Assembly (NCBI GenBank): GCA_001443485.1
Contig: LDXQ01000005.1
Span: forward strand, 1-51,580
Reading direction: 5' to 3'
From: Candidatus Sysuimicrobiota bacterium CSP1-3
Lineage (GTDB): Bacteria; Sysuimicrobiota; Sysuimicrobiia; Sysuimicrobiales; Humicultoraceae
DNA length: 51,580 nt
Each line of letters opens with the position of its first letter. Position 1 is the first letter of the stretch. Positions 1-51,580 of this stretch are shown here, piece by piece. The notes under the pieces were generated by a model. The model was not told where the DNA came from. It worked only from the letters and a program-made list of their open reading frames with translations, and made no database searches. Position numbers and translations under genes: made by a program.

Positions 1-341
1 GACCCGGCAAGACCGGATCGGAGGAGCCGGAGTGGATGGTCCGGCTGGTGCCCACGCCGAAAGCGGTCCGCCTGGTGAAGGAACTGGCGCCCAAGACGTT
101 CCTCGCCGCCTTCAAACTCGAGGTCGGCAAGGGCCGCGATGAACTGGTGGCGAGCGCCCTGGAACTGCTGCGCAAGAACCGCTGCGACCTGGTCGTGGCC
201 AACGACCAGAAGGAGATCGAGGCCGGCGAGCACACCGGCTACTTCGTCGATCCGTCCGGCGAGGTGCTGGCGGTCGCGGAGGGTAAGGACGCCATCGCCC
301 GCACGCTCATCCGGCTGGTGGAGGAACGCCTGGCCGGGTGA
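1..341 (+). CDS. coaBC: Phosphopantothenoylcysteine synthetase/decarboxylase (CoaBC-like), C-terminal fragment. The 5' end lies outside the window.
   Basis: The frame is open from the window edge (codon phase starts at nt 3) to TGA 339-341. The tail '...CDLVVANDQ...EHTGYFVDPSGEV...KDAIARTLI' resembles the CoaB-domain C-terminus. GC3 is high. Confidence 0.55.
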   Translation, partial: PGKTGSEEPEWMVRLVPTPKAVRLVKELAPKTFLAAFKLEVGKGRDELVASALELLRKNRCDLVVANDQKEIEAGEHTGYFVDPSGEVLAVAEGKDAIARTLIRLVEERLAG

Positions 342-1285
342 GCAACCTCGTATCGCGGCCCGCCCGCCTCAGCCCGCCGCGTTGCGCGATCATCCTCGTG
401 GTCGGTGCGCTGGCGCTTGGCGTTCTGCTGGCGCCGACCGCGGGTGTCGCCGCCCCTGCGGTGACGATCGCCACTCTCAGCGCGGACGTCTGGCCCGAAC
501 ACGACGATCCGCGGGTGCTGATCATCTACCGCGGCACGCTCAGTGCGGACGCCCCACTGCCCTACCCGCTGAGTTTCGCCATCCCGGTCGGGGCGCAGGT
601 GCACGCCGCCGCCTACCGGCGCGACGGGCAACTGTTCGCCGCACAGTCCCAGACGAGCCGGGACGGCGACCAGGCACGGGTCGCGTTCCTGGTGCCGGTG
701 CGGGACTTCCAGTTTGAGTACTACGCCGACGTCATCTCCGGGCAGCCGCAGCGGGCGTTTGCCGTGGCCCTGGTCTTCCCGCTACTCGTGGAGAGCCTTC
801 AGGTGTCGGTGGAGCAGCCGCTCCGATCGTCCGGTTTCACGCTGACCCCGGCCTCCACCCGCACCGCCACCGGCGGTGGGTTTACGTATTACCTCTACAC
901 GGAGGAGCGGTGGCCGGCGGGGAAGGTCTGGAGCATCCGCGGGGCCTACCGCAAGGAGGACAACAATCCCTCGCTCCCGCGCGCGGCGCCGCCGCCCGCC
1001 GCAGCGCCCGCCCCGGTCACGGGCGGAGGTGGGCCCCTCCTCTGGCTTCTGCCCGCCGTCATCGGCGTCGTCCTCGGTGTTGCGGGAACCCTGACGGTCA
1101 CGTATCTGCGCCGCCCCAGAGCATCGCGCCACGCGCCGTCTCCGCCGCCCTCGCGCCGCCGGGACCGGTCAACCCGTCGCGACCAGGAACCCGCAGAGCC
1201 CCACTATTGCGCCAACTGCGGCACACGGGCGGGCCCCCGCGACCGCTTCTGCAGCAACTGCGGCCGGCCGCTGCCCCACACCTAG
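338..1285 (+). CDS. Membrane-anchored protein with an N-terminal signal/anchor, an extracytoplasmic domain, one further TM segment and a C-terminal zinc ribbon.
   Basis: GTG 338 overlaps the coaBC stop (GTGA). There is a hydrophobic N-terminus (IILVVGALALGVLLAP), a second TM (LLWLLPAVIGVVLGVAGTL) and a C-terminal 'CANCG...FCSNCG' zinc-ribbon motif. No family was recognised. Confidence 0.6.
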   Translation: MSNLVSRPARLSPPRCAIILVVGALALGVLLAPTAGVAAPAVTIATLSADVWPEHDDPRVLIIYRGTLSADAPLPYPLSFAIPVGAQVHAAAYRRDGQLFAAQSQTSRDGDQARVAFLVPVRDFQFEYYADVISGQPQRAFAVALVFPLLVESLQVSVEQPLRSSGFTLTPASTRTATGGGFTYYLYTEERWPAGKVWSIRGAYRKEDNNPSLPRAAPPPAAAPAPVTGGGGPLLWLLPAVIGVVLGVAGTLTVTYLRRPRASRHAPSPPPSRRRDRSTRRDQEPAEPHYCANCGTRAGPRDRFCSNCGRPLPHT

Positions 1286-1297
1286 TCTGAACCCGCT

Positions 1298-3294
1298 CTA
1301 CCCGGCGGCGACCCGCTGCGTCGTGCGGTGGGCCATCGCCATGATGGCGATCATCGGATTCACACTCGGCGCGGAAGGGAAAACGCTCGCGTCCGCGACA
1401 TACAGCCCGCGGACGCCGTAGACCTGTCCGGAGGGATCCACCGCGGCCCGCCGGGGGTCCGATCCCATGGGCAGGCCGCCCATCAGGTGCGCGCTAAAGA
1501 GCGCGAGCGCATTGGGCCGGATGCCCGCCGCGCGCACGCCCCGTGCGAAGCGGGTGGCCGCGTCGGGCTCATCCCGCCGCACCGCGACCCGCCGCGTGTG
1601 CAGGCTGTAGATCTCCCGCGCCCCGGCGGCGAGGTGGATCTTTCCCATCTCTTCGAGTCCCCGGAGCATGAGCCGCTGGTCCTCCGGGTGCAGCCGGTAG
1701 TGCACCACCGGGTCACCCCGCGCCGTCACCGTCACCCGACCCCATCGGTAATCCCGCACGAGGACGATAAACGCCGCCAGGTGGGCCAGGCGGGCCATCT
1801 GGCGCTTGTGATCCTCGCCGCTCGCCCAGGGGATGGCCATCGCGGCCAGACCCGGATGCGCCGGGGCGACCTCGATGGTGAACCCATGCGTTCCGGTCAG
1901 CCGCGCAAACTCGGTGCAGGCCGCGGTCTGCGGATGGCCCGACCAGAGCTCGATGGGGTGCGCGTAGATACCCACCCCCGCCGTCACCGGGTGGAGCCGG
2001 AGGCGCTGCCCGACCATCGCGTTGCCGATGCCGGACCGGAGCAGGAGGGCCGGCGAGAAGATTGCGCCGCCGGCCAGGACGACCGTCGTGCAGCGAACCG
2101 CCACACGGCGGCGCCGTCCGGAGGCGGGATCGGTCGCCGTGGCTTCGACGCCAATCACCTGTCCGCCGCGCGTGAGGATGCGCTCGGCCGCGCAGTGGAC
2201 AAGAACCTGCGCTCCCGCCGCGTACGCATCCTGCACGTAGGTCACCAGCGCATCTTGCTTGGCCCTGTGAGGGCAACCGTAGGCGCAGGGTCCGCAGTCC
2301 CCGCAGCCCTGCACATTGCGCGGCACCGTCTCCACACGGTAGCCCAGGGCCCGCGCGCCGTCCCAGAGCGCCTGATTGTTGGGATTGCGGTGACTCTCCA
2401 GCGTATTGACGTTGAGCCGCCGCTCGACGGCATCGAGGGCATCACGAAACTCTACCCCCGTGAGCCCGTCGATGCCGTGGTCGCGCTCCCACTCCTCCAG
2501 GACATCGGCCGGCGGGCGCAGGCTCGTGCACCAGTTCACAACGGTGCTGCCCCCCAGGCAGGTCGCCGCGAGCAGGCCAAACGCGTTGTCCGCCGTGGCA
2601 AACAGCCCTTTGCCCAGGGAGAGACCCTGCAGCATCTCGTACTCGTCCCCGGGTAGTCGCGCTGGCTGTAGTACCCGCCCCGCTCCAGCAGCAGCACCTG
2701 CCGGCCCGCCTGGCTCAGGACGGCGGCGGCGACGCTCCCGCCCGCGCCCGATCCGATGACGCAGATCTCCGTGGCGATCTGTGTGTCAGAGGTGACGGCC
2801 AGCGGCGTGATCGCCCTCGGCACCCCGCGCGGTGGCACCGGCGTCCCCGGAAACCCGATGGCCGGCCAGTTGGGATTCGCTTCGTCCGCCGCGTGCGCGG
2901 CATAGAAGAGGAAGGTGAAGATCTGCTTGAGGGCCTGGAATGCCATCCGCTTGAGAGGCAGGCGGCTCCGCGCCCACGAGCGAAGGTAGGCCGCGGCCTC
3001 ACCCGGCGACATCCGGAAGACCGCCTTCGGCCGCCCGGTGAGGAGGAGATTGACCAGTGGGTTACTCATGAGCCGCAGCAGCAGGCGCAGTTGTGCCCGG
3101 AGGTGTGCGGGAGCTTCTTCGAGCCCCGCTTCAACCAGCGGCGGCAGGTTGAGATCAGAGCCGCGCCGGTGGAGGAATGCGCGCCAGGCCGGTTCATCGC
3201 GGACGGCGGCCGGGGGGTCTCCCTGCTCCACGACCTCGGGTACGAGGGCGTCGCACAGCGCCTGGAGGGTCTTCCGCTCTCGGTCAGTGAGCAT
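1298..3294 (-). pseudogene. GMC-family FAD oxidoreductase (long-chain alcohol oxidase-like, with an N-terminal extension), interrupted by a 1-nt frameshift near 2647-2653.
   Basis: ORF 2536..3423(-) carries 'MLTDRERKTLQALCDAL...' and the FAD fold 'ICVIGSGAGGSVAAAVLSQAGRQVLLLERGGYYSQRDYPG', then turns to nonsense. ORF 1298..2635(-) continues in another frame with 'DEYEMLQGLSLGKG...CLGGSTVVNW...' and a GMC C-terminal domain. The junction lies in a CCCCGGG run. Confidence 0.7.
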
Positions 3295-3494
3295 TCGGCG
3301 GCGCCAGGATGTGGTCCCGCAGCCTGAGGGCGCTCGAGTACTTTCCCGCTTACTCTGGCTTCTCCTCCGACCGTCTCGCCCGCGCACCCGGGACAGGAGT
3401 TGACCGCCCACCTCCAGAACCACGCCAGACGTATCCCGCGGGCACGGACAACGTGACGCATTTCAGATCAGCCAGGGTGGAGGGCAGGATCGCA

Positions 3495-3737
3495 ATGGGG
3501 AAGGTGCAGGTCGAGATCGAGTATTGCGCGGAGTGAGGGTACGAAGGACACGCCGCCCGTGTGGCGGAGGAGATCCTCACGGAGCACGCGGAACGTCTGC
3601 AGGCGGTGGTGATCGTCCCGTCGTCCGGCGGCAGATTCGTGGTGAAGGCCGGGGGAAAGAAGGTCTTCAGCAAAGCGGATGCCGGCCGCTTCCCCCGCGA
3701 GGGAGAGGTCGCGGCCGCGCTGGCCAAAACCCTCTAG
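3495..3737 (+). CDS. Rdx family (SelW/SelT/SelH-like) selenoprotein, 80 aa, with in-frame UGA (Sec) at codon 14 in a C-A-E-U motif.
   Basis: ATG 3495 follows a GGAGGG RBS. The reading is 'MGKVQVEIEYCAE' + TGA(3534-3536) + 66 further sense codons 'GYEGHAARVAEEIL...VPSSGGRFVVKAGGKKVFSKADAGRFPREGEV...' to TAG 3735-3737. Rdx hallmarks (IxYCxxC/U, GG-F-V, G-FP) are present. GC3 stays high after the TGA. Confidence 0.8.
3545..3577 (+). promoter_or_regulatory. Candidate bacterial SECIS hairpin downstream of the UGA.
   Basis: The lower stem is AGGA(3545-3548)/TCCT(3574-3577). The upper stem is CCGCC(3553-3557)/GGCGG(3563-3567). The apical loop is CGTGT, contains GU and starts 21 nt after the UGA. 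Confidence 0.45.
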
Positions 3738-3759
3738 GTGATATAATCCACGGTAGCGA

Positions 3760-3834
3760 GCGGGCGTAGCTCAGCGGTAGAGCATCGGCTTCCCAAGCCG
3801 AGGGTCGTGGGTTCAAATCCCATCGCCCGCTCCA
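3760..3834 (+). tRNA. tRNA-Gly (anticodon CCC) with an encoded CCA end.
   Basis: Cloverleaf read by eye: acceptor GCGGGCG/CGCCCGC, D arm GCTC-AGCGGTA-GAGC, anticodon stem TCGGC/GCCGA with loop TTCCCAA, T arm GTGGG-TTCAAAT-CCCAT, then TCCA. Confidence 0.9.
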
Positions 3835-3835
3835 G
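3789..3835 (+). repeat. 47-nt direct repeat, copy 1 (3' part of tRNA-Gly, from the anticodon loop to CCA+1).
   Basis: CTTCCCAAGCCGAGGGTCGTGGGTTCAAATCCCATCGCCCGCTCCAG is identical to 10595..10641. Confidence 0.9.
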
Positions 3836-3847
3836 CTAGAATTGGCC

Positions 3848-3875
3848 GGGGATACGGGTTTCAGCCCGTGTCCCC
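3848..3875 (+). terminator. Stem-loop terminator after tRNA-Gly.
   Basis: GGGGATACGGG-tttcag-CCCGTGTCCCC forms an 11-bp stem with one G.U pair, followed by TTCTTCGTT. Confidence 0.55.
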
Positions 3876-3932
3876 TTCTTCGTTCCTGTCGCTTCAGGGT
3901 GGGAGTCGAGACGCTCCAAGGTTTTTTCATGG

Positions 3933-3995
3933 TCAATCCGCGAGGAGGATCGTGACGACGAGAACCAACTCGAGCAGACCCACCACTATCTTCAT
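3933..3995 (-). CDS. Possible 20-aa hydrophobic micropeptide (MKIVVGLLELVLVVTILLAD).
   Basis: It is an ATG-to-TGA ORF in the otherwise non-coding, lower-GC spacer after tRNA-Gly. It could form a single predicted TM helix. There is no convincing SD sequence. Confidence 0.15.
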   Translation of the reverse strand: MKIVVGLLELVLVVTILLAD

Positions 3996-4115
3996 TTGGG
4001 ATTCCCGAACACTTCCGTTGGAGGGTTCCGGCCTGGTTTCCTCGGTTTTCAGTCCAGACTGTGCCCGGCGACCCCTAAGGAGACTCCGAGAAGGCACGGC
4101 TCGGAAGCCAAGATG

Positions 4116-4166
4116 CTGACAGGACGGCACCCTCCGCCTCTGGATGGAACAGGGGGAACAGCGGCG
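4116..4166 (+). repeat. Non-coding repeat family, copy A (core).
   Basis: CTGACAGGACGGCACCCTCCGCCTCTGGATGGAACAGGGGGAACAGCG matches 10538-10588 with a handful of substitutions and one indel. Weaker similarity extends upstream to about 4074. Confidence 0.7.
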
Positions 4167-4216
4167 CTGAGGGAAGGGACGCCCGACTCTTGTTTCCCCC
4201 GTATCAGCTCAGCCGA

Positions 4217-5116
4217 TCACCGCGCCATCCCGGCCCTCCCGATCCACACTAACGAAGCCAGGGTGGCCTCCGCGGCGTTGTTGGCCGCGACCTGGAAGAA
4301 CGCGCGAATCTCCTGGGCGGCCGTCGCTGACCCCGATCCGCCTGCCAGATCGGACGCGGACCTCCAGGGGAGAACCTTCACCGCTCCCGTCGGCGTCCGC
4401 AGGGACGGGGTGAAGAAGGCGGTCTGCATAATCGCCGTGGTCTCCATGTCCACGCACTGCACTTCCTTGTCGGGGCGCGAGAACCTGGCAACGAAGTCCT
4501 GACGCACCTGCGCGTTGTCGAGGAAGATGTTCCCGGAAACTCCGATGCCGCCGACCTTGACTTCCGGCACCCGCCCCTGGACGGGAGCGAGCTTCACATC
4601 ACGCGAGGCTGCGAAACCGATCACGACGAGTTGGGGGTCCACTTTGAAGTACGCGGTGTACAGCGGCCCCGTGGACACGTTGGCATTAGCTCCGTCGAGA
4701 GGGCCCTGACGCACCGTGATCTTGCCGTCCGCGCCGACGTACCCGAAGTCGTGCTGGACCCATTCATCTTGTAGGAGTATGTCGCCGATGTGGTTCGTGG
4801 GGCTCATCCCACCACAGATCCCCGAGAACACGATCAGGGGCGGGTCATACAGGTCGATGGCGCGTTGCGTCGCGCGGGCCGCGTGGGTCATCCCCACCCG
4901 TGTTCCGATCAACGCGACCCGGACTCCGCCGAGAGTACCGACGTCCACCTGCCCGAGACTCGGGTCCGTGTGGGACTGCCGGTCGGTCATGCGCTGTCGC
5001 AGGAGCACCCCCTCGGGAGCGAACGCATAGAGCAACACGACGGTACGGGGATTCTGCGCGATGACGCTCGCAGGAATCAATAACGTCACCACTAACACGG
5101 CGAGCAGGCGTTTCAT
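4217..5116 (-). CDS. Secreted PNP_UDP_1-family nucleosidase/phosphorylase (MTA/SAH-nucleosidase-like).
   Basis: It has a signal peptide 'MKRLLAVLVVTLLIPASVIAQ'. It also has 'FSGICGGM' and 'VDMETTAI' motifs, as in MtnN/Pfs-type enzymes. An alternative start lies at 5134. Confidence 0.7.
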   Translation of the reverse strand: MKRLLAVLVVTLLIPASVIAQNPRTVVLLYAFAPEGVLLRQRMTDRQSHTDPSLGQVDVGTLGGVRVALIGTRVGMTHAARATQRAIDLYDPPLIVFSGICGGMSPTNHIGDILLQDEWVQHDFGYVGADGKITVRQGPLDGANANVSTGPLYTAYFKVDPQLVVIGFAASRDVKLAPVQGRVPEVKVGGIGVSGNIFLDNAQVRQDFVARFSRPDKEVQCVDMETTAIMQTAFFTPSLRTPTGAVKVLPWRSASDLAGGSGSATAAQEIRAFFQVAANNAAEATLASLVWIGRAGMAR

Positions 5117-5404
5117 CGTCCTTCCCCCCTCCATCTCTTACCTCGACTCAGTTTCGCATGATCGCCCCATAGAGGGCCACGGCGATAACTCCTGGCGGAC
5201 AAGAAAGGTGCTCTTCATCCTGGCTAATACTAAGTTCCGCCTCGAAGACCTGCGCTCCACGGCCCGCGCCTGAGCCGATCCTCGAATGCCGAGAGGGAAA
5301 GCCGCGCGGACTGTAGAACGGTCGCGCAGCGGCGGATGCTTCCAGGGACATCCAGGCACGTCTACCACAACACCCAATTCAGGAGGGACGGAGGGGAGGC
5401 CAAC

Positions 5405-6667
5405 ATGGACCGGGCACTTCGGTGGCGTATGAGGTTCGCTCCATTCCGGATCGTCATCCCATCGCTTGTGCTTGTCGCGCTCCTTGCGGGTTCCGGAGGC
5501 GGGATGGGCTCGTCAGCCTCCGCGGCGGCGGCGAACGCGACGCTGGCGATCCTGCACTTCAGCGTGATCAAGGGGACCACTTGGTCCGGCGCCCACGACC
5601 GCGCCGGCCAGCGCATCGCGAAGAAGTACCCGAACGTGAAATACGTCTTCCGTGAAGAGGTCGGACCGGACCTCACCATCCCCTACGCCGAAGAACTCAT
5701 CCGGCAGGGCGCCAACATCGTCATCGGGAACGCGGAGTTCATGGGACTTCCCCTCAAAGACATCGCGGACAAGTATCCCAAGGTGTACTTCGGGTCGGTG
5801 GTCGCCAGCGACGTCACGACCAAGCGGAACTTCATCCGATTCTTCCCGCGGCAGTACCAGGCCCTCTACCTCGAGGGGCTCATCGCGGCCGCGCTGACCC
5901 GCACCGGGAATGTCGGCATCGTCTCCGCCTTTCCGAATGTCCAGGTGATCCGCCGGCAGGCCGGCTTCTTCCTGGGCGTGCAGGACGGGGCTAAGGCGCT
6001 CAACAAGCGCGTCACCGTGTACGTGAAGTACGTGGGTGACTGGTACAAGCCCGCGGAGGAGCGCGAGATCGCCACGACCCTGGTGAGCCAGTACAAGGTG
6101 GACGTGATCACTCAGCAAACCGACTCCGGCTCCCCGCTGGACGTGGCGGGGGAGCGCAAGATCTGGTTCGTCGGCAAGGACATGGACGTGGTCGGCTTCT
6201 ACGGCTGGTCCAGCACCGACACGGTGGCCGTCTCCTTCGACACACGCTGGGAAGTCATCTACGATCGCATGGTCAGGGACTTCCTGGCCGGCAACCAGAA
6301 CCCGCGCGCCTTCCTCTATCTGGGGATGCGGGACACTATGACCCTGGCGGACGGCACGGTGGAAGCTGCCGTGGACATCATGAACAACAAGAAGGTGGGG
6401 GCGGACGCGGTCAGCCCGAAGGCGCGGCCGCTCATCCCCGCCTCGATCCTCAGGCTGGTGACCCAGCGCCGAGACCAGATGATGAAGGGCCAGTGGGATC
6501 CGTTCCAGGAGCACGCATTCGTCAGCAACGGGACCGGGCTGGCCCTCAAGGACACCCCGATTCCCGCCAAGGGGACGGTGGTGAAGAAGGCCGGGCAGAT
6601 GCCGGCCGACACATGGCTGCTGGGGAAGTTCAACTTCGACCTCAACGGGATGACCATCCTCAAGTGA
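5405..6667 (+). CDS. BMP-family (PnrA/Med-like) ABC substrate-binding protein, probably nucleoside-binding.
   Basis: ATG 5405 follows GGAGGGACGGAGGGGAGG. It has an N-terminal signal/anchor. It is followed by a two-domain ATPase and two permeases, the arrangement typical of BMP/nucleoside ABC importers. Confidence 0.7.
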   Translation: MDRALRWRMRFAPFRIVIPSLVLVALLAGSGGGMGSSASAAAANATLAILHFSVIKGTTWSGAHDRAGQRIAKKYPNVKYVFREEVGPDLTIPYAEELIRQGANIVIGNAEFMGLPLKDIADKYPKVYFGSVVASDVTTKRNFIRFFPRQYQALYLEGLIAAALTRTGNVGIVSAFPNVQVIRRQAGFFLGVQDGAKALNKRVTVYVKYVGDWYKPAEEREIATTLVSQYKVDVITQQTDSGSPLDVAGERKIWFVGKDMDVVGFYGWSSTDTVAVSFDTRWEVIYDRMVRDFLAGNQNPRAFLYLGMRDTMTLADGTVEAAVDIMNNKKVGADAVSPKARPLIPASILRLVTQRRDQMMKGQWDPFQEHAFVSNGTGLALKDTPIPAKGTVVKKAGQMPADTWLLGKFNFDLNGMTILK

Positions 6668-6731
6668 GGCTGGTGCCGGCAGGGACCCGCGGCGGGGTCC
6701 GGTGACCGGCCGTTCCTTCCCAGAGGGTATG

Positions 6732-6769
6732 AGGCTCCTCCGTTCGCCCAGACCGCGGCGGAGGAGCCT
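6732..6769 (+). other. Intercistronic stem-loop between the binding-protein and ATPase genes.
   Basis: AGGCTCCTCCG...CGGAGGAGCCT forms an 11-bp perfect stem, but there is no clean U-tract. It is likely an mRNA-stabilising or attenuating hairpin. Confidence 0.45.
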
Positions 6770-6804
6770 TCTCCCTTCCGGACGGCTCCCGGAGGTGTAC
6801 CGAC

Positions 6805-8361
6805 GTGCCGTTGACGTTGCCCGCTGACCGAGCTCCCACGGAACCCATCCTCGCGGCCAGGGGCATCACGAAGCGCTTCCCCGGAGTGCTCGCCCTCGAC
6901 CACGTGGACTTCGAGGTCCAGGCGGGCGATGTCCACGCGGTCCTGGGCCAGAACGGGGCAGGCAAGACCACGCTGATGAACATCCTGTTCGGGCTGGTGC
7001 AGCCCGACGAGGGCGCCCTGTACCTGCGGGGGCAACGGGTCCACTTCCGATCCCCCCACGACGCCATCGCGCAGGGGATCGGCATGGTCCACCAGACCCG
7101 CCGACTGGTGGCCGCGCACACGGTGTTGGAAAACATCGTGCTCGGACACCCCCGCGTGCGCGGCTTTCTCAACCTTCGCGGCGCGCGCCGCGAGGTGGAG
7201 GCGTTGTGCAACCGGTACGGCTTCACCGTGGACCTCGGAGCCAGGGTGTGGCAGCTCTCCGAAGGCGAACGGCAGTGGGTGGAGATCCTCAAGGCTCTGT
7301 ACGGCGGCGCGAAGATCCTGATCCTGGACGAGCCCACCTCCGTGCTCACGCCGCCGGAAGTGAAGACGCTCCTGGCGGGCCTGCAGGCCCTGGTCCGCGA
7401 CCGGGGCGTCACCGTCCTCCTCGTCACCCACAAGCTTCCCGTCGTCATGGCCGCAAGCCACCGGGTGACGGTCTTCAGGTCGGGGAGCGTCGTGGCGCGC
7501 CTGCGGACCGGGGAGGCCACCGAGGAGATCCTGGTCCAGCACATGATCGGCCGCGAGGTCGCCTTCCGTACCGCGGACCGATCCGCCGAAGCGGGGCGCC
7601 CGCTGCTGCACGTGGAACAGGTCTCCGCCTTCAACGACCGGGGCCTGCTCGCCTTGCGTGACCTCTCCTTCTCCCTCCGCGCGGGCGAAGTCCTGGGCGT
7701 GGCGGGCGTCACCGGTAACGGCCAGGAGGAGCTCGCCCAGGTCCTCGCCGGCCTGCGCCCGGTGACTTCAGGGAAGGTCCGCTTTGCTGACCGGGACGTG
7801 ACCCACCTGTCGCCCCTGGAGCGATGGCGGATGGGGGTCGGCTACATCCCGGCAGAACGCATCGAGGTCGCCTCCATCGCCGCCTTCTCCCTGGTGGAGA
7901 ACACCGCGCTGAACTATCATTTCGACCCCGCGTTCACCCCACGCGGCCTGCTCGACGACGCGGGCCTGGACCAGCTCACCCGGCGCATCCTGTCCGCCTA
8001 CAACGTGAAGGCTCCCCACCAGTACGCCCGGGCACGGCACCTATCGGGAGGCAACCTGCAGAGGCTCATCCTGGGCCGGGTGCTGTCCCGCAGACCCCGG
8101 CTCCTCATCGCGCACCTCCCCACGCAGGGCCTGGACGTAGAGGCCACAGCGTTCGTTCGCGCCAAACTCCTGGACGCCAGGGCGGAGGGGGCGGCGGTCC
8201 TGCTCATCTCCGAAGACCTGGACGAGATCCTGTCCCTGAGCGACTGGGTGGCCCCCATCTACGAAGGGCGATTCGTCGCCGTCCTCCTCCGGGAGCAGGC
8301 TGACAGCGAGACCGTGGGCGCCATGATGGCGGGGCTCCAGAAGGAGGCCGGCGCCCGGTGA
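6805..8361 (+). CDS. ABC transporter ATP-binding protein with duplicated ATPase domains (RbsA/nucleoside-importer type).
   Basis: GTG start follows GGAGG. Walker A 'GQNGAGKTT' and signature 'LSEGERQ' are present, plus a second domain with 'GVTGNGQEEL' and 'LSGGNLQ'. Confidence 0.85.
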   Translation: MPLTLPADRAPTEPILAARGITKRFPGVLALDHVDFEVQAGDVHAVLGQNGAGKTTLMNILFGLVQPDEGALYLRGQRVHFRSPHDAIAQGIGMVHQTRRLVAAHTVLENIVLGHPRVRGFLNLRGARREVEALCNRYGFTVDLGARVWQLSEGERQWVEILKALYGGAKILILDEPTSVLTPPEVKTLLAGLQALVRDRGVTVLLVTHKLPVVMAASHRVTVFRSGSVVARLRTGEATEEILVQHMIGREVAFRTADRSAEAGRPLLHVEQVSAFNDRGLLALRDLSFSLRAGEVLGVAGVTGNGQEELAQVLAGLRPVTSGKVRFADRDVTHLSPLERWRMGVGYIPAERIEVASIAAFSLVENTALNYHFDPAFTPRGLLDDAGLDQLTRRILSAYNVKAPHQYARARHLSGGNLQRLILGRVLSRRPRLLIAHLPTQGLDVEATAFVRAKLLDARAEGAAVLLISEDLDEILSLSDWVAPIYEGRFVAVLLREQADSETVGAMMAGLQKEAGAR

Positions 8362-9503
8362 GGTTGGGGCGGTATGAACTTACTCTGGAGCCACGGCCCG
8401 CTGTCTCTGCGGTCTACACCGTCCTGACGGCGGTCGTGGCCATCCTGCTGGCCCTCGCGCTCTCCAGCTTCCTCTTCCTCTCCGCCGACGCCAGCCTCCT
8501 CGGGGCGTATCGGGCCGTGTTCTCGTACGCCTTCTTCAACCCCCGCGGCATCCTCGCCACCGTCCAGCGCGCCATCTATCTCCTGTTCTGCACCTACGCC
8601 TTCCTCGTGCCCCTCCGCGCCGGCCTCTGGAACATCGGCCTCCCGGGCCAGGTCTTTGCCGGGGCGCTGGCGGCGTTCGCGGTCCCCTTCGTCCTCCGCG
8701 CGCAGGAGGCCCAGACGCTGGCCCTGGCGCCTGGGCTCCTCATCCTGCTCATGGTCGCGGCCGCTGCCGCGGCGGGTGCGATGTTGGGCGGCTTCGCCGG
8801 CCTCCTCCGCGCCCGGCTCCAGGTGAACGAGATCCTCGTCACGATGATGCTGAACTCGATCCTTTTCTGGCTTGTCGCGTATATGATCAAGGAGGGCGGG
8901 CCCTTCATGGGTGCCACGGCCGAAGGGGAGGGCTTTACTCTCCCAGCCCCGTTGACCGCGCCCCTCCTGCGGGGCGTGCCCTTCACGGCCGCGCTTGCGC
9001 TTGGCGCAGCGGTCCTCCTCGACCTGCTCTTTGCCAAGACGGCGCTCGGATATCGGATCCGGGCCTTCGGCGAGAATCCCGCCGCCGCGCGCTACGGCGG
9101 CATCAGCCCCGTGGCCCTGTCCCTGTTGGTTTTCCTCCTGGGCGGGGCCTTCGCCGGTCTGGCCGGGTATCACGCTTTCACCGCTGTCCCCGGCGTCTAC
9201 AAGATCCCGGGGAACTACGGCTTCTACGGGGATCTCGCGTTCTACGGCATCATCTCCGCCCTGATCGCGCGTGGGTCTGCCGTCGGAGCAGTACCTATTG
9301 CCGTGCTCTTTGCCGGGCTCTCCCTGGGTGCCCGGTTCGCCCAGGGAGCGCTGCACCTTCCCTTCGGAGTCGACTACGCCCTCCTGGGCCTGCTCATGAT
9401 GACGTTCATCGCCTCCCACGCTCTGTACCAGTTCCGCCTCGCCTGGCGGCGGGTCCCCTCCGAGGTCCTGCAACCCGCTCCGACCGAGCTTCCCGAGGGG
9501 TAG
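8358..9503 (+). CDS. ABC transporter permease (BMP/sugar-type).
   Basis: The start overlaps the upstream stop (GTGA). The protein is multi-TM and hydrophobic throughout. Confidence 0.8.
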   Translation: MRLGRYELTLEPRPAVSAVYTVLTAVVAILLALALSSFLFLSADASLLGAYRAVFSYAFFNPRGILATVQRAIYLLFCTYAFLVPLRAGLWNIGLPGQVFAGALAAFAVPFVLRAQEAQTLALAPGLLILLMVAAAAAAGAMLGGFAGLLRARLQVNEILVTMMLNSILFWLVAYMIKEGGPFMGATAEGEGFTLPAPLTAPLLRGVPFTAALALGAAVLLDLLFAKTALGYRIRAFGENPAAARYGGISPVALSLLVFLLGGAFAGLAGYHAFTAVPGVYKIPGNYGFYGDLAFYGIISALIARGSAVGAVPIAVLFAGLSLGARFAQGALHLPFGVDYALLGLLMMTFIASHALYQFRLAWRRVPSEVLQPAPTELPEG

Positions 9504-9508
9504 GGTCG

Positions 9509-10384
9509 ATGTGGGACCTCCTTGCCCGAAGCCTGGGAGCGTCAACCATCTTCCTCTTTGCGGCGCTGGGCGAACTCGTCAACCAGCGCTCGGGCGTGCT
9601 CAACGTGGGGCTCGAAGGCCTCATGCTGTTCGGCGGCACCGCGGCCTTCATCACGGCCCAGACCACGGGCAGCTACCCGCTGGGCTTCCTCGCCGGCCTG
9701 ACCATCGGAGGACTCCTCGGCCTTGCCCACGGCTTCTTCTCCATCACCCTGCGCGGCGATCAGGTGGTGAGCGGGATGGGCCTCTGGATCCTCAGTTTCG
9801 GTCTTACCACCTACCTCGGCAGCGCGTACACGGGACCCTTAGGGCTGGCACGAATCCCGAGCCTCATGGGCCTCTCGCCGTTCTTCCTTGTCGGGGTCGC
9901 CCTGGTGGCGATCACCTGGCTGCTCATCTTCAGGACGAGCCTGGGGCTGGCGATCCGGTCCGCGGGAGAGAATCCGGCAGCCGCAGAGGCCTCCGGCATT
10001 TCCGTGGTAGCCATCCGCTACCTGTGCGTCACGGTCGGCGGCGTGCTGGCGGGCCTGTCGGGGGCCACCTATACGCTGTCCTACAACCCGGTGTGGAACT
10101 ACAACTTTCTCATGGGCTGGGGGTTCGTCAGCCTGGCCCTCGTGTTTTTCTCCATGTGGAACCCCTGGATCTTGCTGGCGGGTGCCTCGCTGTTCGGGAT
10201 CATGTGGCAGCTGTCGCTCAGCCCGGAACTCGTCCTCCCCGGGGTTCTGTCTCGGTATGTGTGGAGGACGGTGCCCTTCGCCATCACGATCCCGATTCTG
10301 GTGGTCATCTCCACGCCCTGGTTCCGCACTCGCTGGGGCCTCGCGAAGCCCGAGGCGCTGGGCCGGCCCTACGCGAAGGGTTGA
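9509..10384 (+). CDS. ABC transporter permease (second subunit).
   Basis: It is a multi-TM protein with operon continuity and high GC3. Confidence 0.8.
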   Translation: MWDLLARSLGASTIFLFAALGELVNQRSGVLNVGLEGLMLFGGTAAFITAQTTGSYPLGFLAGLTIGGLLGLAHGFFSITLRGDQVVSGMGLWILSFGLTTYLGSAYTGPLGLARIPSLMGLSPFFLVGVALVAITWLLIFRTSLGLAIRSAGENPAAAEASGISVVAIRYLCVTVGGVLAGLSGATYTLSYNPVWNYNFLMGWGFVSLALVFFSMWNPWILLAGASLFGIMWQLSLSPELVLPGVLSRYVWRTVPFAITIPILVVISTPWFRTRWGLAKPEALGRPYAKG

Positions 10385-10537
10385 GCAGGAGTGGCAGGGC
10401 CCGGCATTTTGGCTCATTGGCGTTGGCTCGGCGTGAAAGCCCGGCTTCCTAGCACGCTGCCGATATCTTGCAAATGCACTGATCGAAACTAAAGGGAATT
10501 CGGCGATACGGAGGCACCCAGGATTGCGGCCAAAACC

Positions 10538-10588
10538 CTGACAGGACGGCACTCTCCGCCACTGGGAGGAACAGGTAGGAACAGCGCC
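10538..10588 (+). repeat. Non-coding repeat family, copy B (core). It abuts the partial tRNA.
   Basis: CTGACAGGACGGCACTCTCCGCCACTGGGAGGAACAGGTAGGAACAGCG. See copy A at 4116-4166. Confidence 0.7.
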
Positions 10589-10594
10589 AATCGA

Positions 10595-10641
10595 CTTCCC
10601 AAGCCGAGGGTCGTGGGTTCAAATCCCATCGCCCGCTCCAG
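10595..10641 (+). repeat. 47-nt direct repeat, copy 2 (orphan 3' half of tRNA-Gly, att-like).
   Basis: It is identical to 3789-3835. No intact 5' half or acceptor-stem partner lies immediately upstream. Confidence 0.9.
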
Positions 10642-10935
10642 AAGCCCCTTCCCGCCCTCACCCTAGAAACTGCTACCGGGTTGCTACCGAAACGGCGCAA
10701 CGGCCCCAGAGTGACCGGACGGACGTAGACCCCTCGTTGCGAACGAGTGCGGGACGCGTCTAGGGCGTTCTCTCGAATCCCCTCCAGTCGCCGGAACCCC
10801 CCGCCGGGACTGGAGAATTCTGTCTCTCCCGTCTACGAAGGGATCACCGAGGAAGCCCGTCCGTGCGTGCCGTGCTTATATGGTGCTATTGGGGGTCACC
10901 TGAGGATCTGGCAGCATCAACCCGGAAGTACGTAG

Positions 10936-11235
10936 GTGCCGCCGAGAACAGGAATGATCCGTCACCCTCCGGAGGTGCCCCAGATGCCGTCGAGAGAACC
11001 GGATTGGGAAACTGAGGAGTTTCTCACAGTCCTGCAGAACTTGCAGCTCTCGGACGAGGAATTGGCACGGAAGGTCAAACGATCTCGTGATGCGGTTTCC
11101 GTCGTAAGAGCGGGAATCCTTGACTACGCGCGAGGGAAGACTCATACGACCCTTCTGAGCGACTTGATGCGCGATCTGATCCGTGGTCGGGAGCACCTAC
11201 TCCCAAAGAAAGCAAAGAAAGATAATCAAGGATAA
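10936..11235 (+). CDS. Hypothetical protein in the lower-GC patch.
   Basis: This 99-aa ORF has visibly lower GC than the flanks. No motif was recognised. It lies in the same frame as the next ORF, separated from it only by a TAA stop. Confidence 0.3.
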   Translation: MPPRTGMIRHPPEVPQMPSREPDWETEEFLTVLQNLQLSDEELARKVKRSRDAVSVVRAGILDYARGKTHTTLLSDLMRDLIRGREHLLPKKAKKDNQG

Positions 11236-11244
11236 CGTGGGACG

Positions 11245-11850
11245 ATGCTCGCTGACTATGACAGGATTGACCGTGACACCCGCGAGTTGACCCGTCTGAT
11301 GTCGGAGGCTCGCCGCGCCCATGTCAGGACAGCCATAGGAACGGACATGTCGATGTCCCCGCAAGGGCGTGAGGCGATTGCGCTGACCGGGCGCGTCGTT
11401 GGGCCAGGTACGTTTGCGGCGATGCCCGATGGAGAGGCTGCCATCGCGCCCGTTGAGGGGACAGCGGAGGGGACAGTCGTCGTAGAGCACACCATGGACA
11501 ATCTCGGCCTCCTTGATGCACCAATCCGGATGGAGGTGCGAGCAGGCCGGGTGATTGGCATCCCGGGAGGAGCGTCTGCGGCGAGCCTACAAGCTTTGTT
11601 AGCCTCAGCAGACGAGAACGCACGGAATATCGCTGAGTTCGCCATTGGCACAAACGATCAGGCTCGGCTGATTGGGTCGATGATGGAGGACAAGAAGTAT
11701 CGAGGATCTGTGCACGTTGGCCTCGGCAACAATCATGTCATTGGAGGGACGGTGGTGAGCTCGCTCCATTTGGATGGTCTTGTATTGAATCCGACCGTGG
11801 AACTGGATGGCAGGGTTATCGTGGAGAATGGACGGCTGCTCATCGGCTAA
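11245..11850 (+). CDS. M29 (aminopeptidase T/AmpS-like) family protein, C-terminal half only; probably a truncated remnant.
   Basis: '...AEFAIGTNDQARL...MEDKKYRGSVHVGLGNN...GGTVVSSLHLDG' matches the C-terminal metal-binding region of M29 peptidases. It is about half the usual length. Confidence 0.5.
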   Translation: MLADYDRIDRDTRELTRLMSEARRAHVRTAIGTDMSMSPQGREAIALTGRVVGPGTFAAMPDGEAAIAPVEGTAEGTVVVEHTMDNLGLLDAPIRMEVRAGRVIGIPGGASAASLQALLASADENARNIAEFAIGTNDQARLIGSMMEDKKYRGSVHVGLGNNHVIGGTVVSSLHLDGLVLNPTVELDGRVIVENGRLLIG

Positions 11851-11878
11851 GGAGGACTCCTCGACAACAACAATGATG

Positions 11879-11906
11879 AAACGGAGCCCGCGGGTGGGCT
11901 CCGTTT
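11879..11906. terminator. Bidirectional stem-loop between convergent genes.
   Basis: AAACGGAGCCC-gcgggt-GGGCTCCGTTT forms an 11-bp perfect stem with A/T runs on both sides. Confidence 0.7.
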
Positions 11907-11924
11907 CGCGCTGGATGCAGCGAC

Positions 11925-13133
11925 CTATGACACGATCCAGAGGTCCTTCGGAAACCTGCTGATGATTTCGTGTCCCGTCGGCGTCACCACGACCACGTCT
12001 TCCAGAGCGAAGTTCCCGATACGGCCGTCCGGTTGATCCGTGAAGATCGGCTCGACTGTGAGGACCATACCTTCCTCGATCAGCGTCTCGCTGTTGGAAG
12101 CGATGGAAGGGGGCTCGTGCATGTCCAGTCCCACCCCGTGGCCGACACGCTCAATCGGAGCATGGTGGGCCAGTCCCCGCTCCTTGATGACGCCGGCGCA
12201 GGCATTGAAGATCTCTTTGAGCGGCCTCCCCGGACGGATGGCCGCGACGCCGGACTGCTGCGCAGCCAGGTTGCAGTCGAAGAAGGTGCGTTGCTCCAGG
12301 GTTGGTTCGCCGATAGAGGCCATGCGCATGAAGTCCGTCCAGTAGTCTTTGTAGGTCGCCCCCGCGTCGACGATCACAAGGTCTCCCCGCTCCAACGGTT
12401 TGTCAAACGCCTCCACGTTGATCATCCGGTACTTGAGCCGGCCGGATCGGACCATGACGAACCCCGGTTTGTAGTCCGAGCCCGCGAGCCCACGAAACAT
12501 GAGCCCGGCCAGCTCGCGCTCGGTCATCCCTTCCCGCAGGGCAGTGAAGGCGCTGCGGAAAGCTTCCGACGTCGCCTCGCACGCCCCCCGGATGCACTCG
12601 ATCTCCGCCCGCGATTTGATCATGCGCACCTTCCACAGGGCGCCTGACGCATCGACGGCCTGCATGCGCGGCAGGCCTGCGCGCAGCGCATCGAAGTCAG
12701 CCTGGCTCATGCCCATCCGCATCCCGTAACCAAGCTCCAGGCCGATCCGCGCCGCGGTCAGGCCCAACTCCTGCAGGGCCTGCCGGATGGCAAGGATGGG
12801 ATCGCTCGGCGCGGTGGGGACACGCACTCCGCCCCATAGCCTGACGTCCTCGACACAGGACGACTCATAGGCGACGAACTCCAACGACTCCGCCACGACC
12901 AGGACCGGTCCTCGGCTATCCGCAGGGACGATCAGCCCCAGCGGGCGGTGCTTCGACTCCCAGCCGATCGTCTGGATCCCGCTGAAGTACACGACGTTTT
13001 CCTTGGCGGTCAACAGGAGGGCATCGATGGCCTCCTCGGCCATCACCGCACGCATGCGTGCCAGGCGGTGCCGGTACTCCTCAACGGGGAAAGGCGCGTA
13101 GCGTCCGTGCGTCACGACCTGGTGGATCGTCAT
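11925..13133 (-). CDS. M24-family metallopeptidase (Xaa-Pro dipeptidase/creatinase-like).
   Basis: It has a creatinase-type N-terminal domain. The pita-bread ligand context 'VIVDAGATYKDYWTD', 'GHGVGLDMHE', 'VLTVEP' and 'ALED' is present. Confidence 0.8.
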   Translation of the reverse strand: MTIHQVVTHGRYAPFPVEEYRHRLARMRAVMAEEAIDALLLTAKENVVYFSGIQTIGWESKHRPLGLIVPADSRGPVLVVAESLEFVAYESSCVEDVRLWGGVRVPTAPSDPILAIRQALQELGLTAARIGLELGYGMRMGMSQADFDALRAGLPRMQAVDASGALWKVRMIKSRAEIECIRGACEATSEAFRSAFTALREGMTERELAGLMFRGLAGSDYKPGFVMVRSGRLKYRMINVEAFDKPLERGDLVIVDAGATYKDYWTDFMRMASIGEPTLEQRTFFDCNLAAQQSGVAAIRPGRPLKEIFNACAGVIKERGLAHHAPIERVGHGVGLDMHEPPSIASNSETLIEEGMVLTVEPIFTDQPDGRIGNFALEDVVVVTPTGHEIISRFPKDLWIVS

Positions 13134-13136
13134 CGG

Positions 13137-14261
13137 CTATCTCACCTCGAATGTCTCCAGCGTGTGATGCCGCAGTTTGTCCTCGTCGAGCGCGACGCCG
13201 AGGCCCGGACCAGTCGGCACCACCAGACCGCCGTCGCGGAAGTGGAGAGGCTCCGCGGCGACGTCCTCCTCCAGGAGGAACTGGCCATACAGCTCGCAAC
13301 CATAAGTCACCGAGGGAGTGCTGCCGGCGAAGTGCAGCCCCGCGGCCACCCCGATGGGGCCTTCCAGGGCGCCGCCCACATACCCGGCGATCCCGTGAAT
13401 GGCACCGAGATCGCTCATCTTCTTCGCGTTGAGCAATCCGCCTGAGCTGCTCACGTAGATGCTGAAGATCTGGGCGGCGCGGCGTCTGGCGACCTCCACG
13501 GCGCCGAACAGGGTCGTGGCGCTCTCGTCCGCCATGATGGGGAGGACGGTGGCCCGGCTGACCTCCGCCAGGCCGTCCAGATCCCACCAGGCGACCGGTT
13601 GCTCGAAGAACTCCACGTCGTACTTCTCAATGCGTTGCGCTACGCGGATCGCGGTCTTGACATCGTAGGCCTGGTTGGCATCGACCCGGATTCGCACCTG
13701 CGGGCCGGCGGCTTCGCGGATCGCCCGGACCATCTCGACGTCCTCCGTTGGATCGGGCCGGCCGAGCTTTAGTTTCAGGATGCCCCAGCCCTGCGCGATC
13801 TTCTCCGCGGCCTCGCGGGCGCCGGCGTCACCGTCGGTGATGGGGATGGACCACGAGAGCGGCACAGTGTCTCGCACTCGGCCGCCGAGGAGGGTATGCG
13901 CGGGTGTGCCCAGTGCTTTGCCTACCAGGTCGTAGAGGGCGAGGTTCACAGCGCTCTTCGCCCGGTAGTTCCAGGGAACGGCCCGCTCCATGACCTGCTG
14001 GATCCGCTCGATCTCGAATGGGTTCATCCCGCGCACCGCGGGCAGCAGGCGGTCGCGCAGCATGAGCATGACCGTGCCCGGCGACTCACCCTTCAGCGAC
14101 ACCCCAACCATGTGCGGGGCCTCGCCGAGCCCCTCCAGTCCATCGTCCGTGTACAGGCGCAGGATAATGTTCTCCTGCGCGAGTGTCGTGCCGATCGCCA
14201 TCCGGTGCGCCCGCCGGACGGGGATCTTCGTCATGGTGACGACGGCCCGCTCAATGCGCAC
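13137..14261 (-). CDS. Enolase-superfamily enzyme (mandelate racemase/muconate-lactonizing family, epimerase/racemase-like).
   Basis: 'RVDANQAYD', 'FFEQP' and 'IMADES' supply the metal-ligand pattern. The N-terminal capping domain has 'LGEAP'. Confidence 0.8.
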   Translation of the reverse strand: MRIERAVVTMTKIPVRRAHRMAIGTTLAQENIILRLYTDDGLEGLGEAPHMVGVSLKGESPGTVMLMLRDRLLPAVRGMNPFEIERIQQVMERAVPWNYRAKSAVNLALYDLVGKALGTPAHTLLGGRVRDTVPLSWSIPITDGDAGAREAAEKIAQGWGILKLKLGRPDPTEDVEMVRAIREAAGPQVRIRVDANQAYDVKTAIRVAQRIEKYDVEFFEQPVAWWDLDGLAEVSRATVLPIMADESATTLFGAVEVARRRAAQIFSIYVSSSGGLLNAKKMSDLGAIHGIAGYVGGALEGPIGVAAGLHFAGSTPSVTYGCELYGQFLLEEDVAAEPLHFRDGGLVVPTGPGLGVALDEDKLRHHTLETFEVR

Positions 14262-14299
14262 GCCGCGTCCCTCCTCTCATGATGCTCATCTCATGATGC

Positions 14300-15364
14300 T
14301 CATCGCTCCCCTGTTTCCAGGTATCGTTGGAGCGCGGCCCCGCGCAGCCCGGCGATCCCCAGGCGTTCCACCGTCCGGCCGGATGCCCAGTAATCGACGC
14401 CGCGAGCGATGGAGGCGAGCGTGTTCAGCGCATCGTTAATCGGCGTGGGCACGCCGAGCAGCCGGCCCAGCGACGACATGAAGACGCTGCCGTAGGGGAT
14501 GTCCTCATCGATGTAGCGGAAGTGTATGCAATCCCGCAGGCCCATCGGCTCGCCAGGGCTGCGGTAGATTGCGGGGCTGCTCCCGAACTCACGATAGAGG
14601 TCGTCAAGCGAGATCGGCATTAGGCCTGCGGCTGCCTGTAGCGCCATGCGTTCGCGGTCGTGCGCGTCCATCGCCCGCAGCACGGCCTCCGTCATGCCCT
14701 CATTCATCAATGAGAGGGCACCGTCGGCGCGCTCGATGGCGGCGTAGTTCAGGACCATGGGCGCCGGATGGATGATGAAGTTGGGATTGTTCAGACCGGT
14801 GTCCAGCACGTTCTTCGCCTGCAGTGTGCGCAGCAGTGCGCCAAAGTCGCCAAGCCGTTCAACCAGTTCCGGGCTATTGCGCGCGGGAAACGCTGCCGTC
14901 CGCACTGTCCACGGGAAGCGGATCTTGACCTGGGCGGGGCCGATCATGCGAGCCGATTGGGGCAAGGTGGCCGTTTCACCAAGCAGCGGCATCCGGGTGA
15001 GTCCGCCCTCACGCCAGATGCGCGCGACCTCCAGACTGCCGGCCGATCCAGACGCCAGGAGGACGACATGATCGACGCGGACGCGCGGGGCCAGCAGGTG
15101 GGAGAGAGCAGCGTGGGCGTTGGCGACCGTGAAGATCAATAGGAACGCCGCTCGGCCCGCATCGGCGATGTCAGAGGTCAGGTGGGCGATGGGAACGAAT
15201 CCATCGCCCCGGTCGCCGGTGATCTCCAACCCGCCGCGGTCCCGGATCGCCTCCAGGCGCTCTGGCGCGCGGCTGAATAGCGTGACCTCGAGGCCGTGGC
15301 GGGCAAGCACGGCCGCCGCGGCACATCCTCCGGCACCCGCCCCGAGAATTGCGACGTCACCCAT
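14300..15364 (-). CDS. NAD/NADP octopine/nopaline (opine) dehydrogenase family protein, paralog 1.
   Basis: It has the Rossmann motif 'ILGAGAGGCAAA'. The helical domain carries 'NNPNFIIHPAPMVLNYAAIE' and 'YIDEDIPYG'. Confidence 0.8.
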   Translation of the reverse strand: MGDVAILGAGAGGCAAAAVLARHGLEVTLFSRAPERLEAIRDRGGLEITGDRGDGFVPIAHLTSDIADAGRAAFLLIFTVANAHAALSHLLAPRVRVDHVVLLASGSAGSLEVARIWREGGLTRMPLLGETATLPQSARMIGPAQVKIRFPWTVRTAAFPARNSPELVERLGDFGALLRTLQAKNVLDTGLNNPNFIIHPAPMVLNYAAIERADGALSLMNEGMTEAVLRAMDAHDRERMALQAAAGLMPISLDDLYREFGSSPAIYRSPGEPMGLRDCIHFRYIDEDIPYGSVFMSSLGRLLGVPTPINDALNTLASIARGVDYWASGRTVERLGIAGLRGAALQRYLETGER

Positions 15365-15405
15365 TCGAAGATGTCCAGCTATGTGCTAGTCCACGCTTGG
15401 TGCTC

Positions 15406-15420
15406 ATTAAGAAACTTAAT
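15406..15420. promoter_or_regulatory. Candidate operator palindrome in the divergent ODH/iclR intergenic region.
   Basis: ATTAAG-AAA-CTTAAT is a perfect inverted repeat in an AT-rich spacer, about 40 nt upstream of the minus-strand operon start. Confidence 0.3.
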
Positions 15421-15561
15421 TTCTCCCTGATGACCTGATTCTACCTCACGGGAGCGCCGCCGTCACGAGGTACATGGCAGGCGTGGCGGGGCCCAGGTAC
15501 TTGACTCCACTAGCCCCATTGTCTAGCGTATAAGTATCCGATTGAGAACCAATATTCCTAT

Positions 15562-16377
15562 ATGAGAAACGCCGAGTACCCTGTCATCCGGTCGGTACAG
15601 AAGGCGCTCCGCATCCTTCGCGCGTTTGACAACCAGCGGCCAGAGTTCGGTCTGACCGAACTCAGCAATCATTGTGGCTTCCCCAAATCCGTGACCCACA
15701 AACTAGTGCGCACGCTGGCCGACGCCGGGTTTCTCGAGCAGGATCAGGCCACCCGCAGATACCGCATCGGGCCGGTGATCCTGACGGTGGCGGGCACCTA
15801 CCTGGGTACGAATCCGCTCATCCGTGAAGGCACGGCAGTGCTGCACCGACTCGCCGGCACCACGGGCCACACCGCCACGCTCGGGGTGCTGGACCGATCG
15901 GAGGTGCTCTACATCGCCGCCGTAGAGGGGACGCAGGCCGTGAAGGCCAGCGCACGCGTCGGCGATCGCCGTCCTCTGCACGCCACGGCGACGGGCAAGG
16001 TCCTCCTGTCCGGTCTCTCCGAGACCGAGGTAGACAGGCTGCTCGGCCCCGGCCCGCTGCCAGCTCTGACGCGCTCCACGATTACCAATCCTGCTGTCTT
16101 GAAGCAAGAACTGGACGCCGTCCGCAAGGCCGGCGTGGCGTACAACCTGCGGGAGCGCAGCGAGGAGGCATCCGCGATCGCCGCACCGGTGTACGACCAC
16201 ACACGGCGCATCGCCGCCGCGGTCAGCGTAGCATTTCCCGCCACGGTGCAGGATCAGCGCGTCCTGGACGAGCTTACGGCCGGTATGAAGGCACACGCCC
16301 AGGAACTCTCCCGCCGGCTAGGCGCGCCCGATCAGGGTGACGGCCAGGTCGTCACGGCAGGATCATGGAGTCAGTAG
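15562..16377 (+). CDS. IclR-family transcriptional regulator.
   Basis: It has an N-terminal wHTH ('SVQKALRILRAF...LTELSNHCGFPKSVTHKLVRTL') and a C-terminal IclR effector domain. Confidence 0.85.
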   Translation: MRNAEYPVIRSVQKALRILRAFDNQRPEFGLTELSNHCGFPKSVTHKLVRTLADAGFLEQDQATRRYRIGPVILTVAGTYLGTNPLIREGTAVLHRLAGTTGHTATLGVLDRSEVLYIAAVEGTQAVKASARVGDRRPLHATATGKVLLSGLSETEVDRLLGPGPLPALTRSTITNPAVLKQELDAVRKAGVAYNLRERSEEASAIAAPVYDHTRRIAAAVSVAFPATVQDQRVLDELTAGMKAHAQELSRRLGAPDQGDGQVVTAGSWSQ

Positions 16378-16381
16378 ACCG

Positions 16382-17794
16382 GTGAGCACGCATGCGTCCG
16401 ACACCGAAGCGTTGGTGCAGTTCATCGCCACCACGCGCCTGGAACGCCTCAGTGCGGGGGTCGTCGAGCAGGCGAACCGCTGCGTGCTGGACGCCGTGGG
16501 GTGCGCGGTCGCCGGGTCTGTCACCGACATCGGCGTGCGGATCGGGGACTTGGTGGTGAGTGCGGGTGGCGCGCCGGAGGCCACCGTGCTCGGCCGGCGA
16601 GGGATCCGCGTCCCTGCGTCAGCGGCGGCGCTGGCCAATGGCACGGCGACCAATGCGCTTGATTTCGACGACACGCTGCTCGGGCATCCAGGGGCGACGG
16701 TCATCCCGACCGTCCTTGCCCTGGCCGAGGCTTCACAGAATCCGGGGGCGGCGATGCTGGCCGCCGTCGTTGTCGGGTATGAAGTTTGCGCGCGGCTCGT
16801 TGCCTGCCTCTCACCTGTGGGCGGGCGGTTCACGCGCATTTGGGACACCGCCACGCTGCAGACCTTCGGAGCCGCATCCGCGGCTGCATCGCTGCTCGGG
16901 CTCGCGGAGTCCCAGATCCACGCAGCCCTGGGCATCGCCGCCGCCACCGCGCCGCTGGTACGCGTGCGAAAGTCCGTGCAGCACACCACCCATCGGCCGA
17001 TGCTAAAGTCGGCCTGGGGATGGGCGGCAGAGGCGGGGGTGCGGGCGGCCCTGCTGGCTCGCGCCGGGGTCACCGCGCAGGCACACGTCCTCGACGGCGA
17101 CCTTCCGGTCTGGGAACGCGAGGCGGCGCCGCCGTTCGGACTGCGCAGCCTCACCGACCGGTTGGGGGAGAGCTTCCTCATCGAACAGCTCGAGTTCAAA
17201 CCGTATCCCTGCTGCCGGTTCATCCACCCGGTCCTGGACGCGTTGCGGGAGGCCGTCGGGGACGGGCGCATCCCCACCGCTGAGATCGCCGAGGTGCGGA
17301 TCGCGACGTTCGCGCTGCTCGGCGATCCCTATCACACGGCCGTTCCGCCGACGAGCGTCTCCGACGCGCAGTTCAGCACGCCGTTCTGCGCTGCGGCGCT
17401 GCTGGCGGATGGCGGGCTGCGGCCGCACCGCTTCACGCCGGACGGCATCCGGGATCCGGCCGTAACCGCGCTGGCGGGACGGGTGAAGATCACGCGAGCA
17501 GAGGAATACGAGCGCCGGTTTCCCCGGCAGTTCGGTGCCGCGGTGCGGGTGATCACCACGGACGGCCGCCGGGCGGAGGCGCGGGTCGATCATCCGCGCG
17601 GCGGACCGGACCGCCCCCTGTCCACGACGGAGCTCGTCGACAAGTTCCAGACGCTGGCGACACAGCGCTATCCAGAAGACGACGCCACGGCTTTTGCGCG
17701 GCGGGCGCTCGCGCTGGAACGCGAGCCCGACGTCCGCAGGCTGGTCGATGGCCTGGCGTCATCGGAGCGAATTTCGACACCAAGCAGGAGGTGA
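16382..17794 (+). CDS. MmgE/PrpD-family protein (2-methylcitrate-dehydratase-like fold).
   Basis: '...LDAVGCAVAGS...ANGTATNALDFDDT...HPGATVIP' is typical of PrpD-family proteins. I prefer GTG 16382, just after the iclR stop, over the ATG at 16337. Confidence 0.75.
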   Translation: MSTHASDTEALVQFIATTRLERLSAGVVEQANRCVLDAVGCAVAGSVTDIGVRIGDLVVSAGGAPEATVLGRRGIRVPASAAALANGTATNALDFDDTLLGHPGATVIPTVLALAEASQNPGAAMLAAVVVGYEVCARLVACLSPVGGRFTRIWDTATLQTFGAASAAASLLGLAESQIHAALGIAAATAPLVRVRKSVQHTTHRPMLKSAWGWAAEAGVRAALLARAGVTAQAHVLDGDLPVWEREAAPPFGLRSLTDRLGESFLIEQLEFKPYPCCRFIHPVLDALREAVGDGRIPTAEIAEVRIATFALLGDPYHTAVPPTSVSDAQFSTPFCAAALLADGGLRPHRFTPDGIRDPAVTALAGRVKITRAEEYERRFPRQFGAAVRVITTDGRRAEARVDHPRGGPDRPLSTTELVDKFQTLATQRYPEDDATAFARRALALEREPDVRRLVDGLASSERISTPSRR

Positions 17795-17799
17795 GAGAT

Positions 17800-19461
17800 A
17801 TGAGGCATGACACGAGGGTATGGGCCCGCGGGATGGCGATCCTGCTGGCCGCGGCACTGGTGCTTGCCGTCTCGGGAGGGGCGATCGGGGCGCCCGCGCC
17901 CGCCAGCCGCTCGCCCGTGAAGGTGCTGCTCGTCGCCCCGGCGGTGACCTACGACCCACTGCGTTGGGAGAGCACGTTGCTAGCGGCCAACGCCTGGAAG
18001 CAGCTGGGGATTGACGTGGAGGTTCGGCCGTTTGCGGACTTTGCGTCACTGACCGCACGCCATTCCAGGGAGCCGTTTGACTTCGATGCCTTCGTCTCCG
18101 GATACGTCGGACGGCCGGAGCGGCTCGATCCCGACGCCCTGCTGTACGGGCCGTTCCACAGCAAGGGCATCTTCGACAACGGGCCGAACTACTTCGGCTA
18201 CGCGAATCCGGAATACGACCGCATCGTCGAGTCCCAGCGCAAGACGGTGGACCTCAAGCAACGCCAGGCCCTGGTGTACAAGGCTCAGGAAATCCTGGCC
18301 AAGGATGCACCGGAGATCACGTTGTTCCACCGCCAGGAGATGTTCGCGTACAACACCAGGCGTTTCACCGGCATGGTGCCCATGGTGGGGCGCGGGCTGT
18401 GGAACCCCTGGACGGTGCTGGAGGCGAAACCGATTGGGAGCGACAAGACCTTCCGCATGGGCTGGGCGACCGACATTGACGGCACCAACCCGCTCAGCAT
18501 CACTAGCGCGGTCGAGTCCCTGCGGCTGGTCTACGACTTCCTGGCGCGCGTCGACAAGGACGGCCAGCCGATTCCCTGGGCGGCGGAGTCCTGGCGAAAG
18601 GTCACCGACACCCAGGTCGACGTCACCCTGCGCCAGGGGATGACCTTCCACGACGGCCGGCCCGTCACCGTGGAGGACGTGGTATTCAGCTTCGAGTTCA
18701 TCCGGCAGAATGGGACGGCCCCGTACTTCAGCGGGGCCCTGGAGCCCATCAGGAGCGTGCGCGCCGTCAACGACCGCGTCATCCGCTTCGTGCTGCACTA
18801 CCCGTACCCGCCGCTGCTCATGGTGACCTTCACCCAGATCCCTATCCTGCCAAAGCACATCTGGCAGGATGTGGTGAGCCGGGAACGGGTGGAGACGCCG
18901 GCGAAGTGGAACAACCCGAACCCCATCGGCAGCGGACCTTATCAGTTCGGCCACTGGCGGCGCGGCGAGGAGCTGCTACTGCGGCGGTATGCGCGGCACT
19001 TCCATCCCCCACAGGCCGGGGCGTTCCTGGCGGTGAAGTACGCCAGTGCCGATGCTGTGTTCCAGGCCATCGTCAAGGGCGAGGTGGACATCCCCGACCG
19101 CAGCATCACTTCGCTGCAGATCGAGGAGGCGAAGCGGGCGAGCAACGTGAAGCTGGTCTCGCTGCCGGACTTCGGGGTATTCTACATGGGCTTCAACCTG
19201 CGCCGGCCGCCGTTCAACAACCCGAAGTTCCGCGACGCGATCAAGCACACCTATGACTGGAAGACGATCGTGGAAGCGGCACTGGGCGGGTTCGGCCAGC
19301 CGGGCACTGGCATGATCGCGCTGGTGAACAAGTTCTGGCACAACCCGGCGTGGGAGCAGTGGCTGAAGACAGACTACAGGTTCGATCTGGCGCTGGCGCG
19401 GCAGATGCTGCAGCAGGCAGGATACACCTGGGACGCCCAGGGCCGGCTGCTGCATCCATAG
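17800..19461 (+). CDS. ABC substrate-binding protein, family 5 (peptide/opine/nickel type).
   Basis: It has AGGAGG upstream, a signal peptide, a length of about 550 aa and the downstream DppBCDF-type genes. Confidence 0.8.
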   Translation: MRHDTRVWARGMAILLAAALVLAVSGGAIGAPAPASRSPVKVLLVAPAVTYDPLRWESTLLAANAWKQLGIDVEVRPFADFASLTARHSREPFDFDAFVSGYVGRPERLDPDALLYGPFHSKGIFDNGPNYFGYANPEYDRIVESQRKTVDLKQRQALVYKAQEILAKDAPEITLFHRQEMFAYNTRRFTGMVPMVGRGLWNPWTVLEAKPIGSDKTFRMGWATDIDGTNPLSITSAVESLRLVYDFLARVDKDGQPIPWAAESWRKVTDTQVDVTLRQGMTFHDGRPVTVEDVVFSFEFIRQNGTAPYFSGALEPIRSVRAVNDRVIRFVLHYPYPPLLMVTFTQIPILPKHIWQDVVSRERVETPAKWNNPNPIGSGPYQFGHWRRGEELLLRRYARHFHPPQAGAFLAVKYASADAVFQAIVKGEVDIPDRSITSLQIEEAKRASNVKLVSLPDFGVFYMGFNLRRPPFNNPKFRDAIKHTYDWKTIVEAALGGFGQPGTGMIALVNKFWHNPAWEQWLKTDYRFDLALARQMLQQAGYTWDAQGRLLHP

Positions 19462-19468
19462 AGATGTC

Positions 19469-20146
19469 ATGCCGCACCTGAGCTATTTCGTCCCGACGTC
19501 TGGCTATGATCCTCAGGAGCGCGAGCGGCGGCTGGCGGTGATGCGGCCGCTGCTCGCGCCGGGGTTTACCATCGACATGCTGACGCTGAGCAACACACCG
19601 GAGTTCCTGGATCAGGCCGCGGACTTCGACGCCGCCGGCCGTGCGGCCCGCGCGGCCCTGGGTGCGGTGGGCCCCGACATCTGCGATGTCATCATCTCCG
19701 GCGGGGCGCTGGATCCGGGATTACGCGAACTGCGGGCGGCGGCGCGCGTCCCCATCGTCGGGCCGGGAGAGGTGTCGCTGTTCCTGGCCCGCCTCCTTGG
19801 ACGGCGGTTGAGCATCGTCACCGTGGACGAACACGCGGTGGCCGCAGCGAAACAGATGGTGGCGGAGATGAAGGACCGGCCGGAGGTGGTCTCCATCCGC
19901 TCTATGGCGACCCCGGTGCGGCAGATCGTCGCCGATCTGGAGCGCGGCCGGCAGGCCCTGCGCCGGGAAGCCACCGCCGCCGTGCAGGAGGACGGCGCCG
20001 ACGTGCTGTACCTCGGCTCCATGACCCTGCCCACGCTGGGGATCACTGAAGAACTGCAGCGCACGCTGCGGGTCCCGGTCATCGATCCGCTCGCCGTCGC
20101 GCTGCACGCCGCACAGGCCGTCGCGTTGGCGCTGCCGCCTCGCTAG
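19469..20146 (+). CDS. Asp/Glu/hydantoin racemase family protein.
   Basis: It is about 225 aa. 'VIISGGALDPGL...VPIVGPGE' and 'LYLGSMTL' match the PF01177-type two-lobe pattern. Confidence 0.65.
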   Translation: MPHLSYFVPTSGYDPQERERRLAVMRPLLAPGFTIDMLTLSNTPEFLDQAADFDAAGRAARAALGAVGPDICDVIISGGALDPGLRELRAAARVPIVGPGEVSLFLARLLGRRLSIVTVDEHAVAAAKQMVAEMKDRPEVVSIRSMATPVRQIVADLERGRQALRREATAAVQEDGADVLYLGSMTLPTLGITEELQRTLRVPVIDPLAVALHAAQAVALALPPR

Positions 20147-20206
20147 CCGGGCTTGTGGGGCTGGCGGGCGGGCCGGCGCGGATCACACACGGCAGAGGGG
20201 AGACGC

Positions 20207-21181
20207 GTGCGGGTCCGATATCTGCTTCGGCGCATCCTGCAGCTCGCTCTGACGATGTGGCTCGTCGCGACGATCGTCTTCCTCATGTTCCGCCTCATCC
20301 CTGGCGACCCGACGAGCACCCTCGTCGATCCCACGTTTCCGGCCAGCCTGCGCGCCGAGATCCTGCACCGGTTCGGGCTGGACCGGCCCCTGCATGAGCA
20401 ATACCTGACCTACCTGGCACGCGCGGTGCGCGGCGATTTCGGCTGGTCGTTCTACTACAACAGCCCGGTAGTGGAGATCGTCGGCGACATGATCATCAAC
20501 ACCCTGCTCCTGGCGCTGGCGACGTTCTTCCTCACCTACCTGTTTGGCATCCTGGGGGGCGTCGTACTCGCCTGGAAGCATGGTACGCCGGTGGATAGTG
20601 TGGGCTCGCTCGTGCCGCTGGTGTTCCGCGCCGCGCCGGTATTTTGGACGGGGATGCTGTTCCTGATGGTGTTCTCGTACCGCCTGGATTGGTTCCCGCA
20701 CGCCGGGATCCGCACCGCGGGCTACGCGGCCACGAACCTGTTCCAGAAGTACGTCAGTCTCGACTTCCTGTGGCACCTGCTGCTGCCGGCGGTCGTCTCC
20801 ACCCTCTACTACATGGGGCTGCCGATGCTGCTGGTGCGGAACGCCATGCTGGAGAACTTTGGCGAGGAGTACGTGGAGTTCGCCCGCGCGCGGGGGATGT
20901 CCGAGGCGCGCGTGATGTTCCGCCACGTGCTGCGCAACGCGCTGCTGCCCGTGGTCACCTCCGCTGCCGTCTTCCTGGGCCTCGCCCTGGGCGGACAGAT
21001 CGTGGTGGAGTACACGTTCTCCTGGCCGGGACTGGGCCGGGAGATCGTCATGGCCACCCAACGGCGGGACTACCCAGTGGCGCAGGCGATGTTCCTGCTG
21101 CTGGCTGTGGGCGTGGGCTTGATGAACCTGCTGGCGGACATGGTCTACGGCTACCTCGATCCGCGCGTGAGGCTGCAGTGA
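20207..21181 (+). CDS. ABC permease (DppB/OppB-like).
   Basis: The GTG start gives 'VRVRYLLRRILQL...', the canonical DppB N-terminus. It is a multi-TM protein. Confidence 0.8.
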   Translation: MRVRYLLRRILQLALTMWLVATIVFLMFRLIPGDPTSTLVDPTFPASLRAEILHRFGLDRPLHEQYLTYLARAVRGDFGWSFYYNSPVVEIVGDMIINTLLLALATFFLTYLFGILGGVVLAWKHGTPVDSVGSLVPLVFRAAPVFWTGMLFLMVFSYRLDWFPHAGIRTAGYAATNLFQKYVSLDFLWHLLLPAVVSTLYYMGLPMLLVRNAMLENFGEEYVEFARARGMSEARVMFRHVLRNALLPVVTSAAVFLGLALGGQIVVEYTFSWPGLGREIVMATQRRDYPVAQAMFLLLAVGVGLMNLLADMVYGYLDPRVRLQ

Positions 21182-22098
21182 GCCGCAACCTCAGTGAAGG
21201 TTTGACGCTGGCCGCGGCGACGGGCCCATCATGGCGGACGCGCCTGGGCATCCTCCGGCGGATCCTCTTCCGGGATCTGTCCACGGCGGTGGGGATCACC
21301 GTGATTGTGCTCTTCGTGCTGGTGGCGCTGCTGGCGCCGGTGCTGATGACGGACGACCCATGGGCGATCAACCGCCGACCCAACGGGACTATCGCCCGGC
21401 TCGACCCGCCTTCGCGCGCACACTGGCTGGGCACGACCGACCTCGGTCGGGACATCTACAGCCAGGTAGTGGTAGGCAGCCGCGCGGCGCTGTTGGTCGG
21501 CTTCCTGGCCGCGCTGATGACCACCGTGGTTGGCACCAGTGTGGCGGTCATCGCCGGCTACTTCGGCGGGTGGGTGGACGACCTGCTGATGCGCGTGGTC
21601 GACTTCGCTTACGCCGTGCCCTTCGTGCCGTTCGTGATCATTCTCGTCTCGCTACTGAAGCCGTCACTCGCGAACGTCATCATCGCCATCGCCCTGCTGT
21701 ACTGGCGCTCGTCGGCACGCGTCATCCGCGCCCAGGTTCTCTCCCTGAGGGAGCGGCCCTACATCAAGGCGGCGCGCGTGGCCGGGGCGGGACCGTGGCG
21801 CATCATCTACCATCACATCACGCCCAACATCCTGCCGCTGGCGATGCTCTACATGGCGATCGGTGTGGGGTGGGCGATCATCACCGAGTCCAGCGTGAGC
21901 TTCCTCGGCCTGGGTGACCCACTGGTGATCAGCTGGGGCAGCATGCTGAACCTGGCGTTCACCACCGGGGCCATGCAGCGCGCCTGGTGGTGGGTGCTGC
22001 CGCCGGGGTTCAGCATCATCCTGCTCGTCGTCGCCACGTTCCTGGTGGGACGCAGCGTCGAGGAGTACGCCAACCCCCGGCTGCGGGGTGAGGTCTGA
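21178..22098 (+). CDS. ABC permease (DppC/OppC-like).
   Basis: GTG 21178 overlaps the upstream stop. The upstream 178 codons of track ORF 20644..22098 overlap dppB out of frame and are not coding. Confidence 0.8.
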   Translation: MSRNLSEGLTLAAATGPSWRTRLGILRRILFRDLSTAVGITVIVLFVLVALLAPVLMTDDPWAINRRPNGTIARLDPPSRAHWLGTTDLGRDIYSQVVVGSRAALLVGFLAALMTTVVGTSVAVIAGYFGGWVDDLLMRVVDFAYAVPFVPFVIILVSLLKPSLANVIIAIALLYWRSSARVIRAQVLSLRERPYIKAARVAGAGPWRIIYHHITPNILPLAMLYMAIGVGWAIITESSVSFLGLGDPLVISWGSMLNLAFTTGAMQRAWWWVLPPGFSIILLVVATFLVGRSVEEYANPRLRGEV

Positions 22099-23117
22099 TG
22101 CTGCTGCAGATCGAGGATCTCGTGGTCTCCTACCGCACCCGCGCCGGGCTGGTGCGGGCGGTGGACGGCGTGAGCCTTTCCATCGCGGCGGGACAGTCGG
22201 TCGGGCTGGTCGGGGAATCGGGGTGCGGCAAGACCACCGTCACCCGCGCGCTGCTGCGCATCCTGCCGCCAAATGGCTTCATCGAGCGCGGCCGCGTGCT
22301 GCTGGAGGGCGTCGATCTGACGAGGCTGTCCGCCTCGGAGATGCGCCGGGTCCGCTGGCGGCGGATCGCCATGGTGCCGCAGAGTGCCATGAATGCCCTG
22401 AACCCGGTGCTGCGGGTGGGAGATCAACTCGTGGAGACGATCCGCATCCACGAGCACGTCGACGCCGCGGCAGCGTGGCGCCGCGCAGAGGACCTGTTCG
22501 AGCGCGTCGGGATCGAACGCCGCCGGCTGTACGACTACCCGCACCAGTTCAGCGGGGGGATGCGGCAGCGCGTGGCGATCGCGATGGCCATTGCGCTGCA
22601 GCCGGCCCTGCTCATCGCCGACGAACCCACCACCGCGCTCGACGTGCTGGTGCAGGACCGCATTCTGAACCTGCTGGAGCAGCTGCGGGCGGACCTGGGC
22701 CTGGCCTTCCTCTATATTACGCACGACGTGCCGGTGGTCGCGGAACTGTGCGACGCCGTGGCGGTGATGTACGCGGGCAAGATCGTGGAGTTCGGACCGC
22801 TGGCGCAGGTCTTCGGCAGCCCGTCGCATCCATACACGATGGGGCTGCTGCGGGCCTCGCCGAAACCCGCCGCCGAGCAGAGTGAACTGATCTCCATCCC
22901 CGGAGCGCCGCCGAACCTGGTGGCCCCGCCCCGTGGCTGCCGGTTTGCGGAACGCTGCCCGTTCGCCGACGATCGCTGCCACCTGGCCGAACCGCCCCTC
23001 GAGGCGGTGGCGCCGGGGCATCTCGCCGCCTGCCACTTCGCCGCCGACGCCCCACGCATGCGTCAGACCATGGCCACAGGCGACGCCTGGGCCCGCGCCT
23101 TCGCCGGGACGCCATGA
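22098..23117 (+). CDS. Oligo/dipeptide ABC ATP-binding protein (DppD/OppD-like).
   Basis: Walker A 'GESGCGKTT' and signature 'FSGGMRQR' are present, with a C-terminal Cys-rich oligopeptide-ABC tail. Confidence 0.85.
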
Positions 23118-24127
23118 ATCCCATCGTCGTGTTCGACGCGGTGACCAGGATCTTCCAGGTGCGCGGGTCCACGGAGGCCGGGACCGCGCCGGGGGCACGG
23201 ATCGTGCAGGCCCTCGACCGCGTCTCGTTTGCCGTGCGGGAGGGCGAGATCCTCGGCCTGGCGGGGGAGAGCGGCTCGGGCAAGAGCACGATCGCGGAAC
23301 TGATGGCCGCCCTGCAGACGCCCACCAACGGACGCGTGCTGTTCAACGGAGAGGACCTCGCCGGGCTGCGCGGGGCGGGCCGCCGGGAGTTCCACCGCCG
23401 CGTGCAGATGATCTTCCAGGATCCGTACGAGAGCATCAACCCGCAGCACCTGATCCGCTGGTGGGTGGAAGAACCGCTGGAGATCCACGGGATCGGCGCG
23501 CGCGCCGACCGCCTGGAGCGGGTGCGGCGGGCGCTGGCGCAGGCGGAGCTGCGTCCGCCCGACGCGTTCCTGAACCGGTACCCCCACCAGCTCAGCGGGG
23601 GGCAGCGGCAGCGCGTGGCCATCGCCCGGGCTATCGTGCTGGAGCCGAGCCTGCTGGTGGCCGACGAGCCGGTGTCGATGCTCGATGTCTCGGTGCGGGC
23701 CGGCATCCTGCGGCTGCTCCGGCGGCTCCGCGATGAGTTGGACCTGACGATCCTCTACATCTCGCACGATCTGTCCACCGTTCGCTACATTGCCGACCGC
23801 GTGGCCATCCTCTACCAGGGGAAGCTGGTGGAGATCGGCGGCACCGACGCGGTGATGCGCACGCCGCTGCACCCGTACACGCAGGCGCTCATGTCCGCCG
23901 TGCCGACGCTGGTGGTGGCGGGACCGCGGCGCCCGCGGGTGCTGCTCCCGGCCGGGAACGGATCGGCGGCCACCACGCCCTCGTGCCGGTTCGCCGCGCG
24001 CTGCCCGCATGCCATGAACGTCTGCCGGCAGCGCGAGCCCCTGCTCGTGGAACTGGCGCCCGGCCATGCCGTCGCCTGCTTCCTCCACTCGGAGGCCGCG
24101 GTGCCGCAGCCGGGCGGACGGGCGTGA
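23114..24127 (+). CDS. Oligo/dipeptide ABC ATP-binding protein (DppF/OppF-like).
   Basis: Walker A 'GESGSGKST' and signature 'LSGGQRQR' are present, with the C-terminal 'CRFAARCP' tail. Confidence 0.85.
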   Translation: MNPIVVFDAVTRIFQVRGSTEAGTAPGARIVQALDRVSFAVREGEILGLAGESGSGKSTIAELMAALQTPTNGRVLFNGEDLAGLRGAGRREFHRRVQMIFQDPYESINPQHLIRWWVEEPLEIHGIGARADRLERVRRALAQAELRPPDAFLNRYPHQLSGGQRQRVAIARAIVLEPSLLVADEPVSMLDVSVRAGILRLLRRLRDELDLTILYISHDLSTVRYIADRVAILYQGKLVEIGGTDAVMRTPLHPYTQALMSAVPTLVVAGPRRPRVLLPAGNGSAATTPSCRFAARCPHAMNVCRQREPLLVELAPGHAVACFLHSEAAVPQPGGRA

Positions 24128-24132
24128 GCGAG

Positions 24133-25056
24133 ATGAAGTTCGGGATCAAACTCCCCAACTGCGCGGGCGTCATCTGCGATCCCGACCTGGCGCGTCCCGA
24201 GCACATCGACGCCATCGCGAAGACGGCGGAGGCGCTGGGGTACGATTCCGTCTGGCTGCATGACCATCTGGCGACGCCGGATGAGTTGCGGCCGCTGTCC
24301 CAGCCCGACTTCTACGAGCCGCTGATGGTGATGGGCCGTCTCGCCGCGCTCACCTCCCGCCTCCGCCTGGGGGTGGCCACGGTCATCCTGCCGCTGCGCG
24401 ACCCGGTGCTAGTTGCGAAGCAGGTCGCTACCGTGGACGGCTTCGCGCCGGGCCGCGTCATTCTGGGCGTGGGAGCCGGGCGCTACGAAGACGAGTTCCT
24501 GTCCCTGGGCAGCGACGCCTATCCGGCGCGTGGCAGGATCACCGATGAGTACATCCGGATCATCCGCGCGCTGTGGCGCGACGATGAGGTCACCTTCAGC
24601 GGCACGTACCGCACGCTGGCGCGGGCCAAGGTCTACCCCAAGCCACAGACGCCCCCGCCCATCTGGATTGGGGGCAACTCTGAGGCGGCCATCCGCCGCG
24701 CCGCGCGCGTGGGCGACGGATGGGTGCCGGCCGCGCTCACCGTGGAGGAGGTGGCCGCCGGACGCCGGCAGCTGGAGGAGACCGCGCGCCGGCACGACAG
24801 AGATCCTGGCCGCCTGGAGATCGGTCTGTCGCTGACCGTGGAACTGACGCGCCCCGGCCGGGAGACCGCGCGGTCCCTGCACGGTCATCCCAGCAGCAAG
24901 CGCGTCGCTGGCGAACCCGAGCAGGTCATCGAACGGCTGCAGGAGTACGGCGGGGCTGGCGTGTCCACCTTCCTCCTCTCGTTCAGCGCCCGCGACGTCG
25001 CAGAAACCGTCGAGCACATGGCGGCGTTCGCCGAGCAGATTGTCCAACTCCAGTGA
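24133..25056 (+). CDS. LLM-class (luciferase-like) flavin/F420-dependent oxidoreductase, copy 1.
   Basis: 'MKFGIKLPN...GYDSVWLHDHL' and the rest of the fold are typical of luciferase-like monooxygenase proteins. Confidence 0.75.
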   Translation: MKFGIKLPNCAGVICDPDLARPEHIDAIAKTAEALGYDSVWLHDHLATPDELRPLSQPDFYEPLMVMGRLAALTSRLRLGVATVILPLRDPVLVAKQVATVDGFAPGRVILGVGAGRYEDEFLSLGSDAYPARGRITDEYIRIIRALWRDDEVTFSGTYRTLARAKVYPKPQTPPPIWIGGNSEAAIRRAARVGDGWVPAALTVEEVAAGRRQLEETARRHDRDPGRLEIGLSLTVELTRPGRETARSLHGHPSSKRVAGEPEQVIERLQEYGGAGVSTFLLSFSARDVAETVEHMAAFAEQIVQLQ

Positions 25057-25072
25057 GAAGGAGCGTCCTGCC

Positions 25073-26104
25073 ATGACAACTCTGACCGCGGAGGCCACCG
25101 CGCTGCACCGGGAGGCCATCATCATTGACGGCCGGGATCCCACCCACCTCATGTACCGCCTGACCTATGACGAGAAGCCCGTCTATCTCGATGTGCTGCG
25201 CGAGGGTGGTGTGACGGCGCCCGTCGTCGACGCGGTCTGGATCGAGGACGACTTCACCGAGGCCGCCAGAGGACTGGCTTCCTGGCACCGCCGCGCCGTC
25301 GCGAGCAACGGGCGGGCGCGGATCGCGCTGCGCAGCGAGGACATCCGCGCGGCCAAGGCGGCGGGGCTGATCGCGTTCGTGCTGAGCGCCCAGTCTTCGG
25401 CGGCCGTGGAAGGGGATTTCTCGCTCGTGGAGATGCTGCAGCGGATGGGCCTGCGCGTGATGCAGCTGACCTACCAGCACCGCAGCTTGGCCGGAGACGG
25501 GTGTGGGGAGGCCACAGACGGGGGACTGAGCCGGTTCGGACAGGACCTCGTCAGGGAGATGTGCCGCGTGGGGATCGTCGTGGACCTCTCGCACGCCAGC
25601 GACCGCACCGTGTTGGAGGCCGCGGAGGCGGCCACGAAACCGGTCATCCTGTCCCACACCAACGCTCGGGCCCTGTGCGACACGCGGCGCAACGCCAGCG
25701 ACGCGATGATCCGTGCCGTGGCCGCCACGGGCGGGGTCATCGGGGTGTCCGCGTACTCTGACATCATCGTGCCCAAGGGTGGCACAACCGGGACGACGAT
25801 CGAACAGATGCTGTCCCACGTTGATTACCTTTGTGGTCTGGTCGGCGAGGACCACGTGGCCATCGGCCTGGACATCGGAGAGGGCCGAAACGAGCTGGAG
25901 GTCGGCATCCTGCACGCGCGCATCCCGGGACTAGGTGCGGGTCCTAAGTACCGCTACGTCGGTGAACTGACCTCGCGCGCCAATCTGCCGGCGCTCACCG
26001 CGGCGATGGCGGCCAGAGGCTACGCGCCGGCGCGCATCAGGAAGGTGCTCGGGCTCAACTTCCTGCGGGTCTTCGAGACTGTCTGGGTGGGGGCGGAGCG
26101 GTGA
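25073..26104 (+). CDS. M19 (renal/membrane dipeptidase) family protein.
   Basis: 'VDLSHASDRT', 'PVILSHTNARALCDTRRNASD' and 'GGVIGV' match the M19 core. The N-terminal motif reads 'IIDGRDP' instead of the usual DGH-x-D. Confidence 0.7.
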   Translation: MTTLTAEATALHREAIIIDGRDPTHLMYRLTYDEKPVYLDVLREGGVTAPVVDAVWIEDDFTEAARGLASWHRRAVASNGRARIALRSEDIRAAKAAGLIAFVLSAQSSAAVEGDFSLVEMLQRMGLRVMQLTYQHRSLAGDGCGEATDGGLSRFGQDLVREMCRVGIVVDLSHASDRTVLEAAEAATKPVILSHTNARALCDTRRNASDAMIRAVAATGGVIGVSAYSDIIVPKGGTTGTTIEQMLSHVDYLCGLVGEDHVAIGLDIGEGRNELEVGILHARIPGLGAGPKYRYVGELTSRANLPALTAAMAARGYAPARIRKVLGLNFLRVFETVWVGAER

Positions 26105-26132
26105 CACCGCCCGCCGGCCGGGCAGGGGCACG

Positions 26133-27176
26133 GTGCGCGCGGTCGTAGTCGGCGGCGGCGCCATCGGTTGCGCGGCCACAGCGCTGCTCGCGGCCCAGGG
26201 TGTGGACGTCGTCCTGCTCACCCGCAGCGCGGAGCGGCGCCAGGAGCTGCGCATGGCGCAGCGCATCGAACTGCGCGGGGATGTGACCGCGAGCGGCGGT
26301 CCAGTTCGAGTAGAAGGGACGTTTGAAGCCACCGCCGGGGCGGACGTGATCTTCGTCTGCGTGCAGTCGGCCGGCCACGAAGCCGTCGCCGCCTCGCTTG
26401 CCCCGCACCTGCAATCCGGACAGGCCGTGCTGATCTTCTCCGGCCTGGCCGGTTCACTCCTGTTCGCCCGTGCGTGGCGGCATCGTCCAGACATCCTCCT
26501 AGGTGAGACGGCGACGCCGCCGTGCTCGGCGCGCTTGGTCGGCCCTGGCGTGGTGCAGGTGCGGATGCGCACACGGCTGCGCGCCGCCGCGTTTCCGGCA
26601 TGCCGCACGGTTGAGTTGCTGGCCCGTGTGCCGGCGGGGATCCCGCTGCATCCGGCCATCCATGTGCTGGACGTCGCCCTGCACCACCCGAACCTCATCG
26701 TCCACCCCCTGCCGATGCTCCTCAACTATGCGGCGATCGAACGCACGGACGGCGCGCTCTCCTTGATGAACGAAGGCATGACGGCGCGGATCGTAGCTGC
26801 GATGGACGCTCACGATGCGGAGCGCGTGGCGGTCCTCCGCGCCCTTGGCGTGGACGCGCTGCCGCTGGATGCGGTGTACCGAGAGTTTGGCGGCAGCCCA
26901 GAGGTCTATCGCCAACCGGGCGAACCCATGGGCATCCGGGATCGGATTCACTGGCGGTACGTCGATGAGGACGTGCCGTACGGCATTGTGCTCATAGCAT
27001 CTGTGGGGCGGCTGGTAGATGTGCCCACGCCAATCTCCGACGCGGTGATCACGCTGGCCTCCGTCGTCCGCGGCGTGGACTTCTGGGCCCAGGGGCGGAC
27101 AGCGGAGCGCTTGGGCCTAGCCGGACTCAGTGCCGGTCGGCTGCGCACTTACCTAGTGGAAGGGACCATGGCATGA
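26133..27176 (+). CDS. NAD/NADP opine dehydrogenase family protein, paralog 2.
   Basis: It has a GTG start and the Rossmann motif 'VVGGGAIGCAA'. The C-terminal half aligns closely by eye with 14300..15364 ('LSLMNEGMT...YREFG.SP..YR.PGEPMG.RD.IH.RY.DED.PYG'). Confidence 0.8.
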   Translation: MRAVVVGGGAIGCAATALLAAQGVDVVLLTRSAERRQELRMAQRIELRGDVTASGGPVRVEGTFEATAGADVIFVCVQSAGHEAVAASLAPHLQSGQAVLIFSGLAGSLLFARAWRHRPDILLGETATPPCSARLVGPGVVQVRMRTRLRAAAFPACRTVELLARVPAGIPLHPAIHVLDVALHHPNLIVHPLPMLLNYAAIERTDGALSLMNEGMTARIVAAMDAHDAERVAVLRALGVDALPLDAVYREFGGSPEVYRQPGEPMGIRDRIHWRYVDEDVPYGIVLIASVGRLVDVPTPISDAVITLASVVRGVDFWAQGRTAERLGLAGLSAGRLRTYLVEGTMA

Positions 27177-28201
27177 GATTCAGTTTCTCCGCCCGGCCGG
27201 CCGATGACGTCGCCACGACGGTGGCGACGATACAGTTCGCCGAATCCCTGGGATTTCACGGCGCGTGGTACCCGGATCAGACGTTCTTCCGAGAGGTCTT
27301 CAGCGTGCTTGCCGTCTGCGCGGGGGCGACCCGCCGGCTCACCCTGGGGGCGGCGGTCGTGAATCCCTATACGCGGCATCCTGCGGTGATCGCGCGGGGG
27401 GCGGCCACGGTCAGCGAAATTGCCCGCGGCCGGTTCCGGCTGGTGCTGGGGGCCGGGAACCGGGGCGAACTGCTCACGCCGCTGGGGATTCAACAGCACG
27501 AACCAGCCCTGCGTCTCGCTGAAGCCGCCACCGTCATCCGTCGGCTGCTGGCCGGGGAGACCGTACAGTTTGACGGCCGCACGGTGCGGGTGCAGGGTGC
27601 GGCGCTGGATTTCCAGGCACGGTATCCCCTGCCGGTTCTCTTTGCCGGCCGCGGGCCGCGGGTGCTCGAAGCCGCAGGGGCGGTGGCGGATGGGGTAGTG
27701 ATCGGTGCGCTCGTCTCGCCGGAGGGGTTGCAGTACGCCCTGCGTCACGTCCGAATGGGTGCGGAGCGGGCAGGACGTAGTCTGGATGGGTTTCAGATTA
27801 TCAGCTGGGCGACGTGGGTCCCGGGGCGGGGGATCCACGAGGCCGTGGACGCCATCCGGCCGGCGATCGCGCACATCGTCGGAGGGGCTCCGCCTGAGGT
27901 CCTGCGGGCCATCGAGCCTGATCAGACGCTCATCGCCCGCATCAAGGCCCGCTACTGGGAAGGCGGCGCGGCCGAGGCGGCGGCGGATGTCACAGACGAC
28001 CTGGCGCGCAAGCTCGCGCTACTCGGAAGCGCGGAGGACTGCGCGCAAGCGGTGGCGCGGCTTGAGGCGGCGGGTGTGGACGAGGTAGCCATCCTACTGC
28101 CCGGTCGGGGCACCCACGGCGGCGCCGTCACGCCACCCGAGGAGCAGCGCCGCCTGCTGCGCGCCTTCGCCGAGACGGTGACGCCGCGATTCGGGTCATG
28201 A
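27173..28201 (+). CDS. LLM-class flavin/F420-dependent oxidoreductase, copy 2.
   Basis: The ATGA overlap couples it to the upstream gene. 'ESLGFHGAWYPDQ' and the rest of the fold match luciferase-like proteins. Confidence 0.75.
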   Translation: MRFSFSARPADDVATTVATIQFAESLGFHGAWYPDQTFFREVFSVLAVCAGATRRLTLGAAVVNPYTRHPAVIARGAATVSEIARGRFRLVLGAGNRGELLTPLGIQQHEPALRLAEAATVIRRLLAGETVQFDGRTVRVQGAALDFQARYPLPVLFAGRGPRVLEAAGAVADGVVIGALVSPEGLQYALRHVRMGAERAGRSLDGFQIISWATWVPGRGIHEAVDAIRPAIAHIVGGAPPEVLRAIEPDQTLIARIKARYWEGGAAEAAADVTDDLARKLALLGSAEDCAQAVARLEAAGVDEVAILLPGRGTHGGAVTPPEEQRRLLRAFAETVTPRFGS

Positions 28202-28328
28202 GCACCCATTCGGGCGCCGCGGACGCTGCATGGCCGCGCCGCGCGATGCCGGCCCCTTCGGCTGTTCGCGACCGGGCGTGCGCTGCGCAGCAGGGACTCG
28301 TGCTCTTTCAGACGTGCTGGCCCCGCGG

Positions 28329-28418
28329 TCAGAACCAATCGTATCCCTGTCCGGCAAACTCATCGGTGATGTAAGACTCGTTCCCGCAGTTGGGACAGGT
28401 GAAACAGATCACGTGCAT
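28329..28418 (-). CDS. 29-aa Cys-rich micro-ORF (MHVICFTCPNCGNESYITDEFAGQGYDWF).
   Basis: A strong SD (GGGAGGGA) lies 4 nt upstream of the ATG. GC3 favours this frame over the overlapping tail of the upstream ORF. Confidence 0.4.
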   Translation of the reverse strand: MHVICFTCPNCGNESYITDEFAGQGYDWF

Positions 28419-28629
28419 CGGATCCCTCCCAGCGCAGCCGCGCCAGTACCTCCGGCGTGATGCACCTGGTTAGCGACATCCGATCCATCACCTCCTGCGA
28501 CACCCGCCGTCGCTTGGGGTAGGGGCGGTCCTTCGGCTCCGTGGCGTCGATGATCAGGAAGCTGGGGTCCGGGGGATCATCAATGGACGGGGAGGTGATG
28601 GCGCCAGCCACCCCTCGGACGACATTCAT
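28360..28629 (-). CDS. Hypothetical 89-aa protein. Its 3' end overlaps the micro-ORF.
   Basis: GC3 is high from ATG 28629 (AGGA upstream) until about 28420, then drops. No family was recognised. Confidence 0.45.
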   Translation of the reverse strand: MNVVRGVAGAITSPSIDDPPDPSFLIIDATEPKDRPYPKRRRVSQEVMDRMSLTRCITPEVLARLRWEGSDARDLFHLSQLRERVLHHR

Positions 28630-28679
28630 GGATCCTGAGCGGCTCTGGAGACGAATCCGACCTGGACTAAGAGACCGCG

Positions 28680-29981
28680 CTACTCTCTCTGGAAGACGGC
28701 CGCCTGATACCGGTTTGAGGGACTCCACAGGAGCCAGCCGGAGCGGAGTCCGGCATCCAAAACCGCCTGCATCTCCCTCCGGACGGCACTGGGCGGGTAG
28801 GGCGCGCCCAGGTCGAACGCCTGGAGCCAGGGCCTGATCTGCCCGAGGGGATGCGTCCCGCCCCGCTCGCTTTCTGCCGAAAGAGCCGCAAGGGTCTTGG
28901 CCAGGCGCTGCCGGCGCAGGACCGCTCGGTTGAGAGAATACACGATGACTTCGTAAGGATGCGCCGCCGGGTTCGCATACCCGAGAAAGCCCCGGGCGTA
29001 GTGTGATGGATAGACCATGGGCGCGACGACGTCGAAGTGTAGCAGCGCGTCCTCCAGCACCTGTCCGATGCCGAGGTCGTCCTCCCGCACGGTCGCCAGG
29101 CCAAACAGGTCGGCCGACAGGACCGGGCCGGCGTCGCGCAGCTCCGCTGTCAGGTAGGCGAAGAACTGCTGCAGCACCTCCCGCCGGGTCTGCGTCCCCG
29201 CCTTGAACACCGGATACCGGATGCCGGACAGGTTGCCGTCCGAGGGAAAGCGGATGTAGTCGAAATTCAGCTCGTCCACGCCGGCGTCCGCGGCCGCGCG
29301 CGCCACCTCGACGATGTATGTCCAGACCTCTTGCGACGCCGGATCAACCCAACCTAGGCCCTTCCGGTCGCGCCAGACCCGGCCCGCGGGATTCCGGACG
29401 GCCAACTCCGGCCTCACCTTGATCAGGTGCTGGTCCTGGAAGACGGCGATCCGCACGATGACGTAGATGCCGTTCTCGTGGAGGCGCCGGACAAGGACGG
29501 CCAGGTCCAGTCTCCGCTCGACCGAGCCGACCGCGGCGACGCCGGGGTTTGCGGTCTCGAAGACGACCTTGCCGCTGTAGTCCTTGATGTCAATGACGAC
29601 CGCGTTCAGCTCCGTCCGGGTGATGAGGTCCACGGCCTGAGCCAGCCGGCTGGGGGTGGCGGCACTCCACGACGTCAGGTAGATCGCCTTCACCACAGCC
29701 GGCGCGGCACGGACGCCGGACCGGATGGGCCGGGTGGCGTCTGTCTGCAGTACTTCGAGGGAGGCCTCGGATGGGGCCGACCGCATCTCGGCGGCAGGTT
29801 CGTCTGGTCCCGTGAGAGAACCGGGAGAGGGCGGAGGATCCGCCGGGTCGGAGACCGGCGGAGTCCACGTGACGGGGGGCGCGGAATCCCCGGCAGGCGG
29901 ACCGGCGGGGAGCACGGCCACCAGCACGACGCTGAACACAGCAACCGCCAGGAATACGACTGCAGAAGGGCGTATCGGCAC
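28680..29981 (-). CDS. Secreted/anchored putative glycoside-hydrolase-like TIM-barrel protein (DUF4015-like).
   Basis: It has a GTG start with GGGAG upstream, an N-terminal TM and a Pro-rich linker. 'KAIYLTSWSA...NAVVIDIKDYSG...' and 'DELNFDYIRFP' are typical of this family. Confidence 0.6.
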   Translation of the reverse strand: MPIRPSAVVFLAVAVFSVVLVAVLPAGPPAGDSAPPVTWTPPVSDPADPPPSPGSLTGPDEPAAEMRSAPSEASLEVLQTDATRPIRSGVRAAPAVVKAIYLTSWSAATPSRLAQAVDLITRTELNAVVIDIKDYSGKVVFETANPGVAAVGSVERRLDLAVLVRRLHENGIYVIVRIAVFQDQHLIKVRPELAVRNPAGRVWRDRKGLGWVDPASQEVWTYIVEVARAAADAGVDELNFDYIRFPSDGNLSGIRYPVFKAGTQTRREVLQQFFAYLTAELRDAGPVLSADLFGLATVREDDLGIGQVLEDALLHFDVVAPMVYPSHYARGFLGYANPAAHPYEVIVYSLNRAVLRRQRLAKTLAALSAESERGGTHPLGQIRPWLQAFDLGAPYPPSAVRREMQAVLDAGLRSGWLLWSPSNRYQAAVFQRE

Positions 29982-30147
29982 GACGGCTCCCGAGAGCAGC
30001 GGTGCAGTGGTGTTCCTTTGAGGACTTGCCCAATATCCGCGGCGCTAGACGCGGGTGGAGCTGCCGACCGGCAGGTGCCGCTGGAACCACTGGTCGACGT
30101 CGTCCGCCACTTCCGCGTGGTTCAGATCGTAGGCCTCAACGACGGCG

Positions 30148-31392
30148 TCAGGGCTTGATCAATCGCTGCAGGGTCGCACCCGTCTGCGTCATCCGGGGCG
30201 GATCCGCCGTCATGTTCCGGCCCGCCGCCGCGTTTGCCAGCCGGGAGAGTTCGCCTGGGGGCAGCCGGCCAGTCCGCTCGCTGTAGTCCACGTACCCGAA
30301 GAAGTAGCGGGACCAGAAGAACGAGGTGAAGTCGATCTTCACGGCATGGGAGAGTTTGACGACGGTGGTCACGAACTGCGCGTCGAGGGGTTCCCAGAAA
30401 CTGAAGACGTCGCGAGCGAACAACCCCGGGGCGGCCGCGACGTTCCCGGCGCGCAGGTCCTGGTCGCTGGCTTTGTAGAGCCAGGCTTCGCCCAGAACCA
30501 GGCGCTTGCCGGCGCGCTGCGCGATCTCGGCGAAGCGAAACGCCCGGTCGTTCACGTAGTCCCGGGTGATCGGGTAGATGTGCATGTCCAGGTAGTCAAT
30601 CGCGCCGATCCGGGACAGGCTCTGCGCGTACGCGAGATCCTCCCACGTCCCGGCGCCCGCCCCCACCAGCGTACCGCGCTTGTCCAGCCCGCGGGTGACG
30701 GACTCCAGCAGATCGGTGACGTTCTGCACCGTCATGGGCAGGCCGGTGTTGTGCGCCTGCGTCCCCGGCTCATTCTGCACGGTGAGGTAGTCGGGCCGGA
30801 TCTCGCGGATGATCGTCTCCGCCATCTGCCGCTTTTCCCGCCGGTAGCGCTCCCAGGTGAGACCGGCGTAGTACGGCTCGACCGGCAGCGCGCTGAACGC
30901 CGACTCCCGGAAGCCGTCGGTCATCTGCACCAGGAGCTTCAGATTCCGCCGGCGCACCTCCTGGCCCACCCGCCGGTAGAATTCCAGGTAGTCCGCCGAC
31001 CGGGGGAAGGAGGGGATCAGGACCGGGTACTTCACGGCCACCTTCACTCCGCGCACCCCCAACTGCTGCAGCCGGTCGAGGTTCAGGAGCACGGCCGGCC
31101 AGGTCTGTTCACGGAAGAGAGGCTCGCCGATGTTGGCGTTGGCCGGCAGGAGTTCGGCGCTGAAGGTAACATCGTGTTTCCCGCCGGTCGAGCGTGCAGT
31201 CACGACCCCGTCGATTGCCTTGAGTTTCGCGTCGAGGCCGGCGTAGAGGTCGACGTACTGCACTGGTGCCGGCGGCGCCGACCAGACCGGCCCTGAGCCT
31301 GAAAGCGCGGCGAGAAACACAGCGCCGAGCGCACCGGCGAGCAGACCGCGAAGCCGCTCAACGTTCGTTCGGTTCACTTGATGAGAAGACAT
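30148..31392 (-). CDS. Secreted clan GH-A (GH5-like) glycoside hydrolase.
   Basis: It has a signal peptide. 'LTVQNEPG' fits the acid/base NEP motif and 'LVLGEAW' is a candidate nucleophile. Confidence 0.55.
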   Translation of the reverse strand: MSSHQVNRTNVERLRGLLAGALGAVFLAALSGSGPVWSAPPAPVQYVDLYAGLDAKLKAIDGVVTARSTGGKHDVTFSAELLPANANIGEPLFREQTWPAVLLNLDRLQQLGVRGVKVAVKYPVLIPSFPRSADYLEFYRRVGQEVRRRNLKLLVQMTDGFRESAFSALPVEPYYAGLTWERYRREKRQMAETIIREIRPDYLTVQNEPGTQAHNTGLPMTVQNVTDLLESVTRGLDKRGTLVGAGAGTWEDLAYAQSLSRIGAIDYLDMHIYPITRDYVNDRAFRFAEIAQRAGKRLVLGEAWLYKASDQDLRAGNVAAAPGLFARDVFSFWEPLDAQFVTTVVKLSHAVKIDFTSFFWSRYFFGYVDYSERTGRLPPGELSRLANAAAGRNMTADPPRMTQTGATLQRLIKP

Positions 31393-31503
31393 TCAACTGC
31401 CTCCGGCGCGAAGAAGTCTATCGTCACGGGACGTTCCCCTTAGGTAGGACGCCCAAGACCCCCGGCGCGTTGAGCGCCGGGGTGCGCCGGCCGAGGCGCG
31501 GAT

Positions 31504-32997
31504 TCAGGCTCTCATTCCTGCTTGGACAACCCGATGTAGCTCGTCCGCGGCAACCACGGCCCCGAGACTGAGCGTCCGACCCGTTGCCGGACGCAGGAGG
31601 AAGAACCCCGCAGGCGCGTGCTGCCCCGTGAACCTCGTGCCCTGAGGGCGGGCCGCGACACGGGGACTGGCGAGGCGCAGCGGATTTGCCAGCGCGTGAT
31701 CGTCCCAGTGCACGATGAGGTCAGGCAGGTGCTCAGGAGGATGGCCGGCCTCGCGTCCGACGCGGAGGACGTCTGCCACAACGCGATCTCCGCGGATAGT
31801 CCGCAGCCCCCGCAGCACCTGCTCCAATTGCGTGCAGACCTCGTCGTACCGCGCGGCGTCAACGGCCCCCTCGACTTCCCGGCCCCTCAGGTTCAACCGC
31901 AGCCAGCCGTGCTGGTCCGTCGGGATGGGGAACGCGATCGTTCTGGACCAGTCAAATGCCAGAGGGACATACGGCTGCGGCAGACGGAAGAGCGATCTAG
32001 AGGCTCGCCGGTACAGCCGGCGCAATGGAGGGGGCACGATTCGCCTCGCCAGCGACCGAGCCTCCTCCCGCCGCGCGGACCAGGAGCCCGACCGCCACGA
32101 GCGGCGCGCAGCCATCCCGAGGCTCCGGACCAGGGGATCGAGAACGGTAGGAATGCCCCGCGTCGCGCGCATCCCGTGGAGAGAAAAGACCAGCACCGTG
32201 GCGTCTTCACCGACGGCCCGGGTCAGATCGCCAATCTGGCGGTCGACCTCCCGATAGACGTCGATCAGGCCGGGGATGCTACCGGCACTTGCCCCCTCTT
32301 GGCTTGCCAGCGGCGAATCGACCATCGAGTGCACGGTGTGCCACAGGTAGTGCGAGGCATGGTGCACTTCGGGAAACACGACGATGAGCACGTCCGGCCG
32401 CCATTCCCTCAGAAACCGCGTCGCGAGGCTTCCCCGGAGCCGCACCCCGGACCGGCACATGGCCGCCAGCCGCTGCAGCGCCCTCCGGTCTCCGGGGCCG
32501 GAGACCTCCACCCGGCTTCCTCCCAGCGGATGGTCTCCCACCGTGCGGGCCAGCCACTCGCCCACGCCCGGGGGGGAAACCAGCATCCGGCCGCGCACGC
32601 GATCGTGCGCTCCCCACTCGGAAATCTCGGCACCCCCCGCAAGGCCGATAACCGGTGCGAACGGGACGTCCAGTACCCCGACAGCGTAACCTGCATCCGA
32701 AAGCCCTCGCCAGAAGGGGGTCAAATGGTCCGTGGTCAGGCGCACCAGATTCATAGTGCGGGGGTCCCAGGGCAGGACAGAATACACGCCGTGGACGGCC
32801 GGACCCTCCCCGGTCATGAACGTCGGCCACACGGCGCCGCTGCCGATGGCCGCCGGAGAGCGGACCTCGCCCCAGCAGCCGTGATCGCGCAGGGCTTTCA
32901 GCGAGGGCAGCTCGCCTTGGTCCATCAGCTTCTTGACGAGCGCCGGCTCGGCCGCGTCGATCCCGATGGCGAGGACGCGCGGTCTAGGGAGGCTCAT
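31504..32997 (-). CDS. Alkaline-phosphatase-superfamily protein (type I phosphodiesterase/nucleotide pyrophosphatase-like).
   Basis: 'VLAIGIDAAEP', 'SGAVWPTFMTG' and 'VFSLHGM' fit the pattern of the PF01663-type family. Confidence 0.6.
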   Translation of the reverse strand: MSLPRPRVLAIGIDAAEPALVKKLMDQGELPSLKALRDHGCWGEVRSPAAIGSGAVWPTFMTGEGPAVHGVYSVLPWDPRTMNLVRLTTDHLTPFWRGLSDAGYAVGVLDVPFAPVIGLAGGAEISEWGAHDRVRGRMLVSPPGVGEWLARTVGDHPLGGSRVEVSGPGDRRALQRLAAMCRSGVRLRGSLATRFLREWRPDVLIVVFPEVHHASHYLWHTVHSMVDSPLASQEGASAGSIPGLIDVYREVDRQIGDLTRAVGEDATVLVFSLHGMRATRGIPTVLDPLVRSLGMAARRSWRSGSWSARREEARSLARRIVPPPLRRLYRRASRSLFRLPQPYVPLAFDWSRTIAFPIPTDQHGWLRLNLRGREVEGAVDAARYDEVCTQLEQVLRGLRTIRGDRVVADVLRVGREAGHPPEHLPDLIVHWDDHALANPLRLASPRVAARPQGTRFTGQHAPAGFFLLRPATGRTLSLGAVVAADELHRVVQAGMRA

Positions 32998-33976
32998 TGA
33001 GCAGATCTTGCGGGTTGATGGTCCGTCGCTCGGCCGCCGACCGGGCGCAGGCCTCCAGAACGGCTACGGTTCTCAGGTTATCCGTCGCGCTGCACTCCGG
33101 AGTCTCCCCCGTCTCGATGGCGCTCGCCAGCTGCGCGAGCAGTGCTCGCTCGGGGACAAGATGGGGGGCGATGCCCACGACCCGCGGGAACCGACTCTGA
33201 CCGGTGAGGAAGAGCCAGCGGCGCCAGGGGATCAGGGTGCCCCGCTCGCCGACGATCCGCAGCGACGACGCCGGCCGAGAGTCGTATGTCAAGAACAAGA
33301 CACCGCGCGTGCCGTCGCCGAAGGTAAGCCACACGTACATCGATGCGCCGGGACCCAGACGGCTCCAGGGCAAGGAGAAGCTCTCCGCGTTCACCGCAAT
33401 GATGTCCTGCCCCAGCACGTACCGCAGCAGGTCGATGTGGTGGACTCCCGTCTCCCAGAGGACGCCATGGGGAAGCGCCGCCACGGCGGCCCGCATGTAC
33501 GTATTCCCCCGGTAGACCTGGTAGACGACCAGGCCGGTGCGGCCAAGCGCCCCTGTACCCAGAAATCGTTTGAGGGTCTGGGCCATACCCGTGTAGCGGT
33601 AGGTCTGCCCAACGACCAGCGGGACCCCGGCATCCGCGGCCAAGGCCGCCAGGCTCCGCGCCTCGCGCAGGGTTAGGGCAAACGGCTTCTCCACCAGGAG
33701 AGGGATGCGCCGCGCCAGCACCGTCCGGCTGGGGAGCACATGGTTGTCAATGGAGGAGGCCACGATGACTGCCTGGGGGCGCGTGTCGTCCAGCGCATCT
33801 TCCAGTCGGACGAAACACCGGCCGGCGGGGATGCCCAGCGCTGCGGCCGCCCTTTGCAACGTCGTGCCCTCCACGTCCACGCAGGCAGCGAGCTCGTAGC
33901 CGGGCGTCCGGCGGAGCGCCTCCACCCATTGGCGCCCCCGGAGTCCCAGCCCGACGACCGCTACTGTAATCGCCAT
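32984..33976 (-). CDS. Gfo/Idh/MocA-family NAD(P) oxidoreductase.
   Basis: 'ITVAVVGLGLRGRQW' gives the Rossmann N-terminus and 'LLVEKPFAL' gives the EKP motif. Confidence 0.8.
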   Translation of the reverse strand: MAITVAVVGLGLRGRQWVEALRRTPGYELAACVDVEGTTLQRAAAALGIPAGRCFVRLEDALDDTRPQAVIVASSIDNHVLPSRTVLARRIPLLVEKPFALTLREARSLAALAADAGVPLVVGQTYRYTGMAQTLKRFLGTGALGRTGLVVYQVYRGNTYMRAAVAALPHGVLWETGVHHIDLLRYVLGQDIIAVNAESFSLPWSRLGPGASMYVWLTFGDGTRGVLFLTYDSRPASSLRIVGERGTLIPWRRWLFLTGQSRFPRVVGIAPHLVPERALLAQLASAIETGETPECSATDNLRTVAVLEACARSAAERRTINPQDLLNEPP

Positions 33977-34980
33977 TCCACGGGCCTCTGCTCGTCAATG
34001 ACTCTGGCGGCCTGCCGGTCCCGCAGGCGATGGACTCCCTGATGCAGCCGCCGGTAGAGCCTGGGGCTCACCTCTCCCAGCGCGGCGAGCGCCAGGACGC
34101 GGAGGCTCGCGGCGCTCACGCGGACGCCGCCCCGGGAGAGGAGGTGGCGCAGAATTCCCGGCCGCAGTCCGGCCCACAGCCGCAGGGATCCCAGCAGGCT
34201 GAGCCACTGCAGGGCGACGTCGTCCGGCTCGCCGCCGGGTCCCCCACTACCGTCCAGCAGAGCAGTGTAGTCCCGTCCGGCGCGGTGCGCGGCCAGGCAG
34301 CGATGCATCAGGCGAAAGGCGTCGCGCAGATCTCGGGACGAGGCACTCAGTCTGGCGGATTTCGCGTGACAGCGGAGCCGGTAGAGGGGCGCGGGGAGCA
34401 CGAGGATGCGACCCTGTTGCGCCATCCTGATGAACAGGTCGCGATCTTCCCAATAGGTGCACGCTTGGCGGTACCCGCCGGCGGCCTCGAAGGCACCCCG
34501 CCGGAACATGATGGAACCGTGCGGGAACGGCGGCACGAGCCCCCTCCGCAGGAGCGTGGATCTATCTCTGGAGCGAACCACCCGGCCGCGCCGATCGATC
34601 AACTCGAAGAGCGTGGCGACCAGGCAGACGTCCGGATGGGACTGTAGTACCTCCCACTGGCGGCGCAGTCGATCAGGATGAGAGACGTCGTCCGCATCCA
34701 TCCGCGCGCAGATCGGGGCCTGCGCCTCGCGGACGACGCGGTTGGCACTGCCGACTACCCCGCGCCGTGGCCGGCCGCTGATCACCCGAATCCGGCCGTC
34801 GCGCCCGGCCCATTCGCTCAAGATCTGCGGGGTACGATCGGTGGAACCGTCGTCCAGAATGACGAACTCGAAGTTGCCGAAGCTTTGGCGGACGATACTC
34901 TCAATGCTTGCCTGCAGGTAGTCCTCGCCGTTGTAGACTGGCATCACGACGCTGAGGGCGAGGCTATCTCGGGCGAGCAA
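33961..34980 (-). CDS. Family 2 glycosyltransferase.
   Basis: 'LSVVMPVYNGEDYL', 'FEFVILDDGSTD' and 'ARMDADD' (the DxD motif) are present. Confidence 0.85.
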   Translation of the reverse strand: MLARDSLALSVVMPVYNGEDYLQASIESIVRQSFGNFEFVILDDGSTDRTPQILSEWAGRDGRIRVISGRPRRGVVGSANRVVREAQAPICARMDADDVSHPDRLRRQWEVLQSHPDVCLVATLFELIDRRGRVVRSRDRSTLLRRGLVPPFPHGSIMFRRGAFEAAGGYRQACTYWEDRDLFIRMAQQGRILVLPAPLYRLRCHAKSARLSASSRDLRDAFRLMHRCLAAHRAGRDYTALLDGSGGPGGEPDDVALQWLSLLGSLRLWAGLRPGILRHLLSRGGVRVSAASLRVLALAALGEVSPRLYRRLHQGVHRLRDRQAARVIDEQRPVEWRLQ

Positions 34981-35103
34981 ACGCGCGGCTCCTGGGAGAA
35001 GAGTTGGCTAAGAACGGTGTTCAATGGGATGCAGGCAAATCCTGTTCTAGCCATCCCCAGATCCACTCGGGAGGGCGGCGCAGGCCCGGGTAGATTTCCC
35101 CGG

Positions 35104-35132
35104 TTCTCCGGTCCCGCCCCCTGCGCTATACT
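35104..35132 (+). promoter_or_regulatory. Candidate sigma-70-like promoter for the monocupin pair.
   Basis: TTCTCC, a 17-nt spacer, then TATACT (35127-35132), about 35 nt upstream of ATG 35166 (RBS GAAGGAG). Confidence 0.3.
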
Positions 35133-35165
35133 TTCTGGTAATCCGTCGTCAGAAGGAGCCCGCAG

Positions 35166-35696
35166 ATGGCCAGACGGAACTTCGAGGACCGCACCGACCG
35201 GGTCTTCCTCCGCGGCATCCGGGGAGAGTACAGTCTCAAAGAGGAGTTGCGCCGCCTGCGCTCCCTCCCCCGAGTGCGCCGGGCCGAGGAGATCCCGTTC
35301 ATCGACGGGCCGCAGGAGTTCTCGCGCCACTACCTTCACCCGGAAGACGGCCTGGGCCAGACCCTGCACTTACACGTGGAGGAGTTCGCTCCCGGCGGGA
35401 AATCGCAGATGCACTTCCACGTCAACGAAGCCATCTTCTATATCCTGGACGGCAAGGGCTTCGAACTCCACGACGGCGTCCGCTACGAGTGGGAGGCGGG
35501 AGACGTGGCGGTGGTCCCCAACCACACGGTCCACCAGCACAACAATGGGGACCCGCAGCGTCCAGCGCGCGCCCTCGTCATGAAGGCCAAGCCGATGTTC
35601 ATCTTCATGAACATGCTCTTCCAGAAGACCCTGATCCCGCGCCCCAAGGGGCCGAGCCCGACCGGCGAGGGTTTCGTGCCGCGGGAGGACGAGTAG
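35166..35696 (+). CDS. Cupin-domain protein (gentisate-dioxygenase-like monocupin).
   Basis: 'GGKSQMHFHVNEAIFYILDGKG' and 'VHQHNNGD' are present. Confidence 0.7.
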   Translation: MARRNFEDRTDRVFLRGIRGEYSLKEELRRLRSLPRVRRAEEIPFIDGPQEFSRHYLHPEDGLGQTLHLHVEEFAPGGKSQMHFHVNEAIFYILDGKGFELHDGVRYEWEAGDVAVVPNHTVHQHNNGDPQRPARALVMKAKPMFIFMNMLFQKTLIPRPKGPSPTGEGFVPREDE

Positions 35697-35702
35697 ACCG
35701 CC

Positions 35703-36308
35703 ATGGCCTGGGGAGAGAGCAAGGTCTGGCAGCGGGGCACCCGGCAGGCCGACTTCTACCGGCGGCTGTTGGCCGACGCGGCGGACCGGCCGGTCCGCGA
35801 CACGGGGCGCCGGCGCCTGGTCAAACCGGAGGAGATGCCCTGGGAACTTTCCTCCCACGGCCTGCTCAAACACATGGTCAATGAGCAGATGCACACGCGG
35901 GCGGAGACGCTCGACATTTACATGCAGGTCATCCCCGCGGGGAGCCGGTCCGGCCGGCACCGCCACTTCGCGGAAGAGGCGTTCTACGTCGTCGAAGGGA
36001 CCGGCTACGACCTCCACTGGGATTGTGACGTGGACGCGGACGCGCAGGGCTGGCGCTGGATCGTACCCGATAAGCCGCAGCGGTTCACCTGGAAGGCCGG
36101 CGATGTAGTCTATGTCCCCCCGGCCACCATGCACCAACATTTCAACGCGAGCTCCGAGCGGCCCGCCCGTATCATCTCCGCCACGAACCGGGTCTACAAG
36201 TGGTCGGGGCTGAACAACCTGGAGCAACTGGAGAATGCGCCGGAGTATGAGGCCGGCGTCTCGCTCCCGGACCTGCTGCGCACGCTGAGCTTCGACGTCG
36301 TGCGGTAG
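35703..36308 (+). CDS. Cupin-domain protein (second monocupin).
   Basis: 'GSRSGRHRHFAEEAFYVVEGTG' and 'MHQHFNAS' are present. Confidence 0.7.
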   Translation: MAWGESKVWQRGTRQADFYRRLLADAADRPVRDTGRRRLVKPEEMPWELSSHGLLKHMVNEQMHTRAETLDIYMQVIPAGSRSGRHRHFAEEAFYVVEGTGYDLHWDCDVDADAQGWRWIVPDKPQRFTWKAGDVVYVPPATMHQHFNASSERPARIISATNRVYKWSGLNNLEQLENAPEYEAGVSLPDLLRTLSFDVVR

Positions 36309-36311
36309 CGC

Positions 36312-37325
36312 CTACCCGCTCACTTCCGCGCTGCTCCGAGTTTCAAACCACAGGTAGGGAAAGCGTTCCTTCGCAATCTTCTGGAAGAAGTGTGTGCGGA
36401 TGCCGGGAGAGCAGCGCAGCTGATACGTGGGGACCCTGCCCGTGTTGAAGTGCTGGTGTACGGTCTGCGGTCCCTGGATGTGGACGCACGAACCAGGCTT
36501 CCAGGGAACCTTCTCCCCGTCCACCTCCGAGTATCCCTCGCCCTGGATGATATAGAGCGTCGCCTCCATGTGCGCGTGCTTGCCCCCGTGCGCACTTGGT
36601 TCGTCGCTGAGGATGCCGGTGATCTCGATCTCCATGTTCTGGAAGTCCTGGCGGCCGCGACCGACGAACCCCATGAAGTCGATGAAGAGCGAGTGGTTGG
36701 ACGCCCCCTGCGCCTGCATCGCGGCGTCGGCCTTGAGGGGCACCTCGCCGTCGCGTCGGCTGTGCGCTCCCGCCTCGGTGCCTCGCCGGCGCGGCGCGTC
36801 CTCCCACCGGAGGACGATGCGACGGCCCTGCTGATCGAGCCCTGAGGCGGAGAGAGGCACGTCGGGCACACGGCCGGTGGGGCCGCACTCGGAAAACTGC
36901 TCCAATTGCGCCAGGCCGATAGCGTGCTCGAGGTGGATCGCCATGTACGAGTAATAGCGCGCCGCAACCGGTCCCCGGTTGAAGTGCTGGTGCCGCGCGC
37001 CAAACGGCATCCACAAGGTGCTGCCTTTGGCCCAGTCGTAGCGCGCGCCGTCGACGATGCTGCAGCCCTCGCCGTCAACGATGTAGATGCCCTCCTCACC
37101 GTGGGCGTGCTCGCCGGTGTGCCCGCCGACAGGGATCTCGGCGACCATGCTGGCCGTCCCCCAGGTCGCGAACCCGGTCTCCGGAGCAACGAGGAGGGCG
37201 ATGCGGGCATCTTGAGGTGTTTTCACCCAGGTCAACTCTTCTTCATGGATGACTTTGCGCGCCCGCCGTCGCTTCTCGGTGGCCTGACTCCAGAATCCCA
37301 ACCATTCATCATAAAACGTCGCCAT
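36312..37325 (-). CDS. Bicupin protein (gentisate 1,2-dioxygenase-like). It is the last gene of the ABC importer operon.
   Basis: The start 'MATFYDEW' follows GGAGGA. There are two cupin cores, 'GHTGEHAHGEEGIYIVDGEG...HQHFNRG' and 'HGGKHAHMEATLYIIQGEG...HQHFNTG'. Confidence 0.7.
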   Translation of the reverse strand: MATFYDEWLGFWSQATEKRRRARKVIHEEELTWVKTPQDARIALLVAPETGFATWGTASMVAEIPVGGHTGEHAHGEEGIYIVDGEGCSIVDGARYDWAKGSTLWMPFGARHQHFNRGPVAARYYSYMAIHLEHAIGLAQLEQFSECGPTGRVPDVPLSASGLDQQGRRIVLRWEDAPRRRGTEAGAHSRRDGEVPLKADAAMQAQGASNHSLFIDFMGFVGRGRQDFQNMEIEITGILSDEPSAHGGKHAHMEATLYIIQGEGYSEVDGEKVPWKPGSCVHIQGPQTVHQHFNTGRVPTYQLRCSPGIRTHFFQKIAKERFPYLWFETRSSAEVSG

Positions 37326-37372
37326 CGGGTCCTCCGCTTCGTGAGACTGGTTTGCCCGTCGCGTCGACTGGA

Positions 37373-38467
37373 TCACCCGGCGGCGCCGCGGGGCACAACA
37401 ACGCAGCGCTCCGGTGGAAAGACGACATAGACGGTCGTGCCCGCTGGTGGAAACGCCGCGCCGGCGCCCCGCGCCCGGAGAGTGGTGCCCGTGACACGCA
37501 CGTAGGCCTCCGAACTCTCCCCGCTGAAGACCACATCCTCTAGGATCCCACTCCACACGTTGAGCCCGTCGGTAACCGGCCGATCCGTCACGATCTTGAT
37601 ATCTTCCGGCCGCAGACAGAGCAGCACCTCGCCGGACGAGAGGCCGTTGGGCGACGCACAGCGGAGAGAACCGCAGGCGGTCGTCACCATCGCGATCCCG
37701 TTCACCGTCTCCAACCGGCCGGGCAAGAGGTTCGCCGCTCCGACGAACCAGGCGACAAAGGGATCGTGCGGGTGGGCGTAGACCTCACGCGGCGGCCCAG
37801 TCTGAATGAGCCGGCCCTCGGTCATCACGCCGACGACATCGGAGAGGGTCAGCGCCTCGGCTTGGTCATGGGTGACGTAGCAGGTCGTGACCCCGACGCG
37901 CCGCTGGATGGACTTCAGCTCCCGCCCCAGTTGCTCGCGGAGCTTGGCGTCGAGGTTGCTCAGCGGCTCGTCGAGCAACAAGACCTTCGGCGCGTGCACC
38001 AGGGCCCGGGCCAGGGCCAGGCGCTGCTGCTGTCCCCCGGAGAGACTGGGGGCCGGGCGCGCTTCCAGCCCATCGAGCCCGACCAGTTCCAGTACTTCTC
38101 GCACGCGCCGCCGGACCTCGCCGCCGGGGCGCCGCCGCACCTCCAGGGGGAAGGCGGCGTTCTCGTAGACCGTCATGTGCGGCCAGATCGCGTAGGATTG
38201 GAAGACCACGCCCAGATCGCGCCGGTGCGGGGGAATCGCCGTCCCGCGGGAGTGCGAATACACCAGACGCTCATCGAGCCACACTTCGCCGGCATCGGGT
38301 TGCTCCAGCCCGGCGATGCACCGCAGGATGGTCGTCTTGCCGCATCCACTGGGACCAAGCAGGGTGAAGAACGCCCCCTGCGGGATGGAAAACGTCACGC
38401 CGCCGACCGCCTGGATCGTCCGGTTGCCGACTCGAAAATGCTTGGTCAATCCTTCCACGCGAACCAC
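37373..38467 (-). CDS. ABC importer ATP-binding protein (PotA/FbpC/ThiQ type).
   Basis: Walker A 'GPSGCGKTT' and signature 'LSGGQQQR' are present, with a C-terminal TOBE-like extension. Confidence 0.85.
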   Translation of the reverse strand: MVRVEGLTKHFRVGNRTIQAVGGVTFSIPQGAFFTLLGPSGCGKTTILRCIAGLEQPDAGEVWLDERLVYSHSRGTAIPPHRRDLGVVFQSYAIWPHMTVYENAAFPLEVRRRPGGEVRRRVREVLELVGLDGLEARPAPSLSGGQQQRLALARALVHAPKVLLLDEPLSNLDAKLREQLGRELKSIQRRVGVTTCYVTHDQAEALTLSDVVGVMTEGRLIQTGPPREVYAHPHDPFVAWFVGAANLLPGRLETVNGIAMVTTACGSLRCASPNGLSSGEVLLCLRPEDIKIVTDRPVTDGLNVWSGILEDVVFSGESSEAYVRVTGTTLRARGAGAAFPPAGTTVYVVFPPERCVVVPRGAAG

Positions 38468-38479
38468 GGAGGTTCTCCT

Positions 38480-40210
38480 CTATCCTGGGTTCAGTTCCTG
38501 ACGACGATTCACCCACCAGAAGGCCGCGGCGAGCACGATCAGGCCGGCGCACAGGGCGCTCCCCATCGCGGAGACTTGCTGAAACAGTCCCGATTGCCAG
38601 AGGTCAAACAGCACCACCGAGAGGACTTCAGCGCGCGGGCCCCAGAGCAGCACGGAACTGCTGAACTCGCGGACGGAAACGATTAGAATGTACGTCCCGC
38701 CCGCGATGAGGGCCGGGCGGAGCAGGGGCAGAACGATCCGTCGAAACCGCACACCCCAGGTACCCCCGCTGAGCTCGCCCGCATCTTCCAGTTCCCGGTG
38801 AATCTGCGTCAGCGCCGCGCCGCAGGCCCGAATGCCGTAAGGGAGAAATCGGGTGAGATAGGCGATCAGCAGGATCCACAGCGTCCCGTAGATCGGCACA
38901 GGCAGCGTGAGATAGGTCCAGATCAGCCCCACCCCAATCACGATGCCGGGGAGGGTAATGGGGAATGTGGCCACCACATCTAGGAGCCACCGGCCGCGCG
39001 TCCGGGACCGGACGACCATCCAGGCCACGCTGGCGGAGATGAGCATTGTGAGCGCCGCGGTGCCGACGGCCAGGATCAGGCTGTTCCGCAGCCCGCGCGC
39101 CACCTGGGGATACGAAAACGCGACAGCATAGTTGTGCAGCGTCACCGCCGCGAGCGCCTGACGCGACGGGGGCATGAAGAACGGGAGGAAGGAATTCCAC
39201 AGCAGGACGGCGAGCGGCATCAGCGCGATGATCGTCAGGTAAGCCAGCACCCCCGCCCCGGTGACGGCGCGCCACGGCCCGAGGTCCAGCACTCTTCCGC
39301 GGAACCCCTCACCCGTGACCGTGGCGTAGCGGCGGGTGTCACGGAGCAGCCGGCTGTTGACAAAGAGGCCCACCGAGGTAAGCAGCAGCAGCGTCAGCGC
39401 GTACACGCCGGCCAGACCGAAGTCCGGCGGATACCGCCGCGTCGCCGCCCAGATCTTGGCCGTGAACACCTCGATCCCGGCCGGGCGCCCGATGAGGGCG
39501 GGCACCTCGAAGGTGCCCAGGTTCCGAATGAACAGCAGGAGGAAAACGGAGAGCAGGCTGGGCGCCATCAGCCGCAGGGTAATCCGCCGGACGGTCGTGC
39601 CCAGACCCGCGCCCGAGACGAACGCGGACTCCTCAAGCGCCGGGTTCATGCTGCGGAACGCCGCCGACATCATCAGGAAGGCGAACGGGGAGTAGTGCAG
39701 ACCGTCGACCCAAATCATGCCCCCCAGGGAGTAGATGTTGAACGGCGCCGTCGGGACGCCGAGGGTACGCGCCGCCAAGTTTACCAGACCGATGTTGGGG
39801 CTGAGCAGAAAGATCCAGGCAATGGTAAACAGGACTCCGGGCAGGATAAGCGGCACGATGCCGAGGATAAACAGCGTTCCCCGAAACGCCGTGTTCGTGC
39901 GTTCGTGCAGCCAGGCCAGGATGGTCCCCAGCAGCAGGGACAGCACCGCCGCGCCGGCCGCGTACGTCACAGAGTTGCCGAGCATGCGCACGGCGCCCGG
40001 CGCGGTGTAGGCCCGCAGGTAGGAAGCGAACAGCGACTGCCCCGGCCCATCTCCTCCCACGAGCGTCCCGTAGATGAGGAAGATCACCGGGCTCAACGCC
40101 AGGTAGGCGGCGGCGAGAGACGCCAGGCTGGGAACCAGGGGCCAGGAATACCCGCGCCCCGGCGCCGGGCTCAACCGCCAGAACGGCCGGGAGGGAACAG
40201 CCTGGCTCAT
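38480..40210 (-). CDS. Fused two-domain ABC permease (FbpB/ThiP type).
   Basis: It is 576 aa with about 12 TM segments and duplicated permease modules. Confidence 0.8.
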   Translation of the reverse strand: MSQAVPSRPFWRLSPAPGRGYSWPLVPSLASLAAAYLALSPVIFLIYGTLVGGDGPGQSLFASYLRAYTAPGAVRMLGNSVTYAAGAAVLSLLLGTILAWLHERTNTAFRGTLFILGIVPLILPGVLFTIAWIFLLSPNIGLVNLAARTLGVPTAPFNIYSLGGMIWVDGLHYSPFAFLMMSAAFRSMNPALEESAFVSGAGLGTTVRRITLRLMAPSLLSVFLLLFIRNLGTFEVPALIGRPAGIEVFTAKIWAATRRYPPDFGLAGVYALTLLLLTSVGLFVNSRLLRDTRRYATVTGEGFRGRVLDLGPWRAVTGAGVLAYLTIIALMPLAVLLWNSFLPFFMPPSRQALAAVTLHNYAVAFSYPQVARGLRNSLILAVGTAALTMLISASVAWMVVRSRTRGRWLLDVVATFPITLPGIVIGVGLIWTYLTLPVPIYGTLWILLIAYLTRFLPYGIRACGAALTQIHRELEDAGELSGGTWGVRFRRIVLPLLRPALIAGGTYILIVSVREFSSSVLLWGPRAEVLSVVLFDLWQSGLFQQVSAMGSALCAGLIVLAAAFWWVNRRQELNPG

Positions 40211-41268
40211 CGTCCCCCGCGGACCAGCAACTCCTCCCAGAGGCGGTTGTAGAAGTCGAATTGCGAAAGGAACTTGGCCGGATCGATGGTGACGTACCGG
40301 AATCCCCGCCCCAGGTACGGCGGATCAGAGGGGACGAAGGGATGGGCCACGACGCGACCCAGCTTGGCCAGGACGGCTTGTCCTTCCGACGAGAGCATGT
40401 AGTCGATGAAGAGCATCGCCGCGTGCGGGTTCGCCGCCCGCCGGGGCAGTCCGATCATCTGGGGGACGGCGACGACGGGGTCCAGCACCGCCCAGTCGAT
40501 CGGCGCGCCGCGCCGCTTCAACTGCTCCGCACGGTGGTTGTAGACGTGCGGGGAGAGCGGCACCTCGCCGGCGGCGATGAGTTCGGCCAGCGCGGAGTGG
40601 CCTTTGCGCACCTGCAGTCCCTGGCGGCCGAGGCGCGAGAAGTATTCGCGGGCCTTGCCCTCGCCCCAGAAATCCCACAACGAGGCCAGCCAGATCTGAT
40701 CGTCCGCCTCGACGGCCACTTTGCCCTGCCAGCGGGATTGCAGCAGATCGTCATACGACTTCGGCGCGTCCGCCGCCGCGACGGCGCGGGTGTTGTACCC
40801 GGCGACCAGCATGTTGGCCCGTGTCATCACCCAATAGCCCTCCGGGCTCTTGGCGCTCCTGGGGTAGGCGCCCGACCGCGGGGAGGCGAACGGCGTGAGG
40901 ATGCCTTCCTTCTGGACCTTCCCCAGGTCGATGCTGGAGAGCTCCACCACATCCGCCAGGTACTTGCGCCCCCGGTATTCGGTGATGACCTTGAGGGCGA
41001 CATCTTCCGTGGAAGCCCGATAGATCTCCGCGCGGACAAATGGGTACCGCCGCGTGAAGGCCTCCAGCAGCGGGTTGGCCTCTTCAAGGCTGAGCGCGCT
41101 ATAGAGCAGCAGCCGCCCTTCGCGCCTCGCCCCGGCCTCCAGTATCTGCTGCCGATCGGTTGCCCGGTACAAGGCCACCAAGGGGACTTGGTCCTGGGCC
41201 GCCATCCCCGGCAACGAGGAGAGGCAGAGCCCCAACGTTATCGCGAGGACTGCTACAATCCGCGCCAT
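40207..41268 (-). CDS. Periplasmic/extracellular solute-binding protein, family 1 (Fe3+/thiamine-type).
   Basis: It has a signal peptide 'MARIVAVLAITLGLCLSSLPGMAAQ', a suitable size and the operon context. Confidence 0.7.
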   Translation of the reverse strand: MARIVAVLAITLGLCLSSLPGMAAQDQVPLVALYRATDRQQILEAGARREGRLLLYSALSLEEANPLLEAFTRRYPFVRAEIYRASTEDVALKVITEYRGRKYLADVVELSSIDLGKVQKEGILTPFASPRSGAYPRSAKSPEGYWVMTRANMLVAGYNTRAVAAADAPKSYDDLLQSRWQGKVAVEADDQIWLASLWDFWGEGKAREYFSRLGRQGLQVRKGHSALAELIAAGEVPLSPHVYNHRAEQLKRRGAPIDWAVLDPVVAVPQMIGLPRRAANPHAAMLFIDYMLSSEGQAVLAKLGRVVAHPFVPSDPPYLGRGFRYVTIDPAKFLSQFDFYNRLWEELLVRGGR

Positions 41269-41588
41269 GGTCTATTCACGCTCCTCCTTCGGCCTTCGCT
41301 CTGACGATCGGAACGCCGGTAGGCCCCGACAGGGGCTGCGCAAATGCCCCTCGACGGACCCGCCCAGATTGACCTGAAGGGATTTCCTAAAAGTGTAGAG
41401 GAGGGGGTGGGGGGCGTCGATACGTCGAAGGGCGGAATATACCCCCCTTAAGGATAGATATCGGGGCCCCAGGGGAGCGGCGTGCCTGGGGTGGGGGGCT
41501 GAGCCCGGAATCGGGTCTCTGTCCGATAGCCTCAGGCAGGCGTGGCGCGTAGTTTCTAGGTAATTACGGACCCGGCTTATCGAAGGGA

Positions 41589-42017
41589 GTGAGGGTAGTG
41601 TCGGATCGTCTCCTCAGGGCAGGGCTGGTTGCGGGCGCGCTGGCCGTCGGGCTGATCCTGCTGCTGGTTCTCGCGCCGCTCCCCGGCCTGCAGGCGCAGA
41701 CGGGGTTCTACGTGGCCATCGCCCCGTACATCAGCCAGACCCATCCCTGCACCTATCACGTGAAAGGCTCCTGTCAGGCCGAACTGAAGGCGGTGACCTT
41801 CCGCTACTGGCTGCGCTCGACCGATGGGGCGGTCAGCCGGACCGGAACCGTGCGGACGGGCTCCGACGGTTTCCTGGAATGGTGGCTGCCGCCGAATAAG
41901 AGGTACGTCGCCACGTTCGAATACGAGGGACGGCGCGGGACCGGAACCTTCTCGTCCTTCCCTAAGGATCCGACCTGCATCACGACGATTCAGCTCCAAC
42001 GGGGCCCTGCCAGGTAG
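41589..42017 (+). CDS. Exported small protein with three Cys; function unknown.
   Basis: It has an N-terminal TM/signal (LVAGALAVGLILLLVLAP) and high GC3. The start may be GTG at 41589 or 41598. Confidence 0.5.
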   Translation: MRVVSDRLLRAGLVAGALAVGLILLLVLAPLPGLQAQTGFYVAIAPYISQTHPCTYHVKGSCQAELKAVTFRYWLRSTDGAVSRTGTVRTGSDGFLEWWLPPNKRYVATFEYEGRRGTGTFSSFPKDPTCITTIQLQRGPAR

Positions 42018-42052
42018 GTCCGGCGCTGCGCTCATCCGCACACCCTCCCCGC

Positions 42053-42859
42053 GTGCGACCTGCGACCCCCAGGGACATCAAGGCCCTGGTTCGACTATGT
42101 CGCGCGGCGGCGGGGTCGGGCGATTACGTCCTCGCGTACCTGCGAGAGATGCTCGCCGCCCGGGAAATCCTGGTGGCCGAAGAACGCGGCCGGATCGTAG
42201 CGATGATGGGCGTCACGCCGTGCCTGGACCGGGCCCTCTGGCTGGGACAGGCCCGCACGCATCCTGACTTTCGCCGGCAAGGTTATGCGCAGCGCCTGGT
42301 CGAGGCGGCCCGGGCGCGGGTCAGGCGAGAACGCCGCCCTGCGCTTCGCCTCTGGACGAGCGAACGGAATCTGGCGGCGCAGCGCCTGGCCGAGTCCACA
42401 GGCTTCCGCCGCATTGCCGTCTTCACGCGTCGAGTCGCCAGGACCCGGCGCGCGCCGAGCGGCCTCCGCACCAGCCGCCGCGCCGCCGAGGCCCTCCGCC
42501 TGTGGCGGCGGAGTCTCTTCTGTCGCCAGGGCGGGGGACACATCGCCTATCAAAGGCACTTCCTTCCGCTCACGCAGAACGTGCTAAAGAAGATGGCCGC
42601 CCGGAACGAACTCCTGGTGGGTCAGGATATCGCCGTGGTGCTGTGGACCCAGGAAGAGCGAAGGACCGCATTTGCCTCGGTGCTCGCCGGGGGACAACGG
42701 GGATTGACTGCCGCCAGACGGGCGGCCGGCGAACGAGGTTACGCCGCGGTCCAGACCTTCCTCCCGCGGGATCCCCGGATCGTCCGGTGGGCCCGCGAAG
42801 CAGGATTCATCAAGGGTTCCTGGGGCACGCGCGCCGTCCTGTATGAGCGGCGCGTCTGA
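42053..42859 (+). CDS. GNAT-family N-acetyltransferase with a C-terminal extension.
   Basis: 'VAEERGRIVAMMGV...HPDFRRQGYAQRLVEAA' forms the acetyl-CoA binding motif A. Confidence 0.7.
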   Translation: MRPATPRDIKALVRLCRAAAGSGDYVLAYLREMLAAREILVAEERGRIVAMMGVTPCLDRALWLGQARTHPDFRRQGYAQRLVEAARARVRRERRPALRLWTSERNLAAQRLAESTGFRRIAVFTRRVARTRRAPSGLRTSRRAAEALRLWRRSLFCRQGGGHIAYQRHFLPLTQNVLKKMAARNELLVGQDIAVVLWTQEERRTAFASVLAGGQRGLTAARRAAGERGYAAVQTFLPRDPRIVRWAREAGFIKGSWGTRAVLYERRV

Positions 42860-42883
42860 TCATCCCCCGGCCTCCTGGCGCCG

Positions 42884-43927
42884 CTATCGTTCTGGCGCCA
42901 GGCCGAACCGCCCGACAAGATCCGAGCTGATGAAGGTCGTGATCCCGGCAATCCGGTCGCCCCGGATGGTCAACACTTGGATGCCGAATGCTTGGAAGGG
43001 TCCCGTACCGGCGCGCTGATACAGCGCAAACGCGGGTTGCGCGTTGGCCCGCGTCGGGACGAGCTTCCAGGTGTTCGGCCGAACAAAGATGCGCGCCGCC
43101 GTGAAGGCGCGAATTGCTTCCCGCCCCGCGAACCAGGACGGCGACGGCGGCATGCTGACCGTGGCATCCTCTTTCAGGAGGGCGACCAGGCCGTCCACAT
43201 CTCCGTTCTCCCAGGCCCGGACATAGCGATCCAGGACGGCTGAAATGGCGCCCGTCGGGGCGGCAATCGTCGCCGCGGGCGGGTCGGGACGATAGCGCCG
43301 GGAGAGCGTCACCCGCGCGCGGTGCAGGAGACTGTTCACGGTCGGTAGGGTCAACCCCAAGAGTGACGCCACCTCCCGGGCGCGGAACCCCAGAACATCG
43401 CGCAAGATCAACACCGCGCGCTGCCGCGGTGTCAGCGCCTGCAGCGCCGTCATGAACGCCAGCGTAATGCTCTCCCGCGCGGCGTAGCGGACCTCGGGGA
43501 TCTCCGCGGGATCGGCCAGCAGGTCGTCGGGGAACGGTTCCAGCCAGATGGGTTCCCCCGACGGCGGCTCGGCCGGCCGGCCCGGATCGCCCGGTGACAG
43601 CGTGGCCTCGGGGAGGAGGCGCCGCGGCCGGCGCCGCAGCAGGTCGAGCGAGGCGTTGGTCGCGATCTTGTACAGCCAGGCCCGCAGCGGCGCGCGCCCC
43701 TCGAAGGTGTGGCGGTGCCGCCAGGCGCGCAGCAGCGTCTCCTGCACCAGGTCTTCAGCGTCGTGGAACGACCCCACCATGCGGTAGGAGTGCACCAGGA
43801 GTTCGCGCCGGAACGGCTCGACGAGCGCGCCGAAGTCCTCCCGGCTGTCCTTGCGCGCCGGCCTTCGCTCCGCGCTCCCGTCCCCGCGGCGGACCTTCAC
43901 CCCATTTCTCCCCCCGCTCGCCGTCAC
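42884..43927 (-). CDS. ECF-type sigma-70 factor with a C-terminal SnoaL/NTF2-like domain (SigJ-like).
   Basis: Region 2 is 'FHDAEDLVQETLLRAW', region 4 is 'LTPRQRAVLILRDVLGFRAREVASLLG', and there is a long C-terminal extension. Confidence 0.8.
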   Translation of the reverse strand: MTASGGRNGVKVRRGDGSAERRPARKDSREDFGALVEPFRRELLVHSYRMVGSFHDAEDLVQETLLRAWRHRHTFEGRAPLRAWLYKIATNASLDLLRRRPRRLLPEATLSPGDPGRPAEPPSGEPIWLEPFPDDLLADPAEIPEVRYAARESITLAFMTALQALTPRQRAVLILRDVLGFRAREVASLLGLTLPTVNSLLHRARVTLSRRYRPDPPAATIAAPTGAISAVLDRYVRAWENGDVDGLVALLKEDATVSMPPSPSWFAGREAIRAFTAARIFVRPNTWKLVPTRANAQPAFALYQRAGTGPFQAFGIQVLTIRGDRIAGITTFISSDLVGRFGLAPER

Positions 43928-44151
43928 GCACCTCCCCCGGTGTCCCCCTCATCTTACGTTTGACGCGGGGAGCGGGCAAAACTGTGCGCGCCCGGCCCAC
44001 CTCCCGCCCTTCGGTCCCTGCATCCACATGTCCACGCATCGACGAATCGTCGCATGCATGACACATGGATGCACAGAATCAGCCAACCATCCCGCACACT
44101 TTCTGCCCGCGCCCACGTCATATCCAGCAAAACCCCCACAAGGAGGGTCCG

Positions 44152-44454
44152 ATGAAATACGTGGTCACGGTTCGCGGCAGGCTCAAGCACAGGAACGAAC
44201 AGGAGGCCCGGGCGGCGCACGACGCCGTCGTGGACAAGCTGTCCCCCATCGGTCGGTCCATGGGCAGCACCGGCCACCGCGCCTATCTGAACGCGCAGGA
44301 CCGCAGCCAGTTCATGGCGACGGACTACTGGGACAGCCTGGAGGCGATCCAGAAATTCATGAGCGATCCCAAGACGGCGGCCGAGATCGGTCCACTCTTC
44401 GAGGAGCCGCCTGACGTCACCGTCTGGGTCGAGGCGGGCTGGAGGGGGTACTAA
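44152..44454 (+). CDS. Small ABM/Dabb-fold-like protein.
   Basis: ATG follows AAGGAGGG and the product is 100 aa. '...FMATDYWDSLEAIQKFM' resembles antibiotic-biosynthesis-monooxygenase-type domains. Confidence 0.4.
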   Translation: MKYVVTVRGRLKHRNEQEARAAHDAVVDKLSPIGRSMGSTGHRAYLNAQDRSQFMATDYWDSLEAIQKFMSDPKTAAEIGPLFEEPPDVTVWVEAGWRGY

Positions 44455-45338
44455 CTCCGCGGGGCCAGTCGCAGGACAGTAAACAACCAGGGCGCGCCCA
44501 GGGCGATCCAGACGCCGACGAGCGAGTAGCGCAGGAACCGGAAGGGCAGGTACAATAACTCGCCCTCCGCCGGAAAGATCGCCCTCAGCCCCAGATAGGG
44601 AATCATCACGGTCGCGGCGCCGACCAGGAACCGCAGCGCGCGCTGCCAGAACGGCCCCGTCGCCCGGAAGCGGAGGTACCTGTAGCTGAGCGCCAGGCCG
44701 ACGGCGACACCAGCCAGCGTACCCAGTTCGCTGGCCGTGCCTTTCACCGGGTGCAGGAGAAAGAGGCCGCTGGGCGCGATGATGCCGAGCAGGACCTGCG
44801 TGCCCACGCTCAGCCCGCTGACCCACCGTTCGATCCGTTCCTGGCCGCCCCAGTACAGGGCCACGGCCGCGCCACCGAGTAGCCATCCGGCGAAGACGTC
44901 CGTGGGGAAGTGCACACCGAGGTAGATCCGCGACAGGCCGACCATGCCCGCCATGACGGCGGCCGCGATCCACACCCAGGTGCGGCGCGCCCAGAGGCCC
45001 AGCGTCCCCCAGACCGCGGCGGACAGCTGGGCGTGTCCGCTCGGCAGACCGTACCCCTCCGCATCGCCGATCTTCACTCCCGGGTTGCGTTCGTACGGCC
45101 GCGGATGCGCGAAGCCATCCTTTAAGATGCTGTTGACAAAGGCGGACAGCAGGAAGATGAACCCCACGCGGGCGCCCCAGGTGAAGTCGACGCTCCAGAA
45201 CAGCAGCGGCAGAAGGAGGAGATAGAATTCCTCATCACCGAGGAGAGTGAAGAAGTTGAACAGCGTGTCGAGCGCGGGCCCGCGAAACTGCTGCAGCGAG
45301 ATGATTAACCCGATGCCCCACTGCCAGATCGCTTCCAT
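44451..45338 (-). CDS. PAP2-family membrane phosphatase.
   Basis: 'KDGFAHPRP', 'PSGHA' and 'SRIYLGVHFPTDV' form the tripartite PAP2 motif. Confidence 0.85.
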   Translation of the reverse strand: MEAIWQWGIGLIISLQQFRGPALDTLFNFFTLLGDEEFYLLLLPLLFWSVDFTWGARVGFIFLLSAFVNSILKDGFAHPRPYERNPGVKIGDAEGYGLPSGHAQLSAAVWGTLGLWARRTWVWIAAAVMAGMVGLSRIYLGVHFPTDVFAGWLLGGAAVALYWGGQERIERWVSGLSVGTQVLLGIIAPSGLFLLHPVKGTASELGTLAGVAVGLALSYRYLRFRATGPFWQRALRFLVGAATVMIPYLGLRAIFPAEGELLYLPFRFLRYSLVGVWIALGAPWLFTVLRLAPRS

Positions 45339-45350
45339 CAGGACCCCTCC

Positions 45351-46277
45351 TCAGTCGGGCTCCGGGCGCGGGACCAGGACCTCCAGCATCCCGGGGATGC
45401 AGCGGAACGTCGCGGACACCCGGCCCAGCGGCTCGCCGTCGGCCTGTACCGGCATTGGGACGTCGCTCTCGACGTGCACCTCGCGGGCGGAGGCGTGGCC
45501 CATCTTCGGTCGCGAGAGGTGGCTCCCCGAGAAGGTCCGGAGCAAGACCCCCACCACCTCCGCCTTCGTCAGATCCATCCCATAGACAATGGCGAGTTCT
45601 CCATCGTCGGCCCGCGCGTGCGGCGCGATGCGAATTCCGGCGCCATACCAGACTGTGTTCGCCGCGGCCAGAAAGAACAGCGGCACCGTCTGGGTCCGTC
45701 CGTCGATGGTGACCCGCGCTTGTACGGCCCGGTAGTCCGCCAGCGCGCGCAGCCCCGCGCCGATGTGCCGCGCGAATCCGTCGATCCAGCGCGGCCACCG
45801 CGCGGCCCGGTAAGCGATCTCGGCATCAAACCCCACACTGGCCACGGACGCGAAGTAGCGGTCGTTCACCCGACCGACGTCCACGCGCTTGCGCACGCCG
45901 TGAAAGAGCAGTCCGGCGGCGGCCGCCGGATCGCGGGGAATACCCAGACCGCGGGCGAAGATGTTGCCGGTCCCGCCCGGAATGACGGCCAGCACCGGTG
46001 GGCGCTCGGGTCGGCCGAGGAGGATGCCGTTCAGCACCTCATGGATCGTGCCATCGCCGCCCACCGACACCACGAGGTCGTAACCCTGCCCCGCGGCCCG
46101 CGCCGCCACCTCCTCCGCCTGCCCCGGCCGTTCCACCAGGACCTCGGCGAGGTCGACCCCTGTCGCGCGCAACACCGAGCGGATCCCCGACCAGGCGCGG
46201 TGCCCTCGCCCACCCCCGGCCACAGGGTTGATCACGGCAAAGACATAGCGGAAAGCCATCTCGTCTGGCTTCAACAT
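45351..46277 (-). CDS. Diacylglycerol/lipid kinase family protein (YegS/DagK-like).
   Basis: 'VINPVAGGG' and 'VSVGGDGTIHEVLNG' are present. The start is uncertain among ATGs at 46259, 46277 and 46301. Confidence 0.75.
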   Translation of the reverse strand: MLKPDEMAFRYVFAVINPVAGGGRGHRAWSGIRSVLRATGVDLAEVLVERPGQAEEVAARAAGQGYDLVVSVGGDGTIHEVLNGILLGRPERPPVLAVIPGGTGNIFARGLGIPRDPAAAAGLLFHGVRKRVDVGRVNDRYFASVASVGFDAEIAYRAARWPRWIDGFARHIGAGLRALADYRAVQARVTIDGRTQTVPLFFLAAANTVWYGAGIRIAPHARADDGELAIVYGMDLTKAEVVGVLLRTFSGSHLSRPKMGHASAREVHVESDVPMPVQADGEPLGRVSATFRCIPGMLEVLVPRPEPD

Positions 46278-46380
46278 GACCCTCGCCGGCCTTCCGGCCA
46301 TCGGACTGCCGTCCCGGCCCGGCTCCGCGGTTGTCCCGAAAAGCCGGGAGGTGTACCTTCGGCACGAGAGGGGGCGAATC

Positions 46381-46842
46381 ATGTCGACCGCGGAGCAGCG
46401 CCTCAAGGACCTGGGACTGGCACTCCCGCCGCCGCAGACGCCGGTGGCCAACTACGTGCGCGCCGTGCGCACGGGCACCTTGGTCTTCCTCGCCGGGCAC
46501 CTGCCGGTGGAGCACGACAAGATCGTCTATCAGGGGAAGTTGGGCCGCGACATGGACGTGGAGACCGGCTACCGCGCCGCGCGGCTGGTCATGCTCAACT
46601 GCCTGGCCTCATTGAAAGAAGCGATCGGCGATCTGGATCGCGTGCAGCGGGTCGTCAAATTGCTGGGGATGGTGAACAGCGCGCCGGATTTCACCGAGCA
46701 GCCGCAGGTGATGAACGGCGCCTCCGACCTCCTGGTGCAGGTCTTCGGTGAGCGCGGCCGGCACGCCCGCTCGGCGGTGGGCATGGCCGGGCTGCCGTCC
46801 GGCGTCGCCGTGGAGATCGAGATGATCGTCGAGGTGGAGTAG
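46381..46842 (+). CDS. RidA/YjgF-family protein.
   Basis: ATG follows GAGAGGGGG. The N-terminus is 'MSTAEQRLKDLGLALP' and the C-terminus is 'ARSAVGMAGLPSGVAVEIEMIVEV'. Confidence 0.8.
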   Translation: MSTAEQRLKDLGLALPPPQTPVANYVRAVRTGTLVFLAGHLPVEHDKIVYQGKLGRDMDVETGYRAARLVMLNCLASLKEAIGDLDRVQRVVKLLGMVNSAPDFTEQPQVMNGASDLLVQVFGERGRHARSAVGMAGLPSGVAVEIEMIVEVE

Positions 46843-46863
46843 CCGGGGAGCGCCACAGACTCC

Positions 46864-47718
46864 CTACGGGGTGGCGAGGAAGGACAGCACCTCGCGTCGA
46901 AAACGCTCGCGCGCTTCGACGAAGATGAAGTGCCCGCAGTCCGGCACGAGCACCGTCCGCGCGTGCGGGATGCCCGCGGCGATTTCCCGGGAGCACACCG
47001 GGCCGGTGATGAAGTCGGCCTCGCCGGTGATGACCAGCGTCGGCGCCGTGATGCGCGGCAACTGCGGGCGCAGATCAAACGTGTTGAAGATCTCCTGGTT
47101 GAACAAGCGCAGCGCATCGGCGTTGGGCACTTCGACGCGCAGACCCTCGATGTACGCCGCTTCGGCGGGGCCATAGCGCGCAAAGTACAACGGCCACTCG
47201 CGCAGGACGAGCGCGGCCATCTCTGCGTCGGTGGAGAACGCGCCGGCCTGCTCGGCCTCCAGCGCGGCCCGGGCGTCCGCGTACCAGGGTTCTCCCGCCT
47301 TCGCCTCCATCGCCGCTTCCATCGCCGCGATCTGTTCCGCCGCGAAACGGGCCAGCGTACTGGCCAGAATCAAACGTGAGACCCGCCGCGGATGGGCCGC
47401 GGCGTAGGCCATGGCGATGACCCCGCCGTGGGAGTGACCCACCAGCCACATCTGGTCCAGTCCGAGGTGACGGCGCAGTTCGTCCAGGTCGGCAACGTAG
47501 TCCGCGACGGCGTAGGCGCGGCGGTCGGCCGGGCGATCCGAACCGCCGGTCCCGCGCGGGTTCAGCATGACCAGCGAGAGTCGCTCCCCCAGCCCGGCGA
47601 AGTCGCCGAAGTACAGCGCGGAGAACCCGGGGCCGCCTGGATGACCGACGAGCACCGGACCCCGACCCTCCCGGCGGTATGTCATCATCCGGCCGTCCCC
47701 CGTCATCCAGCGCTGCAT
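46864..47718 (-). CDS. Alpha/beta hydrolase (proline-iminopeptidase-like).
   Basis: It has the oxyanion motif 'HPGGPG' and the nucleophile elbow 'GHSHGG'. Confidence 0.8.
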   Translation of the reverse strand: MQRWMTGDGRMMTYRREGRGPVLVGHPGGPGFSALYFGDFAGLGERLSLVMLNPRGTGGSDRPADRRAYAVADYVADLDELRRHLGLDQMWLVGHSHGGVIAMAYAAAHPRRVSRLILASTLARFAAEQIAAMEAAMEAKAGEPWYADARAALEAEQAGAFSTDAEMAALVLREWPLYFARYGPAEAAYIEGLRVEVPNADALRLFNQEIFNTFDLRPQLPRITAPTLVITGEADFITGPVCSREIAAGIPHARTVLVPDCGHFIFVEARERFRREVLSFLATP

Positions 47719-47772
47719 CGGTGCCGAATCTCCCTTCTAATGCTCGCAGTGCACATGAACCGCCCCGCCCAG

Positions 47773-48789
47773 CTAGGCGCCGCCACCGCGGCCCGATCGT
47801 TGGGCCGGGAAGGCGTGCAGGGAGAGAAACCCGGTTACCATCGGCAGCCAGAACGCGAACAACCGAAACAGGAGGGCCCCCGCGACCGCCGTCTCCAGCG
47901 GGACGGCGAGCGAGGTAAAGGTGACGATCATCGCCCCTTCCGTCACCCCCACGCCGGACGGCGTGATCGAAACGATCATGAAGAACGCCCCGATAGCGTA
48001 ACCGGCGACGAGCACGCCCGGGTGCAGAGTGTCGCCGATCGCGCGGAAGACCACACTCAGGGTGGCAAGCCCGATGGCCTGCACACCCAGGGCGTGCAGG
48101 GCCGGGCGCACGGCGTACCGGGGGCGGGCGCGGACCGCCGCGATCACGTCTTGCAGTTCGCGGGCCCACTCCCTCAGCCGATCCGGCTGAATGGCAGGAC
48201 GCCGCCTCAGCCGCAGGCTCACCCAGTTGACGAGGCCCGCCACGCGGCCGAGCCAGCGCGGGATCGCCGCCGGCACCGTGATGACGCGGATCGCCAGACC
48301 CGTCCCTCCCAGCATCACGGCGGCAAACAGGACGACGGCCGCCACCTGCGACGGCGCCAGGTCACGCTGCGCGAACAGGATCACCAGCCCCGCCAGGAGG
48401 ACGACCAGCAACGCGGCGTAGTCAAAGAAGTAATACGTCAGACTCACCAGAAAGGCGCGGGATGGCGAGAGTCCCCGGCCGCGTGCCGCTACGACGAAGA
48501 ACGCCATACCCGCCGCCGTGCCCATCGGCGTGGCCAGACTGGCGAAGGCCATGACCAGCGAGAGCCATACGGTCGTCCCTAAGGCCACCGCGGTATCGAG
48601 CAGGCGGAAGACCGCCTGGTAGAACGCTCCCTGGTTGAGGGCGAAGGCCACCTGCAGACCGATGGCGGCCACGAGCCAGCCGGGATGGGCGTGGGCGAAG
48701 ATGCGGCCCAGCGTGTTCAGTTCCACCGTGCGCGAAATGATCGCCAACAGTAGGAGGAGGGGGGCGAGGATCCACAACGCGCGCCGCAA
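47773..48789 (-). CDS. Lysylphosphatidylglycerol-synthase-TM-region / UPF0104 flippase-like membrane protein.
   Basis: It has about 8 TM segments, and the N-terminal pattern 'LWILAPLLLLLAIISR...' and overall layout are typical of this family. Confidence 0.6.
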   Translation of the reverse strand: MRRALWILAPLLLLLAIISRTVELNTLGRIFAHAHPGWLVAAIGLQVAFALNQGAFYQAVFRLLDTAVALGTTVWLSLVMAFASLATPMGTAAGMAFFVVAARGRGLSPSRAFLVSLTYYFFDYAALLVVLLAGLVILFAQRDLAPSQVAAVVLFAAVMLGGTGLAIRVITVPAAIPRWLGRVAGLVNWVSLRLRRRPAIQPDRLREWARELQDVIAAVRARPRYAVRPALHALGVQAIGLATLSVVFRAIGDTLHPGVLVAGYAIGAFFMIVSITPSGVGVTEGAMIVTFTSLAVPLETAVAGALLFRLFAFWLPMVTGFLSLHAFPAQRSGRGGGA

Positions 48790-48843
48790 AGGGAAACGTC
48801 ACCGGCTCACACAATTCCACAGACGGGCCGTTCCTCCCGCACC

Positions 48844-49734
48844 ATGAACGATTCCCGGCGCACGAATCTCCTGCCGTATACCGCCCTGGGGGTAGGCATC
48901 CTCAGCCTGGGGTTCTCCGGCATCTTCGTCCGCTGGGCGCACGCCCCGGGCGTAGTCACCAGTTTCTACCGCATGGCCATCGCCGTCGCGCTGATGGCGC
49001 TGCCGTTCGCCCGCCGCCTCCGCGCCGCAGGCGGGATCCCCGCGGCGGGACTGCGCTCCGCGCTGCTCGGCGGGCTCTTCTTCGCCGGCGACGTGGCGCT
49101 CTGGGCGACGGGTGTCGTGTTGGGCGGGGCGACCAATCCCACGCTGCTGGCAAATACCGCGCCGCTGTGGGTGGGGTTGGGCGCGCTGCTGATCTTCCGC
49201 GAGCGGCTCAGCGCCGCGTTCTGGGCGGGCCTGCTCCTGGCGACGGCCGGCGCCGCGGCCGTGCTGGGCCTGGATGCCCTGCGCGCGCCCATGTTCGGTC
49301 TGGGGTCACTGCTGGGTCTCCTGGCGGCGATCTTCTACGGCGGCTACTTCTTGGTGACGCAGCGCGGGCGCGAGACCTTGGACTCGATGACCTACTTCTG
49401 GCTGGCCGCGCTGAGTTCAAGTGCGGTCCTGCTGCTCCTGAGCCTGCTCCTCGGTCTGCCGCTGGTCGGATACGACAAGCGGACCTACCTGAACTTCCTC
49501 GGCCTGGGCGTCGTCACGCAGACCCTGGGCTACTTGGCCATCACATATGCCATCGGTCACGTGCCGGCCTCGCTGGTCGCACCGACTCTCTTGGGGCAGC
49601 CGGTGGTAACGGCACTGCTCGCCGGGCCGCTGCTGGGAGAACGGCTCTCCGCGGGACACATCGTGGGCGGGATCGCCGTTCTCGCAGGAGTGTATATCGT
49701 ACACCGCAGCCGCCAGGGTGCGGTGCAGCCTTAG
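48844..49734 (+). CDS. DMT-superfamily (EamA-like) transporter.
   Basis: It has 10 TM segments arranged as two EamA repeats. Confidence 0.8.
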   Translation: MNDSRRTNLLPYTALGVGILSLGFSGIFVRWAHAPGVVTSFYRMAIAVALMALPFARRLRAAGGIPAAGLRSALLGGLFFAGDVALWATGVVLGGATNPTLLANTAPLWVGLGALLIFRERLSAAFWAGLLLATAGAAAVLGLDALRAPMFGLGSLLGLLAAIFYGGYFLVTQRGRETLDSMTYFWLAALSSSAVLLLLSLLLGLPLVGYDKRTYLNFLGLGVVTQTLGYLAITYAIGHVPASLVAPTLLGQPVVTALLAGPLLGERLSAGHIVGGIAVLAGVYIVHRSRQGAVQP

Positions 49735-51545
49735 TCGGGCGAAAGCTTCACCCGGAACACCTGAACCCGATTGAGGAGCGGCTCGGCCACGTAGACGTTG
49801 CCGGTTCCGTCCAGTGCGATCCCTCGTGGCTGATAGAACTGGCCGGGCGCCGACCCCCAGACGCCCCACCGACCCAGGTGGGTGCCGCCGCGAGAGAAGA
49901 CCTGCACCTGGTGATAGAGCGGGTCCGCCAGGTAGACGTTGCCCTTGCCGTCCACCGCGAGTGATCCATCCTGAAAACTGCTGTCCACGTTGCTCGGTCC
50001 GCTCCAGGTGCCGAGGACCTCTCCCGCGGGACCGAACTTGACGATGCGGTGCCGGCCGCGCTCCACGGCGTAGACGCGGCCCGCGCCGTCAACGGTGAGG
50101 TCGCCGGGGAATTCGACGCGCCAGCGGCCGGCGGACCGCCCCGCCGGGTCGAAGCGGCGGATCTCCTGGCTCCGCCAGTCGGCGACGTAGAGGTTCCCGG
50201 CGCCGTCCACGGCGACGCCCTTCACCGAAGCGAATCCGCGCAGTTCCCCCTCGGTGGCCCCGGGAGCGCTCAATTTGCGCACGAGCGGCACACCGCTCTC
50301 GGTCAGCGCGACGTACACGGCCCCCGCCGGACCGACCGCCACATCTTCAAACACCGCCGTCTGCGAAAACCGCCAGACGGCCAGCACCGTGCCCCGCTGA
50401 TCCACACGGACGACGCGGAAGTTGCCCTGATCCGCAATGTAGACGTGACCCGCGGCATCGGCGGTTAGGGCGGCGGGCCGCTTCAGCACTTCCACCGGAA
50501 GAGCACCCCACTGCCACAGCGGCGTGCCGGTGGAACTGAACTTCTGCACGCGATGGTTTTCGGTATCGGCGACGTAGACGTTGCCCGCACGGTCCAGGGC
50601 CAGAGCCATCGCCCGGTCGAACTGACCGGCGCCGCCGCCCGCGCGGCCCCATGCCCGGAGTAGCGTCCCGGCTCCGGTGAAGATCTGCACGCGCTGTACA
50701 CGGAGGATATCCGCCAGGTTGCGGGAGGGCGCGGGCTGCAGGCCCGCGCTGATGACGTACACCCGCCCGGCCCGGTCCACGGCGATCCCCGTCGGCGCGT
50801 TGAACCGGCCGTCGCCGCGGCCCAGCGCCCCCCACTCCAGCAGATACTTTCCGCCGGCGTCAAACTTCTGAATGCGGTGGTTCCAGGTGTCGGCCACGAA
50901 GACGTCACCCGTGCGGTCCACGGCGATCCCCGAGGGCGCGTTGAAGCGGCCTGCCGTAAAGCCGTACGAGCCCCACGCCTTGAGGAACGTTCCCGCCTGA
51001 CTGAATTTCTGCACGCGGTGATTTTTCGTGTCGGCGACATGGAGGTTGCCGGCCGCGTCCACGACCACCGCCGTCGGGCCGTTAAACTGCCCGTCCTCGC
51101 CGCCCAGCGCCCCCCATGTCGCCAGCGGGGTCCCCGCAGTATTGAACTTGATGATGCGATGATTGCCGGTATCGGCGACGAACACATGGCCGGCATCGTC
51201 GGTGGCCAGACCCGTGGGCCGGGACAACCGGCTCCCGTCCCCGGCCGTCTCCCACGTCGCCACCAGCGTGCCCGCGGAGTTGAACTTCAGGACGCGGTTT
51301 CGCCCCGTATCGGCCACGTAGACGAACCCCGCGTCATCCCCGGTGACGCCGGCGGGGTGGCTGAAGAGGCTGCTTTCGGGGACGCCGCCCCACGCCGTGA
51401 CGAAGGTAGATTTCAGTGTCGCCGGTCGGGGCTGTGCTTCGGAAGCCGGTGGAGACTGCGCGGACGGACGGCAGGCGGACAGCAGGAGGACGCTGAGGAG
51501 CAGCGCGAAATGCGGCCAACCCGGCGGGGTCCGCAGCGGTGCCAT
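49731..51545 (-). CDS. NHL-repeat lipoprotein (about 12 repeats, probably two six-bladed propellers).
   Basis: It has the lipobox 'LLLSAC'. Repeated units of the type 'P.G.AVD..G.VYVAD..NHR.QKF' run along its whole length. Confidence 0.85.
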   Translation of the reverse strand: MAPLRTPPGWPHFALLLSVLLLSACRPSAQSPPASEAQPRPATLKSTFVTAWGGVPESSLFSHPAGVTGDDAGFVYVADTGRNRVLKFNSAGTLVATWETAGDGSRLSRPTGLATDDAGHVFVADTGNHRIIKFNTAGTPLATWGALGGEDGQFNGPTAVVVDAAGNLHVADTKNHRVQKFSQAGTFLKAWGSYGFTAGRFNAPSGIAVDRTGDVFVADTWNHRIQKFDAGGKYLLEWGALGRGDGRFNAPTGIAVDRAGRVYVISAGLQPAPSRNLADILRVQRVQIFTGAGTLLRAWGRAGGGAGQFDRAMALALDRAGNVYVADTENHRVQKFSSTGTPLWQWGALPVEVLKRPAALTADAAGHVYIADQGNFRVVRVDQRGTVLAVWRFSQTAVFEDVAVGPAGAVYVALTESGVPLVRKLSAPGATEGELRGFASVKGVAVDGAGNLYVADWRSQEIRRFDPAGRSAGRWRVEFPGDLTVDGAGRVYAVERGRHRIVKFGPAGEVLGTWSGPSNVDSSFQDGSLAVDGKGNVYLADPLYHQVQVFSRGGTHLGRWGVWGSAPGQFYQPRGIALDGTGNVYVAEPLLNRVQVFRVKLSPD

Positions 51546-51580
51546 GTTGGCCTTACGTTACACTACGCCGATCCTCTTCG

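Follow-up and report, generated by a model that had tools for sequence, protein, structure and literature searches.

Selenoproteins of the CxxU SelW-like type, with a SECIS element located inside the open reading frame, have been known in bacteria since the first prokaryotic selenoproteome surveys of 2004-2005, and dedicated Pfam and NCBIfam models exist for them. The decoding signal is familiar from the Escherichia coli fdhF and fdnG genes, in which the SECIS is a SelB-binding apical stem-loop with G and U in its loop, found at a short fixed distance 3' of the UGA; it lies inside the coding sequence and constrains the encoded peptide. Mammalian selenoprotein W (SELENOW) shares its family, its CxxU motif and the predicted thioredoxin-like fold with the protein described here. 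Its SECIS is of the eukaryotic type, located in the 3' UTR and read by SBP2/eEFSec, whereas the element proposed below would follow the bacterial SelB mode and lies within the coding frame, beginning 15 nt 3' of the UGA. The CxxU SelW-like proteins are more abundant than any other bacterial selenoprotein family in the Sargasso Sea and GOS data (PMC1088965, PMC2398784), with 48 Sec and 7 Cys forms in the Sargasso Sea (PMC1088965) and 427 Sec and 56 Cys forms in GOS (PMC2398784).

The stretch of DNA analysed here (51,580 nucleotides, or 51.6 kb; the window) very probably contains a real SelW-like gene of this kind, in which a UGA codon with a SECIS minihelix 3' of it encodes selenocysteine and the active site is Cys11-Ala-Glu-Sec14 (Table 1). 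The gene resembles bacterial SelW-like genes (PF10262; TIGR02174; NF041051) in the size of the product (about 75-85 aa), in the position of the CxxU after the first strand, in the GG-F-V and G-FP landmarks and in the succession of a UGA and an in-ORF hairpin. It differs from them in belonging to an uncultured, high-GC lineage (67.6% G+C in the window), with nearest MAG relatives labelled Armatimonadota, and in a minihelix that is unusually frozen in its clade, with 16 identical nucleotides preserved down to 24% protein identity. What is new here is a further member of a long-known selenoprotein family, from a poorly studied lineage, together with a correction of its annotation; a sister clade with a UxxU motif is the sole unusual by-product.

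Table 1. Features at and around the SelW-like gene (window coordinates)
Feature	Position	Strand	Remarks
Shine-Dalgarno-like GGAGGG	3479..3484	+	10 nt 5' of ATG 3495; read off the sequence
SelW-like (Rdx family) gene, predicted selenoprotein	3495..3737	+	80 codons plus TAG; in-frame UGA is codon 14
Redox motif Cys11-Ala-Glu-Sec14 (TGC GCG GAG TGA)	3525..3536	+	TGA 3534-3536 is the predicted selenocysteine codon
Putative bacterial SECIS minihelix GCCGCCCGUGUGGCGG	3552..3567	+	starts 15 nt 3' of the UGA; encodes Ala-Ala-Arg-Val-Ala
58-aa GTG-start ORF	3561..3737	+	annotation artefact replacing the full gene; GTG inside the hairpin
tRNA-Gly(CCC)	3760..3834	+	22 nt after the SelW-like stop codon; ARAGORN and Rfam
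Intrinsic-terminator-like hairpin	3848..3875	+	12 bp and T-rich tail; likely end of the SelW-tRNA transcription unit

A single frame runs from ATG 3495 to TAG 3735-3737, and its translation is interrupted only by TGA 3534-3536, which directly follows MGKVQVEIEYCAE, sits within a C-A-E-TGA motif and leaves 66 sense codons before the TAG. An earlier interpretation of this DNA, made from its letters and ORFs (the sequence-only reading), had proposed that the frame continues through the TGA over these 66 codons, and its 80-residue read-through product is identical to the translation obtained here. Its remark that the preference for G or C at third codon positions persists beyond the TGA also holds, with a GC3 of 0.83 on the 3' side and 0.92 on the 5' side. 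The upstream stretch 3309-3494, read in the same frame, gives values of 0.61/0.63/0.71 and is not coding-like. The start codon was fixed at ATG 3495 by the alignment of homologs together with this upstream fading of the coding signal. As ORFs are listed, the same region appears as a 75-aa ORF terminating at TGA 3534-3536, followed by the 58-aa ORF that begins with GTG 3561.

For family searches, Cys was substituted for the TGA codon in the 80-aa product. The Pfam Rdx model (PF10262) is matched with an expectation value of 1.5e-18 and 67.2 bits (cutoff 22.6), over residues 5-74 of the protein and positions 1-70 of the 74 in the model, so both sides of the TGA are needed for the match; the 66 residues 3' of the TGA reach 43 bits on their own (5e-11). 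The product also scores 56.4 bits against NCBIfam TIGR02174 (CXXU_selWTH; cutoff 34.2), and the assignment of the read-through protein to the Rdx (SelW/SelT/SelH) family by the sequence-only reading is borne out by both models. The equivalog NF041051 (SelTWH_Campy) gives 83.5 bits, slightly below its cutoff of 88; the gene is a close relative of that equivalog and is not filed under it.

Six solved bacterial Rdx structures with Cys forms of the motif are matched as well, with expectation values from 1.5e-9 to 6e-6, and are homologous over residues 1-72: 2P0G ('Selenoprotein W-related protein'), 3DEX (SAV_2001), 2FA8 (Atu0228), 2OKA, 2OBK and 2OJL. In the alignments, the CxxC of 2P0G, 3DEX and 2FA8 occupies exactly the columns of C-A-E-TGA, and in the window gene the C11-A-E-TGA14 motif stands right after the N-terminal beta strand, where a CxxC or CxxU belongs in this family. 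These proteins have Cys where the window protein would have Sec, and their C-termini extend about 25 residues further. In helix 1 they carry W-L, whereas the window protein carries R-V, a pair encoded by the loop of the putative SECIS. From homology to the solved Rdx structures only, a thioredoxin-like beta-alpha-beta-beta-beta-alpha fold may be predicted for the product.

The set of homologs was assembled from the DNA of 18 close database relatives and 12 MAG loci, in which the upstream sequence was re-read. It contains 19 distinct close homologs, which share 59-97% protein identity and come from at least 10 MAGs and many metagenomes. All 19 retain TGA at the position of codon 14, and in every one of them the TGA is preceded by an in-frame (V/I)x(I)E(Y)CAE strand, whose I, E, Y, C, A and E residues are invariant or nearly so. 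The codons for these residues vary synonymously (ATC/ATT, GAG/GAA, TAC/TAT, TGC/TGT, GCG/GCC), which indicates that the 13 codons 5' of the TGA are translated in this frame. Purifying selection accompanied by synonymous variation is observed on both flanks in 19/19 sequences, so that the gene does not end at the TGA in its relatives.

The sequence-only reading had asked whether Cys or Sec occupies this position in homologs, and both are represented. Besides the 19 close homologs, at least eight distant Rdx-like genes (24-35% identical) have the TGA; in two Chloroflexota homologs (L025 and L026; 38-39% identity) TGC takes its place, and the PDB homologs have CxxC. UGA and Cys thus alternate in the Sec/Cys manner that a selenoprotein family should show, and the in-frame UGA 3534-3536 most likely encodes selenocysteine. 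A wider search, with the 66 residues 3' of the TGA against 1.84 billion cluster representatives, returned 81 relatives, including about 45 N-terminally truncated calls, five entries with 'CxxW' and about 19 full-length CxxC proteins. The Sec/Cys pattern among these relatives agrees with the excess of Sec over Cys forms reported for SelW-like proteins (PMC2398784, PMC1088965).

By the description in PMC1088965, a bacterial SECIS is a stem-loop that follows closely on the UGA and has G in a small apical loop; a 5-6 bp GC stem with the loop CGUGU is found at this position. Two registers can be drawn. In the first, the stem CCGCC/GGCGG (3553-3557 / 3563-3567) closes the loop CGUGU (3558-3562), with loop onset 21 nt after the UGA; in the second, which is near-isoenergetic, the stem CGCCGC/GUGGCG (3551-3556 / 3561-3566) closes the loop CCGU. 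The fold energies of GCCGCCCGUGUGGCGG across the two registers range from -8.8 to -9.8 kcal/mol. The first register explains the invariance of all 16 nucleotides, and reaches 6-7 bp where a C follows GGCGG.

The 16-mer is strikingly well preserved. It is invariant, synonymous sites included, in every TGA form among the 19 distinct close homologs, and codons +6 to +10 (GCC GCC CGT GTG GCG; 3552-3566) are each represented by one codon in 19/19, though they are 4- to 6-fold degenerate. Elsewhere in the 19-sequence alignment, the degenerate codons of invariant residues vary synonymously in 18 cases out of 18, with two or three codons each; the contrast between five frozen codons of five in the minihelix and none of 18 outside it corresponds to 1/33649 in Fisher's exact test. 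The minihelix is absent from the TGC homologs L025 and L026. Judged by this codon comparison, the hairpin is under RNA-level selection.

The GC-rich hairpin described in the sequence-only reading survives in part. Its GU-containing loop, 21 nt after the UGA, belongs to the 16 conserved nucleotides; the 33-nt stem drawn for it, from 3545 to 3577, is not conserved, as its lower part (AGGA/UCCU) is not maintained across 26 TGA-bearing sequences. When the apical helix was constrained in the same 26 sequences, pairing between the flanks of the minihelix equalled that of shuffled flanks (mean z = 0.03). Single-sequence folds of 3534-3600 and 3520-3640 are no better than those of shuffles (z = -0.71 and -1.05, respectively), and the MFE structures of both segments do not include the conserved hairpin; the hairpin is thus supported by comparison and not by thermodynamics. 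RNAalifold found double changes in 0/6 stem pairs, an absence of compensatory covariation that is due to the invariance of every stem position. In Rfam 15, the segment 3400-3760 has zero matches from any family, even at E<=10, and the tRNA is the sole Rfam match both at the gathering threshold and at E<=10. Compared with the fdhF and fdnG elements of E. coli, the window minihelix is alike in its apical stem-loop, its G/U loop, its position within the ORF and its constraint on the peptide, and different in its sequence, in that a bulged U is not evident, and in having zero matches to Rfam or covariance models.

The distribution of the minihelix was followed beyond the close clade by a metagenome scan that used the DNA motif alone, with a 5' flank (R) chosen so that all close homologs were excluded. 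At least 120 loci with the 16-mer were detected, and in at least eight of them a long open frame contains a TGA 15 or 18 nt ahead of the 16-mer. These eight distant loci all encode CxxU proteins that are 24-35% identical to the window's protein, and four of the five that were tested pass the Pfam Rdx cutoff, so the association of TGA(CxxU) and minihelix, at a spacing of 15 or 18 nt, extends far past the close clade. The Ala-Ala-Arg-Val-Ala peptide is fixed by the minihelix in all eight of these genes also. Among the matches listed, those in which the 16-mer comes after a TGA are all Rdx genes and the remainder are chance matches, with none in unrelated selenoprotein families; the element therefore looks family-specific, and is not a demonstrated general SelB target. 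Within the window, a one-mismatch copy, GCCGCCCGTCTGGCGG, occurs at 42711-42726 (-); it lies antisense within a GNAT acetyltransferase gene, and the 45 nt 5' of it contain no TGA, which identifies it as a chance match.

The Pfam-supported genes of the window, 41 in number, end in TAG (22) or TGA (19), and none ends in TAA. With 19 of the 41 terminated by TGA, this codon is not reassigned, and an alternative genetic code is excluded. Pfam scans of the approximately 47 ORFs detected transporters, oxidoreductases, peptidases, a sigma factor and others; SelA, SelB and SelD are absent from these ORFs, a result that is uninformative either way for a fragment of 51.6 kb. tRNA-Sec is likewise absent from the window, whose sole tRNA is the tRNA-Gly(CCC) of Table 1.

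Several explanations that dispense with selenocysteine can be set against this evidence. Since the family has Cys forms, and since the frameshift in the adjacent GMC oxidoreductase gene points to some gene decay or sequence error in this region, the locus could be a pseudogene, derived from a CxxC Rdx gene by mutation of TGC (Cys) to TGA and left with a truncated 13-residue peptide. Such a history is extremely improbable, since the TGA is shared by 19 distinct homologs, the most divergent of them 59% identical, and by at least eight further genes with 24-35% identity; both flanks of the TGA are under purifying selection, and the synonymous-constrained hairpin accompanies the TGA forms only. 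Deep conservation of the TGA and selection on both flanks lead us to treat a nonsense-mutation pseudogene as excluded. It is exceedingly unlikely, too, that the real gene is the 58-aa ORF 3561-3737, with the 13 upstream codons as an untranslated leader, even if every gene caller gives it this form. That ORF is without residues 5-22 (beta strand 1 and the CxxC/U), which the Rdx model needs (67 vs 43 bits), and its GTG start falls inside the conserved hairpin. The Shine-Dalgarno sequence stands before ATG 3495 and not before the GTG, and the upstream codons are conserved in frame at the protein level, with synonymous changes.

Read-through or recoding of the UGA could also yield a selenium-free product with a standard amino acid at this position, either Trp or Gly by an alternative code, or Cys or Trp by near-cognate decoding. 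Five database relatives translated as CxxW would fit this explanation, but they are most simply understood as gene calls made under code 4 or 25. Recoding of this kind is very unlikely for a codon that serves as the stop in 19 of the window's 41 other genes, aligns with the catalytic Cys of relatives and not with Trp or Gly, and goes with a conserved hairpin at SECIS distance. A further alternative accepts the UGA as a recoded codon and assigns its decoding to some other element, with the 16-mer kept invariant by a need of the protein for Ala-Ala-Arg-Val-Ala or by a regulatory RNA. The absence of covariation and of Rfam matches is compatible with this, as is the similar sequence of helix 1 in Cys homologs (RAAWLAQEL); yet the synonymous sites are frozen solely within the 16-mer, the element is lost precisely where TGC replaces TGA, and its distance from the TGA is constant, at 15 or 18 nt, across very divergent genes. 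We consider a role unrelated to Sec insertion highly unlikely.

For a SelW-like selenoprotein decoded through the minihelix, a sequence of events can be proposed by analogy with established bacterial Sec decoding and with what is known of the Rdx family. Translation would begin at ATG 3495, and with UGA 3534-3536 in the ribosomal A site, the minihelix, with G and U in its loop, would be located 15 nt downstream. SelB, with GTP and Sec-tRNA(Sec), would bind the minihelix at 3552-3567 and insert selenocysteine in competition with release factor 2, after which the ribosome would continue to TAG 3735. The CxxU pair is predicted to lie where the first beta strand has ended and helix 1 begins. C11-x-x-U14 may then cycle between the selenolate/thiol and selenenylsulfide states, and the 80-residue protein would function as a small thiol-dependent oxidoreductase.

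The window gene itself is of the ordinary CxxU type. Outside the window, SelW-like genes at four related loci (L004:1611-1622, L005:758-769, L009:421-432 and L022:2172-2183) have two in-frame TGAs 9 nt apart, in the order Tyr-TGA-Ala-Glu-TGA, 5' of the 16-nt minihelix. The four loci come from four independent samples and fall into three distinct lineages with 84-86% DNA identity; in the sister sequences L020, L023 and L024 the first motif position is TGC. On balance, we favour the interpretation that a sister group within the window gene's clade turned the first Cys into TGA as well, giving U-A-E-U, a possible diselenide redox centre, with both UGAs served by one frozen 16-nt minihelix. If so, the clade would extend the family by a UxxU form and would show the reach of a single bacterial SECIS, with the helix 15 nt from one UGA and 24 nt from the other. 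Two recent reviews (2022, 2026) give SelW-like proteins only as CxxU with one Sec, and the UxxU form is absent from them (PMC9312934, PMC13188914).

The main value of the analysis is a correction of annotation. The sequence-only reading had predicted that ORF callers would miss or truncate the gene, and all 18 close database homologs (18/18) are indeed cut to calls of 57 or 58 aa, with the counterpart of GTG 3561 as start codon; the database entries found are fragments of this 58-residue type, without the active site. Across the family, roughly half of the representative clusters look N-terminally truncated, and a few seem to be translations under the wrong genetic code. The CxxW entries among the public protein clusters (P0027, P0041, P0065, P0092 and P0093) are full-length SelW-like proteins, in which gene calling under code 4 or 25 most likely turned the Sec TGA into Trp. 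The simple DNA signature TGA-N15/18-GCCGCCCGTGTGGCGG could be used to find this SelW-like subgroup in metagenomes. The gene would also imply that an uncultured high-GC lineage, with Armatimonadota MAGs as its nearest labelled relatives, uses selenocysteine; a literature search on Sec use in Armatimonadota gave nothing specific to that phylum.

The SelW-like gene and the tRNA-Gly(CCC) gene downstream are probably co-transcribed; a search for a terminator-like site between them found none. Their adjacency is also seen in L001, L002, L006, L007, L010 and L012, and is limited to the close clade. In L010 (913-1919), the tRNA is followed by a tyrosine integrase gene, a ParA/CbiA-like gene and a PLD/SNF2-helicase gene, which suggests that a mobile element has integrated at tRNA-Gly there. 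In the window, PNP_UDP_1, Bmp and ABC-transporter genes are found 3' of the tRNA instead; given this difference in gene content, the region 3' of the tRNA is variable. The neighbouring genes contain nothing that points to a specific substrate of the SelW-like protein.

Several genes elsewhere in the window appear to be interrupted. Upstream of the SelW-like gene, on the other strand, a GMC oxidoreductase gene (1301-3294, minus strand) is split across two frames: residues 1-235 of an intact 668-aa homolog from L007 align with 3294-2599 (frame -1), and residues 219-668 with 2650-1301 (frame -3). The split alignment indicates a frameshift near 2600-2650, and thus a pseudogene or an assembly error. 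Between 10400 and 11900 a long ORF is absent; a 201-aa ORF at 11245-11847 (+) matches only positions 184-348 of the 406 in Peptidase_M29, and could represent an aminopeptidase gene that has decayed or been frameshifted. The family-5 solute-binding protein ORF at 17284-19461 (+) stops at position 284 of the 368 in SBP_bac_5, just before an Asp/Glu racemase gene, and may be truncated.

The cluster at 14300-28201 contains two opine-dehydrogenase-like genes (Octopine_DH; 14300-15385 on the minus strand and 25971-27176 on the plus strand). It also includes genes for two luciferase-like monooxygenases, a dipeptide-type ABC transporter, an M19 dipeptidase, the Asp/Glu racemase, an MmgE/PrpD protein and an IclR regulator. 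Taken together, these genes look like an island for the catabolism of an opine-like or dipeptide-like compound.
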